A stretch of 64,000 bases of DNA from Candidatus Kerfeldbacteria bacterium (GTDB taxonomy: Bacteria > Patescibacteriota > Patescibacteriia > SBBC01 > CAIJZX01): positions 756,257-820,256 of the forward strand of contig CAVSWO010000002.1 of NCBI GenBank assembly GCA_963731735.1, in the 5' to 3' direction. The translations under genes were made by a program, and so were the position numbers. Positions 1 through 64,000 of this stretch are shown here, piece after piece. Numbering within the stretch: position 1 is the stretch's first letter; each line of letters begins with the position of its first letter. The notes below the pieces were generated by a model. That model ran no database searches. It was not told the DNA's origin and saw only the letters and a list, made by a program, of their open reading frames with translations.

Positions 1-437
1 CGGCGACCGCTCAACCCGGCCTGCAGGGCACAGTCCTCGGCAAGGTTGATTTCGGCATCCGGTTACTGGGCAAACAAATCCGTCGCGCCAAACGTAAATT
101 CCGAATCCGAGCCACCTTTGATACTCAGGTAGCTGTCATCGATTATCTCCCAGGCATGCAGGCGAAACCCCCGGGCGGCAGCCATCCGCCGAGCGGATAT
201 TTTTTGTCGGTGGCTGAAGGGTTTGGCGACCAGCGCACCATCACCGATCTGATTCGGAAATTGGCGCCGGTGCCGATCGCGGTCTATGCGCCGGGCGGTC
301 AGGGGTCGTTGCCGACGAATGCCTTGATTCTGCGTGATCCAAATCGAACCAATGCCTTACTCCGCTTTATGTGGGCCCTCGGCCAGACGCATGATCCGAA
401 AAAAATCCAGGCCCTGCTGACTCGGGAGACAACCTGA
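1..437 (+). CDS. hypothetical protein, 3' part of a gene that starts upstream of the window
   Basis: The frame read from nt 3 stays open until TGA at 435-437. That stop overlaps the ATG of the next gene (ATGA coupling). Confidence 0.5.
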   Translation, partial: ATAQPGLQGTVLGKVDFGIRLLGKQIRRAKRKFRIRATFDTQVAVIDYLPGMQAKPPGGSHPPSGYFLSVAEGFGDQRTITDLIRKLAPVPIAVYAPGGQGSLPTNALILRDPNRTNALLRFMWALGQTHDPKKIQALLTRETT

Positions 438-1045
438 TGCATATTTACTTTTACGGTCCGCCGACCAAAGCCCAAGCCGCGCTGGATACCTACCAGATAA
501 TTAAAGACAGCCTGCGACAAAATGATATTTGGCTGTCCACCAACACCGAATCGGATGAAGTCCAGGTCTCGGCTGAAGTTATGGCCGAAGCCAAACAGAC
601 CAACGTCCCGCTGCTCGAGCGGATGGACGCCTTTTTAATTGAAGGCTCGACCAACGATCCGCAAGTCGGTTTTCTGTTGGCCCAGGCCCTGGCCCAGGGT
701 AAGCCGACCCTCTACTTGTACCGCCGCGGCATTGTGCCGCAAATATTTCAGCACCTGTCGCAAAAAGAACTGCCAAAGCACCTACACGCGGTCGCCTACA
801 CCGAGACCGGCTTGTCGAAAGCCGTCCAGGCCTTTCTGGAACAACTGACCGGTATGAAAATCAAGCAGGTTCCGCGCCACAAGTTCACGCTGCGGATTAC
901 CGACGCGATCGAGGAATTCCTGCATTTCAAAACGCATAATACCAAACAGACCAAAGCCGATTTTCTCCGGGAAAAAATTGAGGATTGGATGGAATCGGAT
1001 AGTGATTGGCAGCAGCATCAGCGTCGCCGACGTCGGCGCGAATAA
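437..1045 (+). CDS. nucleoside 2-deoxyribosyltransferase-like domain protein with an Arg-rich C-terminal tail
   Basis: MHIYFYGPP... and FLIEGS..DPQVGFLLAQALAQGKP match the YFxGP / ..EIGYAxAxGKP pattern of the deoxyribosyltransferase fold. The gene is translationally coupled to the upstream ORF. Confidence 0.45.
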   Translation: MHIYFYGPPTKAQAALDTYQIIKDSLRQNDIWLSTNTESDEVQVSAEVMAEAKQTNVPLLERMDAFLIEGSTNDPQVGFLLAQALAQGKPTLYLYRRGIVPQIFQHLSQKELPKHLHAVAYTETGLSKAVQAFLEQLTGMKIKQVPRHKFTLRITDAIEEFLHFKTHNTKQTKADFLREKIEDWMESDSDWQQHQRRRRRRE

Positions 1046-1050
1046 AAAAA

Positions 1051-1079
1051 CTCCCCGTTACTTCCGGGAAGTTGGGGAG
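1051..1079. terminator. hairpin between convergent genes
   Basis: CTCCCCgttaCTTCCgGGAAGttGGGGAG palindrome preceded by an A-run on the + strand, which is a T-run on the - strand. It overlaps the last codons of the - strand ORF. Confidence 0.45.
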
Positions 1080-1306
1080 GTGTACGGGTGGTCGCTCGAC
1101 CGAAGGCCGTGTCCGACCAGGAGCACCAGTACCAGGGCCACGATGATGCCGGGCCAGTTGCCGAAGAACTTGACCCACGGTGCGATGATGGTAAACAGGC
1201 TACTGTCCTGCAGTTGGGTGACTTGGGCGATGGGGGCGCTGAAGAAACTCTTCAGCCAGGCGGACGCCAGCAAACCGCACAGCAGAATGAACGCGAGGGT
1301 GCGCAC
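1058..1306 (-). CDS. small hydrophobic membrane protein (DUF378-like)
   Basis: 82 aa with two predicted TM segments (FILLCGLLASAWL and GIIVALVLVLLVG). Confidence 0.45.
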   Translation of the reverse strand: MRTLAFILLCGLLASAWLKSFFSAPIAQVTQLQDSSLFTIIAPWVKFFGNWPGIIVALVLVLLVGHGLRSSDHPYTSPTSRK

Positions 1307-1776
1307 GATGATCCTCCATGAACAAGCGCACTGAATTCGGGGCGGACCTGGGTAGTTATAATAAATAAATAAAAATCACGCAAGGGCGATGCCGGCCTTT
1401 GCCCCCTCCAGCCATCTTTAAGCAAACTGAAAACCGTGTACGCTTCGACGTACAGGCGATGCTTTTGTTGGGCGTATAAGAGTCTTGACAGAGACGCGTT
1501 GTTACCACCGCGCTCCCGACCAGAACATCAGCCGAGCAGATTTCCGCGAGGGAGACCTACCCGACGCCATCGCAAGCCCATTCCGGCTCACACGCCGTCA
1601 TCAGTTTTCAGTCTCTGAATGAAATCACACCAGAACCGAAGGTGTCAATCCCGAATGCTAGCCCTTTACGGACCGGAGGGTGGGGTGTAGGCTTGGGTTA
1701 TAAATACTGGTTATTATCCGAACCAAGTTCGCATAATAACCAGTTGTCCGAAATAACAATAGATTAAAATAATAAT

Positions 1777-2415
1777 GTGATTTATTTAATTGGTGGTCCG
1801 CCAAAATGCGGCAAGACAACGCTTGCCAAAAAATTGTCCCGCAAACTTAAAATACCATGGGTCGCGGCCGATACCCTGCAAGTTGTGGCGCAAAAATATG
1901 TCAAAAAATACGTCTCCCGAAATGAGTTTCGAAGGTTATATCCGAGTTCAGTAAACAAAGGCAAAACGACCGATGAGACCTATTCTTTACGTACCCCAAG
2001 ACAACGGGCGCGGGATTACCAACAACAAGCAAAGGCAAGCTACGATGGTATTGAAATGTTTTCACTTTGTGAAATCAAGGATCAAAACGACTACATCATC
2101 GAAGGATTTCAGGTCACGCCACAACTTGCAGCAAGGTTGATAAAAAAGTACGGTGCACGTAACTTTCGCGTACTTTTCCTGTATAAACAAGATTCGGAGA
2201 AATTTGTTAGAGACGTGCGAAAAAGTTCAACACCAAATGACTGGATTCTGCGGGATACTAAACATCATCGAACTCTTTACAAGATAGCTGAAATGGTTAG
2301 CATTTATGGACAATTTTTTGTCCGCGAATCAAAAAAGTACAAGTTTAAGTCACTCTCGATGGACAGCGATTTTGGCGGACAACTTACAAAAGCGATTGTA
2401 TTACTTTCAAATTAA
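1777..2415 (+). CDS. P-loop NTPase / kinase-like protein (Walker A GGPPKCGKTT)
   Basis: GTG start; N-terminal LIGGPPKCGKTTLAKKL Walker A motif. Confidence 0.6.
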   Translation: MIYLIGGPPKCGKTTLAKKLSRKLKIPWVAADTLQVVAQKYVKKYVSRNEFRRLYPSSVNKGKTTDETYSLRTPRQRARDYQQQAKASYDGIEMFSLCEIKDQNDYIIEGFQVTPQLAARLIKKYGARNFRVLFLYKQDSEKFVRDVRKSSTPNDWILRDTKHHRTLYKIAEMVSIYGQFFVRESKKYKFKSLSMDSDFGGQLTKAIVLLSN

Positions 2416-2455
2416 CCCTATTGTTACTCCGGACAACAGCGTCTATACGAAATAG

Positions 2456-2496
2456 CAAGTACTTCGTATGAGACGCAAACGTTGTACGAAATTCTC
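2456..2496 (+). repeat. island repeat R1 (core CTTCGTATGAGACGCAAACGTT)
   Basis: Intergenic, downstream of the P-loop gene. It shares a CGCAAACGTT core with R2-R4 and contains the TTCGTA..TACGAA inverted repeat. Confidence 0.6.
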
Positions 2497-2557
2497 TTTG
2501 TGAAAAACTTGTAAAAATGATGGTTTTGGCACTTTTTATTAACTTATTCTTGAACAA

Positions 2558-3319
2558 ATGGAAGAACAAAGTGGTGGTTTTAGAAAGTTTCTAAGTACGC
2601 GTGCCGGAAAATGGACGATAGCTGCGGCGGTTATTTTTGTGCTTTATTTGATCGGAAATAACAGCTTGAAAAATGCTCAGGAACAAGTTAACGCCAATCA
2701 AGCCAATACAAACAGCGAGACTAATACGAATATTGCAGTCACAGCTAACAATACCAATCAAGAGCAGCCTCAAGCTAACACCAACACACAAATAAATAAC
2801 AACACAGCAACAGCTCCTGTTTCAACTAATACTAATAAAAACTCAGCCCCTACTAACACCAATAATAATCCAGCGCCAACATCGAACGAAACGACTAGTC
2901 AAAAAAATGCCGTCGCGTCAGCAAAAATTTATTTAAGCACTGGTGCATTTTCCCACGATGGTTTAGTTGCTCAATTAGAGTATGAAAAATTTTCACACGC
3001 GGATGCTGTGTATGGAGCGGATCATTCTGGCGGTGATTGGAATGCTCAAGCCGTTAAATCGGCTAAGGCTTACTTAACCACCTCCGCATTTTCTCATGAT
3101 GGACTAGTTGCTCAACTGGAGTACGAAAAATTCACAGAAGCTCAGGCAGTATACGGAGCAGACAATTCAGGTGGTGACTGGATGGTGCAAGCTGAAAAAG
3201 CCGCCAAAGCATACATGGATAATTCGTCTTTTTCACGCGATGGTTTGATCGCACAGTTAAAATACGATAAGTTCACACAAGCCCAAGCAGAACATGGGGC
3301 TGACTCAGTTGGACTATAA
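2558..3319 (+). CDS. membrane-anchored protein with three tandem Ltp-like (host cell surface-exposed lipoprotein / superinfection-exclusion type) domain repeats
   Basis: N-terminal TM helix and an Asn/Thr/Gln-rich linker are followed by three copies of AKxYLxTxAFSxDGLxAQLxYEKFxxAxAxYGAD..GGDW. This resembles the Pfam Lipoprotein_Ltp repeat. Confidence 0.65.
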   Translation: MEEQSGGFRKFLSTRAGKWTIAAAVIFVLYLIGNNSLKNAQEQVNANQANTNSETNTNIAVTANNTNQEQPQANTNTQINNNTATAPVSTNTNKNSAPTNTNNNPAPTSNETTSQKNAVASAKIYLSTGAFSHDGLVAQLEYEKFSHADAVYGADHSGGDWNAQAVKSAKAYLTTSAFSHDGLVAQLEYEKFTEAQAVYGADNSGGDWMVQAEKAAKAYMDNSSFSRDGLIAQLKYDKFTQAQAEHGADSVGL

Positions 3320-3377
3320 GGGCCGAGAATAAAAAGTGCCAAAATTGAATTGTTTTTCACAAAAGAGAACTCCGTAC

Positions 3378-3440
3378 AACAGCGCGTATACGATATGCTT
3401 CGCAGGATCGTATACGCGCAAACGTTAGTCGAAATATTTC
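3378..3440 (+). repeat. island repeat R2 (13-bp perfect inverted repeat GCGCGTATACGAT..ATCGTATACGCGC plus CGCAAACGTT)
   Basis: Intergenic, downstream of the Ltp gene. Its first 26 nt are near-identical to R3. Confidence 0.65.
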
Positions 3441-3715
3441 TTTTCTTTTCTCGGGCTGTCGCCGAAGCGGAGAACAATCTATTAAATTTCTTTCTTTACA
3501 GCCCTACTCAGATAGCGGCTGTTAAGTCTTGACAAAACCTAGTAAACACCCTATACTGCCACGTCTATCATTCTTACTTTGTAATGTCTGTGGTAGCAAC
3601 GAGAGCATAGCTTAACCGTGCTTTGATTGTTGCCGCGGAAACGCCGTGGTGACTTACGCGCCCCACTTAGCGATCTTGGGTCAACTCAAGACGCAAAGAA
3701 GAATGGAGACGTGTT

Positions 3716-4147
3716 ATGTCAAGCCTGGTTCTTTTGAACAACGAAGGTGTCGTCGCCCGCAAGCTCCAGCTCGTTTCACTACCAGACGATTACATCGTAC
3801 CTGAAGGGATGTTGGTCAGCTGGAGGATGGAAGTCGAATCTTGGTCGCGGGATTCCTTGGCAAGCCTCCTCAAGCCAGGGCCAGAGCCAGTGGAGGCATA
3901 CTTCTACCTCGGTAATGCACGTGCACAGGTCAATCGTACAAGCATCGAGCCATTCGTGGGCGGTGACTTCGGTCGGATGCGTTACGGCCTTCGGATCCTG
4001 ACCATCACGGTACAGGGAACTTCGGCAAAAGATGTGATGGCGTTGCGTGATCGCATCATGCACCTCGTCACCACAGGTGCTCACTGGGCAGTGAGCAACG
4101 ACCTGAATCCAAAGCGCGGGTTCCTGCACAGGCTCATGGGGAAATAG
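3716..4147 (+). CDS. hypothetical protein
   Basis: 143-aa ORF in the island gene array; no recognisable motif. Confidence 0.45.
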   Translation: MSSLVLLNNEGVVARKLQLVSLPDDYIVPEGMLVSWRMEVESWSRDSLASLLKPGPEPVEAYFYLGNARAQVNRTSIEPFVGGDFGRMRYGLRILTITVQGTSAKDVMALRDRIMHLVTTGAHWAVSNDLNPKRGFLHRLMGK

Positions 4148-4282
4148 GACTTCCTCTGCAACATGGCCGCTTAGTAGCGAAAGCGAACGGCGGCCTTCTC
4201 ATTTCCTCATGAAGAGAAATTTGAAAGATTTTTTCCCGCGCCCCGCTACGACGGGAAAAAAAATAAGGAATACGTTCAGCTA

Positions 4283-4347
4283 ACAGCGCGTATATGATAT
4301 ACTTCGTACAATCATATGCGCGCAAACGTTGTTAGGTGAAATAGTGC
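4283..4347 (+). repeat. island repeat R3 (GCGCGTATATGAT..ATCATATGCGCGC plus CGCAAACGTTGTTAGGTG)
   Basis: Paralog of R2, downstream of the 143-aa gene. It is flanked by GCTAAC .. GTTAGG, which resemble inverse-core and core attC sites. Confidence 0.65.
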
Positions 4348-4440
4348 GCGTATGTCTGGATTCTTTTACAGGTTATACATAAAGTGTTCTTTGGCAGGAA
4401 AATCATCTTAGGGGACGTGGCAATCCAAGAAAAGGAGGGA

Positions 4441-4752
4441 ATGGTCATGTTCTTTCGGCCTGGTAAGAAGAAAGAGTTGACTCTGGAACAACAGATCCTT
4501 CGTGAGCTGTTCAACAACGGCCCAATGGACGGAGCTCAGATCGCTGCCAAGTTGTTGGAGCTTGACGAGATCAAGCTTAGATCGGCACTTTCATCGCTGA
4601 TCGAATCAGGGCTCATTGAGTTCAGGGAAGAGCAGAGCGACACCGAGGATTTCTTCTGTCTTGTGTGGGGTAAAGCAACAAGCTTCCGAAAAAAGACACG
4701 TGAGCAACGGAAGTTGCAGGCGAGGCGGGTCCTTAACACCACTCAGGCGTAG
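4441..4752 (+). CDS. small winged-helix-like DNA-binding protein
   Basis: AAGGAGG sits 4 nt upstream of ATG 4441. LTLEQQILRELFNNGPMDGAQIAAKLLELDEIKLRSALSSLIESGLIE reads as an HTH/wing. Confidence 0.45.
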   Translation: MVMFFRPGKKKELTLEQQILRELFNNGPMDGAQIAAKLLELDEIKLRSALSSLIESGLIEFREEQSDTEDFFCLVWGKATSFRKKTREQRKLQARRVLNTTQA

Positions 4753-4869
4753 CAAGTCCATCGCAGTGTTTCACTGAGGGAAACAGTATGTTTCCCTCGT
4801 CCCCTAAGAGGAATTTCAATCGCTGTCAAAGAAAATCGCAAACTACACCCCCTAACAGCACCTATCCGA

Positions 4870-4908
4870 CATATCGAATACGTCCTATGAGACGCAAACG
4901 TTAGCTGC
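4870..4908 (+). repeat. island repeat R4 (CCTATGAGACGCAAACGTTAGC)
   Basis: Fourth copy of the CGCAAACGTT core, immediately upstream of typA. Confidence 0.55.
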
Positions 4909-5023
4909 ATCCATTGACGCAGCTCTCAGCGCATAGTATAGTATGTCTCTGCCTACGCTCGTACCTTGGCTGACAGGCGCGCCCACGAGGCGCTTTTTTA
5001 GAGGATACCGTCATCAATTTTTT

Positions 5024-6841
5024 ATGGAACGCCGCAAGGATATCAGAAACATCGCCATTATTGCTCACGTTGACCACGGCAAAACAACCCTGGTAGACGC
5101 GATGCTCAAGCAGACCCAAGCCGCGCGCAATTTAGACGATATGGGCGAGCGAATTTTGGATTCGATGGATCAGGAACGAGAACGGGGGATTACCATCCGG
5201 GCCAAGAACGCCTCGGTCGTCTATCATGCCATCAAAATAAATATCATCGATACGCCGGGCCACGCGGACTTCGGCGGCGAAGTCGAACGGACGCTGCGAA
5301 TGGCCGACGGGGTCCTGTTGCTGGTGGACGCCAAGGAAGGGCCGATGCCACAAACGAAATTCGTGACCCGCAAGGCGCTGGAACTCGGCTTGAAAGCGAT
5401 TGTGGTGGTCAACAAAATCGACAAAGCGGATGCCGATCCGGACGAAGCGGTCAATAAAACCTTTGACCTATTCGGCACCCTGAATGCCACGCATGAGCAG
5501 CTCGATTTCCCGATCGTGTACGCCTCGGCGATTGCCGGAACCGCCACCCTGGATCTGACCAAACCCGGCACGGACTTACAACCGCTGTTTGAAACGATAT
5601 TGCAGCACATTCCGGGCCCGGAGATTCGGTCGAATGATCCGCTGCAATTACTGGTCTTGGCCCTGGCCAATGATAACTACAAAGGCACGCTCGGGATCGG
5701 AAAAATTTTAGCCGGCAAGATCCGCAAAGGGCAGCCGGTGGCGCGGGTCAAACGCGACGGCACGATTGACCGCAGCAAGGTGACCGATATTTTGGTTTAT
5801 CAGGGCTTAGCGCAAACGGCGGTGGAGGAAGCCGAAGCCGGTGAAATCGTGGCGGTGGCCGGGATCGAAAAAATTGCGATTGGGGAGACGATCGCGGACG
5901 CCGAACAGCCGGTGGCCATACCGCCGGTTGACGTCGATCAACCGACCGTCCAAATGACCTTCGGCGTCAACACCTCGCCGTTCTCCGGCCAGGACGGGAA
6001 ACTGGTGACCTCGCGCCAGATTCGCGAACGCTTGATGAAAGAACTGGAAACGAATGTGGCGCTGCGGGTGGCCGAAACCGACAATGACAACAGCTTCCTG
6101 GTGTCGGGTCGGGGGGAATTGCACCTGGCGGTCCTGATTGAACAAATGCGCCGGGAAGGTTTTGAATTGCAGGTTTCCCAGCCGCAGGTGATTTTGCATG
6201 AAGCCAACGGCCAAAAGTTGGAGCCGTATGAACTGGTTACGATTGACGTGCCGGCCAACTATCAGGGAGCGGTGATTGAGGAGTGCGGCCGACGCAAGGG
6301 CGAACTGCTCTCGATGGACACGACCCCCAGCGGCGATCTGCATCTCGAGTACGACATGCCGACCCGCGGGGTGATTGGATTAAAGTCGGCTTTGATGACC
6401 AAGTGCCGCGGCACGGCGGTGGTCAACCACCTATTCAACAAATACGAACCTTACGCGCCGGAACTGATCGACGCCAACAGCCACGGTTCGCTGATCGCCT
6501 TTGAGCACGGCAAGAGTACCGGTTACGCCCTGGACACCGCCCAACAGCGCGGCACGTTATTTATCGGCCCGGGCGTCGATGTCTATGCCGGGATGGTGGT
6601 CGGGCAAAGTGGTCGGGATGAAGACATTGAAATCAACGTGGCCAAGGAAAAGAAGCTTTCAAACATGCGTTCCAAGGCCTCTGATGCCGCGATTCTGCTG
6701 GCTCCGCCGCGGCAGATGACGCTCGAACTGGCGCTCGAGTATATCGGGAGCGACGAACTGGTGGAAGTCACGCCGCGATCGATCCGGATCCGGAAACAAA
6801 TCCTCGATTCGAACGAGCGCAAACGGACGGGGAAAACGTAA
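5024..6841 (+). CDS. typA: translational GTPase TypA/BipA
   Basis: MERRKDIRNIAIIAHVDHGKTTLVD..DTPGHADFGGEVER..NKIDK. The ORF is open from 4943, but the homologous start is M at 5024. Confidence 0.9.
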   Translation: MERRKDIRNIAIIAHVDHGKTTLVDAMLKQTQAARNLDDMGERILDSMDQERERGITIRAKNASVVYHAIKINIIDTPGHADFGGEVERTLRMADGVLLLVDAKEGPMPQTKFVTRKALELGLKAIVVVNKIDKADADPDEAVNKTFDLFGTLNATHEQLDFPIVYASAIAGTATLDLTKPGTDLQPLFETILQHIPGPEIRSNDPLQLLVLALANDNYKGTLGIGKILAGKIRKGQPVARVKRDGTIDRSKVTDILVYQGLAQTAVEEAEAGEIVAVAGIEKIAIGETIADAEQPVAIPPVDVDQPTVQMTFGVNTSPFSGQDGKLVTSRQIRERLMKELETNVALRVAETDNDNSFLVSGRGELHLAVLIEQMRREGFELQVSQPQVILHEANGQKLEPYELVTIDVPANYQGAVIEECGRRKGELLSMDTTPSGDLHLEYDMPTRGVIGLKSALMTKCRGTAVVNHLFNKYEPYAPELIDANSHGSLIAFEHGKSTGYALDTAQQRGTLFIGPGVDVYAGMVVGQSGRDEDIEINVAKEKKLSNMRSKASDAAILLAPPRQMTLELALEYIGSDELVEVTPRSIRIRKQILDSNERKRTGKT

Positions 6842-6842
6842 T

Positions 6843-8111
6843 TTACCACCGATAGCGTCCCGTCGCCGGGTCGAAGCCGACTGTTTTGCGGAACCCGACC
6901 CGATCCGGCGCGTCACGTTCGGTCATGCCCCAGAAGGCGCCCCGGGTGACCGTAAAGTCGCCGTACTTATCGTTGACCGTATCAATCGCGTCGGCTAAGG
7001 CCGGGGCGTCTTCGTGTTTAGCGCGCGGCCACAGCTCGAGTTGATTCGAGCGCGGTTGTAATTGAAATAGCACCATCCCAAGCGCGTTCGGCAAGGCGCC
7101 GCGCGGCAGGTCATCCAGCAGGAATCGCCAGCAGTGGGTAAAAATATCCCGGGTATCAACGATGGGCGCCGGAAGCCGACCACCACCGCCTCCGCCATGG
7201 CGGCCGAACTGCCCGGCCTGATACTCCGGTAGCCGATACCAGGCCCACACGCCGTGGGCCTCGAAATCATACCGGCGGAGGCGGCGACCGGCCTTGTCGC
7301 AGAGTTTGGCCAGGACCGCTTTCGGATAATCCAGGCTGGTGGCCCGACGGCCGAAGACGTGCTGGTGACCGATCGATTTCGGGATGTTCGGCGAGTGAAT
7401 GCCCGGCAGTTCAATCGCGTTAACGTTGGCCCACAGCTGGTAGCCTAGGATGCCGAAGACCTGCATCAAGTTGATGACCGGATACCGGCGTAACTGACCG
7501 AGGGTGTAAATATTCAGTCGATTGAGCCGCGGTTCGAGCCGATCGGCAATACCCCAGGCGTCGGTCAGGGTGCGGGGATCGAGCGTGGTCGAGAAATTAT
7601 CGGGATGGACAAGCAGCGTTTGTCCTTTCGGCGCGGTATCGCCAGCGAACTTGGCCAGCCAGCGCGTCGGGGCGATGCCGATTGAACACTTGAGCCATTC
7701 ACCAACTTCGGCCTGGATCCGACGGCGAACCGCTTCGCCAATGACGGCCGCTTGCTCAAAGGTTCGGACAAAGCCGCTGAGATCCATAAAGACCTCGTCA
7801 ATGCTGTAGACTTCAACCGCCTCCGTATAGGTGCGGACGATCCGCAGGAATCCTTCGGTGACGGAACGGTACTTGTTGCTGTCGTTCGGAATCAGGATGA
7901 CGTTCGGGTCGAGCGCTCGGGCCTCTTTGACTCGACAGCCGGTTTTGATGCCTTTGGCCTTGGCCTCAATCGAGGAGGCGATAATGCAGCCGTTGGGTGA
8001 TAGGGTGGCCACCACGCCGACGGCCTTTCCACGCAGGTGCGGATTGGCCTGTTGCTCCACCGAAGCGAAGTAACTGTTCATGTCTAAGTGGAGGATGATT
8101 CTCGGGGTCAT
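6843..8111 (-). CDS. dinB: DNA polymerase IV (Y-family, DinB)
   Basis: MTPRIILHLDMNSYFASVEQ and SIDEVFMDLSG motifs are present. It is convergent with typA, with a 1-nt gap. Confidence 0.85.
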   Translation of the reverse strand: MTPRIILHLDMNSYFASVEQQANPHLRGKAVGVVATLSPNGCIIASSIEAKAKGIKTGCRVKEARALDPNVILIPNDSNKYRSVTEGFLRIVRTYTEAVEVYSIDEVFMDLSGFVRTFEQAAVIGEAVRRRIQAEVGEWLKCSIGIAPTRWLAKFAGDTAPKGQTLLVHPDNFSTTLDPRTLTDAWGIADRLEPRLNRLNIYTLGQLRRYPVINLMQVFGILGYQLWANVNAIELPGIHSPNIPKSIGHQHVFGRRATSLDYPKAVLAKLCDKAGRRLRRYDFEAHGVWAWYRLPEYQAGQFGRHGGGGGGRLPAPIVDTRDIFTHCWRFLLDDLPRGALPNALGMVLFQLQPRSNQLELWPRAKHEDAPALADAIDTVNDKYGDFTVTRGAFWGMTERDAPDRVGFRKTVGFDPATGRYRW

Positions 8112-8114
8112 AGC

Positions 8115-8174
8115 GTGTATTCCTGAACGGAGTCCGCCGTAGCTTTAGCGAAGACGGGCGAAGTGAAGGATCTC
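8115..8174 (+). repeat. REP-like unit A1
   Basis: GTGTATTCCTGAACGGAGTCCGCCGTAGCTTTAGCGAAGRCGGGCGRAGTGAAGGATCTC. It recurs at 8675-8734, in reverse complement at 13086-13145, and partially at 8298-8345. Confidence 0.7.
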
Positions 8175-8225
8175 TGGCACCACCCGATTTTCCATCTGGT
8201 GTCGCTCACTGTACCTTTGTGGTTC

Positions 8226-8259
8226 TGGAGACCCTTCGGCTGCGGCCTCAGGGATACAC
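8226..8259 (+). repeat. REP-like unit B1
   Basis: TGGAGACCCTTCGGCTGCGGCCTCAGGGATACAC. An identical copy lies at 8636-8669 and a variant in reverse complement at 13017-13061. Confidence 0.7.
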
Positions 8260-8265
8260 TGGTCG

Positions 8266-8297
8266 AAGTGGAGGATGATTCTCGGGGTCATAGCGTG
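8266..8297 (+). repeat. 32-bp duplicate of the dinB start region
   Basis: AAGTGGAGGATGATTCTCGGGGTCATAGCGTG is identical to 8086-8117, which is the reverse complement of the dinB start codon plus 7 codons and 5' UTR. Confidence 0.75.
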
Positions 8298-8317
8298 AAT
8301 TCCTGAACGGAGCCGTA

Positions 8318-8620
8318 TCAAACGCGGCGAAGTGAAGGATCTCCATCAACCGTAAGGTCATTCCACTCGGGATTGACTGATTCAATCAGCGCAATCTTTT
8401 TCTTGCGCGTCCAACCTTTCATTTGACGTTCGGCTTCAGCCGCTTCGCTGGCAACCTGAAATTCTTGTGCATAAACTACTTTCCGTAGATGATACCGAGC
8501 GGTAAAGCTATTCGAATTCAATCTGAGCCGGTGTTCTCCAATTCGAATCAAGTCCCGACCAGTCATGCCGGTGTACAGGACGGTGTGCCATTTATTTGTC
8601 ATGATGTAGACGTGATACAT
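8318..8620 (-). CDS. GIY-YIG nuclease family protein (COG2827/URI-domain type)
   Basis: MYHVYIMTNKWHTVLYTGMT...YLKxW ~100-aa architecture. The gene is flanked by A'/B/A repeat units. Confidence 0.8.
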   Translation of the reverse strand: MYHVYIMTNKWHTVLYTGMTGRDLIRIGEHRLRLNSNSFTARYHLRKVVYAQEFQVASEAAEAERQMKGWTRKKKIALIESVNPEWNDLTVDGDPSLRRV

Positions 8621-8635
8621 AGATTGGTGGTGCCG

Positions 8636-8734
8636 TGGAGACCCTTCGGCTGCGGCCTCAGGGATACACGAAGTGTGTATTCCTGAACGGAGTCCGCCGT
8701 AGCTTTAGCGAAGGCGGGCGGAGTGAAGGATCTC
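8636..8734 (+). repeat. REP-like units B2+A2
   Basis: Second copies of unit B (8636-8669) and unit A (8675-8734), immediately after the GIY-YIG gene. Confidence 0.7.
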
Positions 8735-8752
8735 CTTCAGTGATACGCTTAT

Positions 8753-9043
8753 TTACTGCTCATAAATCTCCTCCAAAATCCACGTCAGCTCTTCGGGGTC
8801 GTAAATCAGGACGTAGCTGTTGGCCTCATCCGAAACCGCGAAGCACCACTGCCAGCGGTCGCCGTGCTGCCGCTTGTAGGCCAGGTTGACCTTTTTGATC
8901 ACGTATTTCCGTCCCGACCAGACAAAAGCCAGCGGCCGGACCTTCGGCCCGGCAAAATCCACCGCCACCCGAATCGGATCCCGGATCTTTTCAGGGGTAG
9001 AGGAGGGGAGATTGAGCGGGGCGTTTTGGCCGCGATTGGACAT
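8753..9043 (-). CDS. hypothetical protein
   Basis: 96-aa ORF; no recognisable motif. Confidence 0.4.
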   Translation of the reverse strand: MSNRGQNAPLNLPSSTPEKIRDPIRVAVDFAGPKVRPLAFVWSGRKYVIKKVNLAYKRQHGDRWQWCFAVSDEANSYVLIYDPEELTWILEEIYEQ

Positions 9044-9092
9044 AGGGTGATTATAGTATAACCCGAATAAAAACCGAAGGTCAATACTTTGC

Positions 9093-9815
9093 CTAAAACC
9101 TCAGAAGCCTGCCCCGGCTCGTGAGCCGGGGAAACCCGAAGTCAAGAGATATCTTGAAGAACGGGGATGTCAGCGGTATGGCAAAAAAAACTACCCGAGG
9201 GGAGGGTAGTTTAGGGTTGGTGGAGGAAGCAGATCTCAATCTGCTGGAATTCCGGGAGGCATCCGATGCGTTGGAGCCAGCCAATGACTTGAGCTTCCGG
9301 TAGAAGTGACTTGCCTGGCGACCGAATTGGCGGCGGAGTTGCGTCCCCCCGGCAATTACCAGCGGCAAACCCTGGGCTTCGGGCAGCGCCTGTTGGTGCA
9401 ACCAGCGCAAGGCTTGGAAAGTCAGCGGACAGGGGTGGGACAACCGAATACGCCGTCGTGGCTTGATTTGATTCGCCAGGGCTTGCGCCTTGGCAATGAC
9501 GCCGGGATCGTCGATCAGCGCCAAGGTTGGTTTCAGACGAGGAGCCGTATCTTCCGGATGCGGTTTGATCACCACCGATGCGCCGGACTGCCGACGCCAG
9601 GCCTCGGCCAAATCCTGGATTGCCTGCAACGGGGTGGAGCCGGGTTGGATCAGGATCTCCGCCGACTGGCAAGAATTTTTGCCATGCCGAGCGACACTGC
9701 GAATACCGAACGGTGTCGGCCACAGGGTCAGGTCGAGCGTGTATTGTCGGTGGACCGTGACCGGAATTTGACACCAATATCCCATGATACCGGGTTGCCG
9801 TTCGGTCCAATCCAA
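9093..9815 (-). CDS. hypothetical protein (most protein-like of three overlapping ORFs)
   Basis: Contains VVIKPHPED, LALIDDPGVIAKAQALANQ and LPLVIAGG stretches. The competing frames are Pro/Arg/Gly-rich low-complexity. Confidence 0.3.
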   Translation of the reverse strand: MDWTERQPGIMGYWCQIPVTVHRQYTLDLTLWPTPFGIRSVARHGKNSCQSAEILIQPGSTPLQAIQDLAEAWRRQSGASVVIKPHPEDTAPRLKPTLALIDDPGVIAKAQALANQIKPRRRIRLSHPCPLTFQALRWLHQQALPEAQGLPLVIAGGTQLRRQFGRQASHFYRKLKSLAGSNASDASRNSSRLRSASSTNPKLPSPRVVFFAIPLTSPFFKISLDFGFPRLTSRGRLLRF

Positions 9816-10030
9816 GAAGGGACGAAAATACGGTTGCGGCGGGATGGGAACATCGAGTTCCCGAAAAACGTTTCGGAGCGCAGTTTACCCGCGGGAGCCA
9901 CATGATGGTTCCTCCATGAACGGGGGTGGAAAGGGCAGAAACAGGATTGTTCCCAGGCTAGCACGATCACCGGGATTAGGCGAGATCCTATTGACGGGGG
10001 AGTATGCTCGCGATAAAATTTGTATATAAG

Positions 10031-10158
10031 AAAGCCGTCGCAATAAATAGCGCCGTCGCATAAAAAGAAAAATACACTCCCCGTTCTTCGAAAAGTATCG
10101 GAAATATTTACGAAAACGGTTTTCTTTCAGCAGCGCCGTCGCTTGAGAGCGCCGTCGC
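10031..10158 (+). promoter_or_regulatory. iteron-like direct repeats (4x GCCGTCGC / AGCGCCGTCGC) around a GAAAACgGTTTTC palindrome in a divergent intergenic region
   Basis: Copies at 10033-42, 10049-59, 10133-43 and 10148-58, with 15-17-bp spacing within each pair. An AT-rich spacer holding the 10111-10124 palindrome separates the pairs. Confidence 0.45.
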
Positions 10159-10270
10159 AAAAAATGTAGATAACTCAAGATTCTTTCCCAAATATGTATA
10201 TATCCAAAGATTCTCCGGTCCCGAATTCGGATTGGGACGTGCTCATTCCATAACCGGGAAGGCGGTTAGC

Positions 10271-10363
10271 CCTTCCCACCTCCTCGCCGCGCGGCGTTCT
10301 TACCAAGTCAAACGCCAAGCCACCAAAGTTTGTCTATCCCGCGTCGGTGAGGAGATGGGAGGG
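10271..10363 (+). ncRNA. candidate structured element, copy 1 (pyrimidine arm / conserved TTACCAA..CCAAAGTTTGTCTATC / purine arm)
   Basis: CCCTTCCCACCTCCTC pairs with GAGGAGATGGGAGGG. A second copy at 13191-13302 has compensatory arm changes. Copy 1 lies in the 5' leader of the lipoprotein gene. Confidence 0.4.
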
Positions 10364-10473
10364 AAAAAAGCACATTACAAGTTGAGAGGAGGTGAAGTTG
10401 ACGAGTCTGGTTGGTGCTAACCTTTTCAGTTTCTCACGAGGTGTCAAATGACGCCGAAACAAAGGAGTCCGCC

Positions 10474-11235
10474 GTGAAAAAGTGGTGTTTGATTCTTCCG
10501 CTGTTGATTGTGCTGGTAACGAGTTGTGCGAAACAGCAGTCGCATCTTGTGCAACCCGATGTTGCGGAGTTGCGCGGGCAACTCTACGGCTATTTGGAAA
10601 TTCCTCGCGCTGACTGGCCTGTCGAAAAGCGACCGGAGGTACTCGGATACCTTGGCAAGCATCAACTGCCGATTGGATATACGACGATCTCCCTTTCGGC
10701 CGACAGCCTGACCTACACTTTGCAGCGTACACTGCCGACCGACAGTCTGGAATTGACGGTAGGTGGCCAACCAGCGGAACTCCAAGCCGATGGATCGTTC
10801 ATCGTACATAATGTGCCACTCGGCACACAAACGGTGATATTTTCCTATCGGGGGTTACCGGTCAGGACGCAGTCTGTCGAAATCGTCGCGGGGCAACACA
10901 AACTGGAGCTGCAAATCCAGCGAGTGGTTGATACTTGCTGTGAGATGACTTCACAGCATCCAACCGCAAATCAGTCGACTACTTCGATTCCGTGCCTCGA
11001 CAACAACGGATTCGGCCCGAGTAATTTCATCTACAGCGACTGTTACGTCAGCCTGTTGTACGGTCCTCCGTGGTACAGCTGGATGTGCTGGTCAGAAGCT
11101 ATGGATCGCTTCCATGACCACTACGGAAATATCTGGTGCAACGGAAGTCACAATTGCTCGCTCTGGGTTCACGGATGGGACTGGAACAAGCAATACTGGC
11201 ATCGCCATTCCTGGCCATGGGCACCGCGCTGGTAA
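10474..11235 (+). CDS. lipoprotein with Ig-like middle region and a Trp/His/Cys-rich C-terminal tail
   Basis: AAAGGAG then GTG start. Signal peptide with lipobox LVTSC. The C-terminal 80 aa contain 11 Trp, 9 His and 8 Cys. Confidence 0.55.
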   Translation: MKKWCLILPLLIVLVTSCAKQQSHLVQPDVAELRGQLYGYLEIPRADWPVEKRPEVLGYLGKHQLPIGYTTISLSADSLTYTLQRTLPTDSLELTVGGQPAELQADGSFIVHNVPLGTQTVIFSYRGLPVRTQSVEIVAGQHKLELQIQRVVDTCCEMTSQHPTANQSTTSIPCLDNNGFGPSNFIYSDCYVSLLYGPPWYSWMCWSEAMDRFHDHYGNIWCNGSHNCSLWVHGWDWNKQYWHRHSWPWAPRW

Positions 11236-11337
11236 TACAACAACGGGCCGTGAACCCGATTTTCCCCGAGCCTTCGGTCACGGACGAGGGCTCCCATTTT
11301 CTGTAGAATACTTTATACTTTATCCCAACACTTTCAT

Positions 11338-11589
11338 TTGTACTACATTATGAATGTTTCATCGAAAACTCGTTGGATGACTTCGCTGCTCGGGTATGTT
11401 GCCGGGATTATCGTGATTGGACCATTTCTTTCATTCCTGGGGGCGGCAATGGTGTATTGGTCACTTGGCCAACCATGGTTGCGTTCGCGACGCCCCTGGC
11501 CTTCAATCGCTCTCATTCTTATAACTATGCTCACGATCGAGTTCATCTTCGTTCTATTTCTGGGACGATTAGTCCAAAACTCGATGTAA
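11338..11589 (+). CDS. small membrane protein (2 TM)
   Basis: Hydrophobic 83-aa ORF. Confidence 0.4.
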   Translation: MYYIMNVSSKTRWMTSLLGYVAGIIVIGPFLSFLGAAMVYWSLGQPWLRSRRPWPSIALILITMLTIEFIFVLFLGRLVQNSM

Positions 11590-11631
11590 CCAGCGATTCA
11601 TGATCTTCTAAAAAGTTTTATACTCGTAAGC

Positions 11632-11892
11632 ATGAAACGAAATATTTTGCTCACTACCGGTATCTACCTTACAATTGCTGCGGTATCACAAATCGTGTGG
11701 TGCAGTAGTTTTGCATCAAGTCTGTCGGCAGCAGCATGTATCCAAGAAACTATTGGTTACAGCCTGTTATGGCCAATTTTTCTTGTCCTCCGAGCGGGCA
11801 GCAATGCCTACACCTTGGTTGCACTAATCATTCTCCTGGGCGGAGTAGGATGGATATCTTTTACTCGAAAGCAGAGGAGAGAAAATATGTAA
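11632..11892 (+). CDS. small membrane protein (3 TM)
   Basis: Hydrophobic 86-aa ORF. Confidence 0.4.
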   Translation: MKRNILLTTGIYLTIAAVSQIVWCSSFASSLSAAACIQETIGYSLLWPIFLVLRAGSNAYTLVALIILLGGVGWISFTRKQRRENM

Positions 11893-11906
11893 TTCGATTC
11901 CAGAGT

Positions 11907-12428
11907 ATGAATTTTACAGACACAGCTCTCTCACTACTCAAACCGGGCGACGCCGTGCTAGACCTTGGAGCTGGAGCTGGATCATTTGCGGCCGAATGTG
12001 TTGACCGTCAAGCAAACGTTACGGCAGTCGATCGACGCCAACCAGTCGAACAACATCCCGATATTGACTGGCGCATAATGGATGTTCGCGGTTTTATTGA
12101 GGGTCTGAAAGACACCGACATGTATCGCCTTATCCACTCCCGTAATTTGATTCAATTTCTCGATATGGATTGGTCGAAGCGCGTACTTTTTCCAACCCTA
12201 CAAAAACACCTGCTTCCCGGTGGCATGATTGGCATCCAGACGTTTTACCAGGATCCGGAACCGACATTTGAGCGACCCATCTCTTCGCGCTATACCGCAG
12301 CTGATCTTGAGGTGCTCTTGCAACCGATGGAAGTGATTGATGCAAAAATGTTTCGTCACGCTGGTCCGGACATGCGGGGAGTACCGCGGATATTTTTCAT
12401 TACCACCATCATCGCCCGCAAACCTTGA
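11907..12428 (+). CDS. class I SAM-dependent methyltransferase
   Basis: Motif I VLDLGAGAGSFA. The ORF is open from 11736 and the start is uncertain. Confidence 0.65.
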   Translation: MNFTDTALSLLKPGDAVLDLGAGAGSFAAECVDRQANVTAVDRRQPVEQHPDIDWRIMDVRGFIEGLKDTDMYRLIHSRNLIQFLDMDWSKRVLFPTLQKHLLPGGMIGIQTFYQDPEPTFERPISSRYTAADLEVLLQPMEVIDAKMFRHAGPDMRGVPRIFFITTIIARKP

Positions 12429-12599
12429 CGCCATCGCCAAAGGGCGTATACTAAAAACATTAACGGTGGCTTGGCAACGAGTGACCGCGTTTTGTATGCG
12501 CGTAGGCGATTGTCGGTGGCCAATCGCGTAGGCAGATGCATGGCAATGGCACCAACGCACCAGAAGTATGGTTTGTGTTGGCATGAAAGGAACTGAGGT

Positions 12600-13007
12600 A
12601 TGGACCTCAACAAAGTTACCCTGATCGGGAACATGGTTCGGGAGCCGGAAGGTCGCCGGTTGCCCTCGGGCCAGCAAATTACCAAGTTTAGCCTGGCGAC
12701 CAATTATGCCTGGCAGGACGCCAAGACCAAGGCCAAAAAGGAAGCGGTCGACTTCCACGACGTGATTGCCTGGGGCAAACTCGGCGAGATTGTCCAGCAG
12801 TACGTCAAGAAAGGCAGCAAGATTTACGTGGAAGGTCGCCTGCGGAATCGCAAATATACGACCAAGGACGGCCAAAAGCGGACCGCCAAGGAAATTGTGG
12901 CGGATAACATGATCATGCTTGGTCACCGCTCAACCAAGACCGGCGACCCGGTTAACCGCAAGTTGGTCAAGGAGGATGTCGATGTGGAGGACGTCAGCGA
13001 AGAATAA
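12600..13007 (+). CDS. ssb: single-stranded DNA-binding protein
   Basis: MDLNKVTLIGNMVREPE...acidic C-terminus DVEDVSEE; OB-fold SSB pattern. Confidence 0.9.
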   Translation: MDLNKVTLIGNMVREPEGRRLPSGQQITKFSLATNYAWQDAKTKAKKEAVDFHDVIAWGKLGEIVQQYVKKGSKIYVEGRLRNRKYTTKDGQKRTAKEIVADNMIMLGHRSTKTGDPVNRKLVKEDVDVEDVSEE

Positions 13008-13016
13008 CCTCCCCGT

Positions 13017-13145
13017 GTATCCCTGAGCCCCGGCGTAGCCGGGCGTGCGAAGGGTCTCTCCCGGGAACAAGGCTGTTCTGGTTCTGAGATCCTTCGCTCC
13101 GCCCGCCTTCGCTAAAGCTACGGCGGACTACGCTCAGGAATACAC
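13017..13145 (-). repeat. REP-like units B and A in reverse complement, downstream of ssb
   Basis: 13017-13061 is the reverse complement of unit B with a CCCGGCtacGCCGGG stem. 13086-13145 is the reverse complement of unit A. Confidence 0.7.
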
Positions 13146-13190
13146 CTCGTTCCGCACCGGCGAAGCAAAGCCACGACTGGTGCGGGGCTG

Positions 13191-13302
13191 CCCCCTCTCC
13201 ACTGTGCCGGATTTGCTGGGCATGCTCTCCTCAATCATTGAAGGGAGTTACCAAAGTTTGTCTATCAGCTCAGCCGATCCACGGGCAGTGGGGAGAGGGG
13301 AG
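13191..13302 (+). ncRNA. candidate structured element, copy 2
   Basis: CCCCCTCTCCACTG pairs with CAGTGGGGAGAGGGGAG. It shares TTACCAAAGTTTGTCTATC with copy 1 and lies upstream of the NUDIX gene. Confidence 0.4.
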
Positions 13303-13385
13303 AAATAAGTATTTAGAATGGTGCTATAATTTACTGGGTAATGTTCTAGCCACGATACTATACTATAGTTACATACCAATATATT

Positions 13386-13925
13386 ATGATGAATCAAAAT
13401 GGATCTTGGAGGGAGAAGTCTCGCGAGCTTTATTTTCAAAAGTATTCGCGGAAAATTGAAAAGGTTGAGTACGAGCTTCCGGATGGATCGGTAACGGATT
13501 TCTATATTAAACGCGAGGGACCCGCTGCTTGCGTAGTCGCATTAACCCCCAAGAATGAAGTAATTTTGTTCGAGCAATTTCGTCCAGGCCCGAATAAAGT
13601 TCTTAAGGAATTACCTGGCGGCTATATCGAAAAAGACGAAGATCCGATTGCGGGCATGCAACGAGAGCTGCTTGAAGAAATAGGATATTCGGGCCGGGTA
13701 CAATTTGTTACCACATGTTCTGATGATGCTTACTCAACGATGGTTCGTCACTGTTATGTCGCTACGGACTGTATAAAGGCATCCGAACCAAAATCGGACC
13801 CAAAAGAAACAGGAAAGATGATATTGATGCCACTTGAAAAGTTCCGCAATTTACTTCGGTCCGGTGAAATGACTGATGTGGAGGTCGGATATCTGGGACT
13901 CGATTTTCTACATAAGCTAGCGTAG
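13386..13925 (+). CDS. NUDIX hydrolase (ADP-ribose pyrophosphatase-like)
   Basis: Nudix box GGYIEKDEDPIAGMQRELLEEIGY. Confidence 0.8.
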   Translation: MMNQNGSWREKSRELYFQKYSRKIEKVEYELPDGSVTDFYIKREGPAACVVALTPKNEVILFEQFRPGPNKVLKELPGGYIEKDEDPIAGMQRELLEEIGYSGRVQFVTTCSDDAYSTMVRHCYVATDCIKASEPKSDPKETGKMILMPLEKFRNLLRSGEMTDVEVGYLGLDFLHKLA

Positions 13926-13974
13926 GACGCCAGCATAGTAGTGTCTTAAATAAAGAATATATATTGAATTATTT

Positions 13975-14004
13975 GCGCCGTCGCGACGGCGCGGTTTTCT
14001 GTAG
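13975..14004 (+). terminator. palindromic hairpin terminator
   Basis: GCGCCGTCGCGACGGCGC followed by GGTTTTCTG. The same 18-bp palindrome recurs at 26726-26743. Confidence 0.6.
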
Positions 14005-14285
14005 ACAACTTGGCATTGACGACGTCTGCATAAGGCGTAGACTGAAATTACAAACCGGTGGCCTGGTTCGGTCGAGTTCTCTCGACGGAGTTGAGCCATC
14101 GTTTTTTGTTCATCCGATACTTCGGTATCGGCTGTCCCAAATCTGGTGAGGATCGATGGCTCATCGATTGGCTTGGGCGATCTTTACAACCAAGGAGGTG
14201 ATCAAACCCACGTATTGGCAGTGTCCATTGGCCGCGTACGAAAAACGTGAGGTGTCCGATGACGCCGAAAACCAGGAGTCCTACA

Positions 14286-14495
14286 ATGAAGAAGCTGCAA
14301 GGGCTGTTTCCGATGATGGTCGTGCTGTTGGCAGGGATGCTGCTATCCCTGACGGGGTGTGGTGAACACGGACATTCGGTCGTCGGACCGGAAGTTCAGC
14401 AATCGGCTACGCCGGCACCGGATTCGGTCGGTGGTATCGATCGGCCGGGGGTGGGGCCGGAGAAAGGCTGGCCAGCGACCCTCGAACTGCGTTGA
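14286..14495 (+). CDS. small lipoprotein
   Basis: AGGAG 7 nt upstream of ATG. Signal peptide with lipobox LTGC. Its 40-nt leader 14245-14285 is conserved with 10431-10473. Confidence 0.5.
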   Translation: MKKLQGLFPMMVVLLAGMLLSLTGCGEHGHSVVGPEVQQSATPAPDSVGGIDRPGVGPEKGWPATLELR

Positions 14496-15757
14496 TTCGC
14501 GAGGGTTACTATAGCGTCGATCGCCATTACGACGGTCGCTATACGCAGACGTACCGAGGGAATGCGACCGGCATTGGTCGATGTTGACGGTACGATCCCA
14601 ATGGTATAGTTGATCAGGTCCTGGTATAGGGACACTATGCTCGGATCTGGAACGGCAGATGGCCGAGCGACTTATTTTTCAATATCAACGGTATTCCCGT
14701 AGCAACCTGAATCGGTTCGTGCGTCGGTGCACAACCGACGTGACTTAGCGGACGGGGGTCATGGTGTGCATCTCGCGAGGTCAATCTACCTCACATTCCG
14801 GTCGGCCACTTTTCGGCACAACGCGCATATGAACGCGCGTGGGGTTACGGGATCAATCCAAATTTCCGGGTGATGTGATCGAAACGACCTGGAAGCAATG
14901 GACTTACGGCCTTAGTCGTGGCCGTATGTCAGGGGTACCTCGGATGGTATGAAAGCGTTCAACCATGTCGCGGGATGCGACACGAATGGATCGGCGACAA
15001 GCATCGCATGCCCACCATAAATTGAATACCGGGGTGGCTATAGGATCTGGAAGCTACCCGCTTGGACAACCTCGAAGTGTTACCGCATAAACCGTGTGAA
15101 GGGGGGAAAAGCATCTGTAGTACCCTTCTCTTTTTTATCCCAACGAGTACAATAATTTATTAGCCATCGCAAATGACATATAGAATAAATAAGTTTCATT
15201 TTCTAGCTTTGTCATGTGGTCTGGCGCTTATTTTTCAGGCATTGTCATCATCAGGATCTGCGAACATAATCAGACGGCTCAAAAACAGTCGAATTCAATC
15301 AATTGGCTGGCGTTTTACCGGTTATCAATACCGGTAACAAGTTAAACGCCAAGCCTTTGGACAACCTGATACAACCTGGTGCGACTTATCGGATAAAAAA
15401 TTTTGAAATTATGAATCCAATCATACAGATTTGTCGTCGAGAACGTTCCAACTATTTCCATTAGCATCCCAATAAAAAACATTGACCAAGCGAACACCCT
15501 ACTAACGAAATCGAGCCATATGCGATTGCCTTGCAATTACGCAAGTAACTCTTCAAGGGAAGTCAGTGTGATCGTCGTCATCTTATCAAGTCAAAGCCAA
15601 ATTCCCGGCAACAGCGCTGTTTCGAGGATGCGATTCGAGAAGTTATCCACTCGAATATTCAAATCAGTCCGTTATCCTCAGTATATATTAACCCGGCGAT
15701 GTGAATCTGTGATATCCTGGAGAAGCCATTATAAATACTATCATTTGGGGACAGCGT

Positions 15758-16354
15758 ATGAAATGGAACCTCACTATCGTCCTGATTTCCGCCACGCTGG
15801 TTGGATTACTTTGGTTTACCTTTCACGATGCAAATACACCAGCGGGTTCTCAAGAACCAACCGTCTATTACACTAAGGGTCTGATTCAACAATTTGATGG
15901 AACGCCACGCGGATCGTACGAGCTGTACAGAATTCGCGGATTTGATGGCCAACCTGAAATCGTAACCAGCGACCCTGGTAACTCATACCTTCCGCCCCCG
16001 TTGATCCGCCCCAAATATGTAGCCACACGTCCCCACAATTACCCGTACGGATCCGGCCAGGCGATTGATTTTCCATCCTTAACCATTGGCCTGAATGCCG
16101 ATGGAGAACGGCAGGTGACGAATCCTCCGGACATTCCAAACACCGTATACCCGGGTGATGCGATTCTTAGTCCCGATGATCGTTTCTTTGCACAGTCGGC
16201 TGCCGTTTGTACGGAAGTAACCCTGGATGAACCCTGTCCAACAGCCAGCGTGTTGGATATCTATGATTATCAAACGGGGAATATCTGGCATTTTAATCCG
16301 GACCAAGGCGGAGCATTTCGAAGGGATGTTGCCACACCTTTTCCTTCTAGATGA
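15758..16354 (+). CDS. hypothetical membrane-anchored/secreted protein
   Basis: N-terminal TM helix; 198 aa. Confidence 0.5.
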   Translation: MKWNLTIVLISATLVGLLWFTFHDANTPAGSQEPTVYYTKGLIQQFDGTPRGSYELYRIRGFDGQPEIVTSDPGNSYLPPPLIRPKYVATRPHNYPYGSGQAIDFPSLTIGLNADGERQVTNPPDIPNTVYPGDAILSPDDRFFAQSAAVCTEVTLDEPCPTASVLDIYDYQTGNIWHFNPDQGGAFRRDVATPFPSR

Positions 16355-16435
16355 CCATGAACTGCTGGTTGACCTTGAAGGTTTACAGGAACGATCACAC
16401 AATATTACGCCATTGTTGATCTCAACACTGGAAAA

Positions 16436-16999
16436 ATGCATTTCGTGTACGATAACGAGCAGAGCATCATAAATTATCAAATGTTGAATGTTATTGATGA
16501 TAACACCATCCTTGCTCTTCGCTGGCCGTTTGCGAGCGAAAATGCATCCGATGCCTTGGTGAAGTTTAATTTTATTCAGAGGAAAGACGTGGTGATTTTG
16601 GAATTTCCAGAAGCAGCTTGTCCGGAATTGAATTTTCCGATTACACAAATGGGGTATTTCTTCTCACCAGATTACAAAGGCCTGGATTACCGCAACATAC
16701 CCACAAACACTAATCGAGTGCTGGCTCAAACCGGAGAAGTCCGGGCACTTTCCGCTGACGGGAACTACGTGGTGACTTTTGAAGCCTACACCGATACCGC
16801 CGGGTACGGTTCCGGACGGCTGGTGCTTTGGGATACCGTTCAACACCGTTCACGGGTTATATATGACCAGAAATTTGGTAGCGGCAATTCGGGTCCCGTT
16901 AATGCCGACCCAAACCCACCCCTTCAAGTTGGGGATAGTATCTACGGTTTCGTCGGAATGGACATGAATGGCATTCCGGTATTCATGCCCGCCTACTAG
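16436..16999 (+). CDS. hypothetical protein
   Basis: 187-aa ORF in the same frame as the previous gene, but separated from it by four in-frame TGA codons. Confidence 0.45.
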   Translation: MHFVYDNEQSIINYQMLNVIDDNTILALRWPFASENASDALVKFNFIQRKDVVILEFPEAACPELNFPITQMGYFFSPDYKGLDYRNIPTNTNRVLAQTGEVRALSADGNYVVTFEAYTDTAGYGSGRLVLWDTVQHRSRVIYDQKFGSGNSGPVNADPNPPLQVGDSIYGFVGMDMNGIPVFMPAY

Positions 17000-17312
17000 G
17001 CAATCAGAAGAAAAGTTGCGATTTAACCCAACAACCGCCATGATCAAACCAATATTACGAGAAATCTATATAACACATTGGATTAGAGCCTACCGGACAG
17101 TATAATCCAGCTGTACACTTTCTTGATTTGACATTTAGATAGTACTGATTTATAGTCAGTTTAGACAAGTCGGTGGCTTTATTCAGGAGTGCCTCTTAGC
17201 GCTCCGGGAGTGAGTTGCCGGTTTTTCGTATCCGCGCGACTTTGGCGGATTAGTAATTGCGGCCAGGAGCATCCTGGTTGTCTAGAGTTCTTTGACAGCA
17301 GGAGGGGGTTCC

Positions 17313-17687
17313 ATGAAAAACGCATCGGTCGTACACGTGGTGACCAGCGAACTCGAGCGGTTCCTGGTCGTGGCAGAGCAGTACCATCGGGAGACCGGTC
17401 AGCAGGCGGTCATGCCAGCTTGTCCGGTCGATTCCGAATGGCATCGGCTGATCGGACTGCCCGATGAGTATCAGGCGCTTTGTTTGCGTGCCGTCAATCG
17501 AGACGTAAAGCACCTGCCGATGAAGGGTACGGGTGAGATCGCCTGGACTCCGGTTTACGAGCAACTGTTCGGTCGACTGCCTGAGGTCTGGTTTCAGGGC
17601 CCGGATGGCACACTCAACGAAGCAAGCTGGCTCCGGTACCTCCAAACCGGAAGGTTCTACGCGTCCTGGGACTGCGTCCCGAATTAA
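17313..17687 (+). CDS. hypothetical protein
   Basis: GGAGGG RBS 7 nt upstream of ATG 17313. Confidence 0.4.
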   Translation: MKNASVVHVVTSELERFLVVAEQYHRETGQQAVMPACPVDSEWHRLIGLPDEYQALCLRAVNRDVKHLPMKGTGEIAWTPVYEQLFGRLPEVWFQGPDGTLNEASWLRYLQTGRFYASWDCVPN

Positions 17688-17760
17688 AACTCACTGGTGG
17701 GACTGATCATGTTAAATCCTGTTTCAGTCCCACCCAACTTTTCAATAAGGGTGAATCCCT

Positions 17761-18519
17761 ATGAATAATGACAAGTTGCTTGATTTCGGTGTCACAGCCT
17801 ATCGGAATCTTAACGTGCCGGTAGTTCCTGGGTTGTCTGAGTATCTCGACGCGGTTTCGGCGTCCTTCTGTCCCTACATCCGCCCATCAGCTAGGCGTGA
17901 GCAGATAACATTTACCGTTGTCGAATCGTCGCTCACGACGCAGGCCCAGGCGGAAGCACTGGTATTTGCGAGCGGGTTACTCTTAACTGAGCTGTTACGG
18001 CAGAACCGTCGCTCGGTGATAGGGTCAGGACAACGCAGTCTGTTTTGCGAGAACATCATTTTCTCCCTCCCGAACTTGGGCAATGCATTCGGAAAACCGA
18101 TGCTGGCGTGGCCGCACTGGGTCTTGAAGAGCCGCTATACACAGGTCGGTGTGCTATTCGGGAAGTTCTGGAAAGGCGCGATCGAGCATGGGAAAGATGG
18201 CCGACCACTGCCGGTTCCACCATGTCACCTTCTGTCGATCCGTGAAAGCGTTTTGAAGCAGGATCCAAAGTTCTTCGAACAGGCGTCTTGGTTGCGGCCC
18301 GAATTCGAGGCATCGGAAGATTCGGGTCAGGACGTCTTCCACCTTAAGAAAATGAATCTGCAGTTAGCTACTCAGATCGAAGCCTTTTGCCGGTCGTCTG
18401 ATTCATTGTCCTTTCAGCAATTGCTGCGTATACTCATAATGAGTAATATCTACGATCAGCTCAAAGCAAACGCAACCACTGAACTCGAGACTCGTAAAGC
18501 TTTATTAAGAAAAGGATAA
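17761..18519 (+). CDS. hypothetical protein
   Basis: 252 aa. The kinase-like gene follows 7 nt downstream. Confidence 0.5.
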   Translation: MNNDKLLDFGVTAYRNLNVPVVPGLSEYLDAVSASFCPYIRPSARREQITFTVVESSLTTQAQAEALVFASGLLLTELLRQNRRSVIGSGQRSLFCENIIFSLPNLGNAFGKPMLAWPHWVLKSRYTQVGVLFGKFWKGAIEHGKDGRPLPVPPCHLLSIRESVLKQDPKFFEQASWLRPEFEASEDSGQDVFHLKKMNLQLATQIEAFCRSSDSLSFQQLLRILIMSNIYDQLKANATTELETRKALLRKG

Positions 18520-18525
18520 CGTCGA

Positions 18526-19404
18526 ATGAATCTACCAACATCAGTAACTCGGCTGCTCAATGTGTTGCAGCTTGAATACAAGGAAACCGTCGCCGCACGA
18601 CGTGGTAGCCTTGTACTTACTGTGATGCAATCCGGCCAGCGGTGTGTTCTCAAGATTCACATGGAGGATGGCGACCCCTTGTCTGTAGGTAAGGCCGAGT
18701 TGCTGCAGCATGAGGCTACTATACTGGCGCAGATCCCTCATCTTACACGCCAGCTGTATCGGGCTCACGGTACGACAGATGGAATGTACTGGCTATTGAC
18801 GCGTCAGGTTCAAGGGCCTGAGGCGCGCCTTGCTGTTCGTGAAATTCTACATGATCACAACACCAATGATGCACGGAAACACCTGTTGGGAATTCTGACG
18901 ATGATCACCGAATTCTATGACCGGTTATATACGAGCGGGTACTTGCATGGTGACGTGCAACCAGCACATACGTTGCTCGAGGGTAATGCTGTGACGGTCA
19001 TTGACTGGGGTCTCGCGCGTCCTGTCGACAAGCAGCATCCGCTTTACCGAGGCGGGTTCGTCTACTATGTCGCCCCGGAAGTGGCCAAGGACATGCAGAC
19101 CAAGGCCAATCCGGTCAAGTACGGTGCGCAGGCTGAAGTCTATGCGCTGGGAACGACGCTCTTTACGATCGTCACCGGCGAGCTGGCGATCGACTTCGGG
19201 GTGCCGAAACAAGAGCTCCGCGCCACCCCAATGCCACTGAAACTCGAACGAGTCATCAGTAACCATATCCGCTCCTTTTCTGATGTAGGGTCTCTCTCGA
19301 TCCCCGAACTCGAAGATGTGCTTATGCGGGCCATGGCTACGGATCCGGCCAGTCGATTTGCGCATCCATCGGAATTCCATCGGCACCTTCAATCGCTGTT
19401 ATAA
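18526..19404 (+). CDS. protein kinase-like fold protein with a degenerate catalytic loop
   Basis: VLKIH (beta3 Lys), HGDVQPAHT in place of HRDxKxxN, IDWG in place of DFG, YVAPE (APE motif). Confidence 0.55.
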   Translation: MNLPTSVTRLLNVLQLEYKETVAARRGSLVLTVMQSGQRCVLKIHMEDGDPLSVGKAELLQHEATILAQIPHLTRQLYRAHGTTDGMYWLLTRQVQGPEARLAVREILHDHNTNDARKHLLGILTMITEFYDRLYTSGYLHGDVQPAHTLLEGNAVTVIDWGLARPVDKQHPLYRGGFVYYVAPEVAKDMQTKANPVKYGAQAEVYALGTTLFTIVTGELAIDFGVPKQELRATPMPLKLERVISNHIRSFSDVGSLSIPELEDVLMRAMATDPASRFAHPSEFHRHLQSLL

Positions 19405-19449
19405 CGTCAATGATAAACAGGGGCATCGCGAAGGCAATGCCCCTGATTT

Positions 19450-20172
19450 TTATTCAGCCAGGAAGTTATCCCGGATGACCGATGCAATATCGATCGCAGC
19501 CAGGTCGCACCAATCTGGTGCGGTATCGTACTCGTCATTAGTATGGAGATCGACGAATGATGAATTCCGTAATCCATTTCCCACCAGAACGGTCAGGAAC
19601 CCGCAAGCCTTGGCGGTTCGCAAGCTGGACGGAATATCATCAAACATGCAGATCATTTCAGCCGGTACACCGATACGGAGAATTGTTGCATCGTAGACTT
19701 CCCGATGCGGTTTACGGATAAATCCGTGATCCTCGACCGTAAAAACATCGGTGATGACGTCAGTGTATCCCAGCCGCAACAAGCCCCGGGTAACAAATGA
19801 ACGGTTTGAGTTTGAGAGCACGAATAGAGGAATTCGATGTGCTAACTCTTTGAGCGCTTGGTGCAATCCGTGCTTGGGCGTTATCGTACTGATGTCGAGT
19901 CCGTTGTACAGCTCTTCGTAGAATTCGTTCGGATCGATCCCATAGTCCTCCTGCAGTCCGAGAATGCTCGAGCGGTATTCCTTCCGGTAGTGCTCAAGCA
20001 ACTTACGAATTTCGCGGTCAGGTAGATGCAACCTTTTTCGCGCGCAGTAGCGAAAGCGCTCCTTAATCTGTGCCTCAATGCCGGCGCTGGACGGGTAAAG
20101 CGTACCGTCAAAATCGAGCACGCAGGCCTTGATCGGACGATCGGTTCCTTTTGGGATAACGGTGTTGGGCAT
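19450..20172 (-). CDS. HAD-superfamily hydrolase
   Basis: LDFDGTL motif I and MFDD motif IV. Confidence 0.8.
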   Translation of the reverse strand: MPNTVIPKGTDRPIKACVLDFDGTLYPSSAGIEAQIKERFRYCARKRLHLPDREIRKLLEHYRKEYRSSILGLQEDYGIDPNEFYEELYNGLDISTITPKHGLHQALKELAHRIPLFVLSNSNRSFVTRGLLRLGYTDVITDVFTVEDHGFIRKPHREVYDATILRIGVPAEMICMFDDIPSSLRTAKACGFLTVLVGNGLRNSSFVDLHTNDEYDTAPDWCDLAAIDIASVIRDNFLAE

Positions 20173-20490
20173 GGTGTACTCCTCTCCGAAATTAACAAAG
20201 AACGCCGCCGACTGGTTGCCGGGTAGCGTATCGCTTATGCCAATTGCCTAAACCACCTAACCTAAATTTACATCATTTAATGGTACTATGCAAGAAGCGC
20301 CTCGACCCTCAACTATTACCCCCTAAACTAGCCATCCAACCCCAAGTTGCACAATGGGTCGATTTCTGCTATATTCACAGCGTATTTTTTGATACGCCGA
20401 CGTGAATATTTTTACGGCAATCAGTAGCCTGGCTGAGCATCATCGAGTAACCCGCCCCTCCACGAGGAAGGGCGTGATTGTCGTTATTCC

Positions 20491-20622
20491 ATGATCGGCT
20501 GGCTGCTCCTACTCCTCGCGGTGGCCGAATTCGGGCTCGGCCTGTACTTTATTTTCCGCTACCGAGGAAATCAAGCGACGCTGCCACACGACAAGACAAG
20601 TTATATTTTGGTGAAGAAATAA
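20491..20622 (+). pseudogene. orphan N-terminal fragment of a 7TM sensor (GC-rich)
   Basis: The 43-codon MIGWLLLLLAVAEFGLGLYFIFRYRGNQ resembles the N-termini of the 7TM sensor paralogs at 20902, 21746 and 23876. It sits at the left edge of AT island 2. Confidence 0.35.
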
Positions 20623-20644
20623 TGAATCCCGTTAGAGTTGTTGT

Positions 20645-20905
20645 ATGTTTTACACTTAAGTACTTGTCAGTAAGACTAACGGTCGATGGTATACAGGCTT
20701 CACGAACGATTTGCGGAAACGTTTGATGCAACATCACGCTGGAAAATCGCCGTATACCCGCCACCGAGGACCCTATGAACTTATGTATTATGAAGCATGT
20801 ATGAATGAATTTGATGCAAAGGCTCGAGAGCGTTATCTCAAATCTGGAATAGGAAAACGATATCTGAAAAATCGTCTCAAACGTTTCCTAACTCTAACGG
20901 GATGA
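20645..20905 (+). pseudogene. GIY-YIG (COG2827-type) gene with an in-frame TAA at codon 5
   Basis: Reads [26 protein letters not shown]...[18 protein letters not shown]. The TAA sits where the family has Tyr (TAC/TAT). Confidence 0.5.
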
Positions 20906-21573
20906 AAACTCTCCTTCTTACCTTAACGTATCTGGTCGGAGCGGGGGAACTTCTTTTATCCGGATTTTTTTGGAAAACAAATAGCGGAAATACAATACGG
21001 CGAATCATGTCATTTTTCGCTCTTGTTACTGGATTTTGGGTTATTTCAACAGCAGCGGCATCGTATAATACATCGATTTCCGGAATTACGTGGTATCGTT
21101 CCGCACACGTTTTTGGTCCTTTTTTAGTCACCACACTTTTTGTTTTTGCCACTCAATTTCCGGTTAGTACATGGCGACTTGACAAGTTACATTATGTATT
21201 TATCTATGCGCCAGCAACACTGTTTTCTCTAATAATTATGAGTTCGACTGAGTTTTTGGCCGGATTCACTGCGACATCTACAGATTCTGGAAGTTGGTTT
21301 GGAGGATCAATATATTGGCTGTATTCGTTACTGTTATTATGTTTTTATCTGGCCACAGTTATAGTATTAGTTACAAAATACAGAATTGTAGATGGGATAC
21401 ATCGAAAAAATTTGACCATTGTGTTTGTATCCATTGTTCTCGGCGGTTTTCCGGCGATAGTAACAGATGTACTTTTTTCATTATTTACAAATGAAGGACG
21501 ATACGCGATTGTGGGTAGTCTTATGACGGTATTTTGGCTAGGTATTACGAGTTATATAGTATTGAAGAAATGA
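20902..21573 (+). CDS. standalone 7TM sensor-domain membrane protein (paralog 1)
   Basis: 223 aa and polytopic. Its N-terminus is shared with the HK at 23876 and with fragments at 20491 and 21572. Confidence 0.6.
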
Positions 21574-21767
21574 AAACTCTCCTCCTCACCCTAACCTATC
21601 TCGTGGGCGCAGGAGAACTCATCCTTGCAATTTATTTTTGGGCAACGAATTTGAATAAGTGGCATTTATATAAACCTCAACTGTGGAGCTTTTTCAACAA
21701 AAGTTTGGCTTGGGATAACGATTTATATAATCAAAAGAATGATTTATGTACCCGATTTTTGACATAG
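21572..21767 (+). pseudogene. duplicated N-terminal fragment of the 7TM paralog
   Basis: [17 protein letters not shown] repeats the first 17 aa of the 20902 gene. It runs into the next gene in a different frame. Confidence 0.4.
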
Positions 21768-22414
21768 TTTTCCTATCAGGAGTTGGTCTGGCAGAAATAT
21801 TTCTCGCATTATTTTTTTTCAAAAAATATCAAAAAAACTCGGCTATTACAGCTTTCGGATTCTTTACTCTTTCAATAGGTCTTTGGGTATTTCTTAACGG
21901 GATTGCTTACCTATTTCCTCGAGGAAGTCAAATTATCGATATCGAGGGTAGATTGATTTTTGTGGCAGCGGCATTTATTTTTCCCTTCCTATACATTTTT
22001 TTAAAAAACTTTCCACTCCCAACTTTTGTTTCAAAAATGCAGTGGTTTTGGATATTATTTCCAGCCGCGCTCATTTCTCTTACGGTCTTTTCCAATAATG
22101 TTATTATAGGTTTTGCAACTGATACTTACGCCCTTACACAGTATGGGAGTGACTTTTGGATATACACCATATATTTGGCCTTTATGTTTTCGTTAGTACT
22201 CATCGAATCTTGGCAATCGTATGTACGAAAGGATAGCGCACATACGAGAGTCCTTAAATACGTATTTATTGGTTTGCTTATTTCTGGGACTCTAGGGATG
22301 CTCAATAATTTATTACTACCATATTTGTTGCATGTTAAAGAGTTTAGCTGGCTAGGATCAGGAGCGTCCATTATTTGGTTAGCACTTATGGGCTGGGTTT
22401 TGGTAGGTGATTAA
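21746..22414 (+). CDS. standalone 7TM sensor-domain membrane protein (paralog 2)
   Basis: 222 aa and polytopic. Confidence 0.55.
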   Translation: MYPIFDIVFLSGVGLAEIFLALFFFKKYQKNSAITAFGFFTLSIGLWVFLNGIAYLFPRGSQIIDIEGRLIFVAAAFIFPFLYIFLKNFPLPTFVSKMQWFWILFPAALISLTVFSNNVIIGFATDTYALTQYGSDFWIYTIYLAFMFSLVLIESWQSYVRKDSAHTRVLKYVFIGLLISGTLGMLNNLLLPYLLHVKEFSWLGSGASIIWLALMGWVLVGD

Positions 22415-22654
22415 TGTTATGATCAAAACTCTAATAACTCATTCAGACTATAAGAGATACTTTTGTTTTGCTAAAAATTTCAGATCGGAGGCTACAATTA
22501 TTTTATCAATATTATCCTAAATGTGTTATGCTAACGAAGTATTTACTAAAGTTATATAGTCTTAAGAAGGCGAAATACTTACCTAAATAATACTTAATCA
22601 AACTTAAGAGTATAATTTCAAGACCCAGTAGTAATTTCTGAAGACTAAGCGATT

Positions 22655-23866
22655 ATGGACACTTTTGAAATCATAACAAACAAGGTTAAGTCAGAAGGAC
22701 TTCAACCAGACTTCCATGTGCTTCAATCGGGTGTTAATGAACCCGAGTGTACAATTGAAGGCAAGAAGTACATACTATTTTGCGCAAATAACTATTTAGG
22801 TTTAACTCAAAATCCTAAAGTTAAAAAAGCAGCGATTGAGTCTGTAAAAAAGTATGGAATGGGACCAGGGGGGTCTAGGGTTATTAGTGGTAACGTTGAT
22901 ATTATTGTTGAGCTTGAACAGAAATTATCTGAGCTAACCCAAACGGAGGACAGCATCACATTCCCAACGGGTTACATGGCTAACATTGCTGTTTTTAGTG
23001 CGGTAATGGATCCTGTTTTTGGAAGTATTTTTGGTGACGACGCAATCAACAATCAAGGTGGTGTGATATTTTCTGATGAAGATAACCATGGATCGATCAT
23101 TGATGGGTGTCGACTAAGTTCAGCGAAAAAGGTGGTTTTCAAACATAACAATATTGATGATTTAAATAAAAAAATTAAGTTAAATGATCTTCCAAATAAG
23201 TTAATTGTAACAGAGGGGGTATTTAGTTTAGAAGGCGAAATAAATAATATTCCGAAATATATTGAAGTTGCCAAATCGAATGGTGCAAAATTAATGGTTG
23301 ATGACGCACACGGGGTTGGTATTTTGGGAAAACAAGGAGGGGGTGTTGGAGATCACTTCGACTGTTCAGAAGATATCGATATTTATATGGCTTGCATGGA
23401 CAAAGCCTTAGGTGGTACAGGTGGATTTCTTGCTGGGAAGAAGGCTTTAATAGATTTCCTGCGAATAAGTACAAGATCATCCCTACTATCCTCAGCAATC
23501 ACAACTAGTATGGCTGGAGCAATGATAAAATCAATAGAACTAATAAGTAATGGGAGTAAGTTGCGCGAGCAACTATTTGAAAAATCAGATTATCTTAGAA
23601 GAGCTTTAAAAGAAAATGGTTTTACAATTTTGGGTGACGACAATATTCCCTCCGTTCCCCTCCTCGTTGGGAATGATGCTATTGGGGTTAGATTTGAAAA
23701 AGCCCTTTTTGAGGAAGGGATTTATCTTCCAGTTGTGCGTTGGCCCGCCGTACCATATGGCACTTCCAGATTTAGAATTATTGTGATGGCACAACATGAA
23801 AAAAAACACCTGGATAAACTAGTGGACGCGTGTACCCGCGTAGGCAAAACACTATCTATAATATAA
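22655..23866 (+). CDS. PLP-dependent alpha-oxoamine synthase family (BioF/Kbl/serine palmitoyltransferase-like)
   Basis: NNYLGL, GSRVISG, DEDNHGSIIDG, VDDAHGVG and DKALGGTGGF (Lys) motifs. Confidence 0.75.
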   Translation: MDTFEIITNKVKSEGLQPDFHVLQSGVNEPECTIEGKKYILFCANNYLGLTQNPKVKKAAIESVKKYGMGPGGSRVISGNVDIIVELEQKLSELTQTEDSITFPTGYMANIAVFSAVMDPVFGSIFGDDAINNQGGVIFSDEDNHGSIIDGCRLSSAKKVVFKHNNIDDLNKKIKLNDLPNKLIVTEGVFSLEGEINNIPKYIEVAKSNGAKLMVDDAHGVGILGKQGGGVGDHFDCSEDIDIYMACMDKALGGTGGFLAGKKALIDFLRISTRSSLLSSAITTSMAGAMIKSIELISNGSKLREQLFEKSDYLRRALKENGFTILGDDNIPSVPLLVGNDAIGVRFEKALFEEGIYLPVVRWPAVPYGTSRFRIIVMAQHEKKHLDKLVDACTRVGKTLSII

Positions 23867-23875
23867 ATACCATTT

Positions 23876-26708
23876 ATGCTTAATGCTGGGTATTTAACCC
23901 TATTTGTTGCCGTTGCGAATCTTTTGCTCGGATTTTTCGTTTTATCGCGTGGTAAATCAAAACCATTATACATTTCATTTTTTCTTTTCACTCTTGTCGA
24001 TGCAATTTGGAGCCTTACAAATTTTGTATTCGAATTCTATTCTCAATCAATATTTATATTTAGAAGTCAATACGCAACAGGAGGTTTGACCCTTGTAATG
24101 GCTCTAATATGGATTTATTACCTTATTAGGAAAGACTGGCTTTCAAAGAATGAAATTATTTCAACCACAGTTCTTGGGGTAATAATTTTTTCTATTCCAT
24201 ATCTTGGAGGACTTGTCGTGGACTCGATTTCAAAGTTACCAGATGGTAGCTATGATTTTATACCTGGACCGCTTTTTGATTTTTATAGCGGATTACTACT
24301 TATCATACTTGGCTACCTTTTCTATTTGTTGATTAGGGCTGAAAGAAGAGTGAGAGGGATACAAAAAGTCCAGCTCAGGTATGTTATTGCTGGTGTATCG
24401 ATTTTCGCAGCAGTCGCCATATCTTTTGGATTAATACTGCCCCTATTTGGCTACAGTTCGATAGTGGCATTCGATGCTCAAAGCTCGTTGTTTTGGATCA
24501 TATTAACCACCTATGCCATTCTTCGTCATCGTTTACTCGATATTAAGTTTGTACTGACCAGGTCCATTACTTATGGGATTCTCCTTACTCTCGTAACCTT
24601 ATCTTTTGTATTTATTACATTCATTTCAGGACAATTCTTTGGCAATACAACTATAAGTAGGAATATCATTGCATTTATTATCGCAATACTTATAGTTTTT
24701 GGACTCGATCCCCTGAAGAATTGGCTTTCAAGAATTTCCGATAAAATATTTTTCCAAGCCAAGGTAGACTATCAACAATTACTTCGAGAAGTTTCAGAAA
24801 TTCTTGCATTTGAGATTAGCCGTGATGAATTGATTATTAAAATTCGAGAGAAACTTCAAGAAGGATTGAAGGTTAAATTTTCCGGTATATTATTGCGCAA
24901 TCAATCCAATGGAAAAACACAGAAATTTGAAGCTCTTCAAGATCTCTTACATCAATACCCAAACCTCTCTCTCCAAAACACCAGTCCGCTCGTTCACTTT
25001 CTCCGCGAACACAAACACTACTCAATCGTTGAATCACTCGAACGGAAAATAGAAGATGCAGATGATGGGGAACGCACAGAACTCGAGACCTCGAAAGCCG
25101 AATTCGACCGCTTGGAGGCTTCTTTAGTTACGCCAATTTTTGCTCAAGGGCACCTAATCGCGATTTTAGCCCTGGGTCCAAAACTTTCTGGCGATAGTTT
25201 TTCAAACGATGACATCAACCTAATCGAAGTATTATCGCCGCAAATCGGTTCGGCTATCCAAAAAGCCAACCTGTTTGAAGAAGTCCGGCAGTTTAATATC
25301 AGCCTGCAACTCAAAGTCGACCAAGCCACCGCCCAACTGCGCGAAAAGAACGTCTCGCTTGAAACGCTGCAGCACATTAACAAGGAGATTACTCAAACGC
25401 TCGATTTCGAAAAAGTTGTTCAGCAAATCGCCGACTCGGTCAGCACCGAACTCGGTTACCAAGGCGCGATCTTGGCCTTCCTGGATGATGACGGGAAAAC
25501 GTCACGCGCGCGGGCGATTACTCATACCAAGTTGACGGAAACGGCCCTGAAGCTCTTACCGACGCATTTCAGTGAATATCACAGCGACATCACCGACCCG
25601 AAAACCCATAATTTGAGTGGCAAGGTATACCAGACCGGACAGACGCAAATCACCAACAACTTCGCGCGCGTGGTCTCGCCGCCGTTGCCGAAGCTGCTAG
25701 CCCAGACAATTCAAAAGGTGGTCGGGCATTAAATCAATGGTCTTAATCCCGATTGTATCCGAAGGGAAAACTATCGGCGTGATTGAAATCGGTACCAAGA
25801 AGGATCAAGGAAAACATCACCCAGCAAGAACTGGAAACTATGCAATCGGTGGCGGACGAACTCGGAATCGTGTCCCGAAACTTCAAACTCTTCGGTCAGT
25901 TACAAAAAACCAACCAACAACTCGAAGTTGCCAACGAAAACTTGAAAGAACTCGACCAGCGCCAAGTCCGAATTCGTGTCGATCGCTTCGCACCAATTGC
26001 GGACGCCGATGACCGGCATTATGGGCTACCTGTCGATGATGACCCAGGGCGATTTCGGTAAGATTAAACCCGAGCATCGTCGAAATTCTCCGCAACCTGC
26101 TGTCCGAATCGCAGCGCATGATCCGCCTGATCAACCAATTCCTGAATGTCTCGAAGATTGAGGCCGGCAAGTTTACCTACACTAAGAAACCGGTCCAGAT
26201 TCTGGATTTGATTACCCAGGAAGTTTCAGAGGTCAAAAAAGCGGCGGCCGATAAAGGCCTGAAACTGGTGGTCAAATTGCCGAAGACCCTACCGACGATC
26301 GTAGCCGACGGCGATAAGATTCAAGATGTTATTTTGAACCTGGTCGATAACGCGATTAAATACACGGCCAAAGGCAGCGTGACCGTCAGCGCCAGCCACG
26401 AAGACGGCTTGGTTCACGTGAAAGTCAAAGACTCGGGCGTCGGGATTAAACCGGAAGACGCGCATGAATTGTTCAATAAGTTCGTGCGTGGCAGCGGCAT
26501 CGCCCAGATTCATCCGGACGGATCGGGTTTGGGCCTGTTTATCGCCAAATCGATCATTGACGCCCACGGCGGTCGGATTTGGGTCGAGTCCGACGGCGAA
26601 GGCAAAGGGAGCACCTTTCAGTTCGTGATTCCGATTCAGCCGCCGCCCGGCTTGGAAGAAACGCCGAAGTCGGCGGCCGCCCACGTTGTTTCAACCAAGC
26701 ATACGTAA
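23876..26708 (+). pseudogene. 7TM-GAF-GAF-HisKA-HATPase sensor histidine kinase, interrupted by four frameshifts
   Basis: Protein-like segments continue across frame changes near 25735, 25800, 25960 and 26075. They include VLIPIVSEGKTIGVIEIG, AKSEFVSIASHQLRTP and the HATPase_c G-boxes. GC composition switches mid-gene at ~25250. Confidence 0.55.
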
Positions 26709-26712
26709 ATAG

Positions 26713-26760
26713 GCTCTTTCAAAGAGCGCCGTCGCGACGGCGCTTGACTTTTTTTATTTT
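26713..26760 (+). terminator. double-hairpin rho-independent terminator
   Basis: GCTCTTTcAAAGAGC then GCGCCGTCGCGACGGCGC then TTGACTTTTTTTATTTT. Confidence 0.7.
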
Positions 26761-26864
26761 CGGGACTAAGCCTAACGTAGATCATTGACAACCAAGTCCT
26801 TCTTTCGGCCCATAGATTGCAAGGCGCAATCATGAGTAGAACGGGGGCGTGAAAGGAGTATGCC

Positions 26865-27014
26865 ATGCTTACCGCCAGCGTGCATCCGACCGCCAACATG
26901 CCGCGCGTGTTGGAGAACGTGATGCGTGAAGCTGCCGAACCGCCCGAAGAAGCTCGCGAGTTCGGATGGGATGTGGACTGGGACAACGGCGTGGATCACA
27001 GCCACTCCGACTAG
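26865..27014 (+). CDS. candidate RiPP precursor peptide (49 aa, not in the ORF track)
   Basis: AAAGGAG 6 nt upstream of ATG. Product MLTASVHPTANMPRVLENVMREAAEPPEEAREFGWDVDWDNGVDHSHSD. It lies 72 nt upstream of the radical SAM gene. Confidence 0.45.
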   Translation: MLTASVHPTANMPRVLENVMREAAEPPEEAREFGWDVDWDNGVDHSHSD

Positions 27015-27034
27015 TCCTGTGCTCAGATGTAGTG

Positions 27035-27061
27035 GTGGGGAGGCGTTGATTACCTCCCCAC
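27035..27061 (+). promoter_or_regulatory. attenuator-like hairpin between precursor ORF and maturase
   Basis: GTGGGGAGGcgttgattaCCTCCCCAC, 9-bp stem, no T-tract. The maturase RBS AAGGAGG follows. Confidence 0.45.
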
Positions 27062-27086
27062 ATCTTCTCAAAAAGGAGGTGAAAAA

Positions 27087-28193
27087 GTGCATATTTTCAT
27101 CGTTAAGCCAGTTGGCTGGCGCTGTAATATCCGCTGCCAGTATTGTTTCTATCACGAGTGTCCGTTGGCCCAGGCTGGTGATCAGACGCTCATGACTGAC
27201 GACACGTTGACCCACGTGATTCGCGAAGGGCTCGCAATGAACCCGCGAGTAGCGGAGTTCGACTGGCTCGGCGGTGAGCCACTGCTGGCTGGTCTCGAGT
27301 TCTATCAGCGAGTGGTGGAACTGCAGAGTCAATTCTGCGCTCCTCACCAGCGCATCACCAATCGGGTGCAGACGAATGGAACGCTCCTGGATGACCGCTG
27401 GGTAACATTCTTCGCGAAACACCGGTTTACGGTTGGACTGAGCATGGACGGTCCAGCCGCAATCAATGACCGCTTTCGTTATGACGCAGACGGGCGCGGT
27501 ACCACCGATCAAGTGCTCGTGGCGTTGCGACTGCTCCGGCAGCATAACGTCTACCATGGCGTTATCTGTGTGGTGAATAGCCTCAATGTTCACCACCCTG
27601 ACGAAGTGCTGGAGTTCTTCGTACGTCAGGGTATCAACCGGCTGGCGTTCAACCACGCCAAGGGCCTGTTTCCCGACGGCCGACCGCTACCGACCACAGT
27701 CGATCCAGATGACTACGCGCGATTCATGTGCCGACTGTTCGATCGCTGGCTAGAGAAGGACGATCCGAACCTGGTCATCCGCCAATTCAAGAGCATTCTT
27801 CACTCGCTCATGGGTGGCCGGTACCGAATGTGCGTCCTGAGCAATCAATGCCACACCTTGTTTGGCATCGAAAGTGACGGGACGGTCTATCCCTGCGAAG
27901 ATCATCCTGGTGAGGGCTGGCAGTCGTTCGGTAATGTTCGTGACGGCGCGGCGCGGCTCCTGGCGCATCCGAACCGACTGACTTTCAAACAGAAAGTTGA
28001 TGATGCCAAGCGGGCCTGTCAATCGTGTCGGTGGTGGAACATCTGCCAGGGTGGGTGTCCCCGCGATTACTACTTCGGGGTCGCTTCCATGGGGCGCCAC
28101 AACCGTATGTGCAAGGCATACAGAACGCTCTTTGAGCACATCGTGTCCAGGATTAAGCCCTACCTGGAAACGACAGCAAGGCCGGAATCGTAG
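27087..28193 (+). CDS. radical SAM/SPASM-domain enzyme (anSME-like peptide-modifying maturase)
   Basis: CNIRCQYCFY (CX3CX2C). The C-terminal SPASM cysteines (YPCEDH, CQSCRWWNICQGGCPRD, MCKAY) are present. Confidence 0.85.
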   Translation: MHIFIVKPVGWRCNIRCQYCFYHECPLAQAGDQTLMTDDTLTHVIREGLAMNPRVAEFDWLGGEPLLAGLEFYQRVVELQSQFCAPHQRITNRVQTNGTLLDDRWVTFFAKHRFTVGLSMDGPAAINDRFRYDADGRGTTDQVLVALRLLRQHNVYHGVICVVNSLNVHHPDEVLEFFVRQGINRLAFNHAKGLFPDGRPLPTTVDPDDYARFMCRLFDRWLEKDDPNLVIRQFKSILHSLMGGRYRMCVLSNQCHTLFGIESDGTVYPCEDHPGEGWQSFGNVRDGAARLLAHPNRLTFKQKVDDAKRACQSCRWWNICQGGCPRDYYFGVASMGRHNRMCKAYRTLFEHIVSRIKPYLETTARPES

Positions 28194-29234
28194 TTACGAT
28201 TCCGGTTTTTTTATGTATTCTTGGAGTAGGTGTGCAACCCGGCGGAAACTGTCAAGAGTGACGCTACGTTTATTCTGTAATCTTTCTTGCCAGTATGGTT
28301 GAAGATGATACGCGGCGTATGTTCGCCAGGCATGTAGCATTACTTTTTTTTGTGTATTGTGTTTATGCTTCGTCTGCTTGTAGAGTTGATCGAGCGGAGT
28401 TTGTAGATATTGGCGTCCAAGGATCCCTTGTGGTACGAGACTTGATACTAGGCCTTCGTTAAGCCAAACCCAGAGAGAAGGTGAGGGAAGCGATCGAAAA
28501 AGAGTCATCTGCTGTTGGGTAAAAAGCCGCAATTTTCGTTCATATGAGGGGCGCATAAAATGCGCATGGATAATTTCGTGGATAAGAATACCTCGCATTT
28601 TTTTATTACGGCACGAGGTGCGGAATTGGAGATCGCCAGCCTCGAGGACTACCGCATCTTTACCCACGTTAGCATTGCCACCGCCAACTGGGCATGGTAA
28701 TCCCTTCGGTCGCATGAGAAGAATCAAACGAATCTCTGCTTGGGGCCGAGCTTTCGGATAAAGGATCTGGAGGTCACGCATGCAGTGTTGGACCGATTGA
28801 GACTGCCAGATATGCTCCAATACTCTTTGGGCGGTGAGGAGGCGCGCCTTCTCACCCGACCAAACTTTCTCAAAACGAGGGTGTAGCGTTTTTTTGATGT
28901 TCGCAAGTTGATCATAATCTTTTGTTGATAAAGCGAGTGCCAGCGATGGCCAGACTTCAGCCTCTGGAAAGAGCTGGAAGTACGTACCGAGAAATTGACG
29001 CGAGGTACCGAGTCCATACGTACGCATGAGTTTCCGGAAATCATGAAGCGCGCGCTGCTCTGAAGTACGTAAGGGGCCAGTCAAATGTAACCACTTTTTG
29101 TTATAGGCAGGGTTACAGGAAAAGTGCCACTCGCTTAAGTTAGAAATAAAAAAATAGAAATTCGCCTCACGGGAGCAAAAAACTTTCAATTGCATACCTA
29201 CCGTGAGTGTACTCGGACGGCTTACAAAGTTCAA
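28194..29234 (-). CDS. HExxH zinc-metallopeptidase-like protein (MA-clan, HEIIH ... WLNEGLVS)
   Basis: 346-aa ORF in an AT-rich stretch. It is a paralog of the 30773 gene. TTG start, with an alternative ATG at 29195. Confidence 0.55.
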   Translation of the reverse strand: MNFVSRPSTLTVGMQLKVFCSREANFYFFISNLSEWHFSCNPAYNKKWLHLTGPLRTSEQRALHDFRKLMRTYGLGTSRQFLGTYFQLFPEAEVWPSLALALSTKDYDQLANIKKTLHPRFEKVWSGEKARLLTAQRVLEHIWQSQSVQHCMRDLQILYPKARPQAEIRLILLMRPKGLPCPVGGGNANVGKDAVVLEAGDLQFRTSCRNKKMRGILIHEIIHAHFMRPSYERKLRLFTQQQMTLFRSLPSPSLWVWLNEGLVSSLVPQGILGRQYLQTPLDQLYKQTKHKHNTQKKVMLHAWRTYAAYHLQPYWQERLQNKRSVTLDSFRRVAHLLQEYIKKPES

Positions 29235-29954
29235 TACCTATCACGTTCATCGAAATTTACGTATACTGAGGCATATGGCTCATGTCCGTTTTTCCATCAA
29301 TCTCCGCGAGGACGCGAAAAACTGGGTGCGACTCGGTCAAATGAAACGCATGCAGCCATCAAACAGCTACTCAAACTCGGCTGTGATGTCCGAATAAACA
29401 CGTGTGTGGGATCGCATAACCTGAGTGTTATGCCAGAGTTTCTCCATTTCGTGAGCGAGGAATTCGGGATTTTGCATAGGCTTGTGCACGTCGAGCCCCT
29501 TGGGCGAGCGAAAGAGAACTCTGGACTGACTGTCGAAGACAAAGCCTTTGCCCGAGTGGTCAACCAGCGTTCTGGCAAGGTGGAGTTTTTAGATAGTCAC
29601 GACGAAGTGTCTGCTCGTGACTTTCGTCTTCCGCCATGCGGCGTCGGACAATCCATGGCATTTGTCGATGCCTATGGAAATGTTTCGCTCTGTCCAACAA
29701 TGACCCAGAATGAGTACCCAGGTTTCTTGGCGGGTTCTTTACGAAAAACGCCTTTGCAAGAAATCTGGACGCGATCTCCAACGTTCATCCGATATCGTGG
29801 CATCCAGTGCCGTGATGTCACGACCTGTCCGGCCAAAACGCAGTGCAAGGGCGGTTGTCGCAGCCACGCTTTCATTGCGACTGGCAATCCCAATGCTCCT
29901 GACCCTGGAATGTGTGCGGTTTTCCAAGATCAGCATAACCAGAACGGCCCATAA
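29190..29954 (+). CDS. C-terminal half of a second radical SAM enzyme (barrel end + SPASM) lacking the CX3CX2C core; possibly a remnant
   Basis: LPPCGVGQS..VDAYGNVSLCP..CRDVTTCPAKTQCKGGCRSHA..DPGMC resembles PqqE/MftC/SCIFF-maturase C-terminal halves. It has only a TTG start and overlaps the convergent peptidase gene by 45 nt. Confidence 0.4.
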   Translation: MHTYRECTRTAYKVQYLSRSSKFTYTEAYGSCPFFHQSPRGREKLGATRSNETHAAIKQLLKLGCDVRINTCVGSHNLSVMPEFLHFVSEEFGILHRLVHVEPLGRAKENSGLTVEDKAFARVVNQRSGKVEFLDSHDEVSARDFRLPPCGVGQSMAFVDAYGNVSLCPTMTQNEYPGFLAGSLRKTPLQEIWTRSPTFIRYRGIQCRDVTTCPAKTQCKGGCRSHAFIATGNPNAPDPGMCAVFQDQHNQNGP

Positions 29955-29975
29955 CATTGCTTGTTATGGGCCGTT
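29944..29975 (+). terminator. 14-bp perfect hairpin
   Basis: AACGGCCCATAACAttgctTGTTATGGGCCGTT followed by an AT-rich tract. Confidence 0.6.
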
Positions 29976-29992
29976 ATCTTATAATAAAAATA

Positions 29993-30766
29993 ATGTCGAG
30001 CCTTGCTCACGTTCGATTTAAACTGGTGCCGGAAAAGCTTGAGATCGATACGCTGTATGGATTTTTGTTTGAGGACCCTTGGGGATGGGGGGGTCGAATT
30101 GTTCGTAAGCATCCGAATATAAAACCAGTGCTCAAACTTACCCAAGAATCGGTCCGGATACAATATCTTCGAAAATACGTACGAGACTTTCGTCGTTCAC
30201 GCGCAGTCGAAATGCAGCGGCAACTTGAGAAGCTGCCTCGGGCCTGGGGAAGGGTTGAACAGCCGGCTTTTATCGCCCTTCAGCAACTGATTGAAACGAA
30301 TTGGCCCAAGCAGCGTCCCATACATGCCCTGATGTCGATTAACCCGATCTGTCCAAGATTTTTGCGAGAGTGGACTTTTTTTTGGTACTGGCGCTACAAA
30401 CAAAAAGATATTTTTGAAATTATTCTTCATGAATGCAGCCACTTTCTGTATTTTCAAAAATGGCAGGAAGTTTTCCCGCAAGATCGTCCACGATCTTTTG
30501 ACTCGCCGCATCTTATTTGGCATCTAAGTGAAATTCTAACCCCAATTTTACTGATGCAACCGGAGCTACAGAAATATTTACGCCAGAAACCAACTTTTTA
30601 CCGCGAGCACCAACGGCTTCGAATCAAAGGCAAGACCGCGCCAGCGTATTTTCGGGATTTGTATCATCGTTCAAGAAATCGACATGAGTCGTTTGCATGC
30701 TTTCTAATTAAGGCACGGAAGGCTATTGAACAACAAAAAAGAAAATTCGCAAACGTATATTCTTGA
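29993..30766 (+). CDS. HExxH metallopeptidase-like protein (HECSH)
   Basis: ILHECSHFLYF motif. Third member of the local HExxH paralog set. Confidence 0.5.
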   Translation: MSSLAHVRFKLVPEKLEIDTLYGFLFEDPWGWGGRIVRKHPNIKPVLKLTQESVRIQYLRKYVRDFRRSRAVEMQRQLEKLPRAWGRVEQPAFIALQQLIETNWPKQRPIHALMSINPICPRFLREWTFFWYWRYKQKDIFEIILHECSHFLYFQKWQEVFPQDRPRSFDSPHLIWHLSEILTPILLMQPELQKYLRQKPTFYREHQRLRIKGKTAPAYFRDLYHRSRNRHESFACFLIKARKAIEQQKRKFANVYS

Positions 30767-30772
30767 TTAAGC

Positions 30773-31417
30773 ATGCGTCAACAACAACCATCGCCAGTTA
30801 TCATTGCTCGAGCCTTTCAAACGCGACCCGAATTAGCGCGCTTTGCCAAACGCACGCACGCTCGTTACCAGCGATGGTTTAAGACCAAGCTGTCATTACC
30901 AACAATCGTTATTTTGCAACAGCGACGGCTGGTTCGTGAATTCTGGAAATCGGCGCAAGACGACTGGAAAGTCGGTTGGTATCGAAACAAGGTGATTTAC
31001 CTCCTTGATCAGTCGCTGGCAGAAAGAAGCCGAGGGGATTGGTACCGACTCCTTGGGCATGAACTCGCGCACCCGTTTATTAATTATGTGAGCGAAGGTA
31101 AGGCACCGCGATGGCTGAATGAGGGCTTAGCAAGTCGCTTAGCCGGGCAACGCCAGCACCGCGCGACACCCAAAGAAGTGGTGACGTTTTTTCGTCAACG
31201 AAAATCACCAAATAATTTGAATGTCTATGGTGTTGGTCGAGTTATGACCGATGAGGTATTGGCACGGTACGGCCGACAGAAAATCCTGCAATTTCTCAAA
31301 CAAATCGCTAAGACACGAACGATCTCTCTGGCTTTCCGTCAGACGTTTGGCCTCAGTTGGCACGACCATATGCGTGCGTACCAGACTAGGAACCACACTT
31401 CATTGTTGAATAGATAG
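30773..31417 (+). CDS. HExxH metallopeptidase-like protein (HELAH ... WLNEGLASRL; Peptidase_MA-like)
   Basis: LLGHELAHPFINYV followed 14 aa later by RWLNEGLA. Confidence 0.6.
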   Translation: MRQQQPSPVIIARAFQTRPELARFAKRTHARYQRWFKTKLSLPTIVILQQRRLVREFWKSAQDDWKVGWYRNKVIYLLDQSLAERSRGDWYRLLGHELAHPFINYVSEGKAPRWLNEGLASRLAGQRQHRATPKEVVTFFRQRKSPNNLNVYGVGRVMTDEVLARYGRQKILQFLKQIAKTRTISLAFRQTFGLSWHDHMRAYQTRNHTSLLNR

Positions 31418-31437
31418 GGCTGTAGTACAATTATCCC

Positions 31438-31866
31438 ATGGCCACCCGCGTCCTGCTGATCGAAGATGAACCCTTACTGGTTTCGCTGTATGCGACATTG
31501 CTGGCGAAAGAGGGGTATGAAGTGCTGACCGCGCTCGATCTCGAGGCCGGCGAGGAGAAAGTTGTCGTCGTTCGGCCGCATGTCATATTGCTGGACTTAT
31601 TGATACCGAATAAACAGGCGGCTGAACATGCCGAAGGCGACTATCATGAACCGCCGGGTTTTCAAATTTTACGGCTCGTTAAAGGCACCCCCTCATTGAA
31701 AGACACCCGGGTGATTGTGTTGTCCAATCTTGATTCGGATGAACACGTCCAAACAGCCAAGCATTTGGGCGCCGACGCCTACCTGGTCAAATCCAATATT
31801 GACCCGCACGATTTGAAAGCCCAAGTCGAAAAAATACTGCAAACCAATCCGACCAGTCCGGCATGA
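31438..31866 (+). CDS. single-domain CheY-like response regulator receiver
   Basis: LLIEDEP, VILLDLLIP (phospho-Asp) and YLVKS (Lys). Confidence 0.75.
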   Translation: MATRVLLIEDEPLLVSLYATLLAKEGYEVLTALDLEAGEEKVVVVRPHVILLDLLIPNKQAAEHAEGDYHEPPGFQILRLVKGTPSLKDTRVIVLSNLDSDEHVQTAKHLGADAYLVKSNIDPHDLKAQVEKILQTNPTSPA

Positions 31867-33137
31867 TGGACCGTCCGCGGCACGTCCGTAAACATATCGT
31901 GATCGCCGGAGGCGGTTTTGCCGGTTTGGCGGCGGCTTTGGAATTGGAGCGGTTGCGCCGGTCGGACGACCACTACAACGTGACCCTGATCGAGAAAAAC
32001 AGTTACCACACCTTTCACGCGCTGCTCTACGAAGTCGCGACGGCCGCCTCGACGCCGCGCCCGGAAGACCTGGCCAAGCTTGAGGAAGGCGTGTCGATCG
32101 ATTACCGCGCGCTGACCAAACTGGAACTTAAACGGCCGGTCTCGATTGTCCAAGGAGAAATTACCGATATCCGGTTGGACTCGGGTCAGCTCGCGTTTCG
32201 CGACCAGCCGCCGATGGATTTTGATTCGATCATTTTGGCCTTGGGCAGTGAATCTAATGATTTCGGTATCCCGGGCTTGACTGAATACAGCGTCTCATTG
32301 AAAGAACTGCCGGATGCGCTGAAAATTCACGGCCGTCTGCATCAGCTGCTGGATCACTGCGACCGGCATCAGCAACCGGTCACGATGGTGGTCGGCGGGG
32401 GCGGTATTTCCGGGATTGAAACGGTCAGCGAGTTACGACACTTCGTGCTGAAACACTGTCGGGAGTCTGACTATGATGCCAGTTTGGTGCGGATCGTGTT
32501 ACTCGAAGCCGCGCCGACCATCCTGCCGGGTTTTCCGGCCTGGGTGCAACAGGCCACGCTCCATCGGCTGGAGCGCTTGGGAGTCCAGGTTAAAACCGGC
32601 CAAGCCATCACCGGCTTAACCGCCACGCAGGTCCAGCTCAAGGACGGCCAAACACTTCCGCAGGATTTGTTCATTTGGAGCGGCGGCATCAAGGCCCACC
32701 ATCTGGCGCGGAATCTGGGCGTGGAATGCGTCGGGAATAAACATCAAGTTTGCGTCGACGAGTACCTGCGGATCCCGACCCATCCGGAAGCCTACGTGAT
32801 TGGCGACTCGATGCACTTTATCGATCCGGCCACCCAGCGTCCGGTCCCGCAAGTTGCCCAGTTAGCCATCGCCCAGGGTCGGCAAGCCGCCCAGAATATT
32901 GTCCGCCAGATCCACCAACAACCATTGCAGCCGTATCGACCCGATCATGCCGGGTTTGTCTTTCCGGTCGGCGGCCGCTGGGCGATTAGTACGGTCTGGG
33001 GGATGCGTTTGACCGGCGGGTTGGCGTGGTTGGTGCGGAAACTCGTTGATTTCAAATATTACCTGAGCGTCTTGCGGTTCCGCAGCGCCTGCCGAATTTT
33101 CTTACGAGGCGAGCGGGTGTATATGGAGAATGATTAG
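31863..33137 (+). CDS. FAD/NAD(P)-dependent oxidoreductase, type II NADH dehydrogenase-like
   Basis: IVIAGGGFAGL dinucleotide fold; second Rossmann motif VVGGGGISGIE. Confidence 0.75.
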   Translation: MMDRPRHVRKHIVIAGGGFAGLAAALELERLRRSDDHYNVTLIEKNSYHTFHALLYEVATAASTPRPEDLAKLEEGVSIDYRALTKLELKRPVSIVQGEITDIRLDSGQLAFRDQPPMDFDSIILALGSESNDFGIPGLTEYSVSLKELPDALKIHGRLHQLLDHCDRHQQPVTMVVGGGGISGIETVSELRHFVLKHCRESDYDASLVRIVLLEAAPTILPGFPAWVQQATLHRLERLGVQVKTGQAITGLTATQVQLKDGQTLPQDLFIWSGGIKAHHLARNLGVECVGNKHQVCVDEYLRIPTHPEAYVIGDSMHFIDPATQRPVPQVAQLAIAQGRQAAQNIVRQIHQQPLQPYRPDHAGFVFPVGGRWAISTVWGMRLTGGLAWLVRKLVDFKYYLSVLRFRSACRIFLRGERVYMEND

Positions 33138-33244
33138 CGACGGCAGTTCTTCGGCCGCGATTGGCTGAACAGACATTTCGGCCGCCCAAAATTTTCGCCG
33201 TCCGGCTTTTCGCGTTTCGGTCGTATTTGTGGTATAGTTAACTC

Positions 33245-34402
33245 ATGCGGCTACGGAATGTACGGTCTGCTTCAGTCAAAAATAAACGAGTGCTGGTTCG
33301 GGTAGATATTAACGCTGAACGCGATCGACGCGGGCGGATTCGTGACACCTCGCGGATGGAAGCGTTGGTGCCGACCATCAGCTGGTTACGCCGGCATGGC
33401 GCTCGGGTGGTCTTACTGGCGCACCAAGGTCGGCCGACGGGCCGAACGCGATCGTTGTCGTTACGGCCCTACGCGCGTCCATTAGCCCGAATTCTGCACA
33501 CCCCGGTTACCTTTCTGGCCACTCCGCCGTCGGCCGCCACTACTCGAGCTGCCATCACCAAATTGCGACCCGGGCAAGTAGCCTTGCTCGAAAACTTGCG
33601 ATTTTATCCGGGCGAAGAAAAAAATCAAGCCACCTTCGTTCGACAACTGGCGGCCTTCGGCGACTTGTACGTGAACGAGGCTTTTTCGGTATCGCATCGG
33701 GCGGCTGCGTCGGTGGTCGGGCTGGCCAAGCGACTCCCAGCCTACGCCGGCCTCCGGTTACTCAAAGAAATCGCTATCCTCGAGCAATTGCGCCGACATC
33801 CGCGATCACCGTATGTCGCGGTGATTGGCGGTGCCAAAATTTCAACTAAGTTGCTCCTGATACAACAACTCGCCAAGCGCGCCGACGCGGTCGTCCTGGG
33901 CGGAGCCTTGGCCAACACCGCGCTGCAAGCCAGCGGCCAGCCGATCGGCCGATCACTGGCTGAACCGAAACTCCGGGCATCCATCCGCCGAATGCTCCAG
34001 CGTGCCTCGAACATCCGCCTGCCAGTCGACGTGGTGGTTCAGCGCGGCCGAACCAGCAAAACCGTCCAAGTCGCGGCGGTCCGGCCGGCCGACCGCATTC
34101 TGGATATTGGTCCCGGCAGTTTACGCGTCTACGCGGCGATTTTGCGTTCGGCTCGAACGATCGTTTGGAACGGCCCGCTGGGCGTCTATGAACAACCGCC
34201 GTTTGATCGCGGGACCGCGGCCATGGCTCGGGCGATTGCCCGCAGCCGGGCCCGGGCGGTGGCGGGTGGCGGAGAAACGCTGGATGCGATTCGCCGACAA
34301 CGATTGCAAAAAAAATTTTATTGGCTGTCGACCGGCGGGGGAGCGATGCTCGAATTCCTTGAGGGTCGAACCTTGCCTGGATTACAAGCCCTAACGCGTT
34401 AA
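33245..34402 (+). CDS. pgk: phosphoglycerate kinase
   Basis: VLVRVDINAERD, LLAHQGRP and GGGA hinge motifs. Confidence 0.85.
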   Translation: MRLRNVRSASVKNKRVLVRVDINAERDRRGRIRDTSRMEALVPTISWLRRHGARVVLLAHQGRPTGRTRSLSLRPYARPLARILHTPVTFLATPPSAATTRAAITKLRPGQVALLENLRFYPGEEKNQATFVRQLAAFGDLYVNEAFSVSHRAAASVVGLAKRLPAYAGLRLLKEIAILEQLRRHPRSPYVAVIGGAKISTKLLLIQQLAKRADAVVLGGALANTALQASGQPIGRSLAEPKLRASIRRMLQRASNIRLPVDVVVQRGRTSKTVQVAAVRPADRILDIGPGSLRVYAAILRSARTIVWNGPLGVYEQPPFDRGTAAMARAIARSRARAVAGGGETLDAIRRQRLQKKFYWLSTGGGAMLEFLEGRTLPGLQALTR

Positions 34403-34405
34403 CGT

Positions 34406-35665
34406 ATGTACATCACGCAGATTACCAGCCGACAAATTCTTGATTCACGCGGCCGACCGACCGTTGAATCGACCGTCCACCTGGATACCGGTATCTCGGC
34501 CACGGCGGCCGTACCCTCCGGCGCCTCGACCGGAACCCATGAAGCCTTGGAACTCCGCGATACCAAGTCGAAACGCTATGACGGGCTGGGCGTCCTGACG
34601 GCTGTCAAAAATGTGACCGGACCGATTGCCAAGGCCGTCAAAGATCAGGATGTTCGGCAGCAACGAGCGATTGACGAACGTATGATCAGTTTGGATGGGA
34701 CGGTCAATAAATCAAAACTCGGTGCCAACGCGATTTTGAGCGTTTCCCTGGCGGTCGCGCGGGCGGCCGCGGCCCTGGAACGGGCGCCGTTGTATGCTTG
34801 GATCCAGCAGGTCTATGATTTTCCGGCGGTCCGGGCCGACCAGTTGCCGCGGCCGATGATGAACGTCTTAAACGGCGGGCGGCACGCCGACACAGCCCTG
34901 AAAGTTCAGGAATTCTTATTGTTACCGGACGGGAAATCGACGGCCGAACAAATTGAACGCGGGGTCCGGATTTATCGGGCCTTGGGTGAACTGCTGGCCG
35001 AAAAAAAACTCCGGACCATGGTCGGCGATGAAGGCGGCTACGCGCCAGCCCTGACCGAAACCACGGTCGCGCTCGATTTTCTCGTCAAAGCTATTACCCA
35101 AGCCGGCTACCGGGCGCCGAAAGACGTGGCGCTGGGTATGGACGTGGCCGCTTCTGAATTCTTTACCCCGGCCACCGAACGCTACGCCTTCGGCCAAACC
35201 ACCGGCGGCCTGAGTGCCGACGGCATGATACAAACCTTGCGGGATTGGGTCCAAGCCTATCCGATTGAAACGTTGGAGGACGCGCTGGCCGAAGATGACT
35301 GGACTGGCTGGCAGGCTTTGACCGAGGCGCTGGGAAATCGGACGACCCTGATCGGCGATGATTTGTTCGTGACCAACGTGCACCGGTTGGAACGCGGGAT
35401 TGATGCCAACGTAGCCAACGCGATTTTGATTAAACCCAATCAAGTCGGCACCCTCACCGAGGCGATTGACGCGGTGGTCAAGGCCCAGGCGGCCCAATAC
35501 GGCGTGATCGTGTCCCATCGCTCGGGTGAAACGAATGATGACTGGATTACCGATATCGCGGTGGCGGTTGGGGCCCGGTTCCTGAAAGCCGGCGCGCCGG
35601 CTCGGGGAGAACGGGTGGCCAAATACAATCGCTTGCTGGCGATTGCCGATGCTCTACAGACATGA
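34406..35665 (+). CDS. eno: enolase
   Basis: ITSRQILDSRGRPTVE..SGASTGTHEALELRD. Confidence 0.95.
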   Translation: MYITQITSRQILDSRGRPTVESTVHLDTGISATAAVPSGASTGTHEALELRDTKSKRYDGLGVLTAVKNVTGPIAKAVKDQDVRQQRAIDERMISLDGTVNKSKLGANAILSVSLAVARAAAALERAPLYAWIQQVYDFPAVRADQLPRPMMNVLNGGRHADTALKVQEFLLLPDGKSTAEQIERGVRIYRALGELLAEKKLRTMVGDEGGYAPALTETTVALDFLVKAITQAGYRAPKDVALGMDVAASEFFTPATERYAFGQTTGGLSADGMIQTLRDWVQAYPIETLEDALAEDDWTGWQALTEALGNRTTLIGDDLFVTNVHRLERGIDANVANAILIKPNQVGTLTEAIDAVVKAQAAQYGVIVSHRSGETNDDWITDIAVAVGARFLKAGAPARGERVAKYNRLLAIADALQT

Positions 35666-37206
35666 GTGATCCGCGCCCACTGGTCATGATCATCCTGGAC
35701 GGCTGGGGCATCGCTCCGGATAGTCCGGGGAACGCGGTCACGCGGGCGAAAACCCCAACCCTGGACAGTTGGCGATCGAAGTATCCGTCGACCCAGCTCA
35801 AGGCCAGCGGCCAAGCGGTCGGCTTAAGTCCGCGCCAAGACGGCAACTCCGAAGCCGGGCATATGAACTTGGGCGCCGGTCGAGTCGTCAAACAAGATGC
35901 CGAACGGATTTCCGCCACCATCGCGGACGGTCGCTTTTTCCGGAATCCAGCCTTTCATGCCGCTATCCGGCACGTCAACAAGTATAATTCCGCCCTGCAT
36001 ATCATGGGCATGCTCGGCAGCAAGCAAAGCGCCCACGCCGACCCCGATCACTTGATGGCGCTGTTGATGTTGGCCCAGCAGGCACGGTTGCAACATGTTT
36101 GGGTGCATTTGTTTACCGATGGTCGGGATTCGCCGCGCTATTTCGCGCGTGAAATGCTGGAACGGATGCTCCCGCACTTCGGTGACGCCCGGGTCGGGAC
36201 GGTGATGGGCAGATTTTACGGCATGGATCGGAATAAAAATTGGGAACGAACGGAACTGGCGTATAACGCGCTGCGGCATGGCCAAGCCGACTATCATGTG
36301 GACGATCCCTTGGACGCCATCACCCAGGCCTACAATCGCGGCGAGAGTGATGAATTTATCAAGCCGACCATCGTCAACGGTTTTCATGGGATGCAAGAAA
36401 ATGATTCGATCATTTTCTTTAATCTGCGGTCCGATCGGGCGCGGCAAATTGCCAAAACCTTCGTGCAAACCGATTTCGAACGCCAGAACGCGGTCACCGG
36501 CGGATTTACCCGCCGCGATCCGATTCATCCGCTGTTCGTGTCGATGACCGATATTGGTCCGGACCTCGGGGATATGTTGAGCGCCTATCCGGCCGTCGAA
36601 TTGACGGAGACGCTCCCGATGGTGCTCAAGAACTTCCGCCAACTCTATATCGCCGAAAGTGAAAAATACGCCCACGTTACCTACTTTTTTAACGGCGGAT
36701 ACGCGCAGCCGGTGGCCGGCGAGCAACGGCGGATGGTGCCCTCGGCCTCAGTGCCGAATTTCGCGAACACGCCCGGCATGCAATCGCCGAAAATTGGTGA
36801 AATCATCCGGCACGGCATTCACGGGCACCAGTACGACGTCATCGTGGCTAACTTTGCCAATACCGATATGGTTGGCCATACCGGCAACCTGGCGGCCGGC
36901 ATTGCGGCGATGGAAATTACCGATAAAATTTTACGGGCGGTGGGACGCGAAGTGCTGGCGGCCAACGGCACCTTGATCGTGACGGCTGACCACGGCAACT
37001 TGGAAGAAATGCTCAATCTGCAAACCCAAGCGGTTGATACCGAGCATTCGAATAATCCGGTGCCGTTCCTGCTGATTGACCAGCAGTACCTGGGCAAAAA
37101 ACTGCGAACCGGTGGCGAGTTAGCGGACGTGGCGCCGACGATTTTGGAAATTTTGCAGGTCAAGCAACCGGACGCCATGACCGGCCGGTCATTACTTCAG
37201 GCATGA
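35662..37206 (+). CDS. gpmI: 2,3-bisphosphoglycerate-independent phosphoglycerate mutase, copy 1
   Basis: MIILDGWGIAP, SEAGHMNLGAGR and TADHGN motifs. Confidence 0.9.
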   Translation: MSDPRPLVMIILDGWGIAPDSPGNAVTRAKTPTLDSWRSKYPSTQLKASGQAVGLSPRQDGNSEAGHMNLGAGRVVKQDAERISATIADGRFFRNPAFHAAIRHVNKYNSALHIMGMLGSKQSAHADPDHLMALLMLAQQARLQHVWVHLFTDGRDSPRYFAREMLERMLPHFGDARVGTVMGRFYGMDRNKNWERTELAYNALRHGQADYHVDDPLDAITQAYNRGESDEFIKPTIVNGFHGMQENDSIIFFNLRSDRARQIAKTFVQTDFERQNAVTGGFTRRDPIHPLFVSMTDIGPDLGDMLSAYPAVELTETLPMVLKNFRQLYIAESEKYAHVTYFFNGGYAQPVAGEQRRMVPSASVPNFANTPGMQSPKIGEIIRHGIHGHQYDVIVANFANTDMVGHTGNLAAGIAAMEITDKILRAVGREVLAANGTLIVTADHGNLEEMLNLQTQAVDTEHSNNPVPFLLIDQQYLGKKLRTGGELADVAPTILEILQVKQPDAMTGRSLLQA

Positions 37207-38798
37207 ATCAAACGCCCAAGCGACAACCGGCGGTGTTACTGATCCTCGACGGATTTGGCGTGGCGCCGCCTTCGCGCGGGAATGCGATTGCCCTGTCGAA
37301 GACGCCGAACTTGGACGGCTTTATGGAAAGCTACCCGACGGTCACGCTCCAGGCCTCCGGCGAGGCGGTTGGCTTGCCCTGGGGCGATATGGGGAATTCG
37401 GAAGTCGGGCACGTAACCCTGGGTTCCGGCAAAGTCTTGTACCAGGATTTACCGCGCATAACCCGTGCGATTGTTGATAAATCTTTTTTTACGAACCCGG
37501 CGTTCTTGGAAGCGATCGACGCGGTAAAAAAGCATCGCAGCACAATGCATCTAATCGGCATGTTCAGTTCGGCCGGTGTCCACAGTTTTGACGAACACGC
37601 CTATGCGCTGCTGGAGCTTTGCCAGCAGAAAAAAGTCTCTCGGGTCTGCGTGCACGTCATATTGGACGGCCGGGACAGTCCCTATAATAGCGGGTTGGAA
37701 TTCGTGAAAAAACTGCAGCGCAAAATGCAAACTATCGGCCTGGGCCAGATCGCCACTATTTCGGGCCGCTACTACGCCATGGACCGCGATAATCGCTGGG
37801 ATCGGACCGGCTTGGCCTACGCGGCGATGGTCGAGGGACAGGGCCCGACCAATGATGATCCGGTAGCGGCAATCACCGCTTCGTACAAAGCGGGCGTCTA
37901 CGACGAACAATTCGAGCCAACCGTCATCACCCAAAACGGCCAGCCGGTAACGACGGTCGGGGACCAGGACGCGGTCATATTTTTTAATTATCGCTCCGAC
38001 CGCGCTCGACAGTTAACCAAGGCCTTTGTCCTGCCGGGATTTGAAAAATTCCCGCGCCCAAACTACCTGAAGGATTTGGTCTTTGTGACCATGACGGAAT
38101 ATGAAAAACACTTGCCGGTCAGCGTCGCCTTTCCGCCGGAGACGGTGACCGAACCGCTGGCCAAGGTCATCAGCGATGCCGGCTTGCACCAACTCCATAT
38201 TGCGGAAACCGAAAAGTACGCGCACGTCACCTTCTTTTTTAACGGCGGGATTGAGCAACCGTTTCCGAATGAAGAGCGGATATTAATTCCCTCGCCCTCA
38301 GTCACGTCCTACGATCAGAAACCCGACATGAGCGCCCGAGTAATTACCGAGCGACTGCTGGAACAGCTCAACACTGGGAAGTTCGGATTTCTGGTTATCA
38401 ACTTTGCCAATCCCGATATGATCGGTCATACTGGAAATATTCCGGCCACCGTCAAAGCGATTGAAACGGTAGACTGGTGCCTGGGTGAAATTGTGGAAGC
38501 CGTTTTATCGATCAATGGCTTCGTGATGATCACGGCTGATCACGGCAACGCCGAAACGAAAATTGACAGTCAGACCGGCGCGGTCAATAAAGAACACTCG
38601 GCCAATCCGGTCCCGCTGGTCACCATTGCCAACGATTTACCACCCGACCTGGTGGCCCAATACCATGCGCCGATGCGCGACCTCTCCGGCCAGACCCCGG
38701 TCGGCGTACTGGCCGACGTGGCCCCGACCCTGCTGCAGATGATGGGCCTGCCGATTCCGCCCAGCATGACCGGGCGTCCAATCTTCCCAAATCTATGA
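37203..38798 (+). CDS. gpmI: 2,3-bisphosphoglycerate-independent phosphoglycerate mutase, copy 2 (tandem paralog)
   Basis: LLILDGFGVAP, SEVGHVTLGSGK and TADHGN motifs. Confidence 0.9.
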   Translation: MNQTPKRQPAVLLILDGFGVAPPSRGNAIALSKTPNLDGFMESYPTVTLQASGEAVGLPWGDMGNSEVGHVTLGSGKVLYQDLPRITRAIVDKSFFTNPAFLEAIDAVKKHRSTMHLIGMFSSAGVHSFDEHAYALLELCQQKKVSRVCVHVILDGRDSPYNSGLEFVKKLQRKMQTIGLGQIATISGRYYAMDRDNRWDRTGLAYAAMVEGQGPTNDDPVAAITASYKAGVYDEQFEPTVITQNGQPVTTVGDQDAVIFFNYRSDRARQLTKAFVLPGFEKFPRPNYLKDLVFVTMTEYEKHLPVSVAFPPETVTEPLAKVISDAGLHQLHIAETEKYAHVTFFFNGGIEQPFPNEERILIPSPSVTSYDQKPDMSARVITERLLEQLNTGKFGFLVINFANPDMIGHTGNIPATVKAIETVDWCLGEIVEAVLSINGFVMITADHGNAETKIDSQTGAVNKEHSANPVPLVTIANDLPPDLVAQYHAPMRDLSGQTPVGVLADVAPTLLQMMGLPIPPSMTGRPIFPNL

Positions 38799-39358
38799 TC
38801 CAAATTCCGATTGAATTTTCAGCGCGGCACGCGCATCTCAATCAAGCCGACTGGCAAGCCTTGTTTGGCGCGGCGCCGATGACCAAGGGTCGGGAGATTT
38901 CCCAACCGCCGCAATTTGTGGCGGCCGAGCGGATTGATCTGGCCGGACCGAAAGGACAATTGCAACGAGTCGGGATTGTCGGGCCGGTGCGACCGTATAC
39001 GCAGGTTGAACTCTCAACGACTGACGCCCGCCAGCTGGGCCTCCAACCGCCCATCGCGCCGTCCGGTCATTTGGACCAGGCGGCCACCGTGACCATGATC
39101 GGTCCGGCCGGAAAAATTGAACGGGCGGCCGCGATTTTACAGCAACGCCACATTCACGCTTCGCCCGAGGCGGCGGCTCGGGCCGGCCTGACCGACGGTC
39201 AGGAAGTTTCAGTTGAAGTAGCCGGGTTGCGGGGCGGCGTATTTGATCATGTCTTGGTCCGAGTTGATCCAAGCTTTACCTGGACGATGCATATTGATAC
39301 TGATGAAGCCAACGCCTTCGGGCTAACCACCAACGCACATGGCACCATCCACCCGTAA
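38795..39358 (+). CDS. PduL-type phosphate acyltransferase (phosphotransacetylase/propanoyltransferase)
   Basis: SARHAHLN, ..RHIHASPE.. and the second-repeat HIDTDEANAFG motifs. Confidence 0.65.
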   Translation: MIQIPIEFSARHAHLNQADWQALFGAAPMTKGREISQPPQFVAAERIDLAGPKGQLQRVGIVGPVRPYTQVELSTTDARQLGLQPPIAPSGHLDQAATVTMIGPAGKIERAAAILQQRHIHASPEAAARAGLTDGQEVSVEVAGLRGGVFDHVLVRVDPSFTWTMHIDTDEANAFGLTTNAHGTIHP

Positions 39359-40436
39359 CCAGTCGTCACTCCTGGTCCTGAACGCCGGTTCATCATCGCT
39401 CAAATACGCGGTGCTGGTACCGGGTCGAGTGATCGCTCGGGGCGAGATTCAACAGGTTGGCCAACGCGTGACCTTGGCCCAAGCGATTGGGAAAGTTCGG
39501 ACGACGGTTGCGGCCCGCCAGCTCGAACCGCGGGCGGTGGCACACCGGATCGTCCATGGCGGACGAACTTTTGTCAAACCCACCAAGCTGACCGCAGCGG
39601 TTCGCAAAAAACTTACCGAGCTGATTCCGTTAGCACCGTTGCATATGCCGGCTAATCTGGCCGGCCTGGCCAAAGCTCGTCGGGCTTGGCCGCGGGCGGA
39701 GCAGTGGGGCGTGTTTGATACGGCCGCCTTTCACCAGCTGCCGGACGCAGCCCGCTATTATTCCATCCCGAAACAACTGGCCGATACCCACGGAATTTAT
39801 AAATACGGATTTCATGGCATTTCCCACGCCGATGTATTTCATCGGGCGGCCAAGCGACTCGGGAGTGCGACTGCCAAACTGTCCGGGGTGACGATTCACC
39901 TCGGGTCAGGGGATAGCGTTACCGCCTGGCGGCGGGGCCGGCCGATTGATACCAGCATGGGCTTCACGCCGCTCGAAGGTTTAACCATGGCCACCCGCTC
40001 CGGTGACCTCGATCCGATGATCCCGTTATATCTGCAATCGCAGCTTGGCTGGTCGGTTCGGCAAGTCAGCGACTTACTCCAGCAACGTTCCGGCCTGTTC
40101 GGTTTAACCGGTTTGCGGGACATTCGTGATGTGCTGGGTGCGGGCGGTCATCCGGTACCGGGCTGGCCCCGCCGCCGTTGGACGGCCGGGCAACGACGGC
40201 ACGCGCGGCTGGCGTTGGCGATGTTTATCTATGATATCCAACGCTACTTGGCCAGTTACCTGGGTCTCTTGCCCCAGCCGAAGGTGATCGTCTTTACCGG
40301 CGCGGTTGGCCAGAATGCCTGGGTTCGGAGTAGCGTCCTGGGCGGAGTTCGCCGGCCTCCCGGGATAAGAATTTTGACCCTGCCGACGGATGAAGAACAC
40401 GCGATTGCTGAGCAGGTTTGGCCCATGCTACACTGA
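39339..40436 (+). CDS. ackA: acetate/propionate kinase
   Basis: LVLNAGSSSLKYAV, GFHGISHA and HLGSGDS motifs. Confidence 0.85.
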   Translation: MAPSTRNQSSLLVLNAGSSSLKYAVLVPGRVIARGEIQQVGQRVTLAQAIGKVRTTVAARQLEPRAVAHRIVHGGRTFVKPTKLTAAVRKKLTELIPLAPLHMPANLAGLAKARRAWPRAEQWGVFDTAAFHQLPDAARYYSIPKQLADTHGIYKYGFHGISHADVFHRAAKRLGSATAKLSGVTIHLGSGDSVTAWRRGRPIDTSMGFTPLEGLTMATRSGDLDPMIPLYLQSQLGWSVRQVSDLLQQRSGLFGLTGLRDIRDVLGAGGHPVPGWPRRRWTAGQRRHARLALAMFIYDIQRYLASYLGLLPQPKVIVFTGAVGQNAWVRSSVLGGVRRPPGIRILTLPTDEEHAIAEQVWPMLH

Positions 40437-42208
40437 TGACACCGATGGAGCGACAAACAAACGTTTTTAGCGTAAAAATTGGCGGTGAAGCCGGTTTCGG
40501 CATTATGTCGAGCGGTGAAATATTTTCGAAAACCTGCGTTCGGGCCGGTCTGCATGCATTTGATTATTCGGAATACCCCTCGCTCATCCGCGGCAGCCAT
40601 AATACCTACCAGGTAATGGTCGCCGATCATCCGGTGACTGCTTGGCGGTCGGCCGTCAATATTTTAGTAGCCCTGAATCAGGAAACCGTTGAAAAACATA
40701 TCCATGAAGTGACGCATGGCGGGGCGATCATTTATGATAGCCATGGCTACACCTTTCGTGATTTCGATCAACACCGCTTCAAGCGCGATGATATTGTCTG
40801 GTTCGGAGTGCCGCTTGGCGATCTGGCCAAGCAGCACGGCGGCCAGCTGTTCATGCGGAACACCGTCGCCTTGGGAGCGATTTTTGCGCTCTTGAGCGTC
40901 GAGGTCAAGGTGCCGCTCGGCGTGATCCGCGACGTTTTCGGCGATAAGGATGCCAGCGTGGTTGAAACCAACAGCGCCTTGCTGGAAGCCGGCTATGCGT
41001 CGATTCCGCCGGCGGCCAGCCGGACCTTCCCCTGGGACCTGGAACCGCTGGCGCAGCCGGAACAAAAAATCTTCGTGACCGGCAATGAAGCGATCGGGTT
41101 AGGCGCGATTCAGGGTGGCTGCAAATTTTACGCGGCGTATCCGATGACCCCTTCGTCGACTATATTGGGTTTTCTAGCCAAACATGGTCCGGAGTACGGG
41201 ATGCTGGTCCGGCATGCCGAAGATGAAATCGGGGTCATCAATGAAACGATCGGCGCCGCGCATGCGGGCGTGCGCGCCATGTGCGGCACCTCGGGCGGCG
41301 GCTTCGCCCTGATGACCGAAGCCGTCGGTCTGGCCGGCATGACGGAAGTCGGCTGTGTGATCGTCGAAGCTCAACGGGGTGGTCCATCTACCGGACTCCC
41401 GACCTGGACCGAGCAAGGGGATTTGCGGCAAGTCCTGCACGCTTCCCAGGGAGATTTTTTGAAAGTCGTACTGGCGCCGGGTGACGTTGCAGAATGTTTC
41501 AGCTTGACCCAGCGGGCCCTGAACATTGCCGAAGAATTTCAAACGCCGGTGATCGTGCTGACCGATAAGTACTTAGCCGAAAGCCGAGCCAGCGCCAAGC
41601 CATTCGCGGCCAACCTGCCAATCCGGCGCGGAAAAATTATGGTGGCAGCCGATCTGCCGGCCGATGATTCCTATCGGCGCTATGATCCAACCCCGACCGA
41701 TGGTGTTTCCCCGCGCAGCCTGCCGGGCACGCCACACGGATTATTTTTGGCCAATTCTGATGAGCATACTGACTACGGTTTTTCGGCGGAAGATGTCGAC
41801 AATCGGATGGCCCAGGTTGAGAAGCGGGCCCGCAAGGCCGAGGCCGTCCTGCACGCCTTGCCCGAACCGGAACTTGCAGGTCCGGCCGATGCCGACTTGA
41901 CCGTGATTAGCTGGGGCTCGACCAAAGGCGTGGTCCAGGCGGCCCAGAAAATTTTGCGTGAAACTACCCATCAAAAAGTTAATCATTTGCATCTCTGGAT
42001 GTTGAGCCCGTTTCCGACTGAGGCCGTTCGCCGCCATCTCCAAGCCGCGACCCGAACGGTCGTGGTGGAAGGAAATCAGTCCGGCCAGCTGGAAGGATTA
42101 CTCCGGCAGCAGACCGGCCACCAAGTTGATCATCACCTTCGTCAATACGACGGCCGGCCGTTTGAACCGGTGGCGCTGGCTAAACAATTTGCCGATTTAC
42201 TCTCATGA
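40418..42208 (+). CDS. 2-oxoacid:ferredoxin oxidoreductase, fused gamma-alpha subunit
   Basis: N-terminal IGGEAGFGIMSSGE (gamma domain) followed by an alpha domain. Confidence 0.8.
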   Translation: MAHATLMTPMERQTNVFSVKIGGEAGFGIMSSGEIFSKTCVRAGLHAFDYSEYPSLIRGSHNTYQVMVADHPVTAWRSAVNILVALNQETVEKHIHEVTHGGAIIYDSHGYTFRDFDQHRFKRDDIVWFGVPLGDLAKQHGGQLFMRNTVALGAIFALLSVEVKVPLGVIRDVFGDKDASVVETNSALLEAGYASIPPAASRTFPWDLEPLAQPEQKIFVTGNEAIGLGAIQGGCKFYAAYPMTPSSTILGFLAKHGPEYGMLVRHAEDEIGVINETIGAAHAGVRAMCGTSGGGFALMTEAVGLAGMTEVGCVIVEAQRGGPSTGLPTWTEQGDLRQVLHASQGDFLKVVLAPGDVAECFSLTQRALNIAEEFQTPVIVLTDKYLAESRASAKPFAANLPIRRGKIMVAADLPADDSYRRYDPTPTDGVSPRSLPGTPHGLFLANSDEHTDYGFSAEDVDNRMAQVEKRARKAEAVLHALPEPELAGPADADLTVISWGSTKGVVQAAQKILRETTHQKVNHLHLWMLSPFPTEAVRRHLQAATRTVVVEGNQSGQLEGLLRQQTGHQVDHHLRQYDGRPFEPVALAKQFADLLS

Positions 42209-43065
42209 GCCTCCACGAACCCCATCGCTTTGAAACCGGACAAACGCCGACCTGGTGCCCCGGCTGCGGAAATTTCGCGCTCTGGACTTCACTCAATCAC
42301 GTCTTTGCCCGCCGCCAGCTGAAGCCGCACCAAGTCGCGGTGGTCTTCGACATCGGCTGTTCGAGCAACGGTTCGAATTGGATTAAAGCCTACACCTTCC
42401 ATGGCCTACATGGTCGGTCAGTACCGGTTGGCGTTGGCATGGCGTTGGCTAATCAGGATTTGACGACCGTGGTGGTTAGCGGCGACGGAGCGGCTTATGG
42501 CGAAGGTTTCAATCACCTGGTTCACGCCATGCGCGCTAATCCGAATTTAACCGTCATCGTTGAAGATAACCAGTTGTATGCCCTAACCAAAGGCCAAGTT
42601 TCGCCAACTTCGGCTCAGGGAACGAAATCGAGTTCGACCCCCTACGGTTCGCCGGATGAACCGTTGAACCCGATGGCCCTGGCGGTCAGCGCCAATTGCA
42701 GCTTCGTCGGGCGGGGCTTCGCCGGTGATTTACCACATCTGGAAAACTTGTTGGAGCAGGCCATCGCCCACCCGGGATTTTCCTTGGTTGATATTTTTCA
42801 ACCTTGCGTGACGTTTAATCACGTCAATACTTACGCCTGGTTTTACGAGCACGTTCGGAAGCTTGAAACGCTCAAGCATGACCCGCGGGATCGGGCCAAG
42901 GCTTGGACGCAGGCTATGCAGCTGGAAGAATATTTACCGATCGGTGTGCTCTATCAGAACGACCGGCCGACACTTCAAGATAAATTTCCGCAACTCGCTA
43001 AGGGTGCGTTGACCGAGGCAGACTTGCGGGTTGACCTCACGAAACTCTACCACCAGCTGTCATGA
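42205..43065 (+). CDS. 2-oxoacid:ferredoxin oxidoreductase beta subunit (TPP-binding)
   Basis: TWCPGCGNFA, DIGCSS and GDGAAYGEG motifs. Confidence 0.85.
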   Translation: MSLHEPHRFETGQTPTWCPGCGNFALWTSLNHVFARRQLKPHQVAVVFDIGCSSNGSNWIKAYTFHGLHGRSVPVGVGMALANQDLTTVVVSGDGAAYGEGFNHLVHAMRANPNLTVIVEDNQLYALTKGQVSPTSAQGTKSSSTPYGSPDEPLNPMALAVSANCSFVGRGFAGDLPHLENLLEQAIAHPGFSLVDIFQPCVTFNHVNTYAWFYEHVRKLETLKHDPRDRAKAWTQAMQLEEYLPIGVLYQNDRPTLQDKFPQLAKGALTEADLRVDLTKLYHQLS

Positions 43066-44774
43066 GTCGATACCATTGGCAACTTCCATCGGAGGATACT
43101 TCGGAGGTTGATTGGCCGTCCGAGGTGACACCCTTGGTGGCCAAAGTCTTACATCGCCGCGGGGTGACCGATCCGGCGGCGGTCGCGAATTGGCTGGAAC
43201 CTTCATATGATCAGCATATCCACGATCCCATGCTGTATCTCCAAATGGACCGGGCGGTCGAACGACTGATCCGGGCAATTCGCGAGCAGCAGCCGATTAC
43301 CATTTACGGGGATTATGACGCGGACGGAATCTGCGCGACGGCCATCATGGCCGAGACGCTTGAAGTTTTGGGTGCCAAGGTCAATTGGTATATTCCGGAA
43401 CGGTTAGCCGAAGGCTACGGATTGAATGCCGACGCGGTTGAACGTATCGCCAAGCAGGGGACGCAGCTCCTGATCACGGTTGATTGTGGCACCAGTAATG
43501 TCGGAGAAATCGCCCAGGCCAAATCCGAAGGCATGGACGTCATCGTGCTTGACCATCACCAGGCGCCGCCGGTGCTGCCCGAAGCGGTGGCCATCATCAA
43601 CCCATTTTTACCCGGGCAAACCTTTCCGTTCCAAGGCCATTCGTCCGGCGGCGTCGCGTTTACGGTCGCCCGGGCCTTGTTGCAAGCCAGCCGCTCCGGC
43701 CAGGTGGTCAATCGGCCGGTCAAACCCGGTTGGGAAAAATGGTTACTCGATATCGTGGCGATTTCAACCGTGGCCGATATGATGCCGCTGCAGGGTGAAA
43801 ATCGAATTTTTGTGACCTTCGGGTTGCGGGTTCTCCGCCAGACCCGACGTCTCGGACTCCAGGCTTTGTTCGCCGTGATTGGCGCCGAAGCGTCGCATGC
43901 CACCGAAACGACTATTGGGTTTCAAATTACGCCGCGTTTGAATGCGGCCGGTCGGCTGCAGCATGCCGGGACGGCCCTGCGGTTATTATTGGCCAAAGAT
44001 CAGGAGACGGCCACCCAATTAGCGGCGGAATTACAATCCATCAATACCGAGCGGCAACGTTTGACGGAAATGGCGGTTGAAGAAGCGATGGGTCAGGTCC
44101 AAAATCAAGGCCAGCAGGCAGCCTACGCGGTTTTCGCGCCGCACTGGTCGCCGGGTATCGTCGGGCTGATTGCCGGACGGATCGCCGACCGGGTCTGGCG
44201 ACCGGTTCTGGTCATGACGCAAAACGGCGATCACATTGTGGGATCGGGCCGGTCGATACCCGGTTTCGATATCACCAAGCACTTACGGACCGGTTCGGAA
44301 TATTTATTGCGATTCGGCGGCCATGCTGGAGCCTGCGGGTTTACCCTGACTACCGCCGACCAACGCCAAGCCTTCATCGGCTGGTGGCAAACGTCGGTCG
44401 GGCAGGCAACGACCGCTGCCCCGGACCAACCGCCCCTGCAGATCGACGCCGAAACCACCCTGCAGGAAATTACGCCGGAAACCTTGGATCAACTTGAGCG
44501 TCTGGCGCCGTTCGGCGTGGCGAATGATCGCCCGCGTTTTTTACTCCGGAAGATTGCGGTCCAGCAGGTGAAAATGGTCGGTCAATCGAAGCAGCACGTC
44601 CGGCTCCAGGGCCTCCAGCAGTCGGCGGCCGGAACGTTTATCGGCTTTCGCTTGGCCGAACGAGCGGATGAATTAGCCGCCGCGGTTGACCTGGTCATTG
44701 AAGCCAGCTGGAATGCCTGGAACGGCCGCCGCGAGCCACAACTGAAAATTATTGATTTTCAACCAACCGCATGA
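43062..44774 (+). CDS. recJ: single-stranded-DNA-specific exonuclease RecJ
   Basis: IYGDYDADGICATAIM, LDHHQAP (DHH) and DHH-associated motifs. Confidence 0.85.
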   Translation: MSRYHWQLPSEDTSEVDWPSEVTPLVAKVLHRRGVTDPAAVANWLEPSYDQHIHDPMLYLQMDRAVERLIRAIREQQPITIYGDYDADGICATAIMAETLEVLGAKVNWYIPERLAEGYGLNADAVERIAKQGTQLLITVDCGTSNVGEIAQAKSEGMDVIVLDHHQAPPVLPEAVAIINPFLPGQTFPFQGHSSGGVAFTVARALLQASRSGQVVNRPVKPGWEKWLLDIVAISTVADMMPLQGENRIFVTFGLRVLRQTRRLGLQALFAVIGAEASHATETTIGFQITPRLNAAGRLQHAGTALRLLLAKDQETATQLAAELQSINTERQRLTEMAVEEAMGQVQNQGQQAAYAVFAPHWSPGIVGLIAGRIADRVWRPVLVMTQNGDHIVGSGRSIPGFDITKHLRTGSEYLLRFGGHAGACGFTLTTADQRQAFIGWWQTSVGQATTAAPDQPPLQIDAETTLQEITPETLDQLERLAPFGVANDRPRFLLRKIAVQQVKMVGQSKQHVRLQGLQQSAAGTFIGFRLAERADELAAAVDLVIEASWNAWNGRREPQLKIIDFQPTA

Positions 44775-45184
44775 CTGCTGGACTCCGACTAACTATTCAT
44801 ACCGATGGCGGCGCCCGTGGTAATCCCGGCCCGGCCGCGATCGGGGTGGTGATTGCAAGTGACGGCCAGGTTCTGAAAAAACTCAGCCGCACGATCGGCG
44901 CTACCACCAACAATCAGGCCGAGTATCAGGCAGTCCACGCGGCCTTGACTGAAGCGCTGGCCCTGGGCGCGACGCAGGTCGAGCTGTTTGCCGACAGTGA
45001 ACTGATCGTCAAGCAAATCCGCGGGGAATATAAAATCAAGAATCCCGAGCTCGGACCCTGGGTAATCAAAATCCATTCCTTAGTCAATCAGATCGGTCAG
45101 GTCACCTTCACCGCCATCCGGCGTGAACAAAACCAACTGGCTGACGCCTTAGTCAACCAGGCCCTGGATCAGGCAGCCACATGA
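44771..45184 (+). CDS. rnhA: ribonuclease HI
   Basis: HTDGGARGNPGPAAIGVVI..NNQAEYQAVHAAL..FADSELIV. Confidence 0.8.
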   Translation: MTAGLRLTIHTDGGARGNPGPAAIGVVIASDGQVLKKLSRTIGATTNNQAEYQAVHAALTEALALGATQVELFADSELIVKQIRGEYKIKNPELGPWVIKIHSLVNQIGQVTFTAIRREQNQLADALVNQALDQAAT

Positions 45185-46183
45185 AAGAAACGGAGTTTCA
45201 GGCCTGGGCTGAGCAACTTGCTAGACAACACCGTTTTACGCTCGGGCGTGAACTCTACAAAAATACCTACTATGCCACGGGCAGTTTCCGTAACCTGATT
45301 GTCGAAGCTGACTGGCGCGGGCAACCGGCCGTCCTGAAACTTTACGATGACCAGCGAGTCACCGACGAGCCCGAAGCGCTGCGACGTTTTCATCAAACCC
45401 ATCGCCAGCACGAACTCACCGCCCCGCAATATTTTGCCGGACAGTCGGTATCGGCCACCCGCGGCTGGCTGGTGATGGAACGGCTGCCGGCTGAGGCCAA
45501 GCCATTTCGGTCCCCACTGTCAGCCGGCGATCGCGACGAATTTCTCACCATCTATAAAGACTATCGATCCAGCTGGCCGACAGCACCCGATCGTCCGCTG
45601 CGATTTGGAGAGAGGCTTGACCGCCGCTGAATATCATCTCTACCGGATGCATCACTGGTTGCGACTGGCGACGATTCCGTGAACAATCTCGGCCGGATGA
45701 CCGGACAGCCACTCCTGCCGGAATCGGAAATTCTTCCACGTATCCGCCAGGTCGAAAAACGTTGTTCAAAAGTCCTGGCATGACCGCCCGATGTGGTGGT
45801 GTCACGGCCATTGTAAACCGGTTGAAATTTTCCGGACGCCATCAAAAACCTATCTGACCGACTTCGCGCATGTTGGTCTGTACCCGGAGGGTATGGAACT
45901 GGCCTTTATTATTTGGGCTGATTGGTTTATGGCCGCGCCCTGGGATATGTCTCCAGGAGATTGGCAGGCCGGGGCCGAGGAGTGGCGAGAACAGATGACG
46001 ACGCTTGCCAAGGAGCTTGGTATCCGACAGCCGGTTGAACTCCTTCGAGTCAGCCTCTGCGAACGTTTGATCGGGTCGATTTTGGCGGATGTTGTTGCTT
46101 CCGATCGTCCGAGACAAGAGGCTGAAGGACGTTTACATACATTCTTTACATACCTAGATCGACTACTGGCTGAAGAAGTCTAG
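45181..46183 (+). pseudogene. aminoglycoside-phosphotransferase-like kinase split into two ORFs
   Basis: N-lobe ORF 45181-45630 (VLKLY..GWLVMERLP). C-lobe ORF 45791-46183 (WCHGHCKPVEIF, LTDFAHVG) lies in another frame. Stop codons between the two ORFs break this frame, and HGH stands where the fold has HGD. Confidence 0.45.
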
Positions 46184-46354
46184 AATAAACTTGATTGGAA
46201 CGCGCCGGCCTCAGCGCCCACTCAGCTTTTTTTCTTTACCCGATCCTCCCGAGGGCTTGACAAAAGGGTCGAAATCGTGTAGCCTGCGTCCAACCCTACG
46301 CCGCCCTTTTCACGAATGACAATTCACTCGGCCCCTTGCCGCGGAAAGATTGTC

Positions 46355-46735
46355 ATGCACCGCTTGCTGGTGATTGAAGAGGACGACCATCTGCGTCAAA
46401 TTCTCCACCTGGCCCTGACGCATGAAGATGATTTCTGTGTCAGCTTGGCCGCTTCGGGGTATGAGGTGGTCGCTCAGGTTCTCGAAGACCAGTTCGATCT
46501 GATCCTGATGGGCGACTTGTCGCCCTATCCGGTGACCAGCCAGGACTTGGTTCGCGATTTGCGGACTACCTTCGATCTCTCGATACCAATCGTGGTGGTC
46601 AGCACCCAGTGCGACGACGACAGTATCAGCCGCTACTTGCGCTTCGGCGCTGACGCGGTTTTCAACAAACCGTTTAACCTGGGACTGCTGCTGCAAATGC
46701 TGCGCCAGCAACTCGTCCGTTCCTCCGCGGCCTAG
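46355..46735 (+). CDS. single-domain response regulator receiver
   Basis: LLVIEEDD, DLILMGD and FNKPF motifs. Confidence 0.7.
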   Translation: MHRLLVIEEDDHLRQILHLALTHEDDFCVSLAASGYEVVAQVLEDQFDLILMGDLSPYPVTSQDLVRDLRTTFDLSIPIVVVSTQCDDDSISRYLRFGADAVFNKPFNLGLLLQMLRQQLVRSSAA

Positions 46736-46861
46736 CGCCGCTCCCCACGGCCCGCATTCGATCCATTCGAAGCGGGCCTTTTTCTTTACCGGTTCAGCCA
46801 CTGAAAAAAACAGGAGCCACATGCGTGACTCCTGGAGTTTGAGAAAGAACGAGATCGATGG

Positions 46862-47692
46862 TTACGATCGGCGCCTGAGGGCGGATTCCCTGGATTTCGC
46901 CCAGCGGTCGAGCCAAACGACCCACGGCCACGGCTGCTTGATCCGGAAGACCCTGGCGGTGGCCATCCGTCCGTCCAGCAGCAGGTCGGGCGGTTGGTTG
47001 TACGTTCGGAAGACCCAGTCTGCCACCGGCAGACCCAGGAAACCCGAGATGGCTTCATTGGTGCTGATGTTGGCGTGGTGGAAATGATGGAAACCGTAAA
47101 TTTGTTTCCAGAGCGGACCCCAGCGCGGATGCTCGGTAGCGCGCTTCCACCATTCGTACGGATAGTGCTCGATCGCATGGAAGACTTCATACGCGAACAT
47201 CGACCAGGCCACCGACAGGTACCCGCCGAACACGATCGGCCAATCCGGCATCAGGAATTGGCAGCCGATTATCAGCGGTGAGAAGAAGACCCAGAATCCG
47301 ATCAGCGCGTAGACCGGGAAGGCGGCATCTTCGTACTGGTCGGCTTCGAGAATTGGATAGCGATTGAGGATAATTCGATCGGATCCGACTTCGGCCGGTC
47401 GCAGCTTGATCGGCGTCAGGGCATGGTGGTGACGGTGGCCGCGGGAAAAACGCGACAGCCAACCCGCCAGCCGCCCGTGCAGGATGTACCGGTGAAACAT
47501 CCATTCGAAGAAGCAGCTGATGAGCTGCATCCCGAGGAAGACCAATAGGATCGGCCAGCCTCCGCCATCCAATTGTCGTTTCCAGGTGGTCGGTGCGAAA
47601 TGCCAGATAGCGAGACCGAGCAGCAATACTTGGATCACGACCCGCAGGGAAAACCAACGAATCGAAAACGGACGACGGTTCATGGAGATCAC
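46862..47692 (-). CDS. fatty acid hydroxylase / sterol desaturase family membrane protein
   Basis: His boxes HRYILH, HRHHH and HHFHH. Confidence 0.7.
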   Translation of the reverse strand: MISMNRRPFSIRWFSLRVVIQVLLLGLAIWHFAPTTWKRQLDGGGWPILLVFLGMQLISCFFEWMFHRYILHGRLAGWLSRFSRGHRHHHALTPIKLRPAEVGSDRIILNRYPILEADQYEDAAFPVYALIGFWVFFSPLIIGCQFLMPDWPIVFGGYLSVAWSMFAYEVFHAIEHYPYEWWKRATEHPRWGPLWKQIYGFHHFHHANISTNEAISGFLGLPVADWVFRTYNQPPDLLLDGRMATARVFRIKQPWPWVVWLDRWAKSRESALRRRS

Positions 47693-47889
47693 CCCTTTCA
47701 GGTTGGAAAGAACCGGCGATACACGGTTGCTTCGTGCCGCCTTGCGTCGTGTTGACTATACCACTCGAAACAGGTTGGGTCGAATACTTGGCGGGTGCTG
47801 CACCGCTCGCACCCGCTTGCCAAAGCGTCTGGCCCGGCGTAGGCTGCCAGCAACGAAACCCGTTTGTTCCTCACAATCCGGAGGTCCCG

Positions 47890-48474
47890 ATGCTGCTCCT
47901 GACCTTGGCGACGCTCGCGTCGCTGATGACCCAGCCGGTTGAGCGGTACACCGTGGCGGTCGATCACCACCGGACAACCGTTCAGATGCACTACGGTTCG
48001 TCCCGGCTGGTCGCCGACATCCAACTGGATGACCGGTTGGCTTTCCGAGCCGGTCACCCGTTCGGCTTTGCGTCCAGCTTGATTATACCGTGGCTGGGAG
48101 TCGAGCAACGATTGTCCGACGGTGCGGCCGGCGGCACCGCGGGCTTGGAATGGGCCTATGACCTGCCGACGTTGACGCCGGCCGGGGAGACGCCCTTCGT
48201 CCCGCTGCATTTTGAATCGCAGATCAGTCTGCGCTCATTCGGTTCGGAGCGAATCACCACCCAGGTGCGATCCCGGCTGTGTCTGAATATTGATCCGAAT
48301 ATTTCGGCTCGCACCTTTCAGGCCATTACCGAGCGGACATTCGGTCCGCATCCGGGTCACCAGTTCTGGATGGGCTTGACGCGCGAGTGTTGGTGGGGCC
48401 AAGGCGGCTTGTTCATCGGTCCGCGCGGGCAGCACGAGCTGGCCGTCCGGTGCCAACTGGCCCGCTGGTTTTAA
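47890..48474 (+). CDS. hypothetical secreted protein
   Basis: GGAGG 6 nt upstream of ATG 47890; signal peptide MLLLTLATLASLM. Confidence 0.5.
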   Translation: MLLLTLATLASLMTQPVERYTVAVDHHRTTVQMHYGSSRLVADIQLDDRLAFRAGHPFGFASSLIIPWLGVEQRLSDGAAGGTAGLEWAYDLPTLTPAGETPFVPLHFESQISLRSFGSERITTQVRSRLCLNIDPNISARTFQAITERTFGPHPGHQFWMGLTRECWWGQGGLFIGPRGQHELAVRCQLARWF

Positions 48475-48478
48475 GCCT

Positions 48479-48508
48479 AACCGCTGTTGCTCACAGCGGT
48501 TTTTTTCT
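48479..48508 (+). terminator. rho-independent terminator
   Basis: AACCGCTGTtgctcACAGCGGTT followed by TTTTTTC. Confidence 0.8.
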
Positions 48509-48615
48509 GTGGCTGATCATGGCTGGGCGGCCTGGCGGTTTTTTTTCATCCGGCGTAGGCTAGTCTAACCCCGTTGCCGGTACGGACGAGGCTGTTCTTT
48601 TGCTATACTCGAGGT

Positions 48616-49185
48616 ATGCCTAAACGCTGCTCCTGGCCAAAAGACGATCCGGCCATGATCCGCTATCATGATCGGGAGTGGGGGAAACCGGTCCATCGTG
48701 ACCGGAAGATGTTTGAGTTTATTATTCTCGAATCCTTTCAAGCCGGCCTTTCCTGGCGGACGGTGCTGCATAAACGCGTGAATTTTCGCGCCGCCTTCGC
48801 CGGGTTTGATCCGAAGCGGGTGGCGCGATTTACCGCCCGCGACGTTGCACGATTGTTGCGAGACGCGGGGATTATTCGAAATCGGATGAAGATCGAGGCG
48901 GCCATTTCGAACGCCCGAGCCTTTTTGGTTATCCAAAAATCTCACGGCACCTTTAGCCGGTACCTGTGGTCGTTTGTGAACAATCGGCCGGTAAACAATC
49001 ACTGGACATCAGACCGACAAATACCGGCCGTCACCCCTTTGGCGGAAACCATCGCGGCCGACCTCAAGCAGCGCGGCTTTAAATTTTTTGGCCCGACCGT
49101 TGTCTACGCGCACCTGCAGGCGACTGGTCTGGTGAATGATCATATTGTGTCATGTTTCCGTTGGAAAGATTGCCAAACGATTTGA
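48616..49185 (+). CDS. tag: DNA-3-methyladenine glycosylase I
   Basis: RCSWP..DPAMIRYHDREWG..FEFIILESFQAGLSW. Confidence 0.9.
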   Translation: MPKRCSWPKDDPAMIRYHDREWGKPVHRDRKMFEFIILESFQAGLSWRTVLHKRVNFRAAFAGFDPKRVARFTARDVARLLRDAGIIRNRMKIEAAISNARAFLVIQKSHGTFSRYLWSFVNNRPVNNHWTSDRQIPAVTPLAETIAADLKQRGFKFFGPTVVYAHLQATGLVNDHIVSCFRWKDCQTI

Positions 49186-49242
49186 CGGTTGATTCCGTTT
49201 TCGGTATTCTACCTATACGTTGGTGGCCAAGGACACCGCTTT

Positions 49243-49533
49243 TTGCGCACGTACTACGTCTACATTATGGCAAATCGAAAACATGGCACACTGTATATCG
49301 GCGTGACCAATAATTTATTGCGCCGTGTTTGGGAACATAAACATAACGTTCACGAAGGTTTTACCAAGCGGTATCAAATTCATCGGTTGGTGTATTTTGA
49401 AGACACCAACGATATCGCGGCTGCCATCTGGCGGGAAAAGTGTTTGAAATGGTGGAAACGAAGCTGGAAAATTGAACTTATTGAAAAGACAAACCTTGCA
49501 TGGAGAGACTTGTGGTATGACATATACCAGTAG
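49243..49533 (+). CDS. GIY-YIG nuclease family protein (COG2827 type)
   Basis: TTG start preceded by AAGGA. (M)RTYYVYIMANRKHGTLYIGVTNNLLRRVWEHK. Confidence 0.75.
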   Translation: MRTYYVYIMANRKHGTLYIGVTNNLLRRVWEHKHNVHEGFTKRYQIHRLVYFEDTNDIAAAIWREKCLKWWKRSWKIELIEKTNLAWRDLWYDIYQ

Positions 49534-49804
49534 ACTCTGGCTTTTGCCAGAGTGACAAAATACTCCACCTCACCTGTCGTTCCGGCGTAAGCCGGAATCC
49601 ATAGATGTCCAGTGGGAATGTATCTCGGAATTGATCCGGGGCAGGATCTAGAGACTCGAGAAAAACATACTTCACCATCACCTGTACGATGGAGTCGTTA
49701 AGGGCAGAGTGGAGATTGAAGTTTTTCGAAAATTACGACATGTATCGAGCATAGTCACACCGGCGTTTTTTGCCATTTCCCTGAATTTCCCGTACCCTTC
49801 CGGC

Positions 49805-50455
49805 ATGAATACCAACCGATTGAGCGCGCTGGCCGATGGTGTCTTCGCAATTGTCCTGACCTTACTGGTACTTGAACTCAAAGTTCCACAGTTGCTCGGT
49901 CAGGTGACCGACGCGCAGATTTGGGCGCAGTTAAAAAGCCAGGGTGCGGTCTGGCTCGGCTTCGTTTTGAGTTTCTCATTCCTCTTTAGTATCTGGCGGG
50001 TGCACCATTTTATTATGTCCGTCTTGGCGAAAAGTTTGGATAATAAACTTTCCAATTGGAATGGCTTCCTCTTATTTTTTGTGGCGGTCGTGCCGTTTAC
50101 CGCCCACCTGCTGGGTACCTATCCGCGTTCGCCGTTGGCGATTAGCGTCTACGCCGCGAACGTTATTGCAATTGCGTTCCTGATCGACGGGATGCGGCGG
50201 TATATTCTGAAATCCGACAAGGTCGAAAGCCAGCCCTGGACACGGCGGGAGGAATGGAGCGCCAACATCCGCGTTGGGGTGCCGATTATTTCTTCGATGG
50301 CTGCGATTGCAGTCTCATGGAATTGGCCGCAAGCCTCACTTGGTTTATTTGCTTTCGGAATTTTATTCAGCCTGTCGACCATCAGTGTACGCGTCATCTA
50401 CGCGATCCTGAGTGCCTGCGGCGTGCGCGTTCCTCCGGTAGAACACCCAGAGTAA
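49805..50455 (+). CDS. TMEM175-like (DUF1211) potassium channel family protein
   Basis: RLSALADGVFAIVLTLLVLEL signature. Confidence 0.7.
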   Translation: MNTNRLSALADGVFAIVLTLLVLELKVPQLLGQVTDAQIWAQLKSQGAVWLGFVLSFSFLFSIWRVHHFIMSVLAKSLDNKLSNWNGFLLFFVAVVPFTAHLLGTYPRSPLAISVYAANVIAIAFLIDGMRRYILKSDKVESQPWTRREEWSANIRVGVPIISSMAAIAVSWNWPQASLGLFAFGILFSLSTISVRVIYAILSACGVRVPPVEHPE

Positions 50456-50477
50456 GAATTTCTGCTATACTCCCCAT

Positions 50478-50708
50478 ATGTCAAAACCAGTGGTGATGTT
50501 GATTATGATCGTGAGCCTGGCCGCTTTCGGCGTTCTCGGTTGGTATAGTTGGCAGGCGAGTCGGCCGAATATCGCGACAAATTCCATCCACGTCAGCGCC
50601 AACCCGACGACCACGGTTGCCAACTCTAAGACCGAGGTGACTAAAAACAGTACCACGTCAGTTACCAACACAAACACACCGGCGGAAGATACGTCGGCTG
50701 AAAGGTAA
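50478..50708 (+). CDS. small membrane-anchored Thr/Asn-rich protein
   Basis: 76 aa with N-terminal TM. Confidence 0.35.
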   Translation: MSKPVVMLIMIVSLAAFGVLGWYSWQASRPNIATNSIHVSANPTTTVANSKTEVTKNSTTSVTNTNTPAEDTSAER

Positions 50709-50752
50709 ACCGCGGCCAAGCGTACGAAAACTATTTGTGATATACTTGCGCT

Positions 50753-51715
50753 ATGAAATCAACCCGCCTTGGTATCCTGATCGTCATCGTCCTGCTGGTT
50801 GGATTTTTTGTTTGGTGGCGGCTAGCAAAGCCGGCCGAGCCCTCGGCCAACCCGACGGCCAGTGATTTTACCAATACGTTGACTTCAACCGGCAAGCAAC
50901 CGGACACCGGCCAGTATCAGTGGTCAAGCATGTCGCAGGGACCATACCGCGACAACATTTCGTTCGCGACCAGTACCGATTTGCAAACCTGGACCGATAG
51001 CGGTCAAACCCTGGCTGAACATGCATCAGTGCCAGGCGCGGTCATGAAGGATGGAACCATCTTTGTCTACTTTGTGGATGTGCATCAAGACGGGAAGCCG
51101 GAGCAACTCGGCCTGATCACCTCAAAGGATAATGGGAAAACCTGGAGCGATCCGAAGATTTTAACGATCAAGAATATTGAGAAGCGGGTGGTTGCCGATC
51201 CTGACCCAGTCTTGCTGGCTGACGGCCGCATTCGATTGTACTACTTTGATATCAACGACAATCGGATTAATGGGCCCGACGCAACCTTTAAGATTGAGTC
51301 CGCTATCTCAAATGATGGCGAACATTTTACGCAGGAAGACGGTATCCGATTTGAACGACCGGCCGCGGCCGGCGGCGTTGATCCGGACGTCGAACTGATT
51401 GATGGCACCTGGTACCTGTATGTCGGTAGTGTCGGCGGGAACACGGTCGTCGGCGCAACTTCAAAAGACGGTATGACCTTTACCGAAGCCGGTCCGGTCT
51501 ATAGTGAAGGCGCCGTTCCGGACGTCGTCCAAGCGGGTGACGGGCAGTTCTACCTATTCACGGCCGGGATCAATTATGCCGTCTCACAAACCCCACTCTT
51601 CTTCTTCCAGCCCAGCGGCAGTTTTCACTCCAGCTTGGGTAAGGTGACGGCCGATCCGTCAGTCGTGCAATTACCGGACGGCACCTACCTGATGCTCTTC
51701 AAGTATCAACTTTAA
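50753..51715 (+). CDS. membrane-anchored BNR/Asp-box beta-propeller protein (sialidase/glycosidase-like)
   Basis: N-terminal TM; Asp-boxes SKDNGKTWS and TSKDGMTFT. Confidence 0.55.
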   Translation: MKSTRLGILIVIVLLVGFFVWWRLAKPAEPSANPTASDFTNTLTSTGKQPDTGQYQWSSMSQGPYRDNISFATSTDLQTWTDSGQTLAEHASVPGAVMKDGTIFVYFVDVHQDGKPEQLGLITSKDNGKTWSDPKILTIKNIEKRVVADPDPVLLADGRIRLYYFDINDNRINGPDATFKIESAISNDGEHFTQEDGIRFERPAAAGGVDPDVELIDGTWYLYVGSVGGNTVVGATSKDGMTFTEAGPVYSEGAVPDVVQAGDGQFYLFTAGINYAVSQTPLFFFQPSGSFHSSLGKVTADPSVVQLPDGTYLMLFKYQL

Positions 51716-52068
51716 AAGTATTTTTTGCCTTTTTTGCTTTCCAGGCGTAAGCTTCACGTATGACAAAAACTCTCAATCTCATTCTCCTCATCGGCTTCCT
51801 GCTGGTTGATTTCCTCTTCTTCCACGATCTGTTCAAAACCGGCGAGCATATAACCGCCGCTCAATATCTGACCGGTATTTTGAGTATCCCGGTGATGCTT
51901 ATGGCTGGTCGTTCACTGCTGCAGTCTAGCCGCCAAACTCGCGGGCCGGTCGCGTAGGCTGCATCGCCCATACCATCCGGGTGGCCGCTGAAAGGACAAA
52001 GCATGAACGATTATGTTAGTCGTGCAATTACCGAACGGCACCTACCTGATGCTCTTCAAGTATCAACA
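51661..52068 (+). repeat. 50-bp direct repeat (51661-51710 and 52019-52068) flanking a 308-bp insert
   Basis: AGTCGTGCAATTACCG(G/A)ACGGCACCTACCTGATGCTCTTCAAGTATCAAC. Copy 1 is the 3' end of the BNR gene. Confidence 0.75.
51760..51957 (+). CDS. small membrane protein inside the 308-bp insert
   Basis: 65 aa with two hydrophobic segments. Confidence 0.35.
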   Translation: MTKTLNLILLIGFLLVDFLFFHDLFKTGEHITAAQYLTGILSIPVMLMAGRSLLQSSRQTRGPVA

Positions 52069-52123
52069 ATAACAGCTTCCGATCCAAGCCGCCGGGGGAT
52101 CGGGTTAGCGGCTCAACCAGCGA

Positions 52124-52342
52124 TTATTGTTCGTGACGGCGTTTGGTCGTCCATTGGACGTACAGCCCGAGTAGCACCAAGCCGAGTCCAACCATCCAGC
52201 TGTCTGTCGGCAGTTGGTACGCTTGGGTCAGGCGGCCGATAATCTGCAGGATCAGCACCAGGATCCCGCTGATTAGCAAAAACCAGGCCACCAAACGGAA
52301 ATTGACGGATCGAAAACCGGTCGGGAGTTGGGTTTCGGGCAT
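52124..52342 (-). CDS. small membrane protein (2 TM)
   Basis: The ORF is open to 52531, but its upstream part runs through a repeat element. The call starts at M of MPETQLPTGFRSVNFRLVAWFLL. Confidence 0.3.
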   Translation of the reverse strand: MPETQLPTGFRSVNFRLVAWFLLISGILVLILQIIGRLTQAYQLPTDSWMVGLGLVLLGLYVQWTTKRRHEQ

Positions 52343-52382
52343 GCCGATACGATAGCACGCAGCCTTGAACGTGTCGAAAGGC

Positions 52383-52459
52383 CGAACCCCTCGTTCCTTC
52401 CCAGTCGGATAGCGGCTGGAACAACCATCCGGCCCCCACACCAAGATTTGGTGTGGAGG
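52383..52459 (+). repeat. two-hairpin repeat element, copy 1 (CAGyCGGATArCGGCTGG + CCCCACACCAAGATTTGGTGTGGRGG)
   Basis: ~75 bp. It recurs at 55975-56049 and partially at 62792-62826. Confidence 0.7.
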
Positions 52460-52522
52460 CTGGTTTTTCCCTCTTGACTTCTTGGCGGCGCGGGGTAGGC
52501 TTGAAAGGCGTACGCCACGCTT

Positions 52523-53602
52523 ATGAAACACTACCCTATACTCCGGGGGAATATCGCCATCATGGTAATGGTGGTCTTGGCTTTAGTCCTTGTCCGTCCC
52601 AGTCAGGCAGAGACGAAGCCGGAATTAATTTTATATTACGGTCAAGGTTGTCCACACTGCGCGACGGTGCTCGAATATTTCGCCAATCATTCAATCGAGG
52701 ATCGATTCACCGTCGTGAAGAAAGAAGTGTATCAGCATTCGGACAATGCCCAAGAATTAGCGGCCCTGTTTGATCAGTTCGATCTGCCCGCGGAGAAACA
52801 GGGTGTTCCGTTTATGCTACTTAACGGCACCTATGCAGTAGGTGATCAACCAATTATTGATAGTGTTAGTAAAAACACCTTGACGACAAATGTTGAAGCG
52901 ACACCGCTGCCGGCTCCGACCAAGGTGCCGACGCCGGTGACCTGGTGGGCGGTAACGGGGGCAGCGCTGGTGGATGCGATCAACCCCTGCGCCTTCGCTG
53001 TGCTGATTATCCTGATGGCGACGGTCCTGGCCGGAGGCCAGCGCCGCCGGGCGTGGCTGAGCGGTTTGGCTTTCATCGCCGCCGTTTATATTTCCTACTT
53101 AGCTATGGGCTTTGGGCTATACTCGGCCGTCGCCGCGGTCGGGGTCACCTGGTGGATTCAAAAAGCGGCTGGCAGCCTGGCGATCGGGCTTGGCTTATTC
53201 AATCTCAAAGACGCGTTTTGGTACGGCCGCGGGGGATTGATGGAGGTGCCGCTGAGCTGGCGACCGCGGATGAAAGCGCTGCTGCAATCCGTCAGCAGTC
53301 CCGTCTCGGCGGTGCTGGTCGGCTTCGCGGTCAGTTTGTTCCTGCTGCCCTGTACGTCGGGACCGTACATCGTTATTATCGGGATGCTGGGTCAATCTGC
53401 GACACGGGTGCAAGCTGTCTGGTGGCTGGTGTATTATAACCTGTTGTTTATCCTGCCGATGCTGGCTATAATCCTGGCCGTGTATTTCGGTTTGCAACCC
53501 GCCGCGATGGAGGCTTTGCGCCAACGCCGCTTACGGTGGTTGCACGCGGTAGCCGGTGGTTTGCTTTTAGCCCTCGGACTTTGGTTAGTGTTCTCGTCCT
53601 GA
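52523..53602 (+). CDS. thioredoxin-fold / CcdA (DsbD-like) fusion, thiol:disulfide interchange membrane protein
   Basis: CPHC thioredoxin motif, then NPCAF and LPCTSGP conserved Cys motifs in TM helices. Confidence 0.75.
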   Translation: MKHYPILRGNIAIMVMVVLALVLVRPSQAETKPELILYYGQGCPHCATVLEYFANHSIEDRFTVVKKEVYQHSDNAQELAALFDQFDLPAEKQGVPFMLLNGTYAVGDQPIIDSVSKNTLTTNVEATPLPAPTKVPTPVTWWAVTGAALVDAINPCAFAVLIILMATVLAGGQRRRAWLSGLAFIAAVYISYLAMGFGLYSAVAAVGVTWWIQKAAGSLAIGLGLFNLKDAFWYGRGGLMEVPLSWRPRMKALLQSVSSPVSAVLVGFAVSLFLLPCTSGPYIVIIGMLGQSATRVQAVWWLVYYNLLFILPMLAIILAVYFGLQPAAMEALRQRRLRWLHAVAGGLLLALGLWLVFSS

Positions 53603-53741
53603 GCGAGACGGGTTCGCGTTCATCATCGGCAACACCTTTGGGAAAATGGTGAGTGCGTTTGTGGCGCTTGTAATCATGCCGTTGTTCGGTCTGCGTGTCG
53701 AAGGGAACCCCCCGCGCCCATACAAAGGCGGGATTTCTTTA

Positions 53742-53790
53742 GCCGGCCCGCGCAAAGCGCGGGCCGGCCTCTTAGTCTTGACTTTTTCGT
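53742..53790 (+). terminator. GC hairpin terminator
   Basis: GCCGGCCCGCGCaaaGCGCGGGCCGGC followed by a T-rich tract. Confidence 0.55.
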
Positions 53791-53866
53791 ATTTTCTGCT
53801 AGGGTCAAATGTTTAGTGTAGTATCGATCGGTATAAGAGGTTTGTTCATTCCATAGGAGGTCTCAA

Positions 53867-54331
53867 ATGCAAAAATTCGGATTGTGGTGTTTGCTGTTAC
53901 TCGGGATCTCGAGTTGTGGTCGGACCCTCGTTGGGCCGAATGGAACACTCCCGCCAAGAAAAACAACCGGCGTGTTCGTGCTCGATTCAACCTACGTTCC
54001 CTCTGAAACCATTCTGTGCCTGGTAACAAACGGAACCAACGACACCCTGGAGTTCGTTCAGGATCCGGATGCCGCGTACGGTTTGATCTACCAGGACGGA
54101 TATCAGTGGAGAACCGGGTTTCTCTTCTCCTTCATTGGCAGACCCTGGGTCATTCCGCCACAGCGCAGTGTGCAGCTGGAGATCGAAATCCCGAGCCCGT
54201 ATGATCACTTTGGAGAACATCAAGTGTTGGTGGGTTTGCAAAATATCCACCACTCCAAGGTCCACCGAAGATATTATTCGGAAACGTTCTTGATCCAGCC
54301 AAGTCACCAGCAAATTCCAGGCCCGGCGTAA
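53867..54331 (+). CDS. lipoprotein, hypothetical
   Basis: GGAGG RBS; signal peptide with lipobox ISSC. Confidence 0.55.
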   Translation: MQKFGLWCLLLLGISSCGRTLVGPNGTLPPRKTTGVFVLDSTYVPSETILCLVTNGTNDTLEFVQDPDAAYGLIYQDGYQWRTGFLFSFIGRPWVIPPQRSVQLEIEIPSPYDHFGEHQVLVGLQNIHHSKVHRRYYSETFLIQPSHQQIPGPA

Positions 54332-54353
54332 GTCTACAAGTCCAGAATCACAA

Positions 54354-54390
54354 GGCCGCCGAGCTCGACTCGGCGGCCGATTTTATTGTT
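54354..54390 (+). terminator. rho-independent terminator
   Basis: GGCCGCCGAGCTCGACTCGGCGGCC followed by GATTTTATTGTT. Confidence 0.7.
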
Positions 54391-54401
54391 ATACGAATAT
54401 T

Positions 54402-54626
54402 ATGCGAAGGGTATTCCGTAATCGACAACAAATTGACGCCGCGATTGCGAACGTCCAGACATTTATGAATATTCAGAAGAAGTACGAAACGTTTTTCCAC
54501 TATCGTCACCATTTCGTGCACTACTGGCCAGTTTATACTCCGCCCGTCAAACCCCCGGACTTGACTTTACACCAATTTATGCTAGGGTGGTCCGGCACAT
54601 TGAAAAGTCCAACCTCAACCGGGTAG
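54402..54626 (+). pseudogene. C-terminal fragment of a second DNA-3-methyladenine glycosylase I
   Basis: NRQQIDAAIANVQTFMNIQKKYETFFHY aligns with NRMKIEAAISNARAFLVIQKSHGTFSRY of tag at 48616. Confidence 0.45.
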
Positions 54627-54633
54627 GTACCAA

Positions 54634-56000
54634 ATGATCATCTCGGAACCATCGCGGAAAATTCGTTCGGCGGGACCAACCTGGTCCCTGCGCCGTCGGG
54701 GAATTCTGGAGCAGCTGGATATCAAAGTCCGAATCATTGGACTGATCCAGGCCACCCTTGCGTCCGTCCACATGTCCTACACCAATAAGCGCGTGTCCGC
54801 CATGTTTGATGCGCTCTGGAATCAAATCCTGAGCGAGTACCCGCTGACCACCCAAGCGCTCTTCCGTCGCTACTGGAAACTTCGGGAGCGGATGCTCGGC
54901 ATGAGCCCGCGGAAAGATGCAACCGGGCGGCTGATCAAACCCTGGCGGTACACGCGTCGGCAGGTACGTCGGCGGGTGGCCATCATGCAGGTCCAGGACC
55001 GTCTGATACAGAACCCCGATCTGGAGTTTTTGGTAAACGTCCGGAATCTCCTGCAGGTGCTGGAACAGAAACATTGCTTCATCACCTGGGCTCGCCGTGA
55101 TCCGAATCGGGTCATCAGCCCCGTTACCAAGTACTTCGGCCTTCGCACCTTGCAGCCCGAATGGATCAAGCGGGTCCATTTCGGAGGGTTTTCGGCAACG
55201 GTTCTGTTCAATCCAGCCGGCTTCAAGCGTCTGTTGGCCAACACCAGAAAAGAGGGAAGATATACGGCTTGCACCTCCGCAATACGGCCATCAACGTGGT
55301 CCTCGCGCATCATGACGCTGACCGGACGATCGACCACGAGAACCGCCACAATATCTTCGATGGCGTCTTCGACTGGGTTTTCGCCAAGGATCCGTTTACT
55401 GCCTTCCGGGCTGATCTGTCGCAATACCGACAGGCGGCGTCGTCACGCGAGTCACACGCGTCGGTCGTTACCATGCTTCGGAAGCAATCGCTGCTGCGCT
55501 GGAATACTCGCCGGGTGCTGAATGACTATCACCAAGAGATCCTGGCCGGTCTGCCGGAAGCCGCAGCCCAGGGCTTCGCGGGAGTTGACGAAGCGCTGTC
55601 GGTCGAAGAAAAGCTCTTGATAGCGATTTTCGGCCAGCCGCAGCCGAAACCCCGGAAGTCATTGAGCTTCGAACATCAATTCCTGAACGATGTCGGAGCC
55701 ATGTACACCATCGGACCCGATATCCATCAAGTTCGCCGGGAGATCCATCGCTTCATTCCGCGCCTCGGGGATCCCGAATTGCGGGTCTTTCTCCGCCGAC
55801 ATCGGCGAGAACTCGGAACCAAGTACATGCAACTCATCGCCCACCTGACCGCAACTTTTGCCCTGGCCGAAGCCATGGGTGAGCAGGCGCGACGGGACTT
55901 GTACGCGGTGCTGCACCTGTTGCCACCAACACAATTCCGCCACGCCGCCACCTACCTGCGGTTCAAGTACGGCGAACCGCGTTCCTTCCCAGCCGGATAA
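54634..56000 (+). CDS. hypothetical protein with a probable frameshift near 55250
   Basis: Protein-like sequence in ORF 54634 up to ~55250 continues in ORF 55161 (different frame) to 56000. Confidence 0.35.
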
Positions 56001-56049
56001 CGGCTGGAACAACCACCCCGCCCCCACACCAAGATTTGGTGTGGGGGCA
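55975..56049 (+). repeat. two-hairpin repeat element, copy 2
   Basis: Near-identical to 52383-52459; followed by TTTTCTTTT. Confidence 0.7.
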
Positions 56050-56130
56050 GGTTTTCTTTTGCGATACCGAGCTGCCCTACGGCGTAATCTACCTCAACGG
56101 AGACAGATGTTCATGCTCGACGAACATAAA

Positions 56131-56400
56131 CTAAGCAATCTGAAGGGATTTTCTCGGGTCAAGCACTTCAGTGATCCTGGCCACGGTTGAAACGGTCGGA
56201 TTGTTTGTGCCGCTTTCGATCCTAGCAATCTGGCTTTGCGTCATGCGCACCTTACGGGCGAGCTCAGCCTGTGTCAGCCCACTTCGTTCTCGTAACTGGG
56301 CTAGTTGGTAGGCAATATCAACCAGCTGCCGTTCTTCGCGATAGATCTTCGAAAATCCCTTTCCGCGGCCTCGCTTTGAGTAAAATTTTTTCGTTCTCAT
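56131..56400 (-). CDS. higA: XRE-family HTH antitoxin (HigA-like)
   Basis: LTQAELARKVRMTQSQIARIESG helix-turn-helix. Confidence 0.8.
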   Translation of the reverse strand: MRTKKFYSKRGRGKGFSKIYREERQLVDIAYQLAQLRERSGLTQAELARKVRMTQSQIARIESGTNNPTVSTVARITEVLDPRKSLQIA

Positions 56401-56410
56401 AGGTGTAAAG

Positions 56411-56782
56411 TCATTTAATATATTCTCGCACTCTTTTTGTCATGAGATATTCATCGTATAATCCGTTGAGTTTTTTTAATACACGTGATTCGATGCGATC
56501 TGATTTCTTGGTGTAGCCATCTAGCATCACGATAGTATTTCTCGATGTTGTAATGTAGAAAACCCTGTTTCCTGGCCGAGTTCGAATTTCCCAAAATGAC
56601 GTGCCTGTCAATTTTTTCGTAAATTCCTTTGGGATCAGACCGTCAGTTTCGATTATTTTATCAATCACTGCAATGACTCTGGCATACTCCCGGTCATCAA
56701 CGATGCTTTCGAGGTATTCCTGAACCGGACAGCGGCCGTTTTGGCGTTCGAACAGATAGGCTTTTCTGGGCATTGGGCGCAA
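56411..56782 (-). CDS. higB: HigB-like toxin (phage Gp49-like / RelE-ParE superfamily)
   Basis: FERQNGRCPVQEYL...WEIR...RVFY pattern. The toxin lies upstream of the antitoxin, which is the HigBA order. Confidence 0.75.
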   Translation of the reverse strand: MRPMPRKAYLFERQNGRCPVQEYLESIVDDREYARVIAVIDKIIETDGLIPKEFTKKLTGTSFWEIRTRPGNRVFYITTSRNTIVMLDGYTKKSDRIESRVLKKLNGLYDEYLMTKRVREYIK

Positions 56783-56794
56783 TAGAGCTATATA

Positions 56795-56826
56795 GCATAT
56801 ATGCTATATACTCTGTTTATCATGAT
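56795..56826. promoter_or_regulatory. palindromic operator in the higBA promoter
   Basis: GCTATATAGCATATATGCTATATAC. Confidence 0.5.
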
Positions 56827-56931
56827 AAACACTATCTGTCAAGCGGCTTAGATGATGGTGAGAGCGTACGAATGAAACCTGGTATGAAGATAAAAAAACC
56901 CACCGGACGGATCCAGTGGGTTAGAAAAGTA

Positions 56932-58083
56932 CTACTCGACATCGATCTGGGCCCCACCGACCTGGGCATTCGGCGCTAGACGATTGCGCTGGACCAAGAC
57001 GGGACGGATCCAAACGGTTTTGCGTGCTCGGGGGTTCTTGGCCTGCCCCCATGGCCGTCGGAAGTGCCCGCGGCGCCAGTGTGGTGCGACCTCATGAAAC
57101 GGTCGAATGGCCAGTTCTCCTCCAATTGATTCGACTTCTTCGTCGGTCAAGGTGAAGTTACTGAGCACGCGGCAGACGTCAGCGCCGCGCGTGATCGGGT
57201 AAACCAGTTCTCCGGTTGGCGGCTGCCCCTGGTAGACCACAGATGCATCTTTCGCCGGCAGTGATGAGAGATAGAGCGAAAGCCCGACTGCAATCCGCAA
57301 CGCGTGCGCCGCGGTCTTGTTCGTCGACGCATCCGGCCCGGCAATCGGCGCCTTTGGATTTGGTTGGCTGAAGGTCAGTTCATCCAGGCTGTCGGTTATG
57401 AATTCGAGGTCATAGGCCGGAATTTGGAAAACCTGAAGGTCTTCCACTTCCTTGTTCCGAAAGCTGCGAAGAAACTGACGTGTTTCCTGCTTCAGTTGCT
57501 CCCAACGACCAGACTCGCGCAGCCGGTCCCATTGACGGATTTGTGCGCGTGTCAGACGCGGCACGTCCGCCAACGTTCGAGGGAGCAAACGCAGCTCAAG
57601 GTCGTTATCGCGAATTTCCGGCTTGACTTTGAAGTAGATCCGCCGACTGACCATGATCACGTCACAGGGAACATTTTCAAGGTTGTAGACCGGTCGGTCG
57701 AACAGAATACAGAAGGCTGTATATGGCCAAGGCACATCCTGCCACCGAAGGTTGTTCACCGGCGTCAGCTCGAGCATAGCTTGGAGTTGCGGCGTCAAGT
57801 GGTAGACGGCGCGTGAAAATGCGCTCCAGGCGGCGAAGGATGCAGGAATGCCACGGAAACTCGTGTCTGTATCTTCGCCGATCGTAAATTTATAGAGGTC
57901 GAAATTTTCGCCGCGAAATGACAACAGGTATTTGCGAAAATCTCGCCAGTGCTTGATGACACCGCGCGGATTCGTCCGAACCCCCTTGAGTTCGATGACC
58001 GCGAGCGTGAGCTGCGAAGTCGCGAAGGTTAGGTCTTCCCACATCTTCAACGCCTGCTCGAGGCGGTCAATATGTTTTGCCAA
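56932..58083 (-). CDS. hypothetical protein
   Basis: 383 aa; no recognisable motif. Confidence 0.5.
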   Translation of the reverse strand: MAKHIDRLEQALKMWEDLTFATSQLTLAVIELKGVRTNPRGVIKHWRDFRKYLLSFRGENFDLYKFTIGEDTDTSFRGIPASFAAWSAFSRAVYHLTPQLQAMLELTPVNNLRWQDVPWPYTAFCILFDRPVYNLENVPCDVIMVSRRIYFKVKPEIRDNDLELRLLPRTLADVPRLTRAQIRQWDRLRESGRWEQLKQETRQFLRSFRNKEVEDLQVFQIPAYDLEFITDSLDELTFSQPNPKAPIAGPDASTNKTAAHALRIAVGLSLYLSSLPAKDASVVYQGQPPTGELVYPITRGADVCRVLSNFTLTDEEVESIGGELAIRPFHEVAPHWRRGHFRRPWGQAKNPRARKTVWIRPVLVQRNRLAPNAQVGGAQIDVE

Positions 58084-58235
58084 AGAACACCTCCAAGTTC
58101 AGAGAAAATAGCGGAACAGTTTCGGGTCGACGCTAACAGAAATTACGGGAAATGTCAATCAAACGCAAATTGACCCGCGGGTTTGAATCTTAGTTCTTGG
58201 GCAGGCTGTTGAGTTTGTTGTATACTCTAGAAGTT

Positions 58236-59111
58236 ATGTTTGATGCACCCACAAATCTCCCATCCTCACAAAACTTGAACCCCGGATCGCGCCGGCCGAA
58301 GCCTGTGGTAGTTATTGCGGCCATCGTCGGGGTGTTGATTGCGGCCGGGGCCATCTATTACGGCCTGGTGTATTTTCGCGCCAAATCCATTTTGACGGAT
58401 AACACGGCGCTAAACCAAGCGATTACAAATATCGAGGTAGCCGCTGATCAGATCGATCTTCAGGCCGTTGATCAAGGGAATGACCAGGCGGTCAAACAGC
58501 TTGCCGAAGTATACTCGACTGATAGCGAAACGGTGCGAACGGCCGTTCAATTTACCCACATCGCGTATCTTTATGCAGTACTGAATGACTACTCCGGACT
58601 TTACGGCGCCTATCCGACAACGCTTGATGCACTGGTGGCGAGCTGGCAGGATATCGTTGACGCCTGTCGGATCCAGCCCGGTTGTCACATTAAGAACATC
58701 ACCAAGCAAACCGCCACGGATTTCGTCTATGACGTCTTTACCCAAGCGCCGTATGTCTATGAACTCCAGGCACCGAGCTATACGCTTACATACCGCATGG
58801 GCCATTGCAAAGACCAGCAACTTTGCGATGACGGTCAGGGCTATTACCGCAATGGCATCAATACCATGTCCGCCGAAGACATTTCACTTGAGCAAAAACA
58901 CGCGAGTGACGCAGCCGGAGGTGCCAACACGAGTACCCTGATTCCACTCGACCGTGATACCGACGGTGATGGACTGACCGATGTTGAAGAACTGTACGTC
59001 TATAAAACAGATAGTACGAAAACCGATACCGACGGTGATGGTTTTACCGACGGCCAAGAGGTGTCGAATGGTTACGACCCGAACGGACCGGGTCAACTCC
59101 CGAATAGGTAG
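58236..59111 (+). CDS. membrane-anchored protein with C-terminal TSP3-like Ca-binding Asp repeats
   Basis: TM helix VVVIAAIVGVLIAAGAIYYGLVYF; DTDGDGLTDVEE and DTDGDGFTDGQE repeats. Confidence 0.55.
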   Translation: MFDAPTNLPSSQNLNPGSRRPKPVVVIAAIVGVLIAAGAIYYGLVYFRAKSILTDNTALNQAITNIEVAADQIDLQAVDQGNDQAVKQLAEVYSTDSETVRTAVQFTHIAYLYAVLNDYSGLYGAYPTTLDALVASWQDIVDACRIQPGCHIKNITKQTATDFVYDVFTQAPYVYELQAPSYTLTYRMGHCKDQQLCDDGQGYYRNGINTMSAEDISLEQKHASDAAGGANTSTLIPLDRDTDGDGLTDVEELYVYKTDSTKTDTDGDGFTDGQEVSNGYDPNGPGQLPNR

Positions 59112-59179
59112 CGTTTTCCCTCAAAGGGGAGTAGGGGGTACTTGCCATCACCCACCCCGTGGTGTAGAATCCTACTAGA

Positions 59180-59389
59180 ACAACTGAATACGTTATCAAG
59201 AGTGCAGCGAGGGAACGAGCCCGATGCCTGTCCGCCGAAGAATCGGCGCAGGCGGAACCTGCCAGCAACCCTTGTTACGGACCTGATCCGGAAACCAAGA
59301 AGGTGCTAATTCTCGCCCCAAATCGGGGAAAGATACTTCGCGCAACCTCTTTCCTTGACTGGGAAGAGTTCTTTCACATGGAGGAAGCA
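59180..59389 (+). promoter_or_regulatory. conserved structured 5' leader, copy 1 (candidate riboswitch / cis-regulatory RNA)
   Basis: The -10 TAGAAT is at 59167-72. A ~95-nt block matches copy 2 at 95/97 nt. It is followed by GGAAAGA, CTCTTTCC and GGAAGAG alternative pairings, TTCTTTC, and the RBS. Confidence 0.5.
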
Positions 59390-59797
59390 ATGACGAACCG
59401 AGAAAAGTTGCAAGACATGACAGTCGTGTGTTTTCCGAAGAAGCTGGTGGTGGACGGTCGGCCGGAGCTGTCGGTCTTTCCGCTCCAGGTCGCTTTTATG
59501 GCGGTAGCGGAACGCGACGGCCAGGTGACGGCCCGGGCGTCGTCGTACGTCCCGGAACTGGCCACCTACGCGCTCGACGGATCGAAGCGCAGCCTGTACT
59601 ACGACAACGTCCTCGGCGGGGATTCTGCGCTGCGGATTACCTTTGAAACGATCGGGGGGACGTATGTCGGCGAAAAAGTATTGGCTGGGCACTGCGTCGC
59701 TCAGGCAACCGGCCGAGACTGGAACGAGTTCTTCGTTCAGCTCTCCGGGGTCGGCGTTGTCGATGGCGAGCGGTGTGAATTGCACCGCTTCGGTTAG
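59390..59797 (+). CDS. hypothetical small protein (paralog A)
   Basis: GGAGGA RBS; MTNREKLQDMTVVCFPKKL...; ~55% identical to the 62375 gene. Confidence 0.55.
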   Translation: MTNREKLQDMTVVCFPKKLVVDGRPELSVFPLQVAFMAVAERDGQVTARASSYVPELATYALDGSKRSLYYDNVLGGDSALRITFETIGGTYVGEKVLAGHCVAQATGRDWNEFFVQLSGVGVVDGERCELHRFG

Positions 59798-59882
59798 CCC
59801 CCACCTCAACCCGGCCGTCCCGATGTGTAGCTATCGGGACGGCCTCTTTTCTTTTCCCCGAAAACTATCGTACACTCTCTCT

Positions 59883-60551
59883 ATGTGTGGCGCATTCTCC
59901 ATTCGCATCAACCCCTCGATGGCCGATTTCCTCCAGGATGTCCAAGCCATCAAACCCTGGGAACCGATCTATAACGCTCGACCCGGCGAATGGTTGCCGA
60001 TGGTGACCGAAACCAAACCACACAAACTCACCTCCGCCTACTGGGGTTTTGTACCGCACTGGATGGATCCGAAACAGGGGAGTCCGGTCATCAACGCCCG
60101 GGGTGAAACGGTCATGACCAAACCGTATTTTCGGAAAGCCTTTGCCGGACAGCGCTGTATTATTCCGGCCGACGGATTTTACGAATGGGAAAAAAATGGC
60201 CGTCTGCGCTTACCACACTATTTCCGCCGACGCGATGACCAGCCCTTCGCCTTTGCCGGACTCTACGACGCCCTCCCAAAGACTCCGACGAAATTTGGCT
60301 TCGCGATTATTACGACCACGCCGAACACAATGGTCGGAAAAATTCACGACCGGATGCCGGCGATGTTACCGGATGAGGCGGTGGCTGCCTGGCTCAATCC
60401 CGATACCGCGCCCGAGCATGCCGCCGAGCTGATCCAACCGTACCCTGACCGGGCGATGGTGTCGTATCCGGTCTCCCGGGCGGTTAACTCCGCGAAGCAT
60501 AAAGGCGCTGACGTGATTGAACCGTTTCAGGAGACGGGAAAGTTGGTATAA
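59883..60551 (+). CDS. SOS-response-associated peptidase (SRAP/YedK) abasic-site processing protein
   Basis: The N-terminal MCGAFS catalytic Cys2 and the family length (~220 aa) fit. Confidence 0.8.
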   Translation: MCGAFSIRINPSMADFLQDVQAIKPWEPIYNARPGEWLPMVTETKPHKLTSAYWGFVPHWMDPKQGSPVINARGETVMTKPYFRKAFAGQRCIIPADGFYEWEKNGRLRLPHYFRRRDDQPFAFAGLYDALPKTPTKFGFAIITTTPNTMVGKIHDRMPAMLPDEAVAAWLNPDTAPEHAAELIQPYPDRAMVSYPVSRAVNSAKHKGADVIEPFQETGKLV

Positions 60552-60739
60552 TTGTTTAATAGAATTGCTGTCCCGCCATACAGGTAACCTGGGATTACAG
60601 TGGCACAGGCAGTGTTGGTGATTCACATCCAGCCGGCCGTTTCTCCCTCTCGACACTCTCGAGACGAGACGGCCGGTTTTCTTATTATAAAAAAGCCCAT
60701 CGTATACAACCGATGGGCAGATGGTGCGATCCGAGGCGA

Positions 60740-61843
60740 CTACGCTTCGGCGGCCTCGGACAGGTCTCCCGAATCGTTGTCACTCTCGTCGAAGTTCACG
60801 AGGGCGCCCAATCGCGGCGTCAGGCGCCGCGTACGCTTCCCACTGTTGATGTGGTCGCGCATCAAGATGTACAGCATCTCGTGAGCCTTGCCCGCGGAGG
60901 AGGCCAGCCGCACGATCTCCGGATCGTTGATCTTGAACAGGCCGATCTTCCGACGCAGGCTGGCGTCGACGAACAGTCGCCGATCATCGTCCTTGGTCCA
61001 GAAGTCGAGATGGTCACAGAGCAGCTTGGCCATCACGAACAGGAAGGTGCCCCGCATGTAGATGGCCGACTCCCTGAACTGGATTCGACGGATGCCCCAA
61101 CACTCGTCGAGCAGGTCGAAGAACGTCCGGATGTTCTCTCGGAAGATATTGACGCCGAAAACGTTGATCGCCCGGTCGAGCGACGGCACGAGTTCCTGCG
61201 TCCGGCTGCTCCGGCCACCGGGAGCCCGGTGAGACATCAGGCGTCCGGCCACCTTGGTCAGCATGGTGGCGGTGATGAACTCACCGCGCGTCATGCGCTG
61301 GTTCCAGCACACCCGGCCTTTCAGGACGAATCTCTCATCCCGCGTAGACAGGGAGTACAGCGCCTGGATCGCCGGACTGTTCTCCCGCATGTTGCGCAGA
61401 ATGACATTCGACGACACCTTCAAGCGGCTGGTGTTGGTGGCCAGGAAACGCTCGCGTTCCCAGGCCTTGGTGGTCCCGAAGTGGATCATCGCGCCGAGGC
61501 GCAACGGCTTGTCCGGGTTGGACCGCAGGAAGTGGATGGCCGCGTTGACACGCTGCTGGCCGTCGACGATGTACACGGGATCCTTGAGGATGAAGACGCC
61601 CTCTCGCTCGGTCACGGAGTGGCCGCGCATCCCCAACTCGACGTCCGGGAAAACGACCTCGTCGGCCAGTGCTTCGAGCATCGAACTGAGGCTCGTGACC
61701 GGCAGCGCTTCGCGCTGGTACTCGTCGACCATCAGGTCTTGGAGGGACCGTGGATCGATGGATCCGCGGACGATGATGTCGCCCTTGAAGTCGTCGAGGC
61801 CGCCGTTCAGAATCCGGATGGGCTTCTGCGTCTGCTTGGTCAT
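60740..61843 (-). CDS. DndB-like / DUF262 (ParB-like nuclease domain) protein
   Basis: DGQQR signature (YIVDGQQRVNAAIHFL). The 367-aa length fits the DndB/DpdB family and there is no DUF1524 half. Confidence 0.65.
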   Translation of the reverse strand: MTKQTQKPIRILNGGLDDFKGDIIVRGSIDPRSLQDLMVDEYQREALPVTSLSSMLEALADEVVFPDVELGMRGHSVTEREGVFILKDPVYIVDGQQRVNAAIHFLRSNPDKPLRLGAMIHFGTTKAWERERFLATNTSRLKVSSNVILRNMRENSPAIQALYSLSTRDERFVLKGRVCWNQRMTRGEFITATMLTKVAGRLMSHRAPGGRSSRTQELVPSLDRAINVFGVNIFRENIRTFFDLLDECWGIRRIQFRESAIYMRGTFLFVMAKLLCDHLDFWTKDDDRRLFVDASLRRKIGLFKINDPEIVRLASSAGKAHEMLYILMRDHINSGKRTRRLTPRLGALVNFDESDNDSGDLSEAAEA

Positions 61844-62181
61844 GTCTGCTCCTTAGGGTGGGCAGATGTCAGAGAACGTCCCGAAGCAGTACCCAAAGTA
61901 GGGCCTTATGTTCGGGGCTTGCCTGGATGGCAATGCTCGCTGTTCTTACCTGATACTCGGCATTTTGTCAAGCCGTATATATCGGCTTGCTAATCTTACC
62001 TCGTCATCACGGTGATCCGGAGCGAAATTTATTTGCCCATTTTCTTAACATCAGAAATTTCGATATAAGATCATTGATGTCCGTTTTTCGGACATCGGTG
62101 GTTTTCCGGATTGCTTGAAAAAAAGTCAAAGCTTAGCAGCGCCTTGCGCGTCCTTAGCCGGTGCGCTACAATCCGAAGTGG

Positions 62182-62374
62182 ACAACTGAATACGTTATCA
62201 AGAGTGCAGCGAGGGAACGAGCCCGATGCCTGTCCGCCGAAGAATCGGCGCAGGCGGAACCTGCCGGCAACCTGCCAAATTGGTAAGGTGCTCCATCTCG
62301 CCCCATTCCGGGGAAAGATACTGCACGCATCTCTTTCCTTGAGTGGGAAGAGTTCTTTCACATGGGAGGAAAAC
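62182..62374 (+). promoter_or_regulatory. conserved structured 5' leader, copy 2
   Basis: The -10 TACAAT is at 62168-73. Same leader block and alternative hairpins as copy 1. Confidence 0.5.
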
Positions 62375-62782
62375 ATGTCACACCACGACCAGCGTCCCGA
62401 CGTCAACGTTGTCTGCTTTCCGAAGAAGCTGCAGATCCCGGACCGGCCGGAACTGTCGGTCTTCCCGCTGCAGGTCGCCTTCATGGCCGTGGCGGAACGC
62501 GATGGCCAGCTAGGGGCGATCTGCTCGTCCTACGTCCCGGTCCTGCCGACCTACGCGGTCGCTGGCTCGCAGCGCTACCTTCGCTACGAGAACATCCTGG
62601 GCGCCTCGTCGCTCCTGCATCTCACCTTTGACGATGTGGGTGTCCGGTACGTCGGCGAGAAAGTCGTTGACGGACGCTCGATCGGCCGGGCTTACGGGCG
62701 CGACTGGGAGAGGTTCTTCACCCATCTCGCCGCCCTCGGCATTGCCGAAGATGAGCGGCATGAATTTCGTGGGATAGGGTAG
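62375..62782 (+). CDS. hypothetical small protein (paralog A')
   Basis: GGGAGGA RBS; MSHHDQRPDVNVVCFPKKL... Confidence 0.55.
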   Translation: MSHHDQRPDVNVVCFPKKLQIPDRPELSVFPLQVAFMAVAERDGQLGAICSSYVPVLPTYAVAGSQRYLRYENILGASSLLHLTFDDVGVRYVGEKVVDGRSIGRAYGRDWERFFTHLAALGIAEDERHEFRGIG

Positions 62783-62791
62783 AGTTCATAT

Positions 62792-62826
62792 CCTTCCCGC
62801 CCCCACACCAAGATTTGGTGTGGGGG
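62792..62826 (+). repeat. two-hairpin repeat element, partial copy 3
   Basis: CCTTCCCGCCCCCACACCAAGATTTGGTGTGGGGG followed by a T-run. Confidence 0.65.
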
Positions 62827-62892
62827 CTTGACTTTTTTCCAAATTCATGTATACTGCCCGGTTCCAAAACCCAAAACACGGAGGTTCCTTCC

Positions 62893-63267
62893 ATGAACGT
62901 TACCCTCGAGCCGAAAACGACGCTCGGGTTCCCGACGCAGTTCACGACGCGATCCGAAGTCAAGTTTTCACCCGGCCTGTCCTTCACAGACCATCAGACC
63001 GAAACTAAGCGGACGGAGTGCCATGAAGTGCTTAAGGACATGCTCCAACAGATCACCGGATTGCCGGTCGCCGGGCGGCTGACCTTCACAGTGACGAAGA
63101 AACACATCCAATCATCAGGGCGTCTGTCCGTCTACTTCGGTCAGCAGCAACGTTGCTCGGATCGCATCCGGCAGATGATGCAAGCGCTTGACGACTATCG
63201 GCGACGATTCCCTGATCGGGTTACGTCAACCGTTTTCGAGGTTCAGGTCAGAATCGAGTTTGCCTGA
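62893..63267 (+). CDS. hypothetical protein
   Basis: GGAGG 8 nt upstream of ATG; 124 aa. Confidence 0.45.
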   Translation: MNVTLEPKTTLGFPTQFTTRSEVKFSPGLSFTDHQTETKRTECHEVLKDMLQQITGLPVAGRLTFTVTKKHIQSSGRLSVYFGQQQRCSDRIRQMMQALDDYRRRFPDRVTSTVFEVQVRIEFA

Positions 63268-63382
63268 GCCAACTCCCGATACGAATGGTTACGGCCCCCA
63301 TAACTTAATTAGTGAGGGGGCCTCTTTTTTACTCCACCCCGAAACCCCCGAACGTGATCCGGGGCGGAATCCATAAAAACTA

Positions 63383-63462
63383 CCCTGCCTACCGGTAGGC
63401 AGGGCTCAGCCTCGCACGGACAACAACCGTGCCTATCGGTAGAGAAGGATACCGATAGGCAC
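63383..63462 (+). promoter_or_regulatory. two related perfect hairpins upstream of the B12-radical SAM gene
   Basis: CCCTGCCTAccggTAGGCAGGG and GTGCCTATCGGTAgagaaggaTACCGATAGGCAC. Confidence 0.4.
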
Positions 63463-63757
63463 TAGGCTGAAGATGGCAAACCACAGTATGTTGGATACTT
63501 CAGCCAAAGCACGGTCGAACCGCCCTAACGAGATCGTCGCCCAACCGAAAGTAGTGGTCAGTTTTTTGCAAATTTTAAAATATGGTGGACAAGGATAGCG
63601 TGGATTGGCCGATTGACAAATCGTGTCAATTTACGTAGTTTGGGTGCACTCGACTGCTCGTTGACAACTGAATATCTTGGCATTTTCCGAGCTACGGAAG
63701 GTGTCAATTAACTCTTCTGTAAGTATTCGTCTATACTCCCACGGAAAGGATGGAGAC

Positions 63758-64000
63758 ATGAAGATCGTGCTAATCATGCCCCATGGGCAGGCGCATCGAA
63801 AGGGCGGTATTTTTGGTAAAGCCCTGCGATACGCTCCGCTCACACTCACGACGCTGGCTGCAGAAATTCCGGCCGAGCTGAACGCCGAGATTCAATTGAT
63901 CGATGAAGGGGTCGAAGACCTGATGATCGACAAAATTGAGGCTGATCTGGTCGGAATTACGTGCATCACCGGGACGTCGTATCGAGCGTATGAAATCGCC
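63758..64000 (+). CDS. cobalamin-binding-domain radical SAM protein, N-terminal part (runs off the window)
   Basis: GGAG RBS. MKIVLIMPHG...LAAEIPAELNAEIQLIDEG...ADLVGITCITG reads as a B12-binding Rossmann domain typical of class B radical SAM enzymes. Confidence 0.5.
   Translation, partial: MKIVLIMPHGQAHRKGGIFGKALRYAPLTLTTLAAEIPAELNAEIQLIDEGVEDLMIDKIEADLVGITCITGTSYRAYEIA

Follow-up and report, generated by a model that had tools for sequence, protein, structure and literature searches.

A putative integrase-less integron-type cassette island in Candidatus Kerfeldbacteria and its relationship to arrays linked to recombinases without the I2 insertion

The cassette island upstream of typA

We analysed a 64-kb stretch of DNA from a Candidatus Kerfeldbacteria bacterium, hereafter the window, in which four same-strand genes lie ahead of typA and each is followed by one copy of a 49-nt repeat unit (AACAGC…CGCAAACGTT). 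The distances from stop codon to repeat are 20, 59, 135 and 102 nt for ORFs 1-4. The nearest named relatives of the TypA protein (77-81% identity) are Kerfeldbacteria.

Each gene together with its repeat forms a candidate cassette on the + strand. Cassette 1 (1744..2481) ends in repeat R1 and encodes a 212-aa P-loop protein (ORF 1777-2415) that resembles small-molecule kinases (weak matches to Pfam AAA_18, 5.9e-6, and to NCBIfam kinase models, about 1e-7). Cassette 2 (2482..3424), which ends in R2, encodes a membrane-anchored protein of the superinfection-exclusion type with three Ltp repeats (ORF 2558-3319; Pfam Lipoprotein_Ltp 1.9e-35; phrog_4980 2.6e-49). A homologue of this protein, 52% identical, is found in the first cassette beside the attI site of another locus (L093), and an independent Logan contig (L114) is identical to window positions 2481-3446, starting exactly at the GTT. 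Cassette 3 (3425..4328) ends in R3 and contains a 143-aa ORF (3716-4147) that has no family in Pfam, PHROGs or NCBIfam. It has a predicted promoter of its own (3529-3557, TTGACA-17-TATACT, score 11/12), which is atypical compared with the promoterless cassette of the textbook. Cassette 4 (4329..4900) ends in R4 and encodes a small winged-helix-like protein (ORF 4441-4752; Pfam F-93_WHD 6.6e-4, below cutoff) behind a ribosome-binding site, AAGGAGG, at 4432-4438. The sequence-only reading had described these four ORFs in the same way, as a P-loop protein, a protein with three Ltp repeats, a hypothetical protein of 143 aa and a winged-helix protein; the matches of the first and the last are weak.

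The same reading took the island to be AT-rich. This holds for cassettes 1-2 (36-47% GC) but not for the ORF of cassette 3 (54-57%) or for cassette 4 (about 50%), i.e., the GC content across the island is a mosaic. GC skew around the locus is uninformative. The left boundary is at about 1700-1703. At the right end (4901..4912, + strand) about 10 nt (TTAGCTGCAT) still fit the cassette-start consensus, and the predicted host promoter of typA (4914-4942, TTGACG-17-TATAGT, score 10/12) follows directly after the island. The cassette-start sequence GTTAGCTGA(A/C)AT is also found in L002, L013, L020, L077 and L083.

The motif CGCAAACGTT occurs exactly four times in the 64 kb, always on the + strand, at 2474, 3417, 4321 and 4893, while ten one-mismatch matches elsewhere in the window are at chance level. 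The repeat cores are located at 2435-2483 (R1, with the R'' flank at 2418-2434), 3378-3426 (R2), 4282-4330 (R3, with a second GTT at 4331-4333) and 4854-4902 (R4), all on the + strand; R2 and R3 had been placed correctly in the earlier reading, but R1 and R4 about 20 nt too far to the right. Two covariance models of the site family find all four of them (42.9-81.6 bits over the searches with both models). R1 scores 81.6 bits against model R1, and the most degenerate site, R4, scores 60.1 bits against model R1 and 42.9 against model R2. No other match at E<=0.01 was found in the window, except weak opposite-strand echoes of R1 and R2 (22-25 bits). Rfam, which does not contain an attC family, gave no match in 1-6000.

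The left boundary coincides with the start of an attI-type simple site (1703..1745, + strand), which was missed in the sequence-only reading. It consists of the inverted boxes GGTTATTATCCGAAC and GTTCGCATAATAACC followed by a putative crossover triplet GTT (1743-1745), and it abuts cassette 1. Its hairpin, 1706-1744, has a fold z of -5 to -6.6. The motif TTCGCATAATAAC(C/G)A|GTT recurs in 36 unrelated loci (35 from a motif scan plus L120), about 100-150 nt upstream of a tyrosine recombinase match. Compared with the consensus of 34 distinct attI regions (the window, L120 and 32 other loci beside recombinase genes), the window site matches 17 of the 21 defined positions.

The locus was also compared with that of L120, a related Kerfeldbacteria genome with a TypA that is 83% identical. 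At the corresponding place ahead of typA, an intact recombinase gene is followed by attI, attC sites and then typA, and the cassettes differ from those of the window. The two attI sites are 88% identical over 43 nt, and in L120 the site lies 66 nt from the recombinase start codon. In the window the recombinase-proximal part of attI is missing, and the left flanks of the two loci are not homologous. Two other relatives carry neither the recombinase nor the site at the typA locus; cassette presence thus varies between related genomes, as would be expected if the island is a cassette array. Judging from L120, the single syntenic relative, the recombinase was presumably lost from the window by deletion.

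As the earlier reading had stated, no integrase is found in the window: tblastn searches of the 64 kb with IntI1 and three recombinases of the linked family gave nothing above noise, and the 259 nt recovered upstream of the window (L001) do not contain a recombinase either. In the definition used by IntegronFinder, a complete integron has a tyrosine recombinase within about 4 kb of an attC site, which is not the case in the window. A CALIN is a group of two or more attC sites, spaced by less than 4 kb, that has no integrase nearby. Here four same-strand sites are separated by 572-943 nt, start to start, when called with the family covariance model built here and not with the standard attC model.

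Fold and flank complementarity of the attC-type sites

The pairing of R'' with R', which was proposed from the sequence, is found when the repeats are folded, and R2 and R3 contain the 13-bp inverted repeat with a 12-nt loop that had been described. R4 on its own does not adopt an attC-type fold. Over 23 seed sites of the family, 81% of the cells in the stem are paired, compared with 73% in shuffles and 25-35% in slid controls. These sites contain 58 double-change cells where 30 are expected, and the pairs 18:49 and 19:48 are fully compensatory. The same stem was recovered independently by RNAalifold. All 23 seed sites have AAC and GTT, as do 81 of 92 array sites, while the RYYY/RRRY positions fit the attC consensus only loosely. 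Nearly all matches are between 65 and about 210 nt long, varying through the loop, with three outliers of 331-440 nt. Across taxa, the core AACAGCG…CGCAAACGTT is conserved much more strongly than canonical attC cores, while the stems covary.

The fold differs from canonical attC sites, in which the unpaired central spacer is 5-6 nt on each arm and the bottom strand has two or three extrahelical bases, not on the arm with its AAC but on the other one, i.e., the 5' arm of the gene strand (PMC5027507). In nearly all of 69 aligned family sites the spacer is instead 1 nt (A) on one side and 4 nt (RAAC) on the other. In the control attC_aadA1 the 5' arm of the gene strand carries the bulges, whereas in R1 of the window and in the family they are on the 3' arm. 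The unpaired bases sought in R1 are thus present, but on the arm opposite to the canonical one, a feature that the first reading had missed. Most long sites of the family do not have a bulge in the L stem, and the canonical extrahelical bases are absent from the family sites. Family model R2 matches attC_aadA1 with only 8.9 bits (E 0.44, top strand).

Complementarity between successive sites was calculated for 92 sites in 21 arrays, giving 71 adjacent pairs. The 18 nt after the GTT of one site match the complement of the 18 nt before the AAC of the next site at a mean of 11.45 of 18 positions, compared with 6.57 for flanks of the same site and 6.36 (sd 2.1) for random pairs; about 39 of the 71 pairs (hand tally) reach at least 13 of 18. 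The four end pairs of the window have 18/20, 17/19, 10/18 and 6/18 complementary positions, the last one (R3 to R4) being weak. For cassette 1 this corresponds to 90% complementarity between 1743-1762 and 2418-2437, and for cassette 2 to 89% between 2481-2499 and 3362-3380. Cassette 3 has longer end modules, 3427-3498 and 4211-4281, that are 80% mutually complementary and conserved in L013, L027, L020, L002 and L120. Inside the module there is a terminator-like hairpin with flanking runs of T and A. As judged from the aligned flanks, the complementarity between successive sites is the signature of circularly permuted cassettes, and the sites behave as integron attC sites.

It is extremely improbable that the sites are generic REP, terminator or MITE-like repeats that punctuate acquired genes without any site-specific recombination. 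They are hairpins behind genes, and the terminator-like structure in the end module of cassette 3 would fit such an origin. However, only four copies exist in 64 kb, all of them in one 3.2-kb island, the cassette-specific complementarity between successive sites is left without an explanation, and in other genomes side and strand relative to the recombinase are strictly fixed. A family of REP elements or intrinsic terminators, which the first reading had named as the finding to look for genome-wide, is contradicted by the lack of dispersed copies outside the island in the 64 kb.

Linked recombinases without the I2 insertion

Related repeats form arrays beside genes for IntI-like recombinases (for example in L029, L024, L017 and L008). 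Among 80 metagenomic loci that were picked only for carrying this recombinase, covariance model R2 finds 76 matches in 36, all upstream of the recombinase and on the opposite strand, i.e., in integron geometry. When at least 1 kb upstream of the recombinase is available, a site is present in 33 of 45 loci. An array can hold as many as seven cassettes of 0.4-1.3 kb, every one of them with a single ORF and a hairpin site of its own. When 185,579 species genomes were scanned, the pattern AACAGCNNNTATN{26,28}CGCAAACGTT was found at 30 loci, against about 13 expected according to a hand estimate from pattern degeneracy and collection size. About 19 of the 30 are clear relatives, mostly from Patescibacteria. 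Family sites are also present in unverified bins of other phyla and of DPANN archaea, including one site on a Woesearchaeota contig (L023).

The family recombinases are IntI-like, being 38-39% identical to IntI1, and aligning them with IntI1 shows no change at the catalytic R, K, H, R, H and Y. The I2 insertion, a helix around patch III, is missing, about 37 residues being absent relative to IntI1 and VchIntIA. The integron integrase model TIGR02249 matches them in two stretches with 219-234 bits (cutoff 265), and the archaeal XerA model NF040815 reaches 212-239 bits, near its cutoff. The family is somewhat closer to IntI than to XerA, with structure matches of 8e-47 to PDB 2a3v for IntI and 3e-43 to 4a8e for XerA. 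It contains at least 7,975 proteins at E<=1e-20, and 2,575 clusters at E<=1e-30. Of the best 150 representative clusters, nearly all, namely those that align over one collinear stretch, have no insertion at the I2 position. One relative at 49% identity, P0263, has an insertion of ~40 aa there, and a few other clusters have insertions or extensions elsewhere. The I2 insertion defines integron integrases and reads the extrahelical bases of the folded attC site. It has been reported that IntI needs this insertion to be active (Messier and Roy 2001, cited in PMC9668308; also PMC4792948).

Could the recombinases be bystanders, and the island an ordinary CALIN whose cassettes are moved by a standard IntI, with the additional domain, encoded elsewhere? 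CALINs are common, most archaeal attC arrays have no detectable IntI (PMC4889954; PMC9668308), and P0263 has its insertion at the I2 position. We consider this highly improbable, as no canonical IntI was found in any examined locus with arrays of this family, all 76 matches in the 36 loci share one integron-type geometry, in which the spacing between a conserved attI and the short recombinase is constant, and the extrahelical bases read by the I2 domain are absent from the sites.

A different possibility is that the enzyme is a host Xer dimer resolvase beside its dif site, that the attI site is dif, and that the cassettes are small tandem elements exploiting dif through hairpins, as in CTX-phi and other IMEXs. 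The near-equal scores against XerA and TIGR02249 and the very large size of the recombinase family would agree with this. The attI site together with the cassette start (TTCGCATAATA-ACGAG-TTAGGCGAAAT) also appears to resemble a 28-bp dif core site such as that of E. coli. Still, arrays of up to seven single-ORF cassettes with their own hairpins follow the integron pattern and are unlike known IMEXs, and a separate XerC/D-like recombinase is present in a Kerfeldbacteria MAG (L012). Furthermore, the window keeps attI and cassettes without the enzyme, which is therefore dispensable at this locus, and the two relatives described above live without both recombinase and site at the typA locus. The dif reading is thus improbable.

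Proposed mechanism and comparison with known systems

Taken together, the island at 1703-4912 is very probably the remnant, without an integrase, of a sedentary chromosomal integron-type platform, consisting of an attI simple site and four cassettes, in a member of the Kerfeldbacteria (Patescibacteria/CPR). The support is comparative throughout, recombination at the locus being read from its sequence. The proposal of an integron-like array, likely a CALIN, thus stands, and the findings named beforehand as speaking against it did not appear. The unpaired attC bases lie on the opposite arm and the family recombinase lacks the additional domain of IntI, a combination that the first reading did not contain, and therefore we class the island as a CALIN-type remnant of an apparently undescribed variant and not of a textbook integron. 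The parent system is a widespread integron-like platform of candidate-phyla bacteria, with a recombinase that lacks the domain thought to define, and to be essential for, integron integrases.

We suggest that cassettes would arrive singly, as circles, and that the attC site of a circle would fold as a single-stranded hairpin in vivo. A long R stem, made from both cassette ends and closed by AAC/GTT, would be followed by an asymmetric internal loop (1 nt vs RAAC), the L stem and a variable loop. This hairpin would recombine with attI at G|TT, presumably on the strand complementary to the genes, through an IntI/XerA-like tyrosine recombinase with the full catalytic set but without I2. In complete elements, its gene lies about 100 nt from attI and has the divergent orientation. 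The mechanism may differ from the integron paradigm, since the sites lack the canonical extrahelical bases and the 5-6-nt spacer and the enzyme lacks I2. In the window the recombinase gene and the proximal part of attI are missing, and the cassettes would therefore be fixed, unless a cognate enzyme acts from elsewhere in the 823-kb contig or in trans.

Whether this is a functional integron lineage, widespread in Patescibacteria, in which the integrase works without I2 and the unpaired attC bases lie on the cleaved and not the opposite arm, is in our view evenly balanced. If true, it would represent either a stage that has survived from before I2, intermediate between Xer/dif-type hairpin integration and modern integrons, or a separately evolved way of achieving strand choice and one-strand exchange. 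Both evolutionary readings are kept because the close relative P0263 bears an insertion at the I2 position. The co-evolution of the I2 domain and attC sites is an acknowledged chicken-and-egg problem (PMC4792948), and natural arrays with an attI site, a linked I2-less IntI-like enzyme and non-canonical attC sites would make it testable by standard conjugation assays. These arrays also extend integron-type gene capture to the candidate phyla radiation; our search of the accessible literature found no paper that ties integrons to CPR bacteria in substance. Since the detection tools now in use require the I2 region, such platforms would probably be overlooked or reported as CALINs. In this genome, the island preserves a fossil of horizontal gene acquisition, and the captured genes include one for a phage-type superinfection-exclusion protein.

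Among known systems, sedentary chromosomal integrons and CALINs (Cury et al. 2016, PMC4889954) share most features with the platform: a divergent recombinase, attI, same-strand and mostly single-ORF cassettes, hairpin ends AAC…GTT of variable length, a crossover at G|TT at the ORF-distal end, complementary cassette ends, similar attC sites within an array, and the occurrence of integrase-less arrays. However, the linked recombinase here lacks I2 and does not reach the TIGR02249 cutoff, the spacer is 1 vs 4 nt with bulges on the other arm, the R stem of the excised circle would have at least 21 bp and not 7, the core is conserved across phyla, and the hosts are CPR bacteria. Archaeal integrons (Ghaly et al. 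2022, PMC9668308) are similar in that they occur in uncultured small-genome lineages including DPANN, most arrays lack a detectable integrase, and attC sites are common to distant taxa; their IntIs have the additional domain and their attC sites the canonical fold, both of which differ here.

CTX-phi and other IMEXs, which integrate at dif via XerCD (PMC4792948), also use an Xer-like enzyme without I2, build up in tandem at one chromosomal site, and rely on a hairpin that mimics a double-stranded core site without canonical extrahelical bases. They depend, however, on the essential XerCD of the host and the chromosomal dif, whereas here a dedicated, dispensable recombinase lies beside its own site; moreover, IMEXs are large elements, few in number, and are not arranged as arrays of single-gene cassettes that each have a site family of their own. 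Finally, archaeal XerA with its adjacent dif (PDB 4a8e, 5hxy) is likewise a single recombinase of about 270-290 aa with PF13495/PF02899 and PF00589, but it serves to resolve chromosome dimers and is not accompanied by cassette arrays.

Cassettes and sites of the island

Four exact copies of the decamer CGCAAACGTT are present in the 64-kb window, every one on the + strand and inside the island flagged by the sequence-only reading. Each copy is the 3' end of a 49-nt unit that starts AACAGC and follows a + strand ORF, at 2435-2483 (R1), 3378-3426 (R2), 4282-4330 (R3) and 4854-4902 (R4). The proposal of an integron-like array, possibly an attC cluster without an integrase (CALIN), was right in kind and the observation behind it is real: the island is a CALIN-type, integrase-less array of an attI site and four cassettes in a Kerfeldbacteria genome.

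Family searches bore out the identities proposed for the four ORFs, all on the + strand. The first is weakly P-loop/kinase-like, the second is membrane-anchored with three Ltp repeats (Pfam, 1.9e-35; PHROG 'superinfection exclusion', 2.6e-49), the third (143 aa) has no family found and the fourth, whose ATG is at 4441, is small and weakly matches a winged helix. The island had also been described as AT-rich. This holds for cassettes 1 and 2 (36-47% GC) but not for the ORF of cassette 3 (54-57%) or for cassette 4 (about 50%), the flanks being roughly 52-65% GC. Such a mosaic is the expected outcome of independent acquisitions. A tRNA/tmRNA scan of the window found none, so the island is not tRNA-linked, and an Rfam scan of 1-6000 at E<=1 gave zero matches. 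A second low-GC stretch, at 20000-26000 (about 39%), contains genes for an aminotransferase, a GAF-domain protein and a HisKA_7TM-like membrane protein, and no attC-like sites were found in it.

R1-R3 are predicted to fold into hairpins on both strands, in which the flanks pair, as do AAC and GTT. A repeat scan detects inverted repeats between 1743-1762 and 2418-2437 (90% complementary) and between 2481-2499 and 3362-3380 (89%). In both, the flank following GTT pairs with the flank preceding AAC of the next site. This circular-permutation signature is that of integron cassettes, each of which extends from crossover to crossover and, after excision, builds the outer stem of its own attC from its two ends. 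Over 92 sites in 21 arrays (the window and other loci; 18 positions per flank), the flanks of adjacent sites are complementary at a mean of 11.45/18 positions, compared with 6.57/18 for the two flanks of the same site and 6.36 (sd 2.1) for random pairs. By our own tally of the listed pairs, about 39 of 71 adjacent pairs reach at least 13/18. Together with the copy number, this cassette-end signature excludes a REP or terminator repeat family as the source of the units.

The left end of the array is a bare GTT at 1743-1745 without a core, while the right end has one; thus the core travels with its gene at the 3' end, as in integrons. Past the GTT of R4, the next 10 nt or so still fit the cassette-start consensus, and the typA promoter follows at 4914-4942. 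Between this promoter and the likely start codon at 5024, the typA leader (4943-5023) carries a GC-rich hairpin and a T run (4979-4993 plus TTTTTT), a possible attenuator. A similar leader precedes typA in L120, a related Kerfeldbacteria genome (72% identity over 130 nt).

The two ends of cassette 3 (3427-3498 and 4211-4281) are conserved modules of about 70 nt each, which also recur at cassette ends in other loci (L013, L027, L020, L002 and L120). Because the two modules are mutually complementary, the attC of this cassette would have a stem totalling about 190 nt. Within the 3' module, TTTTTTCCCGCGCCCCGCTACGACGGGAAAAAAAA resembles a bidirectional terminator.

The attC family and its attI site

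When one genome per species was scanned for the exact pattern, 30 loci matched, versus about 13 expected, the latter being our own estimate from pattern degeneracy and collection size, and about 19 of the 30 are clear relatives. Most are Patescibacteria (Kerfeld-, Kuenen-, Uhr- and Microgenomatus-type MAGs). Some family contigs are binned as Gammaproteobacteria, Zixibacteria and one Woesearchaeota archaeon. The sites in these bins, some in arrays, are on L023 (Woesearchaeota MAG contig, 1-58), L005, L018, L026 and L027 ('Gammaproteobacteria' MAGs) and L008 (Zixibacteria), and they reflect either cassette exchange across phyla, DPANN included, or mis-binned CPR contigs. Near-identical cores are found in unrelated MAGs, some 95-98% identical to those of the window over 51-58 nt.

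Across 23 sites, pairing in the proposed structure reaches 81%, compared with 25-35% in slid controls, and there are 58 double-change cells versus 30 in shuffles, with two fully compensatory pairs; RNAalifold recovers the same stem independently. In many loci, two covariance models detect three to seven sites arrayed on one strand; in the window they pick exactly R1-R4. Nearly all matches measure between 65 and about 210 nt, the length varying through the loop, with three outliers of 331-440 nt. A viral-classified contig (L032, IMGVR_UViG_3300031673_000740) carries seven or eight family sites on a single strand at 55-3533, several just 155-234 nt apart, i.e., near-empty cassettes, and no recombinase within its 12.9 kb.

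The left edge of the island is, by its sequence, an attI site. The motif …TTCGyATAwwAAC(G/C)A|GTTAnnnGAAAT is carried in array orientation by 36 loci encoding the recombinase discussed below (35 by motif scan, and L120 read directly), about 100-150 nt from the recombinase match and with an inverted copy of the TTCGCATAATA box just upstream. Window positions 1706-1745 read ACTGGTTATTATCCGAAC-CAA-GTTCGCATAATAACCA|GTT and match the consensus at 17 of 21 defined positions; GCATAATAACCAGTT is common to two other loci, L063 and L064, exactly. Immediately before GTT, attI sites have ACGA or ACCA and attC sites have RAAC, which places the exchange point at or within GTT, as in integrons. The gene strand as the exchanged strand, with a crossover left of AAAC, was rejected because the attI junctions have ACGA/ACCA and not AAAC before GTT, and because a core ends the array at the right and not at the left.

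The recombinase linked to the arrays

Searches with IntI1 (the query scores 799.5 bits over its full length against NF011946 and matches plasmid R100 at 100% identity) by tblastn reveal IntI-like genes adjoining the sites in four loci (L029, L024, L017 and L008). Their divergent orientation and their position on the AAC side match the layout of integrons. These family recombinases are about 272-279 aa long and 38-39% identical to IntI1, with six of six catalytic residues invariant, and lack IntI1 residues ~194-231, the IntI-specific I2 region. No canonical intI was found beside any array of the family, and an ordinary CALIN served by a canonical IntI is therefore unsupported.

The linkage was also examined in reverse, in 80 metagenomic loci chosen solely for encoding a family recombinase and scanned with the second covariance model (also named R2). 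It gives 76 matches in 36 loci, every one on the strand opposite the recombinase gene and upstream of its start, and at least one match in 33 of the 45 loci that have at least 1 kb of upstream sequence. The fixed strand, the position and this frequency show that the association is not due to chance. The family is very large, with at least 7,975 proteins at E<=1e-20 and 2,575 clusters (50% identity) at E<=1e-30, and its public names include 'tyrosine-type recombinase/integrase', 'XerD' and 'site-specific tyrosine recombinase/integron integrase'. Nearly all of the best 150 of the 2,575 clusters, those matched as a single collinear stretch, have no insertion at the I2 position; a few have insertions or extensions elsewhere. 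One protein of the representative library (P0263, 324 aa) is 49% identical to the I2-less recombinase and carries some 40 extra residues, inserted at the I2 position. It aligns end to end with TIGR02249, yet below the cutoff.

In the window itself, tblastn with IntI1 and the family recombinases gave noise only and no recognisable recombinase pseudogene, the non-coding stretch at 1320-1700 included. This stretch (380 nt, about 50% GC) separates the island from a small membrane-protein gene on the minus strand (1058-1306), and has no Rfam, tRNA or recombinase-remnant match. The Kerfeldbacteria contig L012 (1878-2831 and 4906-5880) has two attC sites at a distance of about 2 kb from an XerC/D-like recombinase (TIGR02224, 239 bits), whose gene is on the distal side of the sites, a non-integron geometry.

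The serious rival is that the arrays belong to an Xer/dif-IMEX system, as the enzyme resembles XerA almost as closely as IntI. TIGR02249 ('integron integrase') is the best NCBIfam model for L029 and L017, and the second for L024, where the XerA-type NF040815 scores higher; it gives 219-234 bits in two stretches, below its cutoff of 265, and NF040815 gives 212-239 bits. Among structures, VchIntIA (PDB 2a3v) is matched at 8e-47 in two stretches skipping about 37 residues, XerA (4a8e) at 3e-43 and XerD (1a0p) at 2e-21. The attI plus cassette start also presumably resembles a dif core. The multi-cassette arrays of single ORFs argue against this rival, as do the dispensability of the enzyme, the separate XerC/D-like gene in L012 and the lack of the element in relatives. 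GC skew was uninformative for locating the terminus and dif. The integron-type and Xer/dif-IMEX views may be neighbouring points on one evolutionary continuum.

The typA locus and comparison with canonical integrons

The nearest named relatives of the window's TypA are from Candidatus Kerfeldbacteria (77-81% identity), and the TypA of L120 is 83% identical to it. Upstream of typA, L120 has, in order, a 273-aa recombinase on the minus strand, an attI site 66 nt from its start codon (88% identical to window 1703-1743), and two attC matches with compositionally mosaic cassettes unrelated to those of the window. We infer that the window once held a complete element, of which the recombinase and the proximal attI were later lost. 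No other step of the argument is as weak, as there is one syntenic relative and the left flanks are non-homologous: homology to L120 starts at 1703, and nothing to the left is common to both. Five further relatives (L115-L119) share typA alone and, having no array or recombinase there, neither support nor date the deletion.

Several signs point to mobility of the cassettes, among them the near-identical cores in unrelated MAGs. Cassette presence or absence, singled out by the sequence-only reading for comparison with relatives, does vary, the cassette contents of the window and L120 being entirely different. When cassette homologues were sought in other arrays, the Ltp cassette alone was found, as the first cassette of L093 (52% identical). 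An independent short-read assembly of sample ERR11594398, from the same organism, breaks at 1738, at exactly 2481 (the GTT of R1) and at 3446. Its Logan contigs L001 (1,997 nt, window -259..1738) and L114 (window 2481..3446) end 0-20 nt from the recombination points. An Ltp cassette with two different left neighbours in the population would break a de Bruijn graph exactly at 2481, and these ends suggest alternative cassette neighbours in the sampled population.

A full-text literature search for integrons or attC with Patescibacteria, CPR, CALIN or the additional domain returned no description, in incomplete coverage, so an earlier one is possible. Smyshlyaev et al. state that the insertion is 'not fully conserved' in an integron-like subgroup, and nothing further (PMC8138268). 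The island appears to belong to a previously undescribed integron variant with an I2-less integrase and a mirrored attC asymmetry.

As a control, attC_aadA1 of plasmid R100 was read and folded. Its two bulged bases are on the 5' arm of the gene (top) strand and on the 3' arm of the bottom strand, in agreement with the published rule (PMC5027507). The family model gives this site just 8.9 bits, though as the top match in that locus, on the top strand. In the family sites, the extra bases of the gene strand are instead on the 3' arm. The spacer is an invariant 1-nt versus 4-nt one (A versus RAAC), a bulged G is confined to the short subtype, and the L-stem bulge is missing altogether in most long sites. 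From the array polarity and the attI junctions, exchange probably takes place on the antisense strand, at AA|C, which would put the unpaired bases on the cleaved arm. The arrangement of unpaired bases in canonical attC sites is thus the mirror of the one proposed here. The outer stem of an excised cassette also differs, with at least 21 bp in the family versus 7 in canonical integrons.

In published accounts of canonical integrases, I2 both recognises the extrahelical bases and prevents exchange of the second strand, is 'not identified elsewhere' (PMC4792948; PMC9668308) and is reported as necessary for activity (Messier and Roy, as cited in PMC9668308; PMC4792948). A natural enzyme without I2 and array sites without extrahelical bases are a coherent pair of differences from the canonical system.

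Follow-up and report, generated by a model that had tools for sequence, protein, structure and literature searches.

Why does an AT-rich block of membrane sensor and enzyme genes end inside the gene of a sensor histidine kinase, and why is the core of that kinase readable only by changing frame four times? The preliminary description of the window (the whole 64,000-nucleotide stretch of a Candidatus Kerfeldbacteria genome analysed here) had proposed that the block was inserted into a native kinase that has since decayed, or else that the stretch is an assembly or consensus artefact. We consider it probable that a signalling locus conserved in Kerfeldbacteria/Patescibacteria, a specificity cassette, occupies the segment 20.4-26.7 kb of the window; its features are collected in Table 1.

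Table 1. Features of the locus, with coordinates in the window and the evidence for each.
Feature	Position	Strand	Evidence
Conserved non-coding stretch 5' of the array of 7TM genes	20357..20436	+	blastn, 75% identity to L003 5761-5838
Remnant of b-type stand-alone 7TM gene, 43-codon GC-rich ORF	20491..20622	+	tblastn, N-/C-terminal comparison
Left arm of perfect 14-nt inverted repeat around the GIY-YIG gene	20626..20639	.	repeat search
Small GIY-YIG nuclease gene, 86 codons	20645..20905	+	PF01541, 27.6 bits (cutoff 22.6), E 3.8e-6
Right arm of 14-nt inverted repeat	20890..20903	.	repeat search
Stand-alone 7TM sensor-like protein, 223 aa, c/d type	20902..21573	+	HisKA_7TM, 24.3 bits (below cutoff 28.6)
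5' stub of further c/d-type 7TM paralogue	21570..21650	+	direct repeat D1, N-terminal comparison
Stand-alone 7TM protein, 222 aa	21746..22414	+	tblastn to L003 paralogues
PLP-dependent alpha-oxoamine synthase, 403 aa, SPT/KBL/BioF clade	22655..23866	+	PF00155, 142.7 bits, E 2e-41
Sensor histidine kinase, 942 aa after removal of four extra bases	23876..26708	+	repaired frame, orthologues, Pfam
Kinase TM sensor	23876-24715		repaired frame, orthologues
Kinase GAF1	~24860-25270		Pfam, repaired protein
Kinase GAF2	25400-25869		Pfam, repaired protein
Kinase HisKA	25961-26168		Pfam, repaired protein
Kinase HATPase	26307-26639		Pfam, repaired protein
GC transition within kinase gene	24850..25300	.	GC3 ~0.3 to ~0.65; step common to 36 orthologous genes
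Strain-variable patch	25177..26606	.	six synonymous SNPs vs second assembly; includes uncovered 25558-26534
Frameshift 1	25724..25727	+	extra base in GTC GG[G]C ATT
Frameshift 2	25811..25814	+	extra base in GGA AA[A]C ATC
Frameshift 3	25958..25960	+	extra base in GAC CAG [C] GCC, directly before invariant AKSEF
Frameshift 4	26078..26085	+	extra base in CAT [C] GTC GAA ATT
Receiver-only response regulator, 142 aa	31438..31866	+	85% aa identity to L001 12836-13246

GC content lies at 0.31-0.40 from ~20,650 to ~24,850 and at 0.49-0.58 in the flanks, and the block as a whole (~20,600-25,200) has 36% GC. Third codon positions follow the same course, with GC3 of 0.30-0.34 in the island genes and in codons 1-420 of the kinase, 0.59-0.74 in the flanking genes and 0.62-0.69 in the 3' half of the kinase. 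Both measures bear out an AT-rich island that ends inside the kinase ORF; the return of GC within this ORF also stands, but to ~0.50-0.53 (over ~24,850-25,300) and not to the ~58% given previously. A contig joined by the assembly from an AT-rich and a GC-rich organism in the conserved kinase would leave such a composition step within a conserved stretch of the gene. However, a second assembly of the same region (L006, an independent k-mer assembly) reproduced 20440-25557 without a gap, including the left border and the GC step, and the same step occurs in orthologous genes of 36 other assemblies. Since L006 crosses both borders, the assembly chimera was rejected as extremely improbable.

The locus is collinear with those of two relatives, L001 and L003, over SSB, cassette, response regulator, Pyr_redox, PGK and enolase. 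In 34/34 orthologous loci, GC is lower in the region 5' of the kinase plus the first ~1 kb of its gene than in the kinase 3' part (median difference 15 points), and the low-GC block occupies the same chromosomal position and ends ~1 kb into the kinase in all 34 relatives. Across 36 kinase genes, GC3 is 0.25-0.34 in codons 1-280 and 0.55-0.68 past codon 400, and it tracks conservation (rho 0.77). Because the low-GC 5' part is seen in every orthologous locus, the "chimeric" ORF is a family trait. The contents of the block comprise 7TM paralogues and varying enzymes (AONS, FeeM-type, ThiF, methyltransferase, GNAT): the 7TM-enzyme-kinase architecture recurs and the enzyme set varies. Of the 35 loci compared, the window among them, 15 have a FeeM-type enzyme in the enzyme slot, and acyltransferases and glycosyltransferases are also carried by sister loci. 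The insertion proposed earlier, by which a foreign AT-rich island with a 7TM-GAF module recently entered a native GC-rich kinase of this genome and split off its N-terminus, would account for the sharp composition change at both borders. Nevertheless it is very improbable, since the same low-GC block with the same internal border lies at the same position in 34/34 relatives and no integrase, tRNA or direct-repeat boundary of the block was found, its sole mobility-type gene being the GIY-YIG remnant; with neither tRNA nor integrase at its borders and a counterpart in all 34 relatives, the block does not resemble a recently acquired island. Scans of the window for tRNAs and Rfam families gave no hits, and Pfam searches of the fragmentary ORFs at 10-17 kb showed no split domains. 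A reading of 31.8-45.6 kb as a respiratory operon was rejected, the genes there being those of the response regulator, Pyr_redox, PGK and enolase and two for iPGM.

At the left border, the L003 counterpart of the conserved non-coding stretch lies directly 5' of the first stand-alone 7TM gene of that locus. The 43-codon ORF that follows in the window had been taken for the orphaned N-terminus of the kinase. Its presence, its GC richness and its similarity to 7TM N-termini all hold: Pfam gave no match for the 43-aa product, but by tblastn its first 31 aa are 61% identical to the stand-alone L003 paralogue b (L003 6555-7211, E 1.6e-5), and its N-terminus also resembles the stand-alone 7TM protein of L089. 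Its assignment to the kinase does not hold. The ORF keeps the 31 N-terminal codons (GC3 0.74) and a conserved C-terminal tail of its own, TSYILVKK followed by the stop, and ~175 central codons are missing by comparison with these two proteins; judged from both ends, it reads as an internally deleted stand-alone 7TM gene and not as a kinase N-terminus. Its host-like GC3 would suit the insertion model, yet its derivation from a stand-alone 7TM gene with the tail retained argues against it. A direct repeat (D2) connects 20596-20620 with 21547-21571.

The GIY-YIG gene sits precisely where the stop of one tandem 7TM gene meets the start of the next, between inverted repeat arms which, among the sequences compared, occur only at this locus (window and L006). 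That it is a remnant, as previously noted, was confirmed by the PF01541 match and by a premature stop; three-frame reading revealed one in-frame TAA at codon 5, so that a frameshift was rejected as its defect, and the sequence is identical in L006. The two stand-alone 7TM paralogues of the preliminary description were likewise recovered. The one at 20902-21573 is 33-35% identical to L003 paralogues c and d (E 1e-29 to 1e-36), and the one at 21746-22414 is 25-28% identical to paralogues b, c and d (E down to 1e-14), with no match in either Pfam or NCBIfam. The extra N-terminal fragment reported at 21572 proved to be a 5' stub beginning at 21570, of which 50 nt (21570-21619) are 82% identical in DNA to 20902-20951 (D1).

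Once repaired, the kinase matches ~40 Kerfeldbacteria/Patescibacteria kinases over its full length (55-66% identity, 97-100% coverage), with HisKA at 64.6 bits, HATPase_c at 92.6 bits and H705 within SHQLRTP, while the unrepaired frame is broken four times. No match to HisKA_7TM (PF16927, cutoff 28.6 bits) was obtained for its N-terminus at E <= 0.01, and no NCBIfam model matched the sensor region; the PF16927 cutoff is passed by many kinase orthologues and by the L003 paralogues. Identity of the TM region is 21-37% to most orthologues and 70% and 59% to two of them, and that of the core is 63-79% to all orthologues compared. The kinase is a mosaic, with the TM part nearest P0001, the GAF1 part nearest P0002 and the core similar to all, which would be in line with the insertion model as well. 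Given a TM identity that varies widely and a uniform core, the sensor half and the kinase core have different histories, as had been suggested. The response regulator is the orthologue of the one directly 3' of the kinase in L001, PF00072 was found on its L007 copy, and in the window a 4.7 kb insert lies between kinase and regulator.

The frame of the kinase (start coordinate modulo 3) runs 2, 0, 1, 2, 0, each change being due to one extra base. All four are +1 changes within 350 nt, and alignment to the kinases of relatives confirmed the peptide on either side of each junction, in agreement with the preliminary description; repaired frameshift 2 reads IGTKKDQGNITQQE, against IGTKKNQGDISAQE in P0049. 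The notion of a kinase that has since decayed is doubtful: downstream of frameshift 1, only 1 of the 123 residues invariant in 19 orthologues is altered (2 of 81 upstream), so that the mark of an old pseudogene, conserved residues lost once the frame is first disrupted, is not seen. Housekeeping genes covered by homologues, ~20 kb in all, showed no frameshift, and a second kinase copy that might have confused the assembly was rejected, as none exists in the window. The shared direction of the four shifts, and the coincidence of the first with a TAA stop, would suit expression by programmed +1 ribosomal frameshifting. This was rejected as scarcely credible, since the other three sites have neither a stop nor a common slippery motif, long alternative frames remain open there, and the orthologous kinases are intact and require no shift in 33/34 cases.

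All four frameshifts fall within 25558-26534, the only ~1 kb that the second assembly leaves uncovered, and around it the two assemblies diverge by ~1.1% as compared with 0.04% elsewhere. The six haplotype differences in the kinase 3' half are all synonymous, which implies selection on the kinase until very recently. A consensus error or a very recent lesion is hence more likely than old decay. The artefact explanation, which does not apply to the GC step, still leads for the frameshifts: consensus errors from two merged strain haplotypes are their most likely cause, by our estimate with slightly better than even probability, and each insertion could be read as a variable site with both alleles retained in the consensus (GG[G/C], AA[A/C], CA[T/C], CAG/CGC). 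The alternative, that the locus is decaying generally and this strain lost the function of the kinase very recently, has in our view a little less than even probability. It would agree with the real lesions seen in the cassette in both assemblies (the deleted 7TM gene, the 7TM stub and the GIY-YIG nonsense codon), with the +1/-1 pair that gene 15758-16999 in the neighbourhood also requires, with the 4.7 kb distance of the response regulator and with the 99.9% agreement with the independent assembly elsewhere; where the source assembly could be checked, it differed by 1 indel in 16 kb, the window version being the intact one. Recent inactivation is opposed by four +1 events in 350 nt of a 2.8 kb gene (rough clustering chance ~0.008), by the near-complete conservation of invariant residues and the synonymous differences described above, and by the lesions confirmed in the second assembly, which include no single-base indel. 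Exact-product look-ups of ORFs 26118-26708 and 25737-26012 found no independent contig over 25,558-26,534, those of ORFs 15758-16354 and 18526-19404 found nothing, and the protein search with the kinase gave no near-identical fragment among the matches.

The alpha-oxoamine synthase (AONS) reported in the island was verified by PF00155. It is a fold-type I PLP enzyme with an active-site lysine, as befits that superfamily, and its translation contains the motifs NHGS, DDAHG and MDKALG. Among PDB structures, serine palmitoyltransferase 3A2B matched at E 1.7e-75 and CqsA at E 2e-16. No NCBIfam equivalog cutoff is reached by the enzyme, neither for SPT (325.7/640), KBL (344.9/460) and BioF (338/426) nor for the CqsA-type autoinducer synthase model NF005526 (166.9 bits, cutoff 428). 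The AONS gene ends at 23866 and the kinase gene starts at 23876, a putative synthase thus adjoining a putative receptor gene, and the same adjacency is present in L001, L089 and L090 and in four other loci. Among the TM-domain pairs, each of the 12 with the highest similarity has the same enzyme set in both members, at average core identity (permutation p = 0.0005), and AONS identity parallels TM identity, not core identity. The membrane sensor type of the kinase therefore co-varies with the enzyme set independently of the core, as expected of a pherotype-like system, although linkage could contribute and might alone explain the pattern.

In the cassette model that we favour, tandem stand-alone 7TM proteins, paralogues of the kinase's own membrane sensor, come first in the locus, followed by at least one enzyme predicted to link acyl groups to amino acids (in the window the SPT/KBL-like AONS), by the 7TM-GAF-GAF-HisKA-HATPase kinase and by the receiver-only regulator (31438-31866). 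The 5' block (7TM genes, enzymes, kinase TM sensor and first GAF), hypervariable and of low GC in every species examined, would form a specificity cassette that evolves and recombines apart from the kinase core, which is conserved and at the genome's own GC. Because of this division into a hypervariable low-GC block and a conserved core, the island and the chimeric ORF would mark the cassette and not a recent insertion. The adjacent enzyme may produce a lipid-like amino-acid conjugate, which the cognate 7TM domain would detect in the membrane; through the GAF domains the stimulus would then lead to autophosphorylation and reach the response regulator. The co-variation of sensor and enzyme set fits a putative synthase/receptor specificity cassette.

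With respect to the enzyme itself, a membrane-lipid role is equally open, since the AONS is nearer to serine palmitoyltransferase/KBL than to CqsA. The cassette enzymes might make envelope lipids (sphingoid or N-acyl amino-acid) and the 7TM kinase might monitor the state of the membrane, with no secreted signal. The best structural relatives of the AONS, bacterial serine palmitoyltransferases, are consistent with this, as are a wholly membrane-embedded sensor and the FeeM-type N-acyl amino acid synthases, acyltransferases and glycosyltransferases of sister loci; hypervariability and swaps between unrelated enzyme classes at one locus would, however, be unexpected for housekeeping lipid genes, and we regard this reading as rather unlikely. 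Within the favoured cassette model, we tentatively suggest, at clearly less than even probability, a pherotype-like system of Patescibacteria in which the synthase of a lipid-type signal and the 7TM receptor module that matches it form a low-GC cassette; recombination would pass this cassette from lineage to lineage and would have one of its breakpoints inside the kinase gene. The GC trough would then be the footprint of exchange, or of lost GC-biased homologous recombination in a too-diverged region, and the stand-alone 7TM proteins would be spare or decoy receptors.

If the cassette reading is true, a chemical signal and its receptor would diversify as one unit in ultra-small episymbiotic bacteria, in parallel to the peptide pherotypes of Gram-positive bacteria, and this would offer a testable handle on kin or host recognition by uncultured cells. 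For genome scans, the locus cautions that a sharp intragenic GC break may be a conserved family trait and not recent horizontal transfer, and that same-direction frameshifts crowded into a strain-variable patch call for a read check before a pseudogene is declared.

O-antigen and capsule clusters are persistently AT-rich, quickly changing gene blocks at a fixed position between conserved flanks. The block in the window is likewise of low GC, variable and fixed in position, but it holds signalling genes and one of its borders is intragenic. In the agrBDCA (Staphylococcus) and comQXPA (Bacillus) systems, hypervariable signal-production genes and the membrane sensor of the kinase accompany a conserved core, and the boundary between variable and conserved parts lies inside the kinase gene; the signals are peptides and the variation is documented within species. 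Similarly, the window locus is variable over enzyme genes and sensor and conserved in the core, with the boundary in the kinase, whereas its variation is shown between species only. CqsA/CqsS of Vibrio and LqsA/LqsS of Legionella are systems of alpha-hydroxyketone quorum sensing, in which, as in the window, the gene of an AONS-family PLP enzyme adjoins that of a polytopic membrane sensor histidine kinase. Unlike CqsA, the window enzyme is nearer to SPT/KBL/BioF (1.7e-75 vs 2e-16) and scores 167 bits against the 428-bit autoinducer-synthase cutoff; unlike CqsS and LqsS, the window kinase combines a 7TM sensor with two GAF domains, its sensor region matching no NCBIfam model, and, in contrast to both systems, stand-alone 7TM paralogues lie alongside it. 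FeeM-type N-acyl amino acid synthases (PF21926/PF13444) occupy the same enzyme slot in sister loci, whereas the slot of the window holds the AONS and no FeeM homologue. Such CPR loci are already catalogued as putative quorum sensing: Bernard et al. 2020 (PMC7567580) listed 51 CqsA-homologue/kinase pairs in CPR as putative complete systems together with 18 LuxI-homologue/kinase pairs, with Kerfeldbacteria among the genomes covered.

The sensor histidine kinase, once four bases are omitted, encodes a protein of 942 aa whose polytopic N-terminus is followed by two GAF domains, HisKA and HATPase_c (Pfam on the repaired protein). A protein search aligned it with approximately 40 proteins of 930-955 aa (identity 55-66%, coverage 97-100%) from metagenomic Patescibacteria, several of them named Candidatus Kerfeldbacteria, and the peptide on either side of every frameshift junction is backed by the aligned orthologues. 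Since full-length orthologues exist and the junction peptides match them, the kinase is, judged by its sequence, one conserved gene. A fusion peculiar to this genome was ruled out by the full-length orthologues. Furthermore, the gene order is collinear with that of two relatives, L001 and L003, all three sharing SSB, the cassette, a response regulator, Pyr_redox, PGK, enolase and two iPGM genes. The kinase and the regulator are adjacent in L001 and separated in the window by 4.7 kb of other genes. This insert encodes a radical SAM/SPASM maturase, near anaerobic sulfatase maturase and just under the cutoff, a SPASM-only ORF without the radical-SAM half and three ORFs with one HExxH motif each (HEIIH, HECSH, HELAH), and it may represent a peptide-modification cluster. 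Upstream of the cassette a DUF6875 protein adjoins a Ser/Thr-kinase-like protein, a pair not found beside the kinase in the relatives examined.

Positions of the features of the locus in the window
Feature	Position	Remark
SSB	12600-13007	collinear with L001 and L003
Gene for a presumably secreted protein	15758-16999	reading requires +1 near 16315 and -1 near 16395
DUF6875 and Ser/Thr-kinase-like proteins	17761-19404	
Stub, 43-codon GC-rich ORF	20491-20622	
GIY-YIG element	20626-20903	gene of 86 codons with premature TAA, directly 3' of the stub
Intact 7TM gene	20902-21573	
Alpha-oxoamine synthase (AONS)	22655-23866	
Sensor histidine kinase	23876-26708	
Patch of raised strain divergence	25177-26606	
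Kinase frameshifts	25724-25727; 25811-25814; 25958-25960; 26078-26085	one surplus base each
Insert	27087-31417	kinase on one side, regulator on the other
269-aa ORF	29957-30766	
T run	30369-30376	8 T in the window, 7 in L007
Receiver-only response regulator	31438-31866	85% identical to the L001 regulator directly 3' of the kinase

The mean GC of the window is 53%; it falls to 31-40% at ~20,650-24,850 and returns to about 50-53% across 24,850-25,300. All the island genes listed in the preliminary description were found by translation and Pfam. Both 7TM genes, the AONS (aminotransferase) and kinase codons 1-420 have a GC3 of 0.30-0.34, against 0.62-0.69 in the remainder of the kinase and 0.59-0.74 in neighbouring genes; thus the drop resides in codon choice, beyond amino-acid content alone. 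The drop had been tentatively ascribed to a one-off insertion of an AT-rich island, which the relatives do not bear out. Low GC in L001 extends over one stand-alone 7TM gene, the AONS gene and some 1.2 kb at the start of the kinase; in L003 it takes in four 7TM genes, one FeeM-type and one ThiF gene, and the beginning of the kinase. A scan of species-representative genomes yielded 80 loci, 34 of which had enough sequence to compare GC in the interval -1500 to +1000 relative to the kinase start with that at +1500 to +2800. The former was lower in 34/34 loci, with a median gap of 15 points and a gap of at least 8 points in 33. In an alignment of 36 kinase genes, GC3 averages 0.25-0.34 in codons 1-280, 0.43-0.49 in codons 281-400 and 0.55-0.68 beyond, and it tracks protein conservation (Spearman 0.77). 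The window kinase fits this curve, with the step ~100 codons later. The AT-rich block is characteristic of the family.

The stub at the left border is not the lost N-terminus of the kinase, for which it had been taken; both of its ends match b-type stand-alone 7TM proteins: residues 1-31 align with L003_b, the b-type protein of L003, and with the 7TM protein of the orthologous locus L089, and the stub ends in their conserved tail, TSYILVKK*, with ~175 codons missing in between. The two arms of a perfect 14-nt inverted repeat enclose the GIY-YIG gene, which is placed precisely on the junction at which the stop and start codons of two tandem 7TM genes overlap. This repeat was seen only at this locus (window and L006) and is absent from the other loci fetched; the segment has the look of a small element that is, or once was, mobile. 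Downstream of the intact 7TM gene comes the 5' stub of one more 7TM gene. L006, a contig of an independent assembly (run ERR11594398), aligns to 20440-25557 without a gap and at four mismatches, so the left border, these lesions and the step in GC are all reproducible.

Across loci the kinase is preceded by one to four stand-alone 7TM (~220 aa) or 7TM-GAF (~470 aa) proteins, followed by variable enzymes: FeeM-type N-acyl amino acid synthase (15 loci), SAM methyltransferase (11), ThiF-like (9), AONS (6, plus L089 and L090), a ~520-aa protein without a Pfam match (4), possibly adenylate-forming from its STSGSTG motif, GNAT (4), glycosyltransferase (2) and acyltransferase-HAD (1). Many sister loci (L018, L019, L024, L026, L030, L032, L033, L035, L036, L038 and others) carry, at roughly -3 to -5.8 kb relative to the kinase, 7TM proteins of 450-490 aa in place of the ~220-aa form; that of L018, the sole one examined, has no kinase domain, and a conserved ~200-aa protein without an assigned function often lies 5' of them. 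The proposal that the sensor half of the kinase is modular and recombining proved right: its TM region (residues 1-220) shares 21-37% identity with most orthologues (70% with P0001 and 59% with P0005), whereas the core shares 63-79% with all orthologous kinases compared. AONS identity to the window tracks TM rather than core identity, being 56% in L089 (TM 59%, core 62%) and 38% in L001 (TM 29%, core 76%). Moreover, among 35 loci the top 12 TM-similarity pairs all have identical enzyme sets, with unremarkable core identity (permutation p = 0.0005). Physical linkage alone could be the source of part of this signal; whether or not it contributes, the sensor and enzyme block has, to judge from these identities, a history separate from that of the kinase core.

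The AONS retains its catalytic motifs and lies above no NCBIfam equivalog cutoff. Among solved structures it is nearest to bacterial serine palmitoyltransferases and to KBL/BioF enzymes, with a far weaker match to CqsA, and the sister-locus enzymes likewise join acyl groups to amino acids. In the simplest reading, the cassette enzyme is predicted to make a lipid-like amino-acid conjugate which the matching 7TM domain would sense; a role of the cassette in envelope-lipid homeostasis is a serious alternative.

The four frame changes in the kinase were reproduced, each caused by one surplus base, all +1 and inside 350 nt. Downstream of the first shift 1/123 residues invariant in 19 orthologues is altered, versus 2/81 upstream, and the kinase is a single ORF in 33/34 orthologous loci. 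The second assembly ends at 25557 and restarts at 26535, and this interval, the sole one it leaves uncovered, contains all four sites. At the gap edges 555 nt hold six differences from the window, every one a synonymous transition at a third codon position, against four in 11 kb downstream and none in 4.7 kb of the island; therefore the divergence of two haplotypes is specific to the 3' half of the kinase, and both were under purifying selection. The clustering, the nearly unchanged invariant residues, the intact orthologues, and the confinement to a gap with haplotype-divergent edges give a consensus artefact, raised in the preliminary description and retained here as the likelier reading, slightly better than even odds. 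Each surplus base could reflect a variable site of which the consensus kept both alleles (GG[G/C], AA[A/C], CA[T/C], CAG/CGC). The 822,872-bp source contig and the sole indel between the assemblies may point to indel-prone long-read data: at the T run, the T8 of the window gives an intact ORF and the T7 of L007, a contig of the second assembly, splits it, a difference that either a sequencing error or a phase-variable tract could explain. However, genuine lesions do occur in the cassette and the source assembly is accurate wherever checkable, and the points listed for an artefact also favour a very recent event; a recent real inactivation is a substantial possibility, if short of an even chance, and other explanations are improbable. 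A homology-based frame scan of ~20 kb of covered genes identified one other frame change, a +1/-1 pair in the gene at 15758-16999. This orthologue of a 420-aa L003 protein (45% identity), taken as secreted from its hydrophobic N-terminus, has 27 codons out of frame between the shifts, with four in-frame stops there. The start of the patch of raised strain divergence (0.04% elsewhere) coincides with the GC step, suggestive of a short tract of recombination in the 3' half of the kinase.

The preliminary observation was confirmed, and its interpretation stood for the modular sensor half and the possible frameshift artefact and fell for the single insertion and the origin of the stub; the striking features are mostly ordinary in the light of relatives. 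Our literature search found no description of a family-wide low-GC hypervariable block bordered inside the kinase, of an association of sensor type with enzyme set, or of tandem stand-alone 7TM paralogues. The synthase/kinase adjacency is not new, since Bernard et al. 2020 (PMC7567580) already catalogued CqsA-homologue/kinase and LuxI-homologue/kinase pairs in CPR genomes, Kerfeldbacteria among them, as putative complete quorum-sensing systems. As a variant of this predicted CPR synthase/receptor system, the locus is of moderate interest.

Follow-up and report, generated by a model that had tools for sequence, protein, structure and literature searches.

The question raised by this locus is whether a 49-codon reading frame and the radical SAM/SPASM (rSAM) gene that follows it form a peptide-modifying system, and which of the neighboring genes belong to it. 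An earlier note on the window (the whole 64-kb stretch of DNA that was analyzed) had proposed a RiPP-type system consisting of a precursor, an rSAM maturase, three HExxH peptidases, and a truncated second SPASM protein. Our analysis leans toward a working RiPP operon of two genes accompanied by a third, convergent gene that encodes a partner protein (Table 1), a reading that we hold with moderate confidence.

Table 1. Features of the locus and its flanks, in window coordinates
Feature	Position	Strand	Description
Sensor histidine kinase, broken	23876..26708	+	Multi-pass membrane region, GAF, HisKA, HATPase_c
Terminator-like hairpin, 9 bp, then T-run	26724..26745	+	End of the kinase gene, shortly before the peptide gene; consensus scan
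Ribosome-binding site AAAGGAG	26851..26857	+	7 nt before the precursor ATG; direct sequence reading
Precursor peptide gene	26865..27014	+	49 aa; predicted RiPP precursor; ORF conservation and profile match
Intercistronic stem-loop	27035..27061	+	GTGGGGAGG / 9-nt loop / CCTCCCCAC; between precursor and maturase genes
Radical SAM/SPASM enzyme	27087..28193	+	Predicted peptide maturase; 368 aa, GTG start; Pfam Radical_SAM and SPASM
Hairpin, 14 bp, then T-run	28178..28209	.	rSAM/HExxH-A tail-to-tail junction; terminator scan and sequence
HExxH family A protein	28194..29195	-	333 aa from ATG 29195; longest ORF reaches 29234
Remnant of second HExxH-B-type gene	29278..29376	+	N-terminal, VRFSINLREDAKNWVRLGQMKRMQ; cut by the following insertion
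5'-truncated radical SAM/SPASM gene	29346..29954	+	Different subfamily, mycofactocin/heme-type
HExxH family B protein	29993..30766	+	HECSH and downstream SEI Glu; homologs in other loci
HExxH family C protein	30773..31417	+	HELAH-x16-E within WLNEGLA; weakly MA-clan metallopeptidase-like
Receiver-only response regulator	31438..31866	+	142 aa; Pfam Response_reg 1e-13

The short reading frame, its strong ribosome-binding site, and its lack of Cys were found as previously described. The peptide ends in EFGWDVDWDNGVDHSHSD, and its core, GWDVDWDNGVDHSHSD, has W-x-[D/N] and H-x-H-S motifs and a net charge of -5; the leader carries the motif VLENVMREAAE. Three genomes (the window and the related loci L005 and L008, at 35-57% GC) share a 15-residue core, WDVDWDNGVDHSHSD, without any amino acid difference, and comparison of its 15 codons between the window and L005/L008 gave 5-11 synonymous and 0 non-synonymous differences. 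When 5,579 short ORFs were searched with a profile from related peptides, the window ORF scored E = 2e-13 and the runner-up in the 64-kb window E = 0.37, and the search returned rSAM-adjacent ORFs only. The six closest relatives and L008 all have a short ORF ahead of the rSAM gene, and every close homolog of the window enzyme has a homologous short ORF directly upstream; the conservation on which the earlier note had staked its proposal is seen in all close relatives. In the aligned precursors of this clade, W39, H45, and H47 are invariant, and H-x-H is followed by Ser in seven peptides and by Cys in an eighth (HSHS, HNHS, HQHC). As judged from its conservation, the 49-codon ORF is a genuine gene, far beyond chance, and comparison across loci shows a predicted product that is translated and under strong purifying selection, in which the leader, bearing a conserved recognition motif, is followed by a C-terminal, Cys-free, acidic core. 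The conserved adjacency of this ORF supports a RiPP-type system that comprises precursor and rSAM/SPASM maturase.

The rSAM gene begins 72 nt downstream of the precursor stop codon, as noted before, and its product has the CX3CX2C motif (C13/C17/C20) and a full SPASM domain with eight Cys, all of which are invariant in the alignment. The enzyme scored 325.6 against the anSME model TIGR03942, below the cut-off of 349.45, and the second-best curated match was the DynA model (236). No curated cyclophane-maturase model was matched at its cut-off, and all triceptide models gave significant but sub-threshold matches. The nearest solved structures were anSME 4K36 (E = 3e-63) and then ChlB 9GM3 (5e-30). 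By these matches, the enzyme's nearest characterized relative belongs to the sulfatase maturases rather than to the cyclophane synthases. In a rough distance tree, the window enzyme falls in a Patescibacteria clade, with the HExxH-linked enzymes apart from named anSMEs. An ordinary sulfatase maturase beside a chance reading frame would fit the top match to anSME and the name anaerobic sulfatase maturase borne by several database relatives at 33-36% identity. We regard this explanation as extremely improbable, and it is already contradicted by the data: the core of the ORF has changed synonymously only, the ORF adjoins the rSAM gene in every close relative, no sulfatase motif occurs in the 510 kb examined (the window and 48 related loci), and the enzyme scores under the curated cut-off and lies in a separate clade. 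The grouping with sulfatase maturases near a sulfatase gene, which the earlier note had weighed against its own proposal, did not appear.

Alternatively, the enzyme of a true precursor might retain anSME chemistry, whereby the Ser/Cys after H-x-H would be oxidized to a formylglycine-type aldehyde and no cyclophane would form. The best family match, near its cut-off, and the closest solved structure are both anSME; the Ser/Cys interchange among the clade peptides is typical of anSME substrates; and an acidic residue beside a SPASM Cys, which we take to correspond to anSME D277, is kept (E271/D272). This chemistry nevertheless appears very unlikely, since the C/S-x-P/A-x-R recognition motif occurs in none of the peptides, the enzymes cluster apart from named anSMEs, and the peptide-acting anSME-like enzymes characterized to date cross-link (PMC10288494). 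The wider precursor family (~24 related precursors sharing the leader motif and Cys-free acidic cores) also argues against it: motif analysis and profile search found no conserved Ser/Cys there, yet Trp-x-[D/N] is always present. Among the 22 cores analyzed, which contain one Cys in total and 58 Trp cases, Asp/Asn occurs at +2 from Trp in 41/58 (71%), with D+N making up ~31% of core residues, and Asp occupies the X2 position (+1) in 29/58. Because Asp is common throughout the cores (24% of residues overall) and fills +1 half of the time, composition explains part of the W-x-[D/N] signal.

Between the precursor and maturase genes, the previously reported 9-bp hairpin with no T-tract was found (folding energy -28.7 kcal/mol, z = -2.15), and a strong stem-loop is present at the same position, with differing sequences, in 7/7 related loci. 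The arms of the 28178-28209 hairpin code for the C-terminal P-E-S of both the rSAM enzyme and HExxH-A. The former element probably tunes the peptide-to-enzyme expression ratio, and the latter would terminate the operon.

The HEIIH..WLNEGLVS gene was likewise found on the minus strand. The AT-rich patch said to hold it does have a lower GC content, though only modestly so (47-50% vs 55-58%), and the 45-nt overlap with the SPASM ORF exists between the longest ORFs only, disappearing with the starts called in an independent assembly (29195 and 29430). HExxH-A contains GGGNAN (184-189), HEIIH (219-223), and WLNEG with E260; the HExxH motif and the downstream Glu are invariant throughout family A, so that the earlier concern about proteins lacking peptidase motifs in alignments does not apply to it. 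Family A is an unannotated protein family of about 950 clusters that adjoins an rSAM gene in 22 of 33 independently fished loci. Gene neighborhoods identify HExxH-A as a conserved partner of the rSAM enzyme, and its role may be broader because about a quarter to a third of its genes have no adjacent rSAM gene. HExxH-A is missed by the M1 and MA models of Pfam; in predicted fold it is similar to the catalytic domains of M1 aminopeptidases, with ChlH among the matches of the fold search, and its novel N-terminal helical part carries ANxFFFISNLSEWHFSC. From the predicted fold, a peptidase function is plausible.

HExxH-A might instead be an Fe(II)/alpha-ketoglutarate-dependent oxygenase that beta-hydroxylates Asp/His in rSAM-made rings, in which case host proteases or some other protein would cut the leader. 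The HExxH domain of ChlBH performs such beta-hydroxylation on Y-D-R type cyclophanes. RiPP clusters can encode HExxH enzymes that are oxygenases or bifunctional, those next to cyclophane synthases can be alpha-ketoglutarate hydroxylases, and one HExxH enzyme, PflC, both oxidizes and hydrolyzes (PMC12636437). Where an HExxH protein neighbors a cyclophane synthase or is fused to one, it has a zincin-like fold and hydroxylates Asp and His once the ring has formed, not before (PMC12636437, citing Morishita 2024). The frequent Asp at X2 after Trp and a 2-His-1-Glu set that could hold iron as well as zinc are consistent with such a role. We judge it unlikely, however: HExxH-A matches neither the NCBIfam HExxH-hydroxylase family (E <= 0.01) nor the ChlH sequence, and it has an M1-like WLNEG third-ligand motif and a GxMEN counterpart. 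The window codes for PFOR, acetate kinase, and phosphotransacylase, and the host looks like an anaerobic fermenter; to our knowledge, Patescibacteria generally have no source of alpha-ketoglutarate and oxygen. Leader cleavage remains our preferred role for HExxH-A.

The other genes named in the earlier note, the C-terminal-only SPASM fragment, the HECSH gene, and the HELAH..WLNEGLA gene, are all present, but a unit of one maturase with three paralogous MA-clan peptidases was not recovered. Pairwise comparison of the three HExxH proteins revealed no recognizable paralogy, and the only profile-level link joins A with B (hhalign probability 84%, E = 7e-6). The SPASM ORF matches NCBIfam TIGR03962 at profile positions 137-331 of 339 only, has SPASM as its sole Pfam domain with the CX3CX2C core missing, and shows similarity from upstream of its first ATG (29430), where other genes lie; it is probably a pseudogene. 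The cut HExxH-B-type gene, reduced to 27-33 codons, is 73% identical over 33 aa (tblastn) to the protein encoded at 7197-7907 of L003. Family B has homologs in L003, L007, L016, L017, L027, L030, L035, and L044. Family C, matched by Pfam Peptidase_M1 (E = 5e-4) and Peptidase_MA_2 (1e-3), both below cut-offs, has weak homologs in L012 and L029 and weak linkage to the cassette. B, C, and the SPASM fragment lie within a ~2.1-kb insertion that interrupted an older gene and is absent from the syntenic relative L002. As judged from this comparison, they are a later, window-specific, partly decayed insertion outside the conserved core, and the conserved unit is the peptide, the rSAM enzyme, and one HExxH-A gene convergent with the rSAM gene. 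Comparison of loci shows the precursor always with an anSME-derived radical SAM/SPASM enzyme and usually with a ~330-aa HExxH protein of the unannotated Patescibacteria family; the set recurs in tiny-genome Patescibacteria (CPR).

A receiver gene and a decayed kinase gene flank the locus, as reported earlier. The kinase is split into at least four reading frames (23876-25732, 25783-26061, 25976-26161, and 26118-26708), in which Pfam detects GAF and HATPase_c, and tblastn with the intact L002 kinase gives alignments to the window in two frames, with an overlap at 25716-26083. In 9/42 loci a homologous kinase gene adjoins the cassette, and L002 and L003 have receiver orthologs at the corresponding place. 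The recurrence of the cassette next to or within such a pair of membrane sensor kinase and receiver suggests that the pair may regulate production or may sense the peptide. The cassette could also be a decaying relic without a product in this genome, the family being functional elsewhere. Such decay would account for the frameshifted kinase, the truncated second rSAM gene, the cut HExxH-B-type gene, the loss of an AAA_33 gene present in four relatives, and a 1-nt T-run difference at 30376 that leaves HExxH-B frameshifted in the independent assembly. A relic is distinctly unlikely in our view, as the precursor, rSAM, and HExxH-A frames are intact with every invariant residue, the ribosome-binding site, hairpin, and terminators are all present, L005 and L008 have the identical core, and errors of assembly where the GC content shifts sharply could explain the frameshifts. 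Activity of the peptide system in this genome is not assured, because the kinase is frameshifted, the AAA_33 gene is absent, and the locus is partly decayed.

For the operon that we favor, the most likely chemistry is Trp-to-Cβ cyclophane cross-linking, perhaps also at His, followed by leader removal; both the kind of modification and its site are inferred, on the basis of motifs and of relatives at <=35% identity. Because the rSAM enzyme has no N-terminal RRE extension, the leader would be bound directly by the enzyme. Through 5'-deoxyadenosyl radical chemistry, the enzyme would take the C-beta hydrogen of the residue at +2 from the aromatic residue and join that C-beta carbon to the aromatic ring, giving three-residue cyclophanes at W-D-V/W-D-N and possibly H-S-H. 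Precedents are the Trp-Lys, Trp-Asn, and His-Tyr links formed by anSME-like DarE and DynB (PMC10288494), the triceptide W1-X2-X3 rings, His-based ones among them (PMC11499958), and a WVN triceptide ring (bioRxiv 10.1101/2024.12.16.628070). The anaerobic setting to which the fermentation genes of the window point also favors this reading. HExxH-A most likely takes off the leader as a metal-dependent endopeptidase, given its M1-like fold with HExxH...E and a GxMEN counterpart without the amino-terminus-binding Glu. No published description of this peptide, rSAM, and HExxH gene set was found, and it is absent from curated libraries.

Among known systems, agr-type loci presumably resemble the window in that a multi-pass membrane histidine kinase gene flanks the peptide-maturation genes on one side and a receiver gene on the other. 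Unlike them, the window has no AgrB or AgrD homology, its receiver has no output domain, and its kinase is frameshifted; a functional link to the neighboring pair in the agr manner is putative. Compared with M1 RiPP leader peptidases (AplP/EryP of class III lanthipeptides) and M1 aminopeptidases, HExxH-A is one third the size, with the catalytic domain only and a novel N-terminal helical part, has the GxMEN Glu replaced (GGxAN), and spaces HExxH and Glu by 36 residues rather than 18. The window enzyme is closest by sequence to anSME (TIGR03942; PDB 4K36-4K39; 325.6 bits), sharing a length of about 370 aa with no N-terminal peptide-recognition extension, three [4Fe-4S] cysteine sets, and equal SPASM spacing, but it is sub-cut-off, in a separate clade, and accompanied by a dedicated small leader peptide with no sulfatase or C/S-x-P/A-x-R substrate nearby. 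With DynA/DynB, DarE, and DarW (daropeptide/'bamabactin'), it shares an anSME-like rSAM/SPASM enzyme and Cys-free, Trp-containing C-terminal cores, and the Trp-Asn C-C and His-Tyr N-C links of dynobactin (PMC10288494) match its W-D-N and H-S-H layout. Those systems are proteobacterial, with DarBCD-type exporters and basic/aromatic cores targeting BamA, whereas the window has strongly acidic cores, a Patescibacteria-like host, a partner HExxH protein, and scores far below the cut-offs (236 against 450 for DynA, and 169 against 650). Triceptide enzymes (XyeB/XncB, YhhB, HaaB, HtkB, GrrM/OscB, AmcB) act on repeated aromatic-X-X motifs like those in the 22 cores here, linking the ring to the third-residue C-beta, His-based and W-x-N rings included (PMC11499958; bioRxiv 10.1101/2024.12.16.628070); the window enzyme, in contrast, meets no curated model and is nearer anSME than any 3-CyFE, and the commonest third residue in its family is Asp. 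ChlBH and FxsB-type systems likewise couple a cyclophane-type rSAM enzyme genetically to a zincin-like HExxH protein and have Asp and His within ring motifs (PMC12636437), and ChlB and ChlH were recovered as the second closest solved rSAM structure and in the HExxH-A fold search, respectively.

All the features that the earlier note had described were found at their coordinates, which are collected in the table. The short ORF encodes a 49-residue peptide with the core WDVDWDNGVDHSHSD, and 72 nt separate its stop codon from the GTG start (27087) of the gene for the radical SAM/SPASM enzyme (rSAM), the predicted maturase. When the rSAM was searched against 5.8 billion proteins, only five close relatives were obtained (66, 58, 51, 46, and 42% identity), and beyond these the identity was 39% or lower, among hundreds of proteins resembling anaerobic sulfatase-maturating enzymes (anSMEs). 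A called ORF of 48-58 codons lay immediately 5' of the rSAM gene in 5/5 of the close relatives. Their peptides have a leader motif in common (VLENVMREAAE, VVQNAICEAEQ, IITAALEEATQ) and the C-terminal core consensus W-[DGSE]-[DVNQ]-[DN]-W-D-[ND]-G-[VP]-[DTE]-H-x-H-[SC]. Two further members were obtained by a profile search with these peptides. One of them is in a 35%-GC locus on a 585-kb contig (L008), where the peptide gene is also found 5' of an rSAM gene, whose product is 40% identical to the window rSAM. Precursors adjoin all six closest rSAM homologues and the L008 rSAM. The 15-residue core is the same in the window, L008, and a further related locus (L005), with 5, 8, and 11 differences in the coding DNA, all of them synonymous. 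This pattern of substitution indicates that the core is under purifying selection and that the short ORF is a genuine gene maintained by selection, and the claim of the earlier note that it encodes the precursor was borne out by its conservation 5' of close rSAM homologues and by the synonymous core differences.

Coordinates of the features discussed in the text (window positions unless a related locus is named)
Feature	Position	Strand	Remark
Precursor ORF	26865-27014	+	encodes MLTASVHPTANMPRVLENVMREAAEPPEEAREFGWDVDWDNGVDHSHSD
AAAGGAG	7 nt 5' of peptide ATG	+	sequence reading
Stem-loop, 9-bp stem and 9-nt loop	27035-27061	+	between peptide and rSAM genes
rSAM	27087-28193	+	predicted maturase
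HExxH-A	28194-29195	-	
Terminator-like hairpins	26724-26745; 28178-28209		flank the peptide-rSAM pair on both sides
HExxH-B-type gene remnant	29278-29376	+	first 27-33 codons; full form in L003
HExxH-B	29993-30766	+	
HExxH-C	30773-31417	+	
Receiver domain	31438-31866		Pfam Response_reg
AAA_33/AAA_18 gene	L002 9117-9638		directly 3' of rSAM
AAA_33/AAA_18 gene	L006 2203-2727		directly 3' of rSAM
AAA_33/AAA_18 gene	L007 2731-3258		after HExxH-A
AAA_33/AAA_18 gene	L003 6052-6582		after transglutaminase-core gene

All short ORFs in the window and related loci (5,579 in number) were scored with a profile made from 18 related peptides. This gave 24 matches at E < 0.01, and all 24 adjoined an rSAM; the leader motif was common to approximately 24 peptides. 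Within the window, the precursor ORF was the only scoring ORF (E = 2e-13; runner-up, E = 0.37). In 7/7 loci, a strong stem-loop, though of divergent sequence, separates the stop codon of the peptide gene from the ribosome-binding site of the rSAM gene. No promoter was found in a sigma-70 scan 5' of the peptide gene. Metagenomes scanned with the precursor alignment yielded only known loci (L047 is identical to L008, and L048 to L003, a close relative of the window locus), so that the narrow clade of the window stays at about eight members.

In the wider family, the peptide gene occupies one of two positions, either 5' of the rSAM gene or between it and a convergent gene for HExxH-A, the metallopeptidase-like partner; examples of the peptides are ...GWDDQWDHWDQLGSSDPGWGDVGD..., ...TGWDNWPDWDNGPDFPNWEDIGG..., ...SDWDQWNNWDDLGGDDPGWGDISD, and ...GEWEQNWDQTGGDEWGETVP. 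The related locus L007 (135-521) contains two tandem precursors 5' of one rSAM, with the cores ...HDWEDSPDHQHCVR and ...PLWDQNWDDGPEHQHSS, the first of which has Cys where all other peptides have Ser. The composition of 22 cores was analyzed, and 58 Trp, one Cys, and a net charge of 0 to -9 were found. The residue at +2 after Trp was Asp in 25, Asn in 16, and Gln in 6 of the 58 cases. Asp and Asn thus account for 71% of this position compared with ~31% of core residues overall, but position +1 is also Asp in half of cases, and the W-x-[D/N] signal is therefore partly compositional. Aromatic-X-X motifs are present in the cores, and H-x-H is conserved in the clade of the window. Because the aromatic-X-[D/N] pattern matches the W1-X2-X3 motif of triceptides, in which an rSAM joins the aromatic ring to the C-beta of the third residue (PMC11499958), Trp cyclophanes are proposed. 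A WVN ring has been documented (bioRxiv 10.1101/2024.12.16.628070), His-based triceptide rings are known (HAA, HNR, HTK; PMC11499958), and dynobactin combines Trp-Asn and His-Tyr links (PMC10288494). A sacti- or ranthipeptide was rejected because the cores are without Cys.

Radical_SAM and SPASM domains were assigned by Pfam to the 368-aa rSAM. The best NCBIfam model was the anSME equivalog TIGR03942, whose cut-off of 349.45 was not reached (325.6 bits); the two other anSME models scored 233.9 (cut-off 441) and 196.5 (cut-off 484). Ranked next after TIGR03942 was a dynobactin maturase model, and this and the following models were far below their cut-offs. The daropeptide/dynobactin models scored 236.5 against 450 (DynA), 182.2 against 650 (DarW), and 168.9 against 650 (DarE), and the cyclophane-maturase models 122.8 against 450 (XyeB), 161.8 against 445 (YhhB), 139.6 against 310 (GrrM/OscB), 149.3 against 370 (FxsB), and 138 against 425 (AmcB). 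No curated NCBIfam cut-off was reached by the enzyme. A His-Xaa-Ser system was rejected, HxsB giving 71 bits where the cut-off is 370. The nearest solved structures were those of anSME (4K36/4K37; E = 3e-63), followed by the cyclophane synthase ChlB (5e-30), and the rSAM aligned with 4K37 along its full length. Across eight sequences, C13, C17, C20, C249, C255, C270, C311, C314, C320, C324, and C342 were invariant, and CX3CX2C as well as the Cys sets of the two auxiliary [4Fe-4S] clusters of the SPASM domain are present. The enzyme starts at the CX3CX2C motif and so has no separate leader-recognition domain.

The main rival to cyclophane formation is an anSME-type oxidation of the Ser or Cys that follows H-x-H, a position occupied by Ser in seven members of the clade and by Cys in one. 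The wider peptide family does not have this Ser/Cys position, which argues against such an oxidation. Cross-linking by an anSME-like enzyme has a precedent in DarE and DynB, which are nearest to anSME yet form Trp-Lys, Trp-Asn, and His-Tyr cross-links (PMC10288494). In a rough neighbor-joining tree, the rSAMs adjoining HExxH-A genes clustered apart from the named anaerobic sulfatase maturases, with one exception, a protein from a metagenome-assembled genome (MAG) labelled Fermentithermobacillaceae. A six-frame regex search for the sulfatase signature C/S-x-P/A-x-R...TG gave no match in 510 kb, made up of the window and 48 related loci. The case that the earlier note had named as speaking against its reading, an enzyme grouped with sulfatase maturases near a sulfatase gene, is thus not the one found in this tree and in these 510 kb.

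We favor cross-linking as the chemistry of the rSAM, which would form one or two Trp cyclophanes, at W-D-V and W-D-N, with a possible additional ring at H-S-H; HExxH-A would then remove the leader. That the locus encodes a genuine peptide-maturase system is held with high confidence. The full mechanism, including this chemistry and the role given to HExxH-A, is considered a somewhat better than even proposition.

HExxH-A had no Pfam match at E <= 1, Peptidase_M1 and Peptidase_MA_2 included, and no NCBIfam match. It has many homologues, none of them named and almost every one from Patescibacteria; an exhaustive profile search gave 956 cluster representatives at E <= 1e-3 and 288 at E <= 1e-30. 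H219, E220, H223, and E260 (the Glu of WLNEG) were invariant in 63 family sequences, so that HExxH plus a downstream Glu, the predicted third metal ligand, is found across the family. The AlphaFold model (pLDDT 91) gave nothing significant by Foldseek alone; a thermolysin-like/M1 catalytic-domain fold is nevertheless predicted for HExxH-A. A strand GGGxAN (GGGNAN in the window) is located ~30 residues before HExxH, at the position of GxMEN in M1 enzymes, with the Glu replaced. In M1 enzymes, this Glu binds the free amino terminus, and its loss suggests that HExxH-A is a putative endopeptidase. Y318 is >90% conserved in the family; however, the window protein has Arg there and L005 has His, and a catalytic Tyr at M1-like spacing is therefore not claimed. 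An N-terminal motif, ANxFFFISNLSEWHFSC..YN..W (residues 24-48; window ~29090-29165, minus strand), shows extreme conservation (W36 and H37 do not vary among the 63 sequences) and has no counterpart in M1 peptidases; it may be a substrate lid, a second metal site, or a leader-binding element. The rSAM and HExxH-A genes meet tail to tail at 28178-28209 with zero spacer. The Pro-Glu-Ser C-terminus shared by the two proteins results from a single 14-bp terminator-like hairpin, followed by a T-run, whose two arms supply the final codons of both genes.

A hydroxylase rather than a leader peptidase is the main rival reading of HExxH-A. HExxH domains on cyclophane synthases hydroxylate Asp and His within preformed rings, and one such enzyme does both oxidation and hydrolysis (PMC12636437). 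By contrast, HExxH-A is closer in resemblance to M1 peptidases, it had no match to the curated alpha-KG HExxH-hydroxylase family (IPR026337/TIGR04267; no NCBIfam family at E <= 0.01), and the hydroxylase domain ChlH was not retrieved at E <= 10 in a PDB profile search. The gene content of the window is anaerobic and fermentative (PFOR, acetate kinase, phosphotransacylase), which also argues against a hydroxylase, as does L003, in which family A is absent and replaced by a protease-like gene with a transglutaminase core (cysteine-protease-like) 3' of the rSAM. A role of HExxH-A as leader peptidase is thus preferred.

A genome scan seeded by family A alone detected 36 loci in named Patescibacteria MAGs. 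Of 33 HExxH-A genes in these loci, 22 had an anSME-like rSAM within 600 nt, and 18 of those 22 had the tail-to-tail arrangement of the window. Over 42 non-redundant loci, the neighbors were a sensor kinase (9/42), a SAM methyltransferase (9/42), HExxH family B (8/42), an ABC exporter (6/42), and an AAA_33 kinase-like protein (3/42). Four relatives within the clade of the window carry a small AAA_33/AAA_18 P-loop kinase-like gene near the rSAM, which the window lacks; the product of this gene might be a kinase of the Ser-rich tail of the peptide. In L003 (1-3830), rSAM/SPASM, NUDIX, and NDK genes form an inserted block that has a copy of the 3' end of the sensor kinase gene on each side. L008 (7393-12638; JGI Ga0315285_10000001) contains two adjacent cassettes, the peptide preceding the rSAM in one and following it in the other, and three additional rSAM genes within 20 kb. 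On either side of its first cassette is a copy of a GNAT N-terminal fragment (9751-9906 and 12507-12638), a hint that the cassette may be mobile.

In the syntenic relative L002, HExxH-A leads almost straight to the response regulator, whereas the window has extra genes in between. [quoted passage not shown] The longest ORF at 29190-29954 contained SPASM alone by Pfam; the fragment starts at profile position 137 and therefore lacks the SAM-cluster motif, and its subfamily differs from that of the window rSAM. An insertion or replacement of ~2.1 kb has truncated both the resident HExxH-B-type gene and the incoming rSAM. The core of the earlier interpretation stands, but it was wrong to take all three HExxH genes together with the SPASM fragment as the defining architecture; the fragment, HExxH-B, and HExxH-C belong to a window-specific insertion. 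The 45-nt overlap proposed between the fragment and HExxH-A was an artefact of the longest ORF, the gene calls in L001, an independent assembly 99.94% identical to the window locus, corresponding to 28194-29195 and 29430-29954. Family B, which has HExxH and a conserved downstream Glu, occurs in eight other loci and shares remote homology with family A, as seen with hhalign (probability 84%, E = 7e-6). HExxH-C had sub-threshold Pfam matches only (Peptidase_M1 and MA_2), and its paralogy with families A or B was rejected because pairwise and profile comparisons detected no link; its single-sequence AF2 model (pLDDT 44.8) was discarded.

The flanking receiver and decayed kinase of the earlier note were recovered by Pfam, the latter as GAF and HATPase_c in a split upstream gene. 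This sensor histidine kinase is frameshifted at ~25716-26118 and split over several frames exactly at a GC change, and the frameshifts could be real decay or an assembly error. The GC content is 35-37% at 21000-24800 compared with 55-62% elsewhere, and the kinase gene straddles the transition. L002 has a similar mosaic (0.32-0.66 per kb), which points to a lineage trait rather than a mis-assembly. An independent assembly breaks at window position 26535. At 30376, in a T-run, the Logan assembly L001 has one T fewer, so that HExxH-B is frameshifted there and intact in the window. The patch described as AT-rich is indeed lower in GC, although modestly so (47-50% compared with 55-58% in the rSAM gene). 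Two consecutive cofactor-independent phosphoglycerate mutase genes (35662-38798) come after PGK and enolase and are followed by PTAC, acetate kinase, and PFOR genes, the whole making up a compact block of fermentation genes. The entire 64 kb contains no tRNA gene.

The genomes of Patescibacteria (CPR) are tiny, and natural-product biosynthesis is generally regarded as almost absent from them. The cassette was found in Saccharibacteria-labelled MAGs, Paceibacterota, Portnoy-, Wolfe-, Campbell-, Yanofsky-, and Roizmanbacteria, and WWE3. It shows that one branch within the sulfatase-maturase lineage has become a peptide maturase, gives a testable role to an unannotated family of ~950 protein clusters, and offers about two dozen natural cores of 11-33 residues, strongly acidic and lacking Cys, that are directly usable as co-expression substrates. 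A cyclophane on Asp/Asn, if true, would extend known radical SAM chemistry, and the two-component link, if functional, would raise the question of peptide signaling in episymbiotic bacteria. A far-reaching reading, which we regard as improbable, is that acidic Trp-cross-linked peptides are the first peptide signals of Patescibacteria, made by the rSAM, processed by an M1-like protease, and sensed by the neighboring kinase/receiver. The maker enzymes would then have split off from sulfatase maturases, the protease would be a miniature M1-like enzyme, and the sensor would be the multi-pass sensor kinase/receiver pair beside which the cassette repeatedly lands. This would amount to agr-like cell-cell or symbiont-host communication in organisms thought to be almost without secondary metabolism, and an unseen type of cross-link on Asp C-beta might be present.

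The peptides, family A, and family B are all without a curated model in Pfam and NCBIfam (June 2026). No description of a Trp/Asp-rich rSAM peptide family in Patescibacteria was found in the full-text literature searched, which covers only a minority of subscription journals, so that this absence is weak evidence. Compared with known systems, the rSAM shares CX3CX2C and the SPASM clusters with anSME but differs in its sub-cut-off score and in the lack of a sulfatase motif in 510 kb. Aromatic-X-X core motifs are shared with triceptides, whereas the rSAM reaches no 3-CyFE model cut-off. The core is not of the W-x-W-x-K/R or WN..H.Y type of daropeptide/dynobactin, and a DarBCD-type exporter is a feature there, whereas no ABC exporter was found between positions 17.7 and 42.2 kb of the window. 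HExxH-A shares HExxH...Glu and the predicted fold with M1/MA metallopeptidases but is without a Pfam match and without the Glu of GxMEN. A conserved adjoining precursor, a leader motif, and a C-terminal core are shared with rSAM/SPASM RiPP systems in general, and the system is of the known radical SAM/SPASM RiPP kind, probably a cyclophane. What is new is the precursor family, the rSAM branch closest to sulfatase maturases, and the conserved M1-like partner family, together with the restriction to Patescibacteria and the recurrent coupling to a two-component system.
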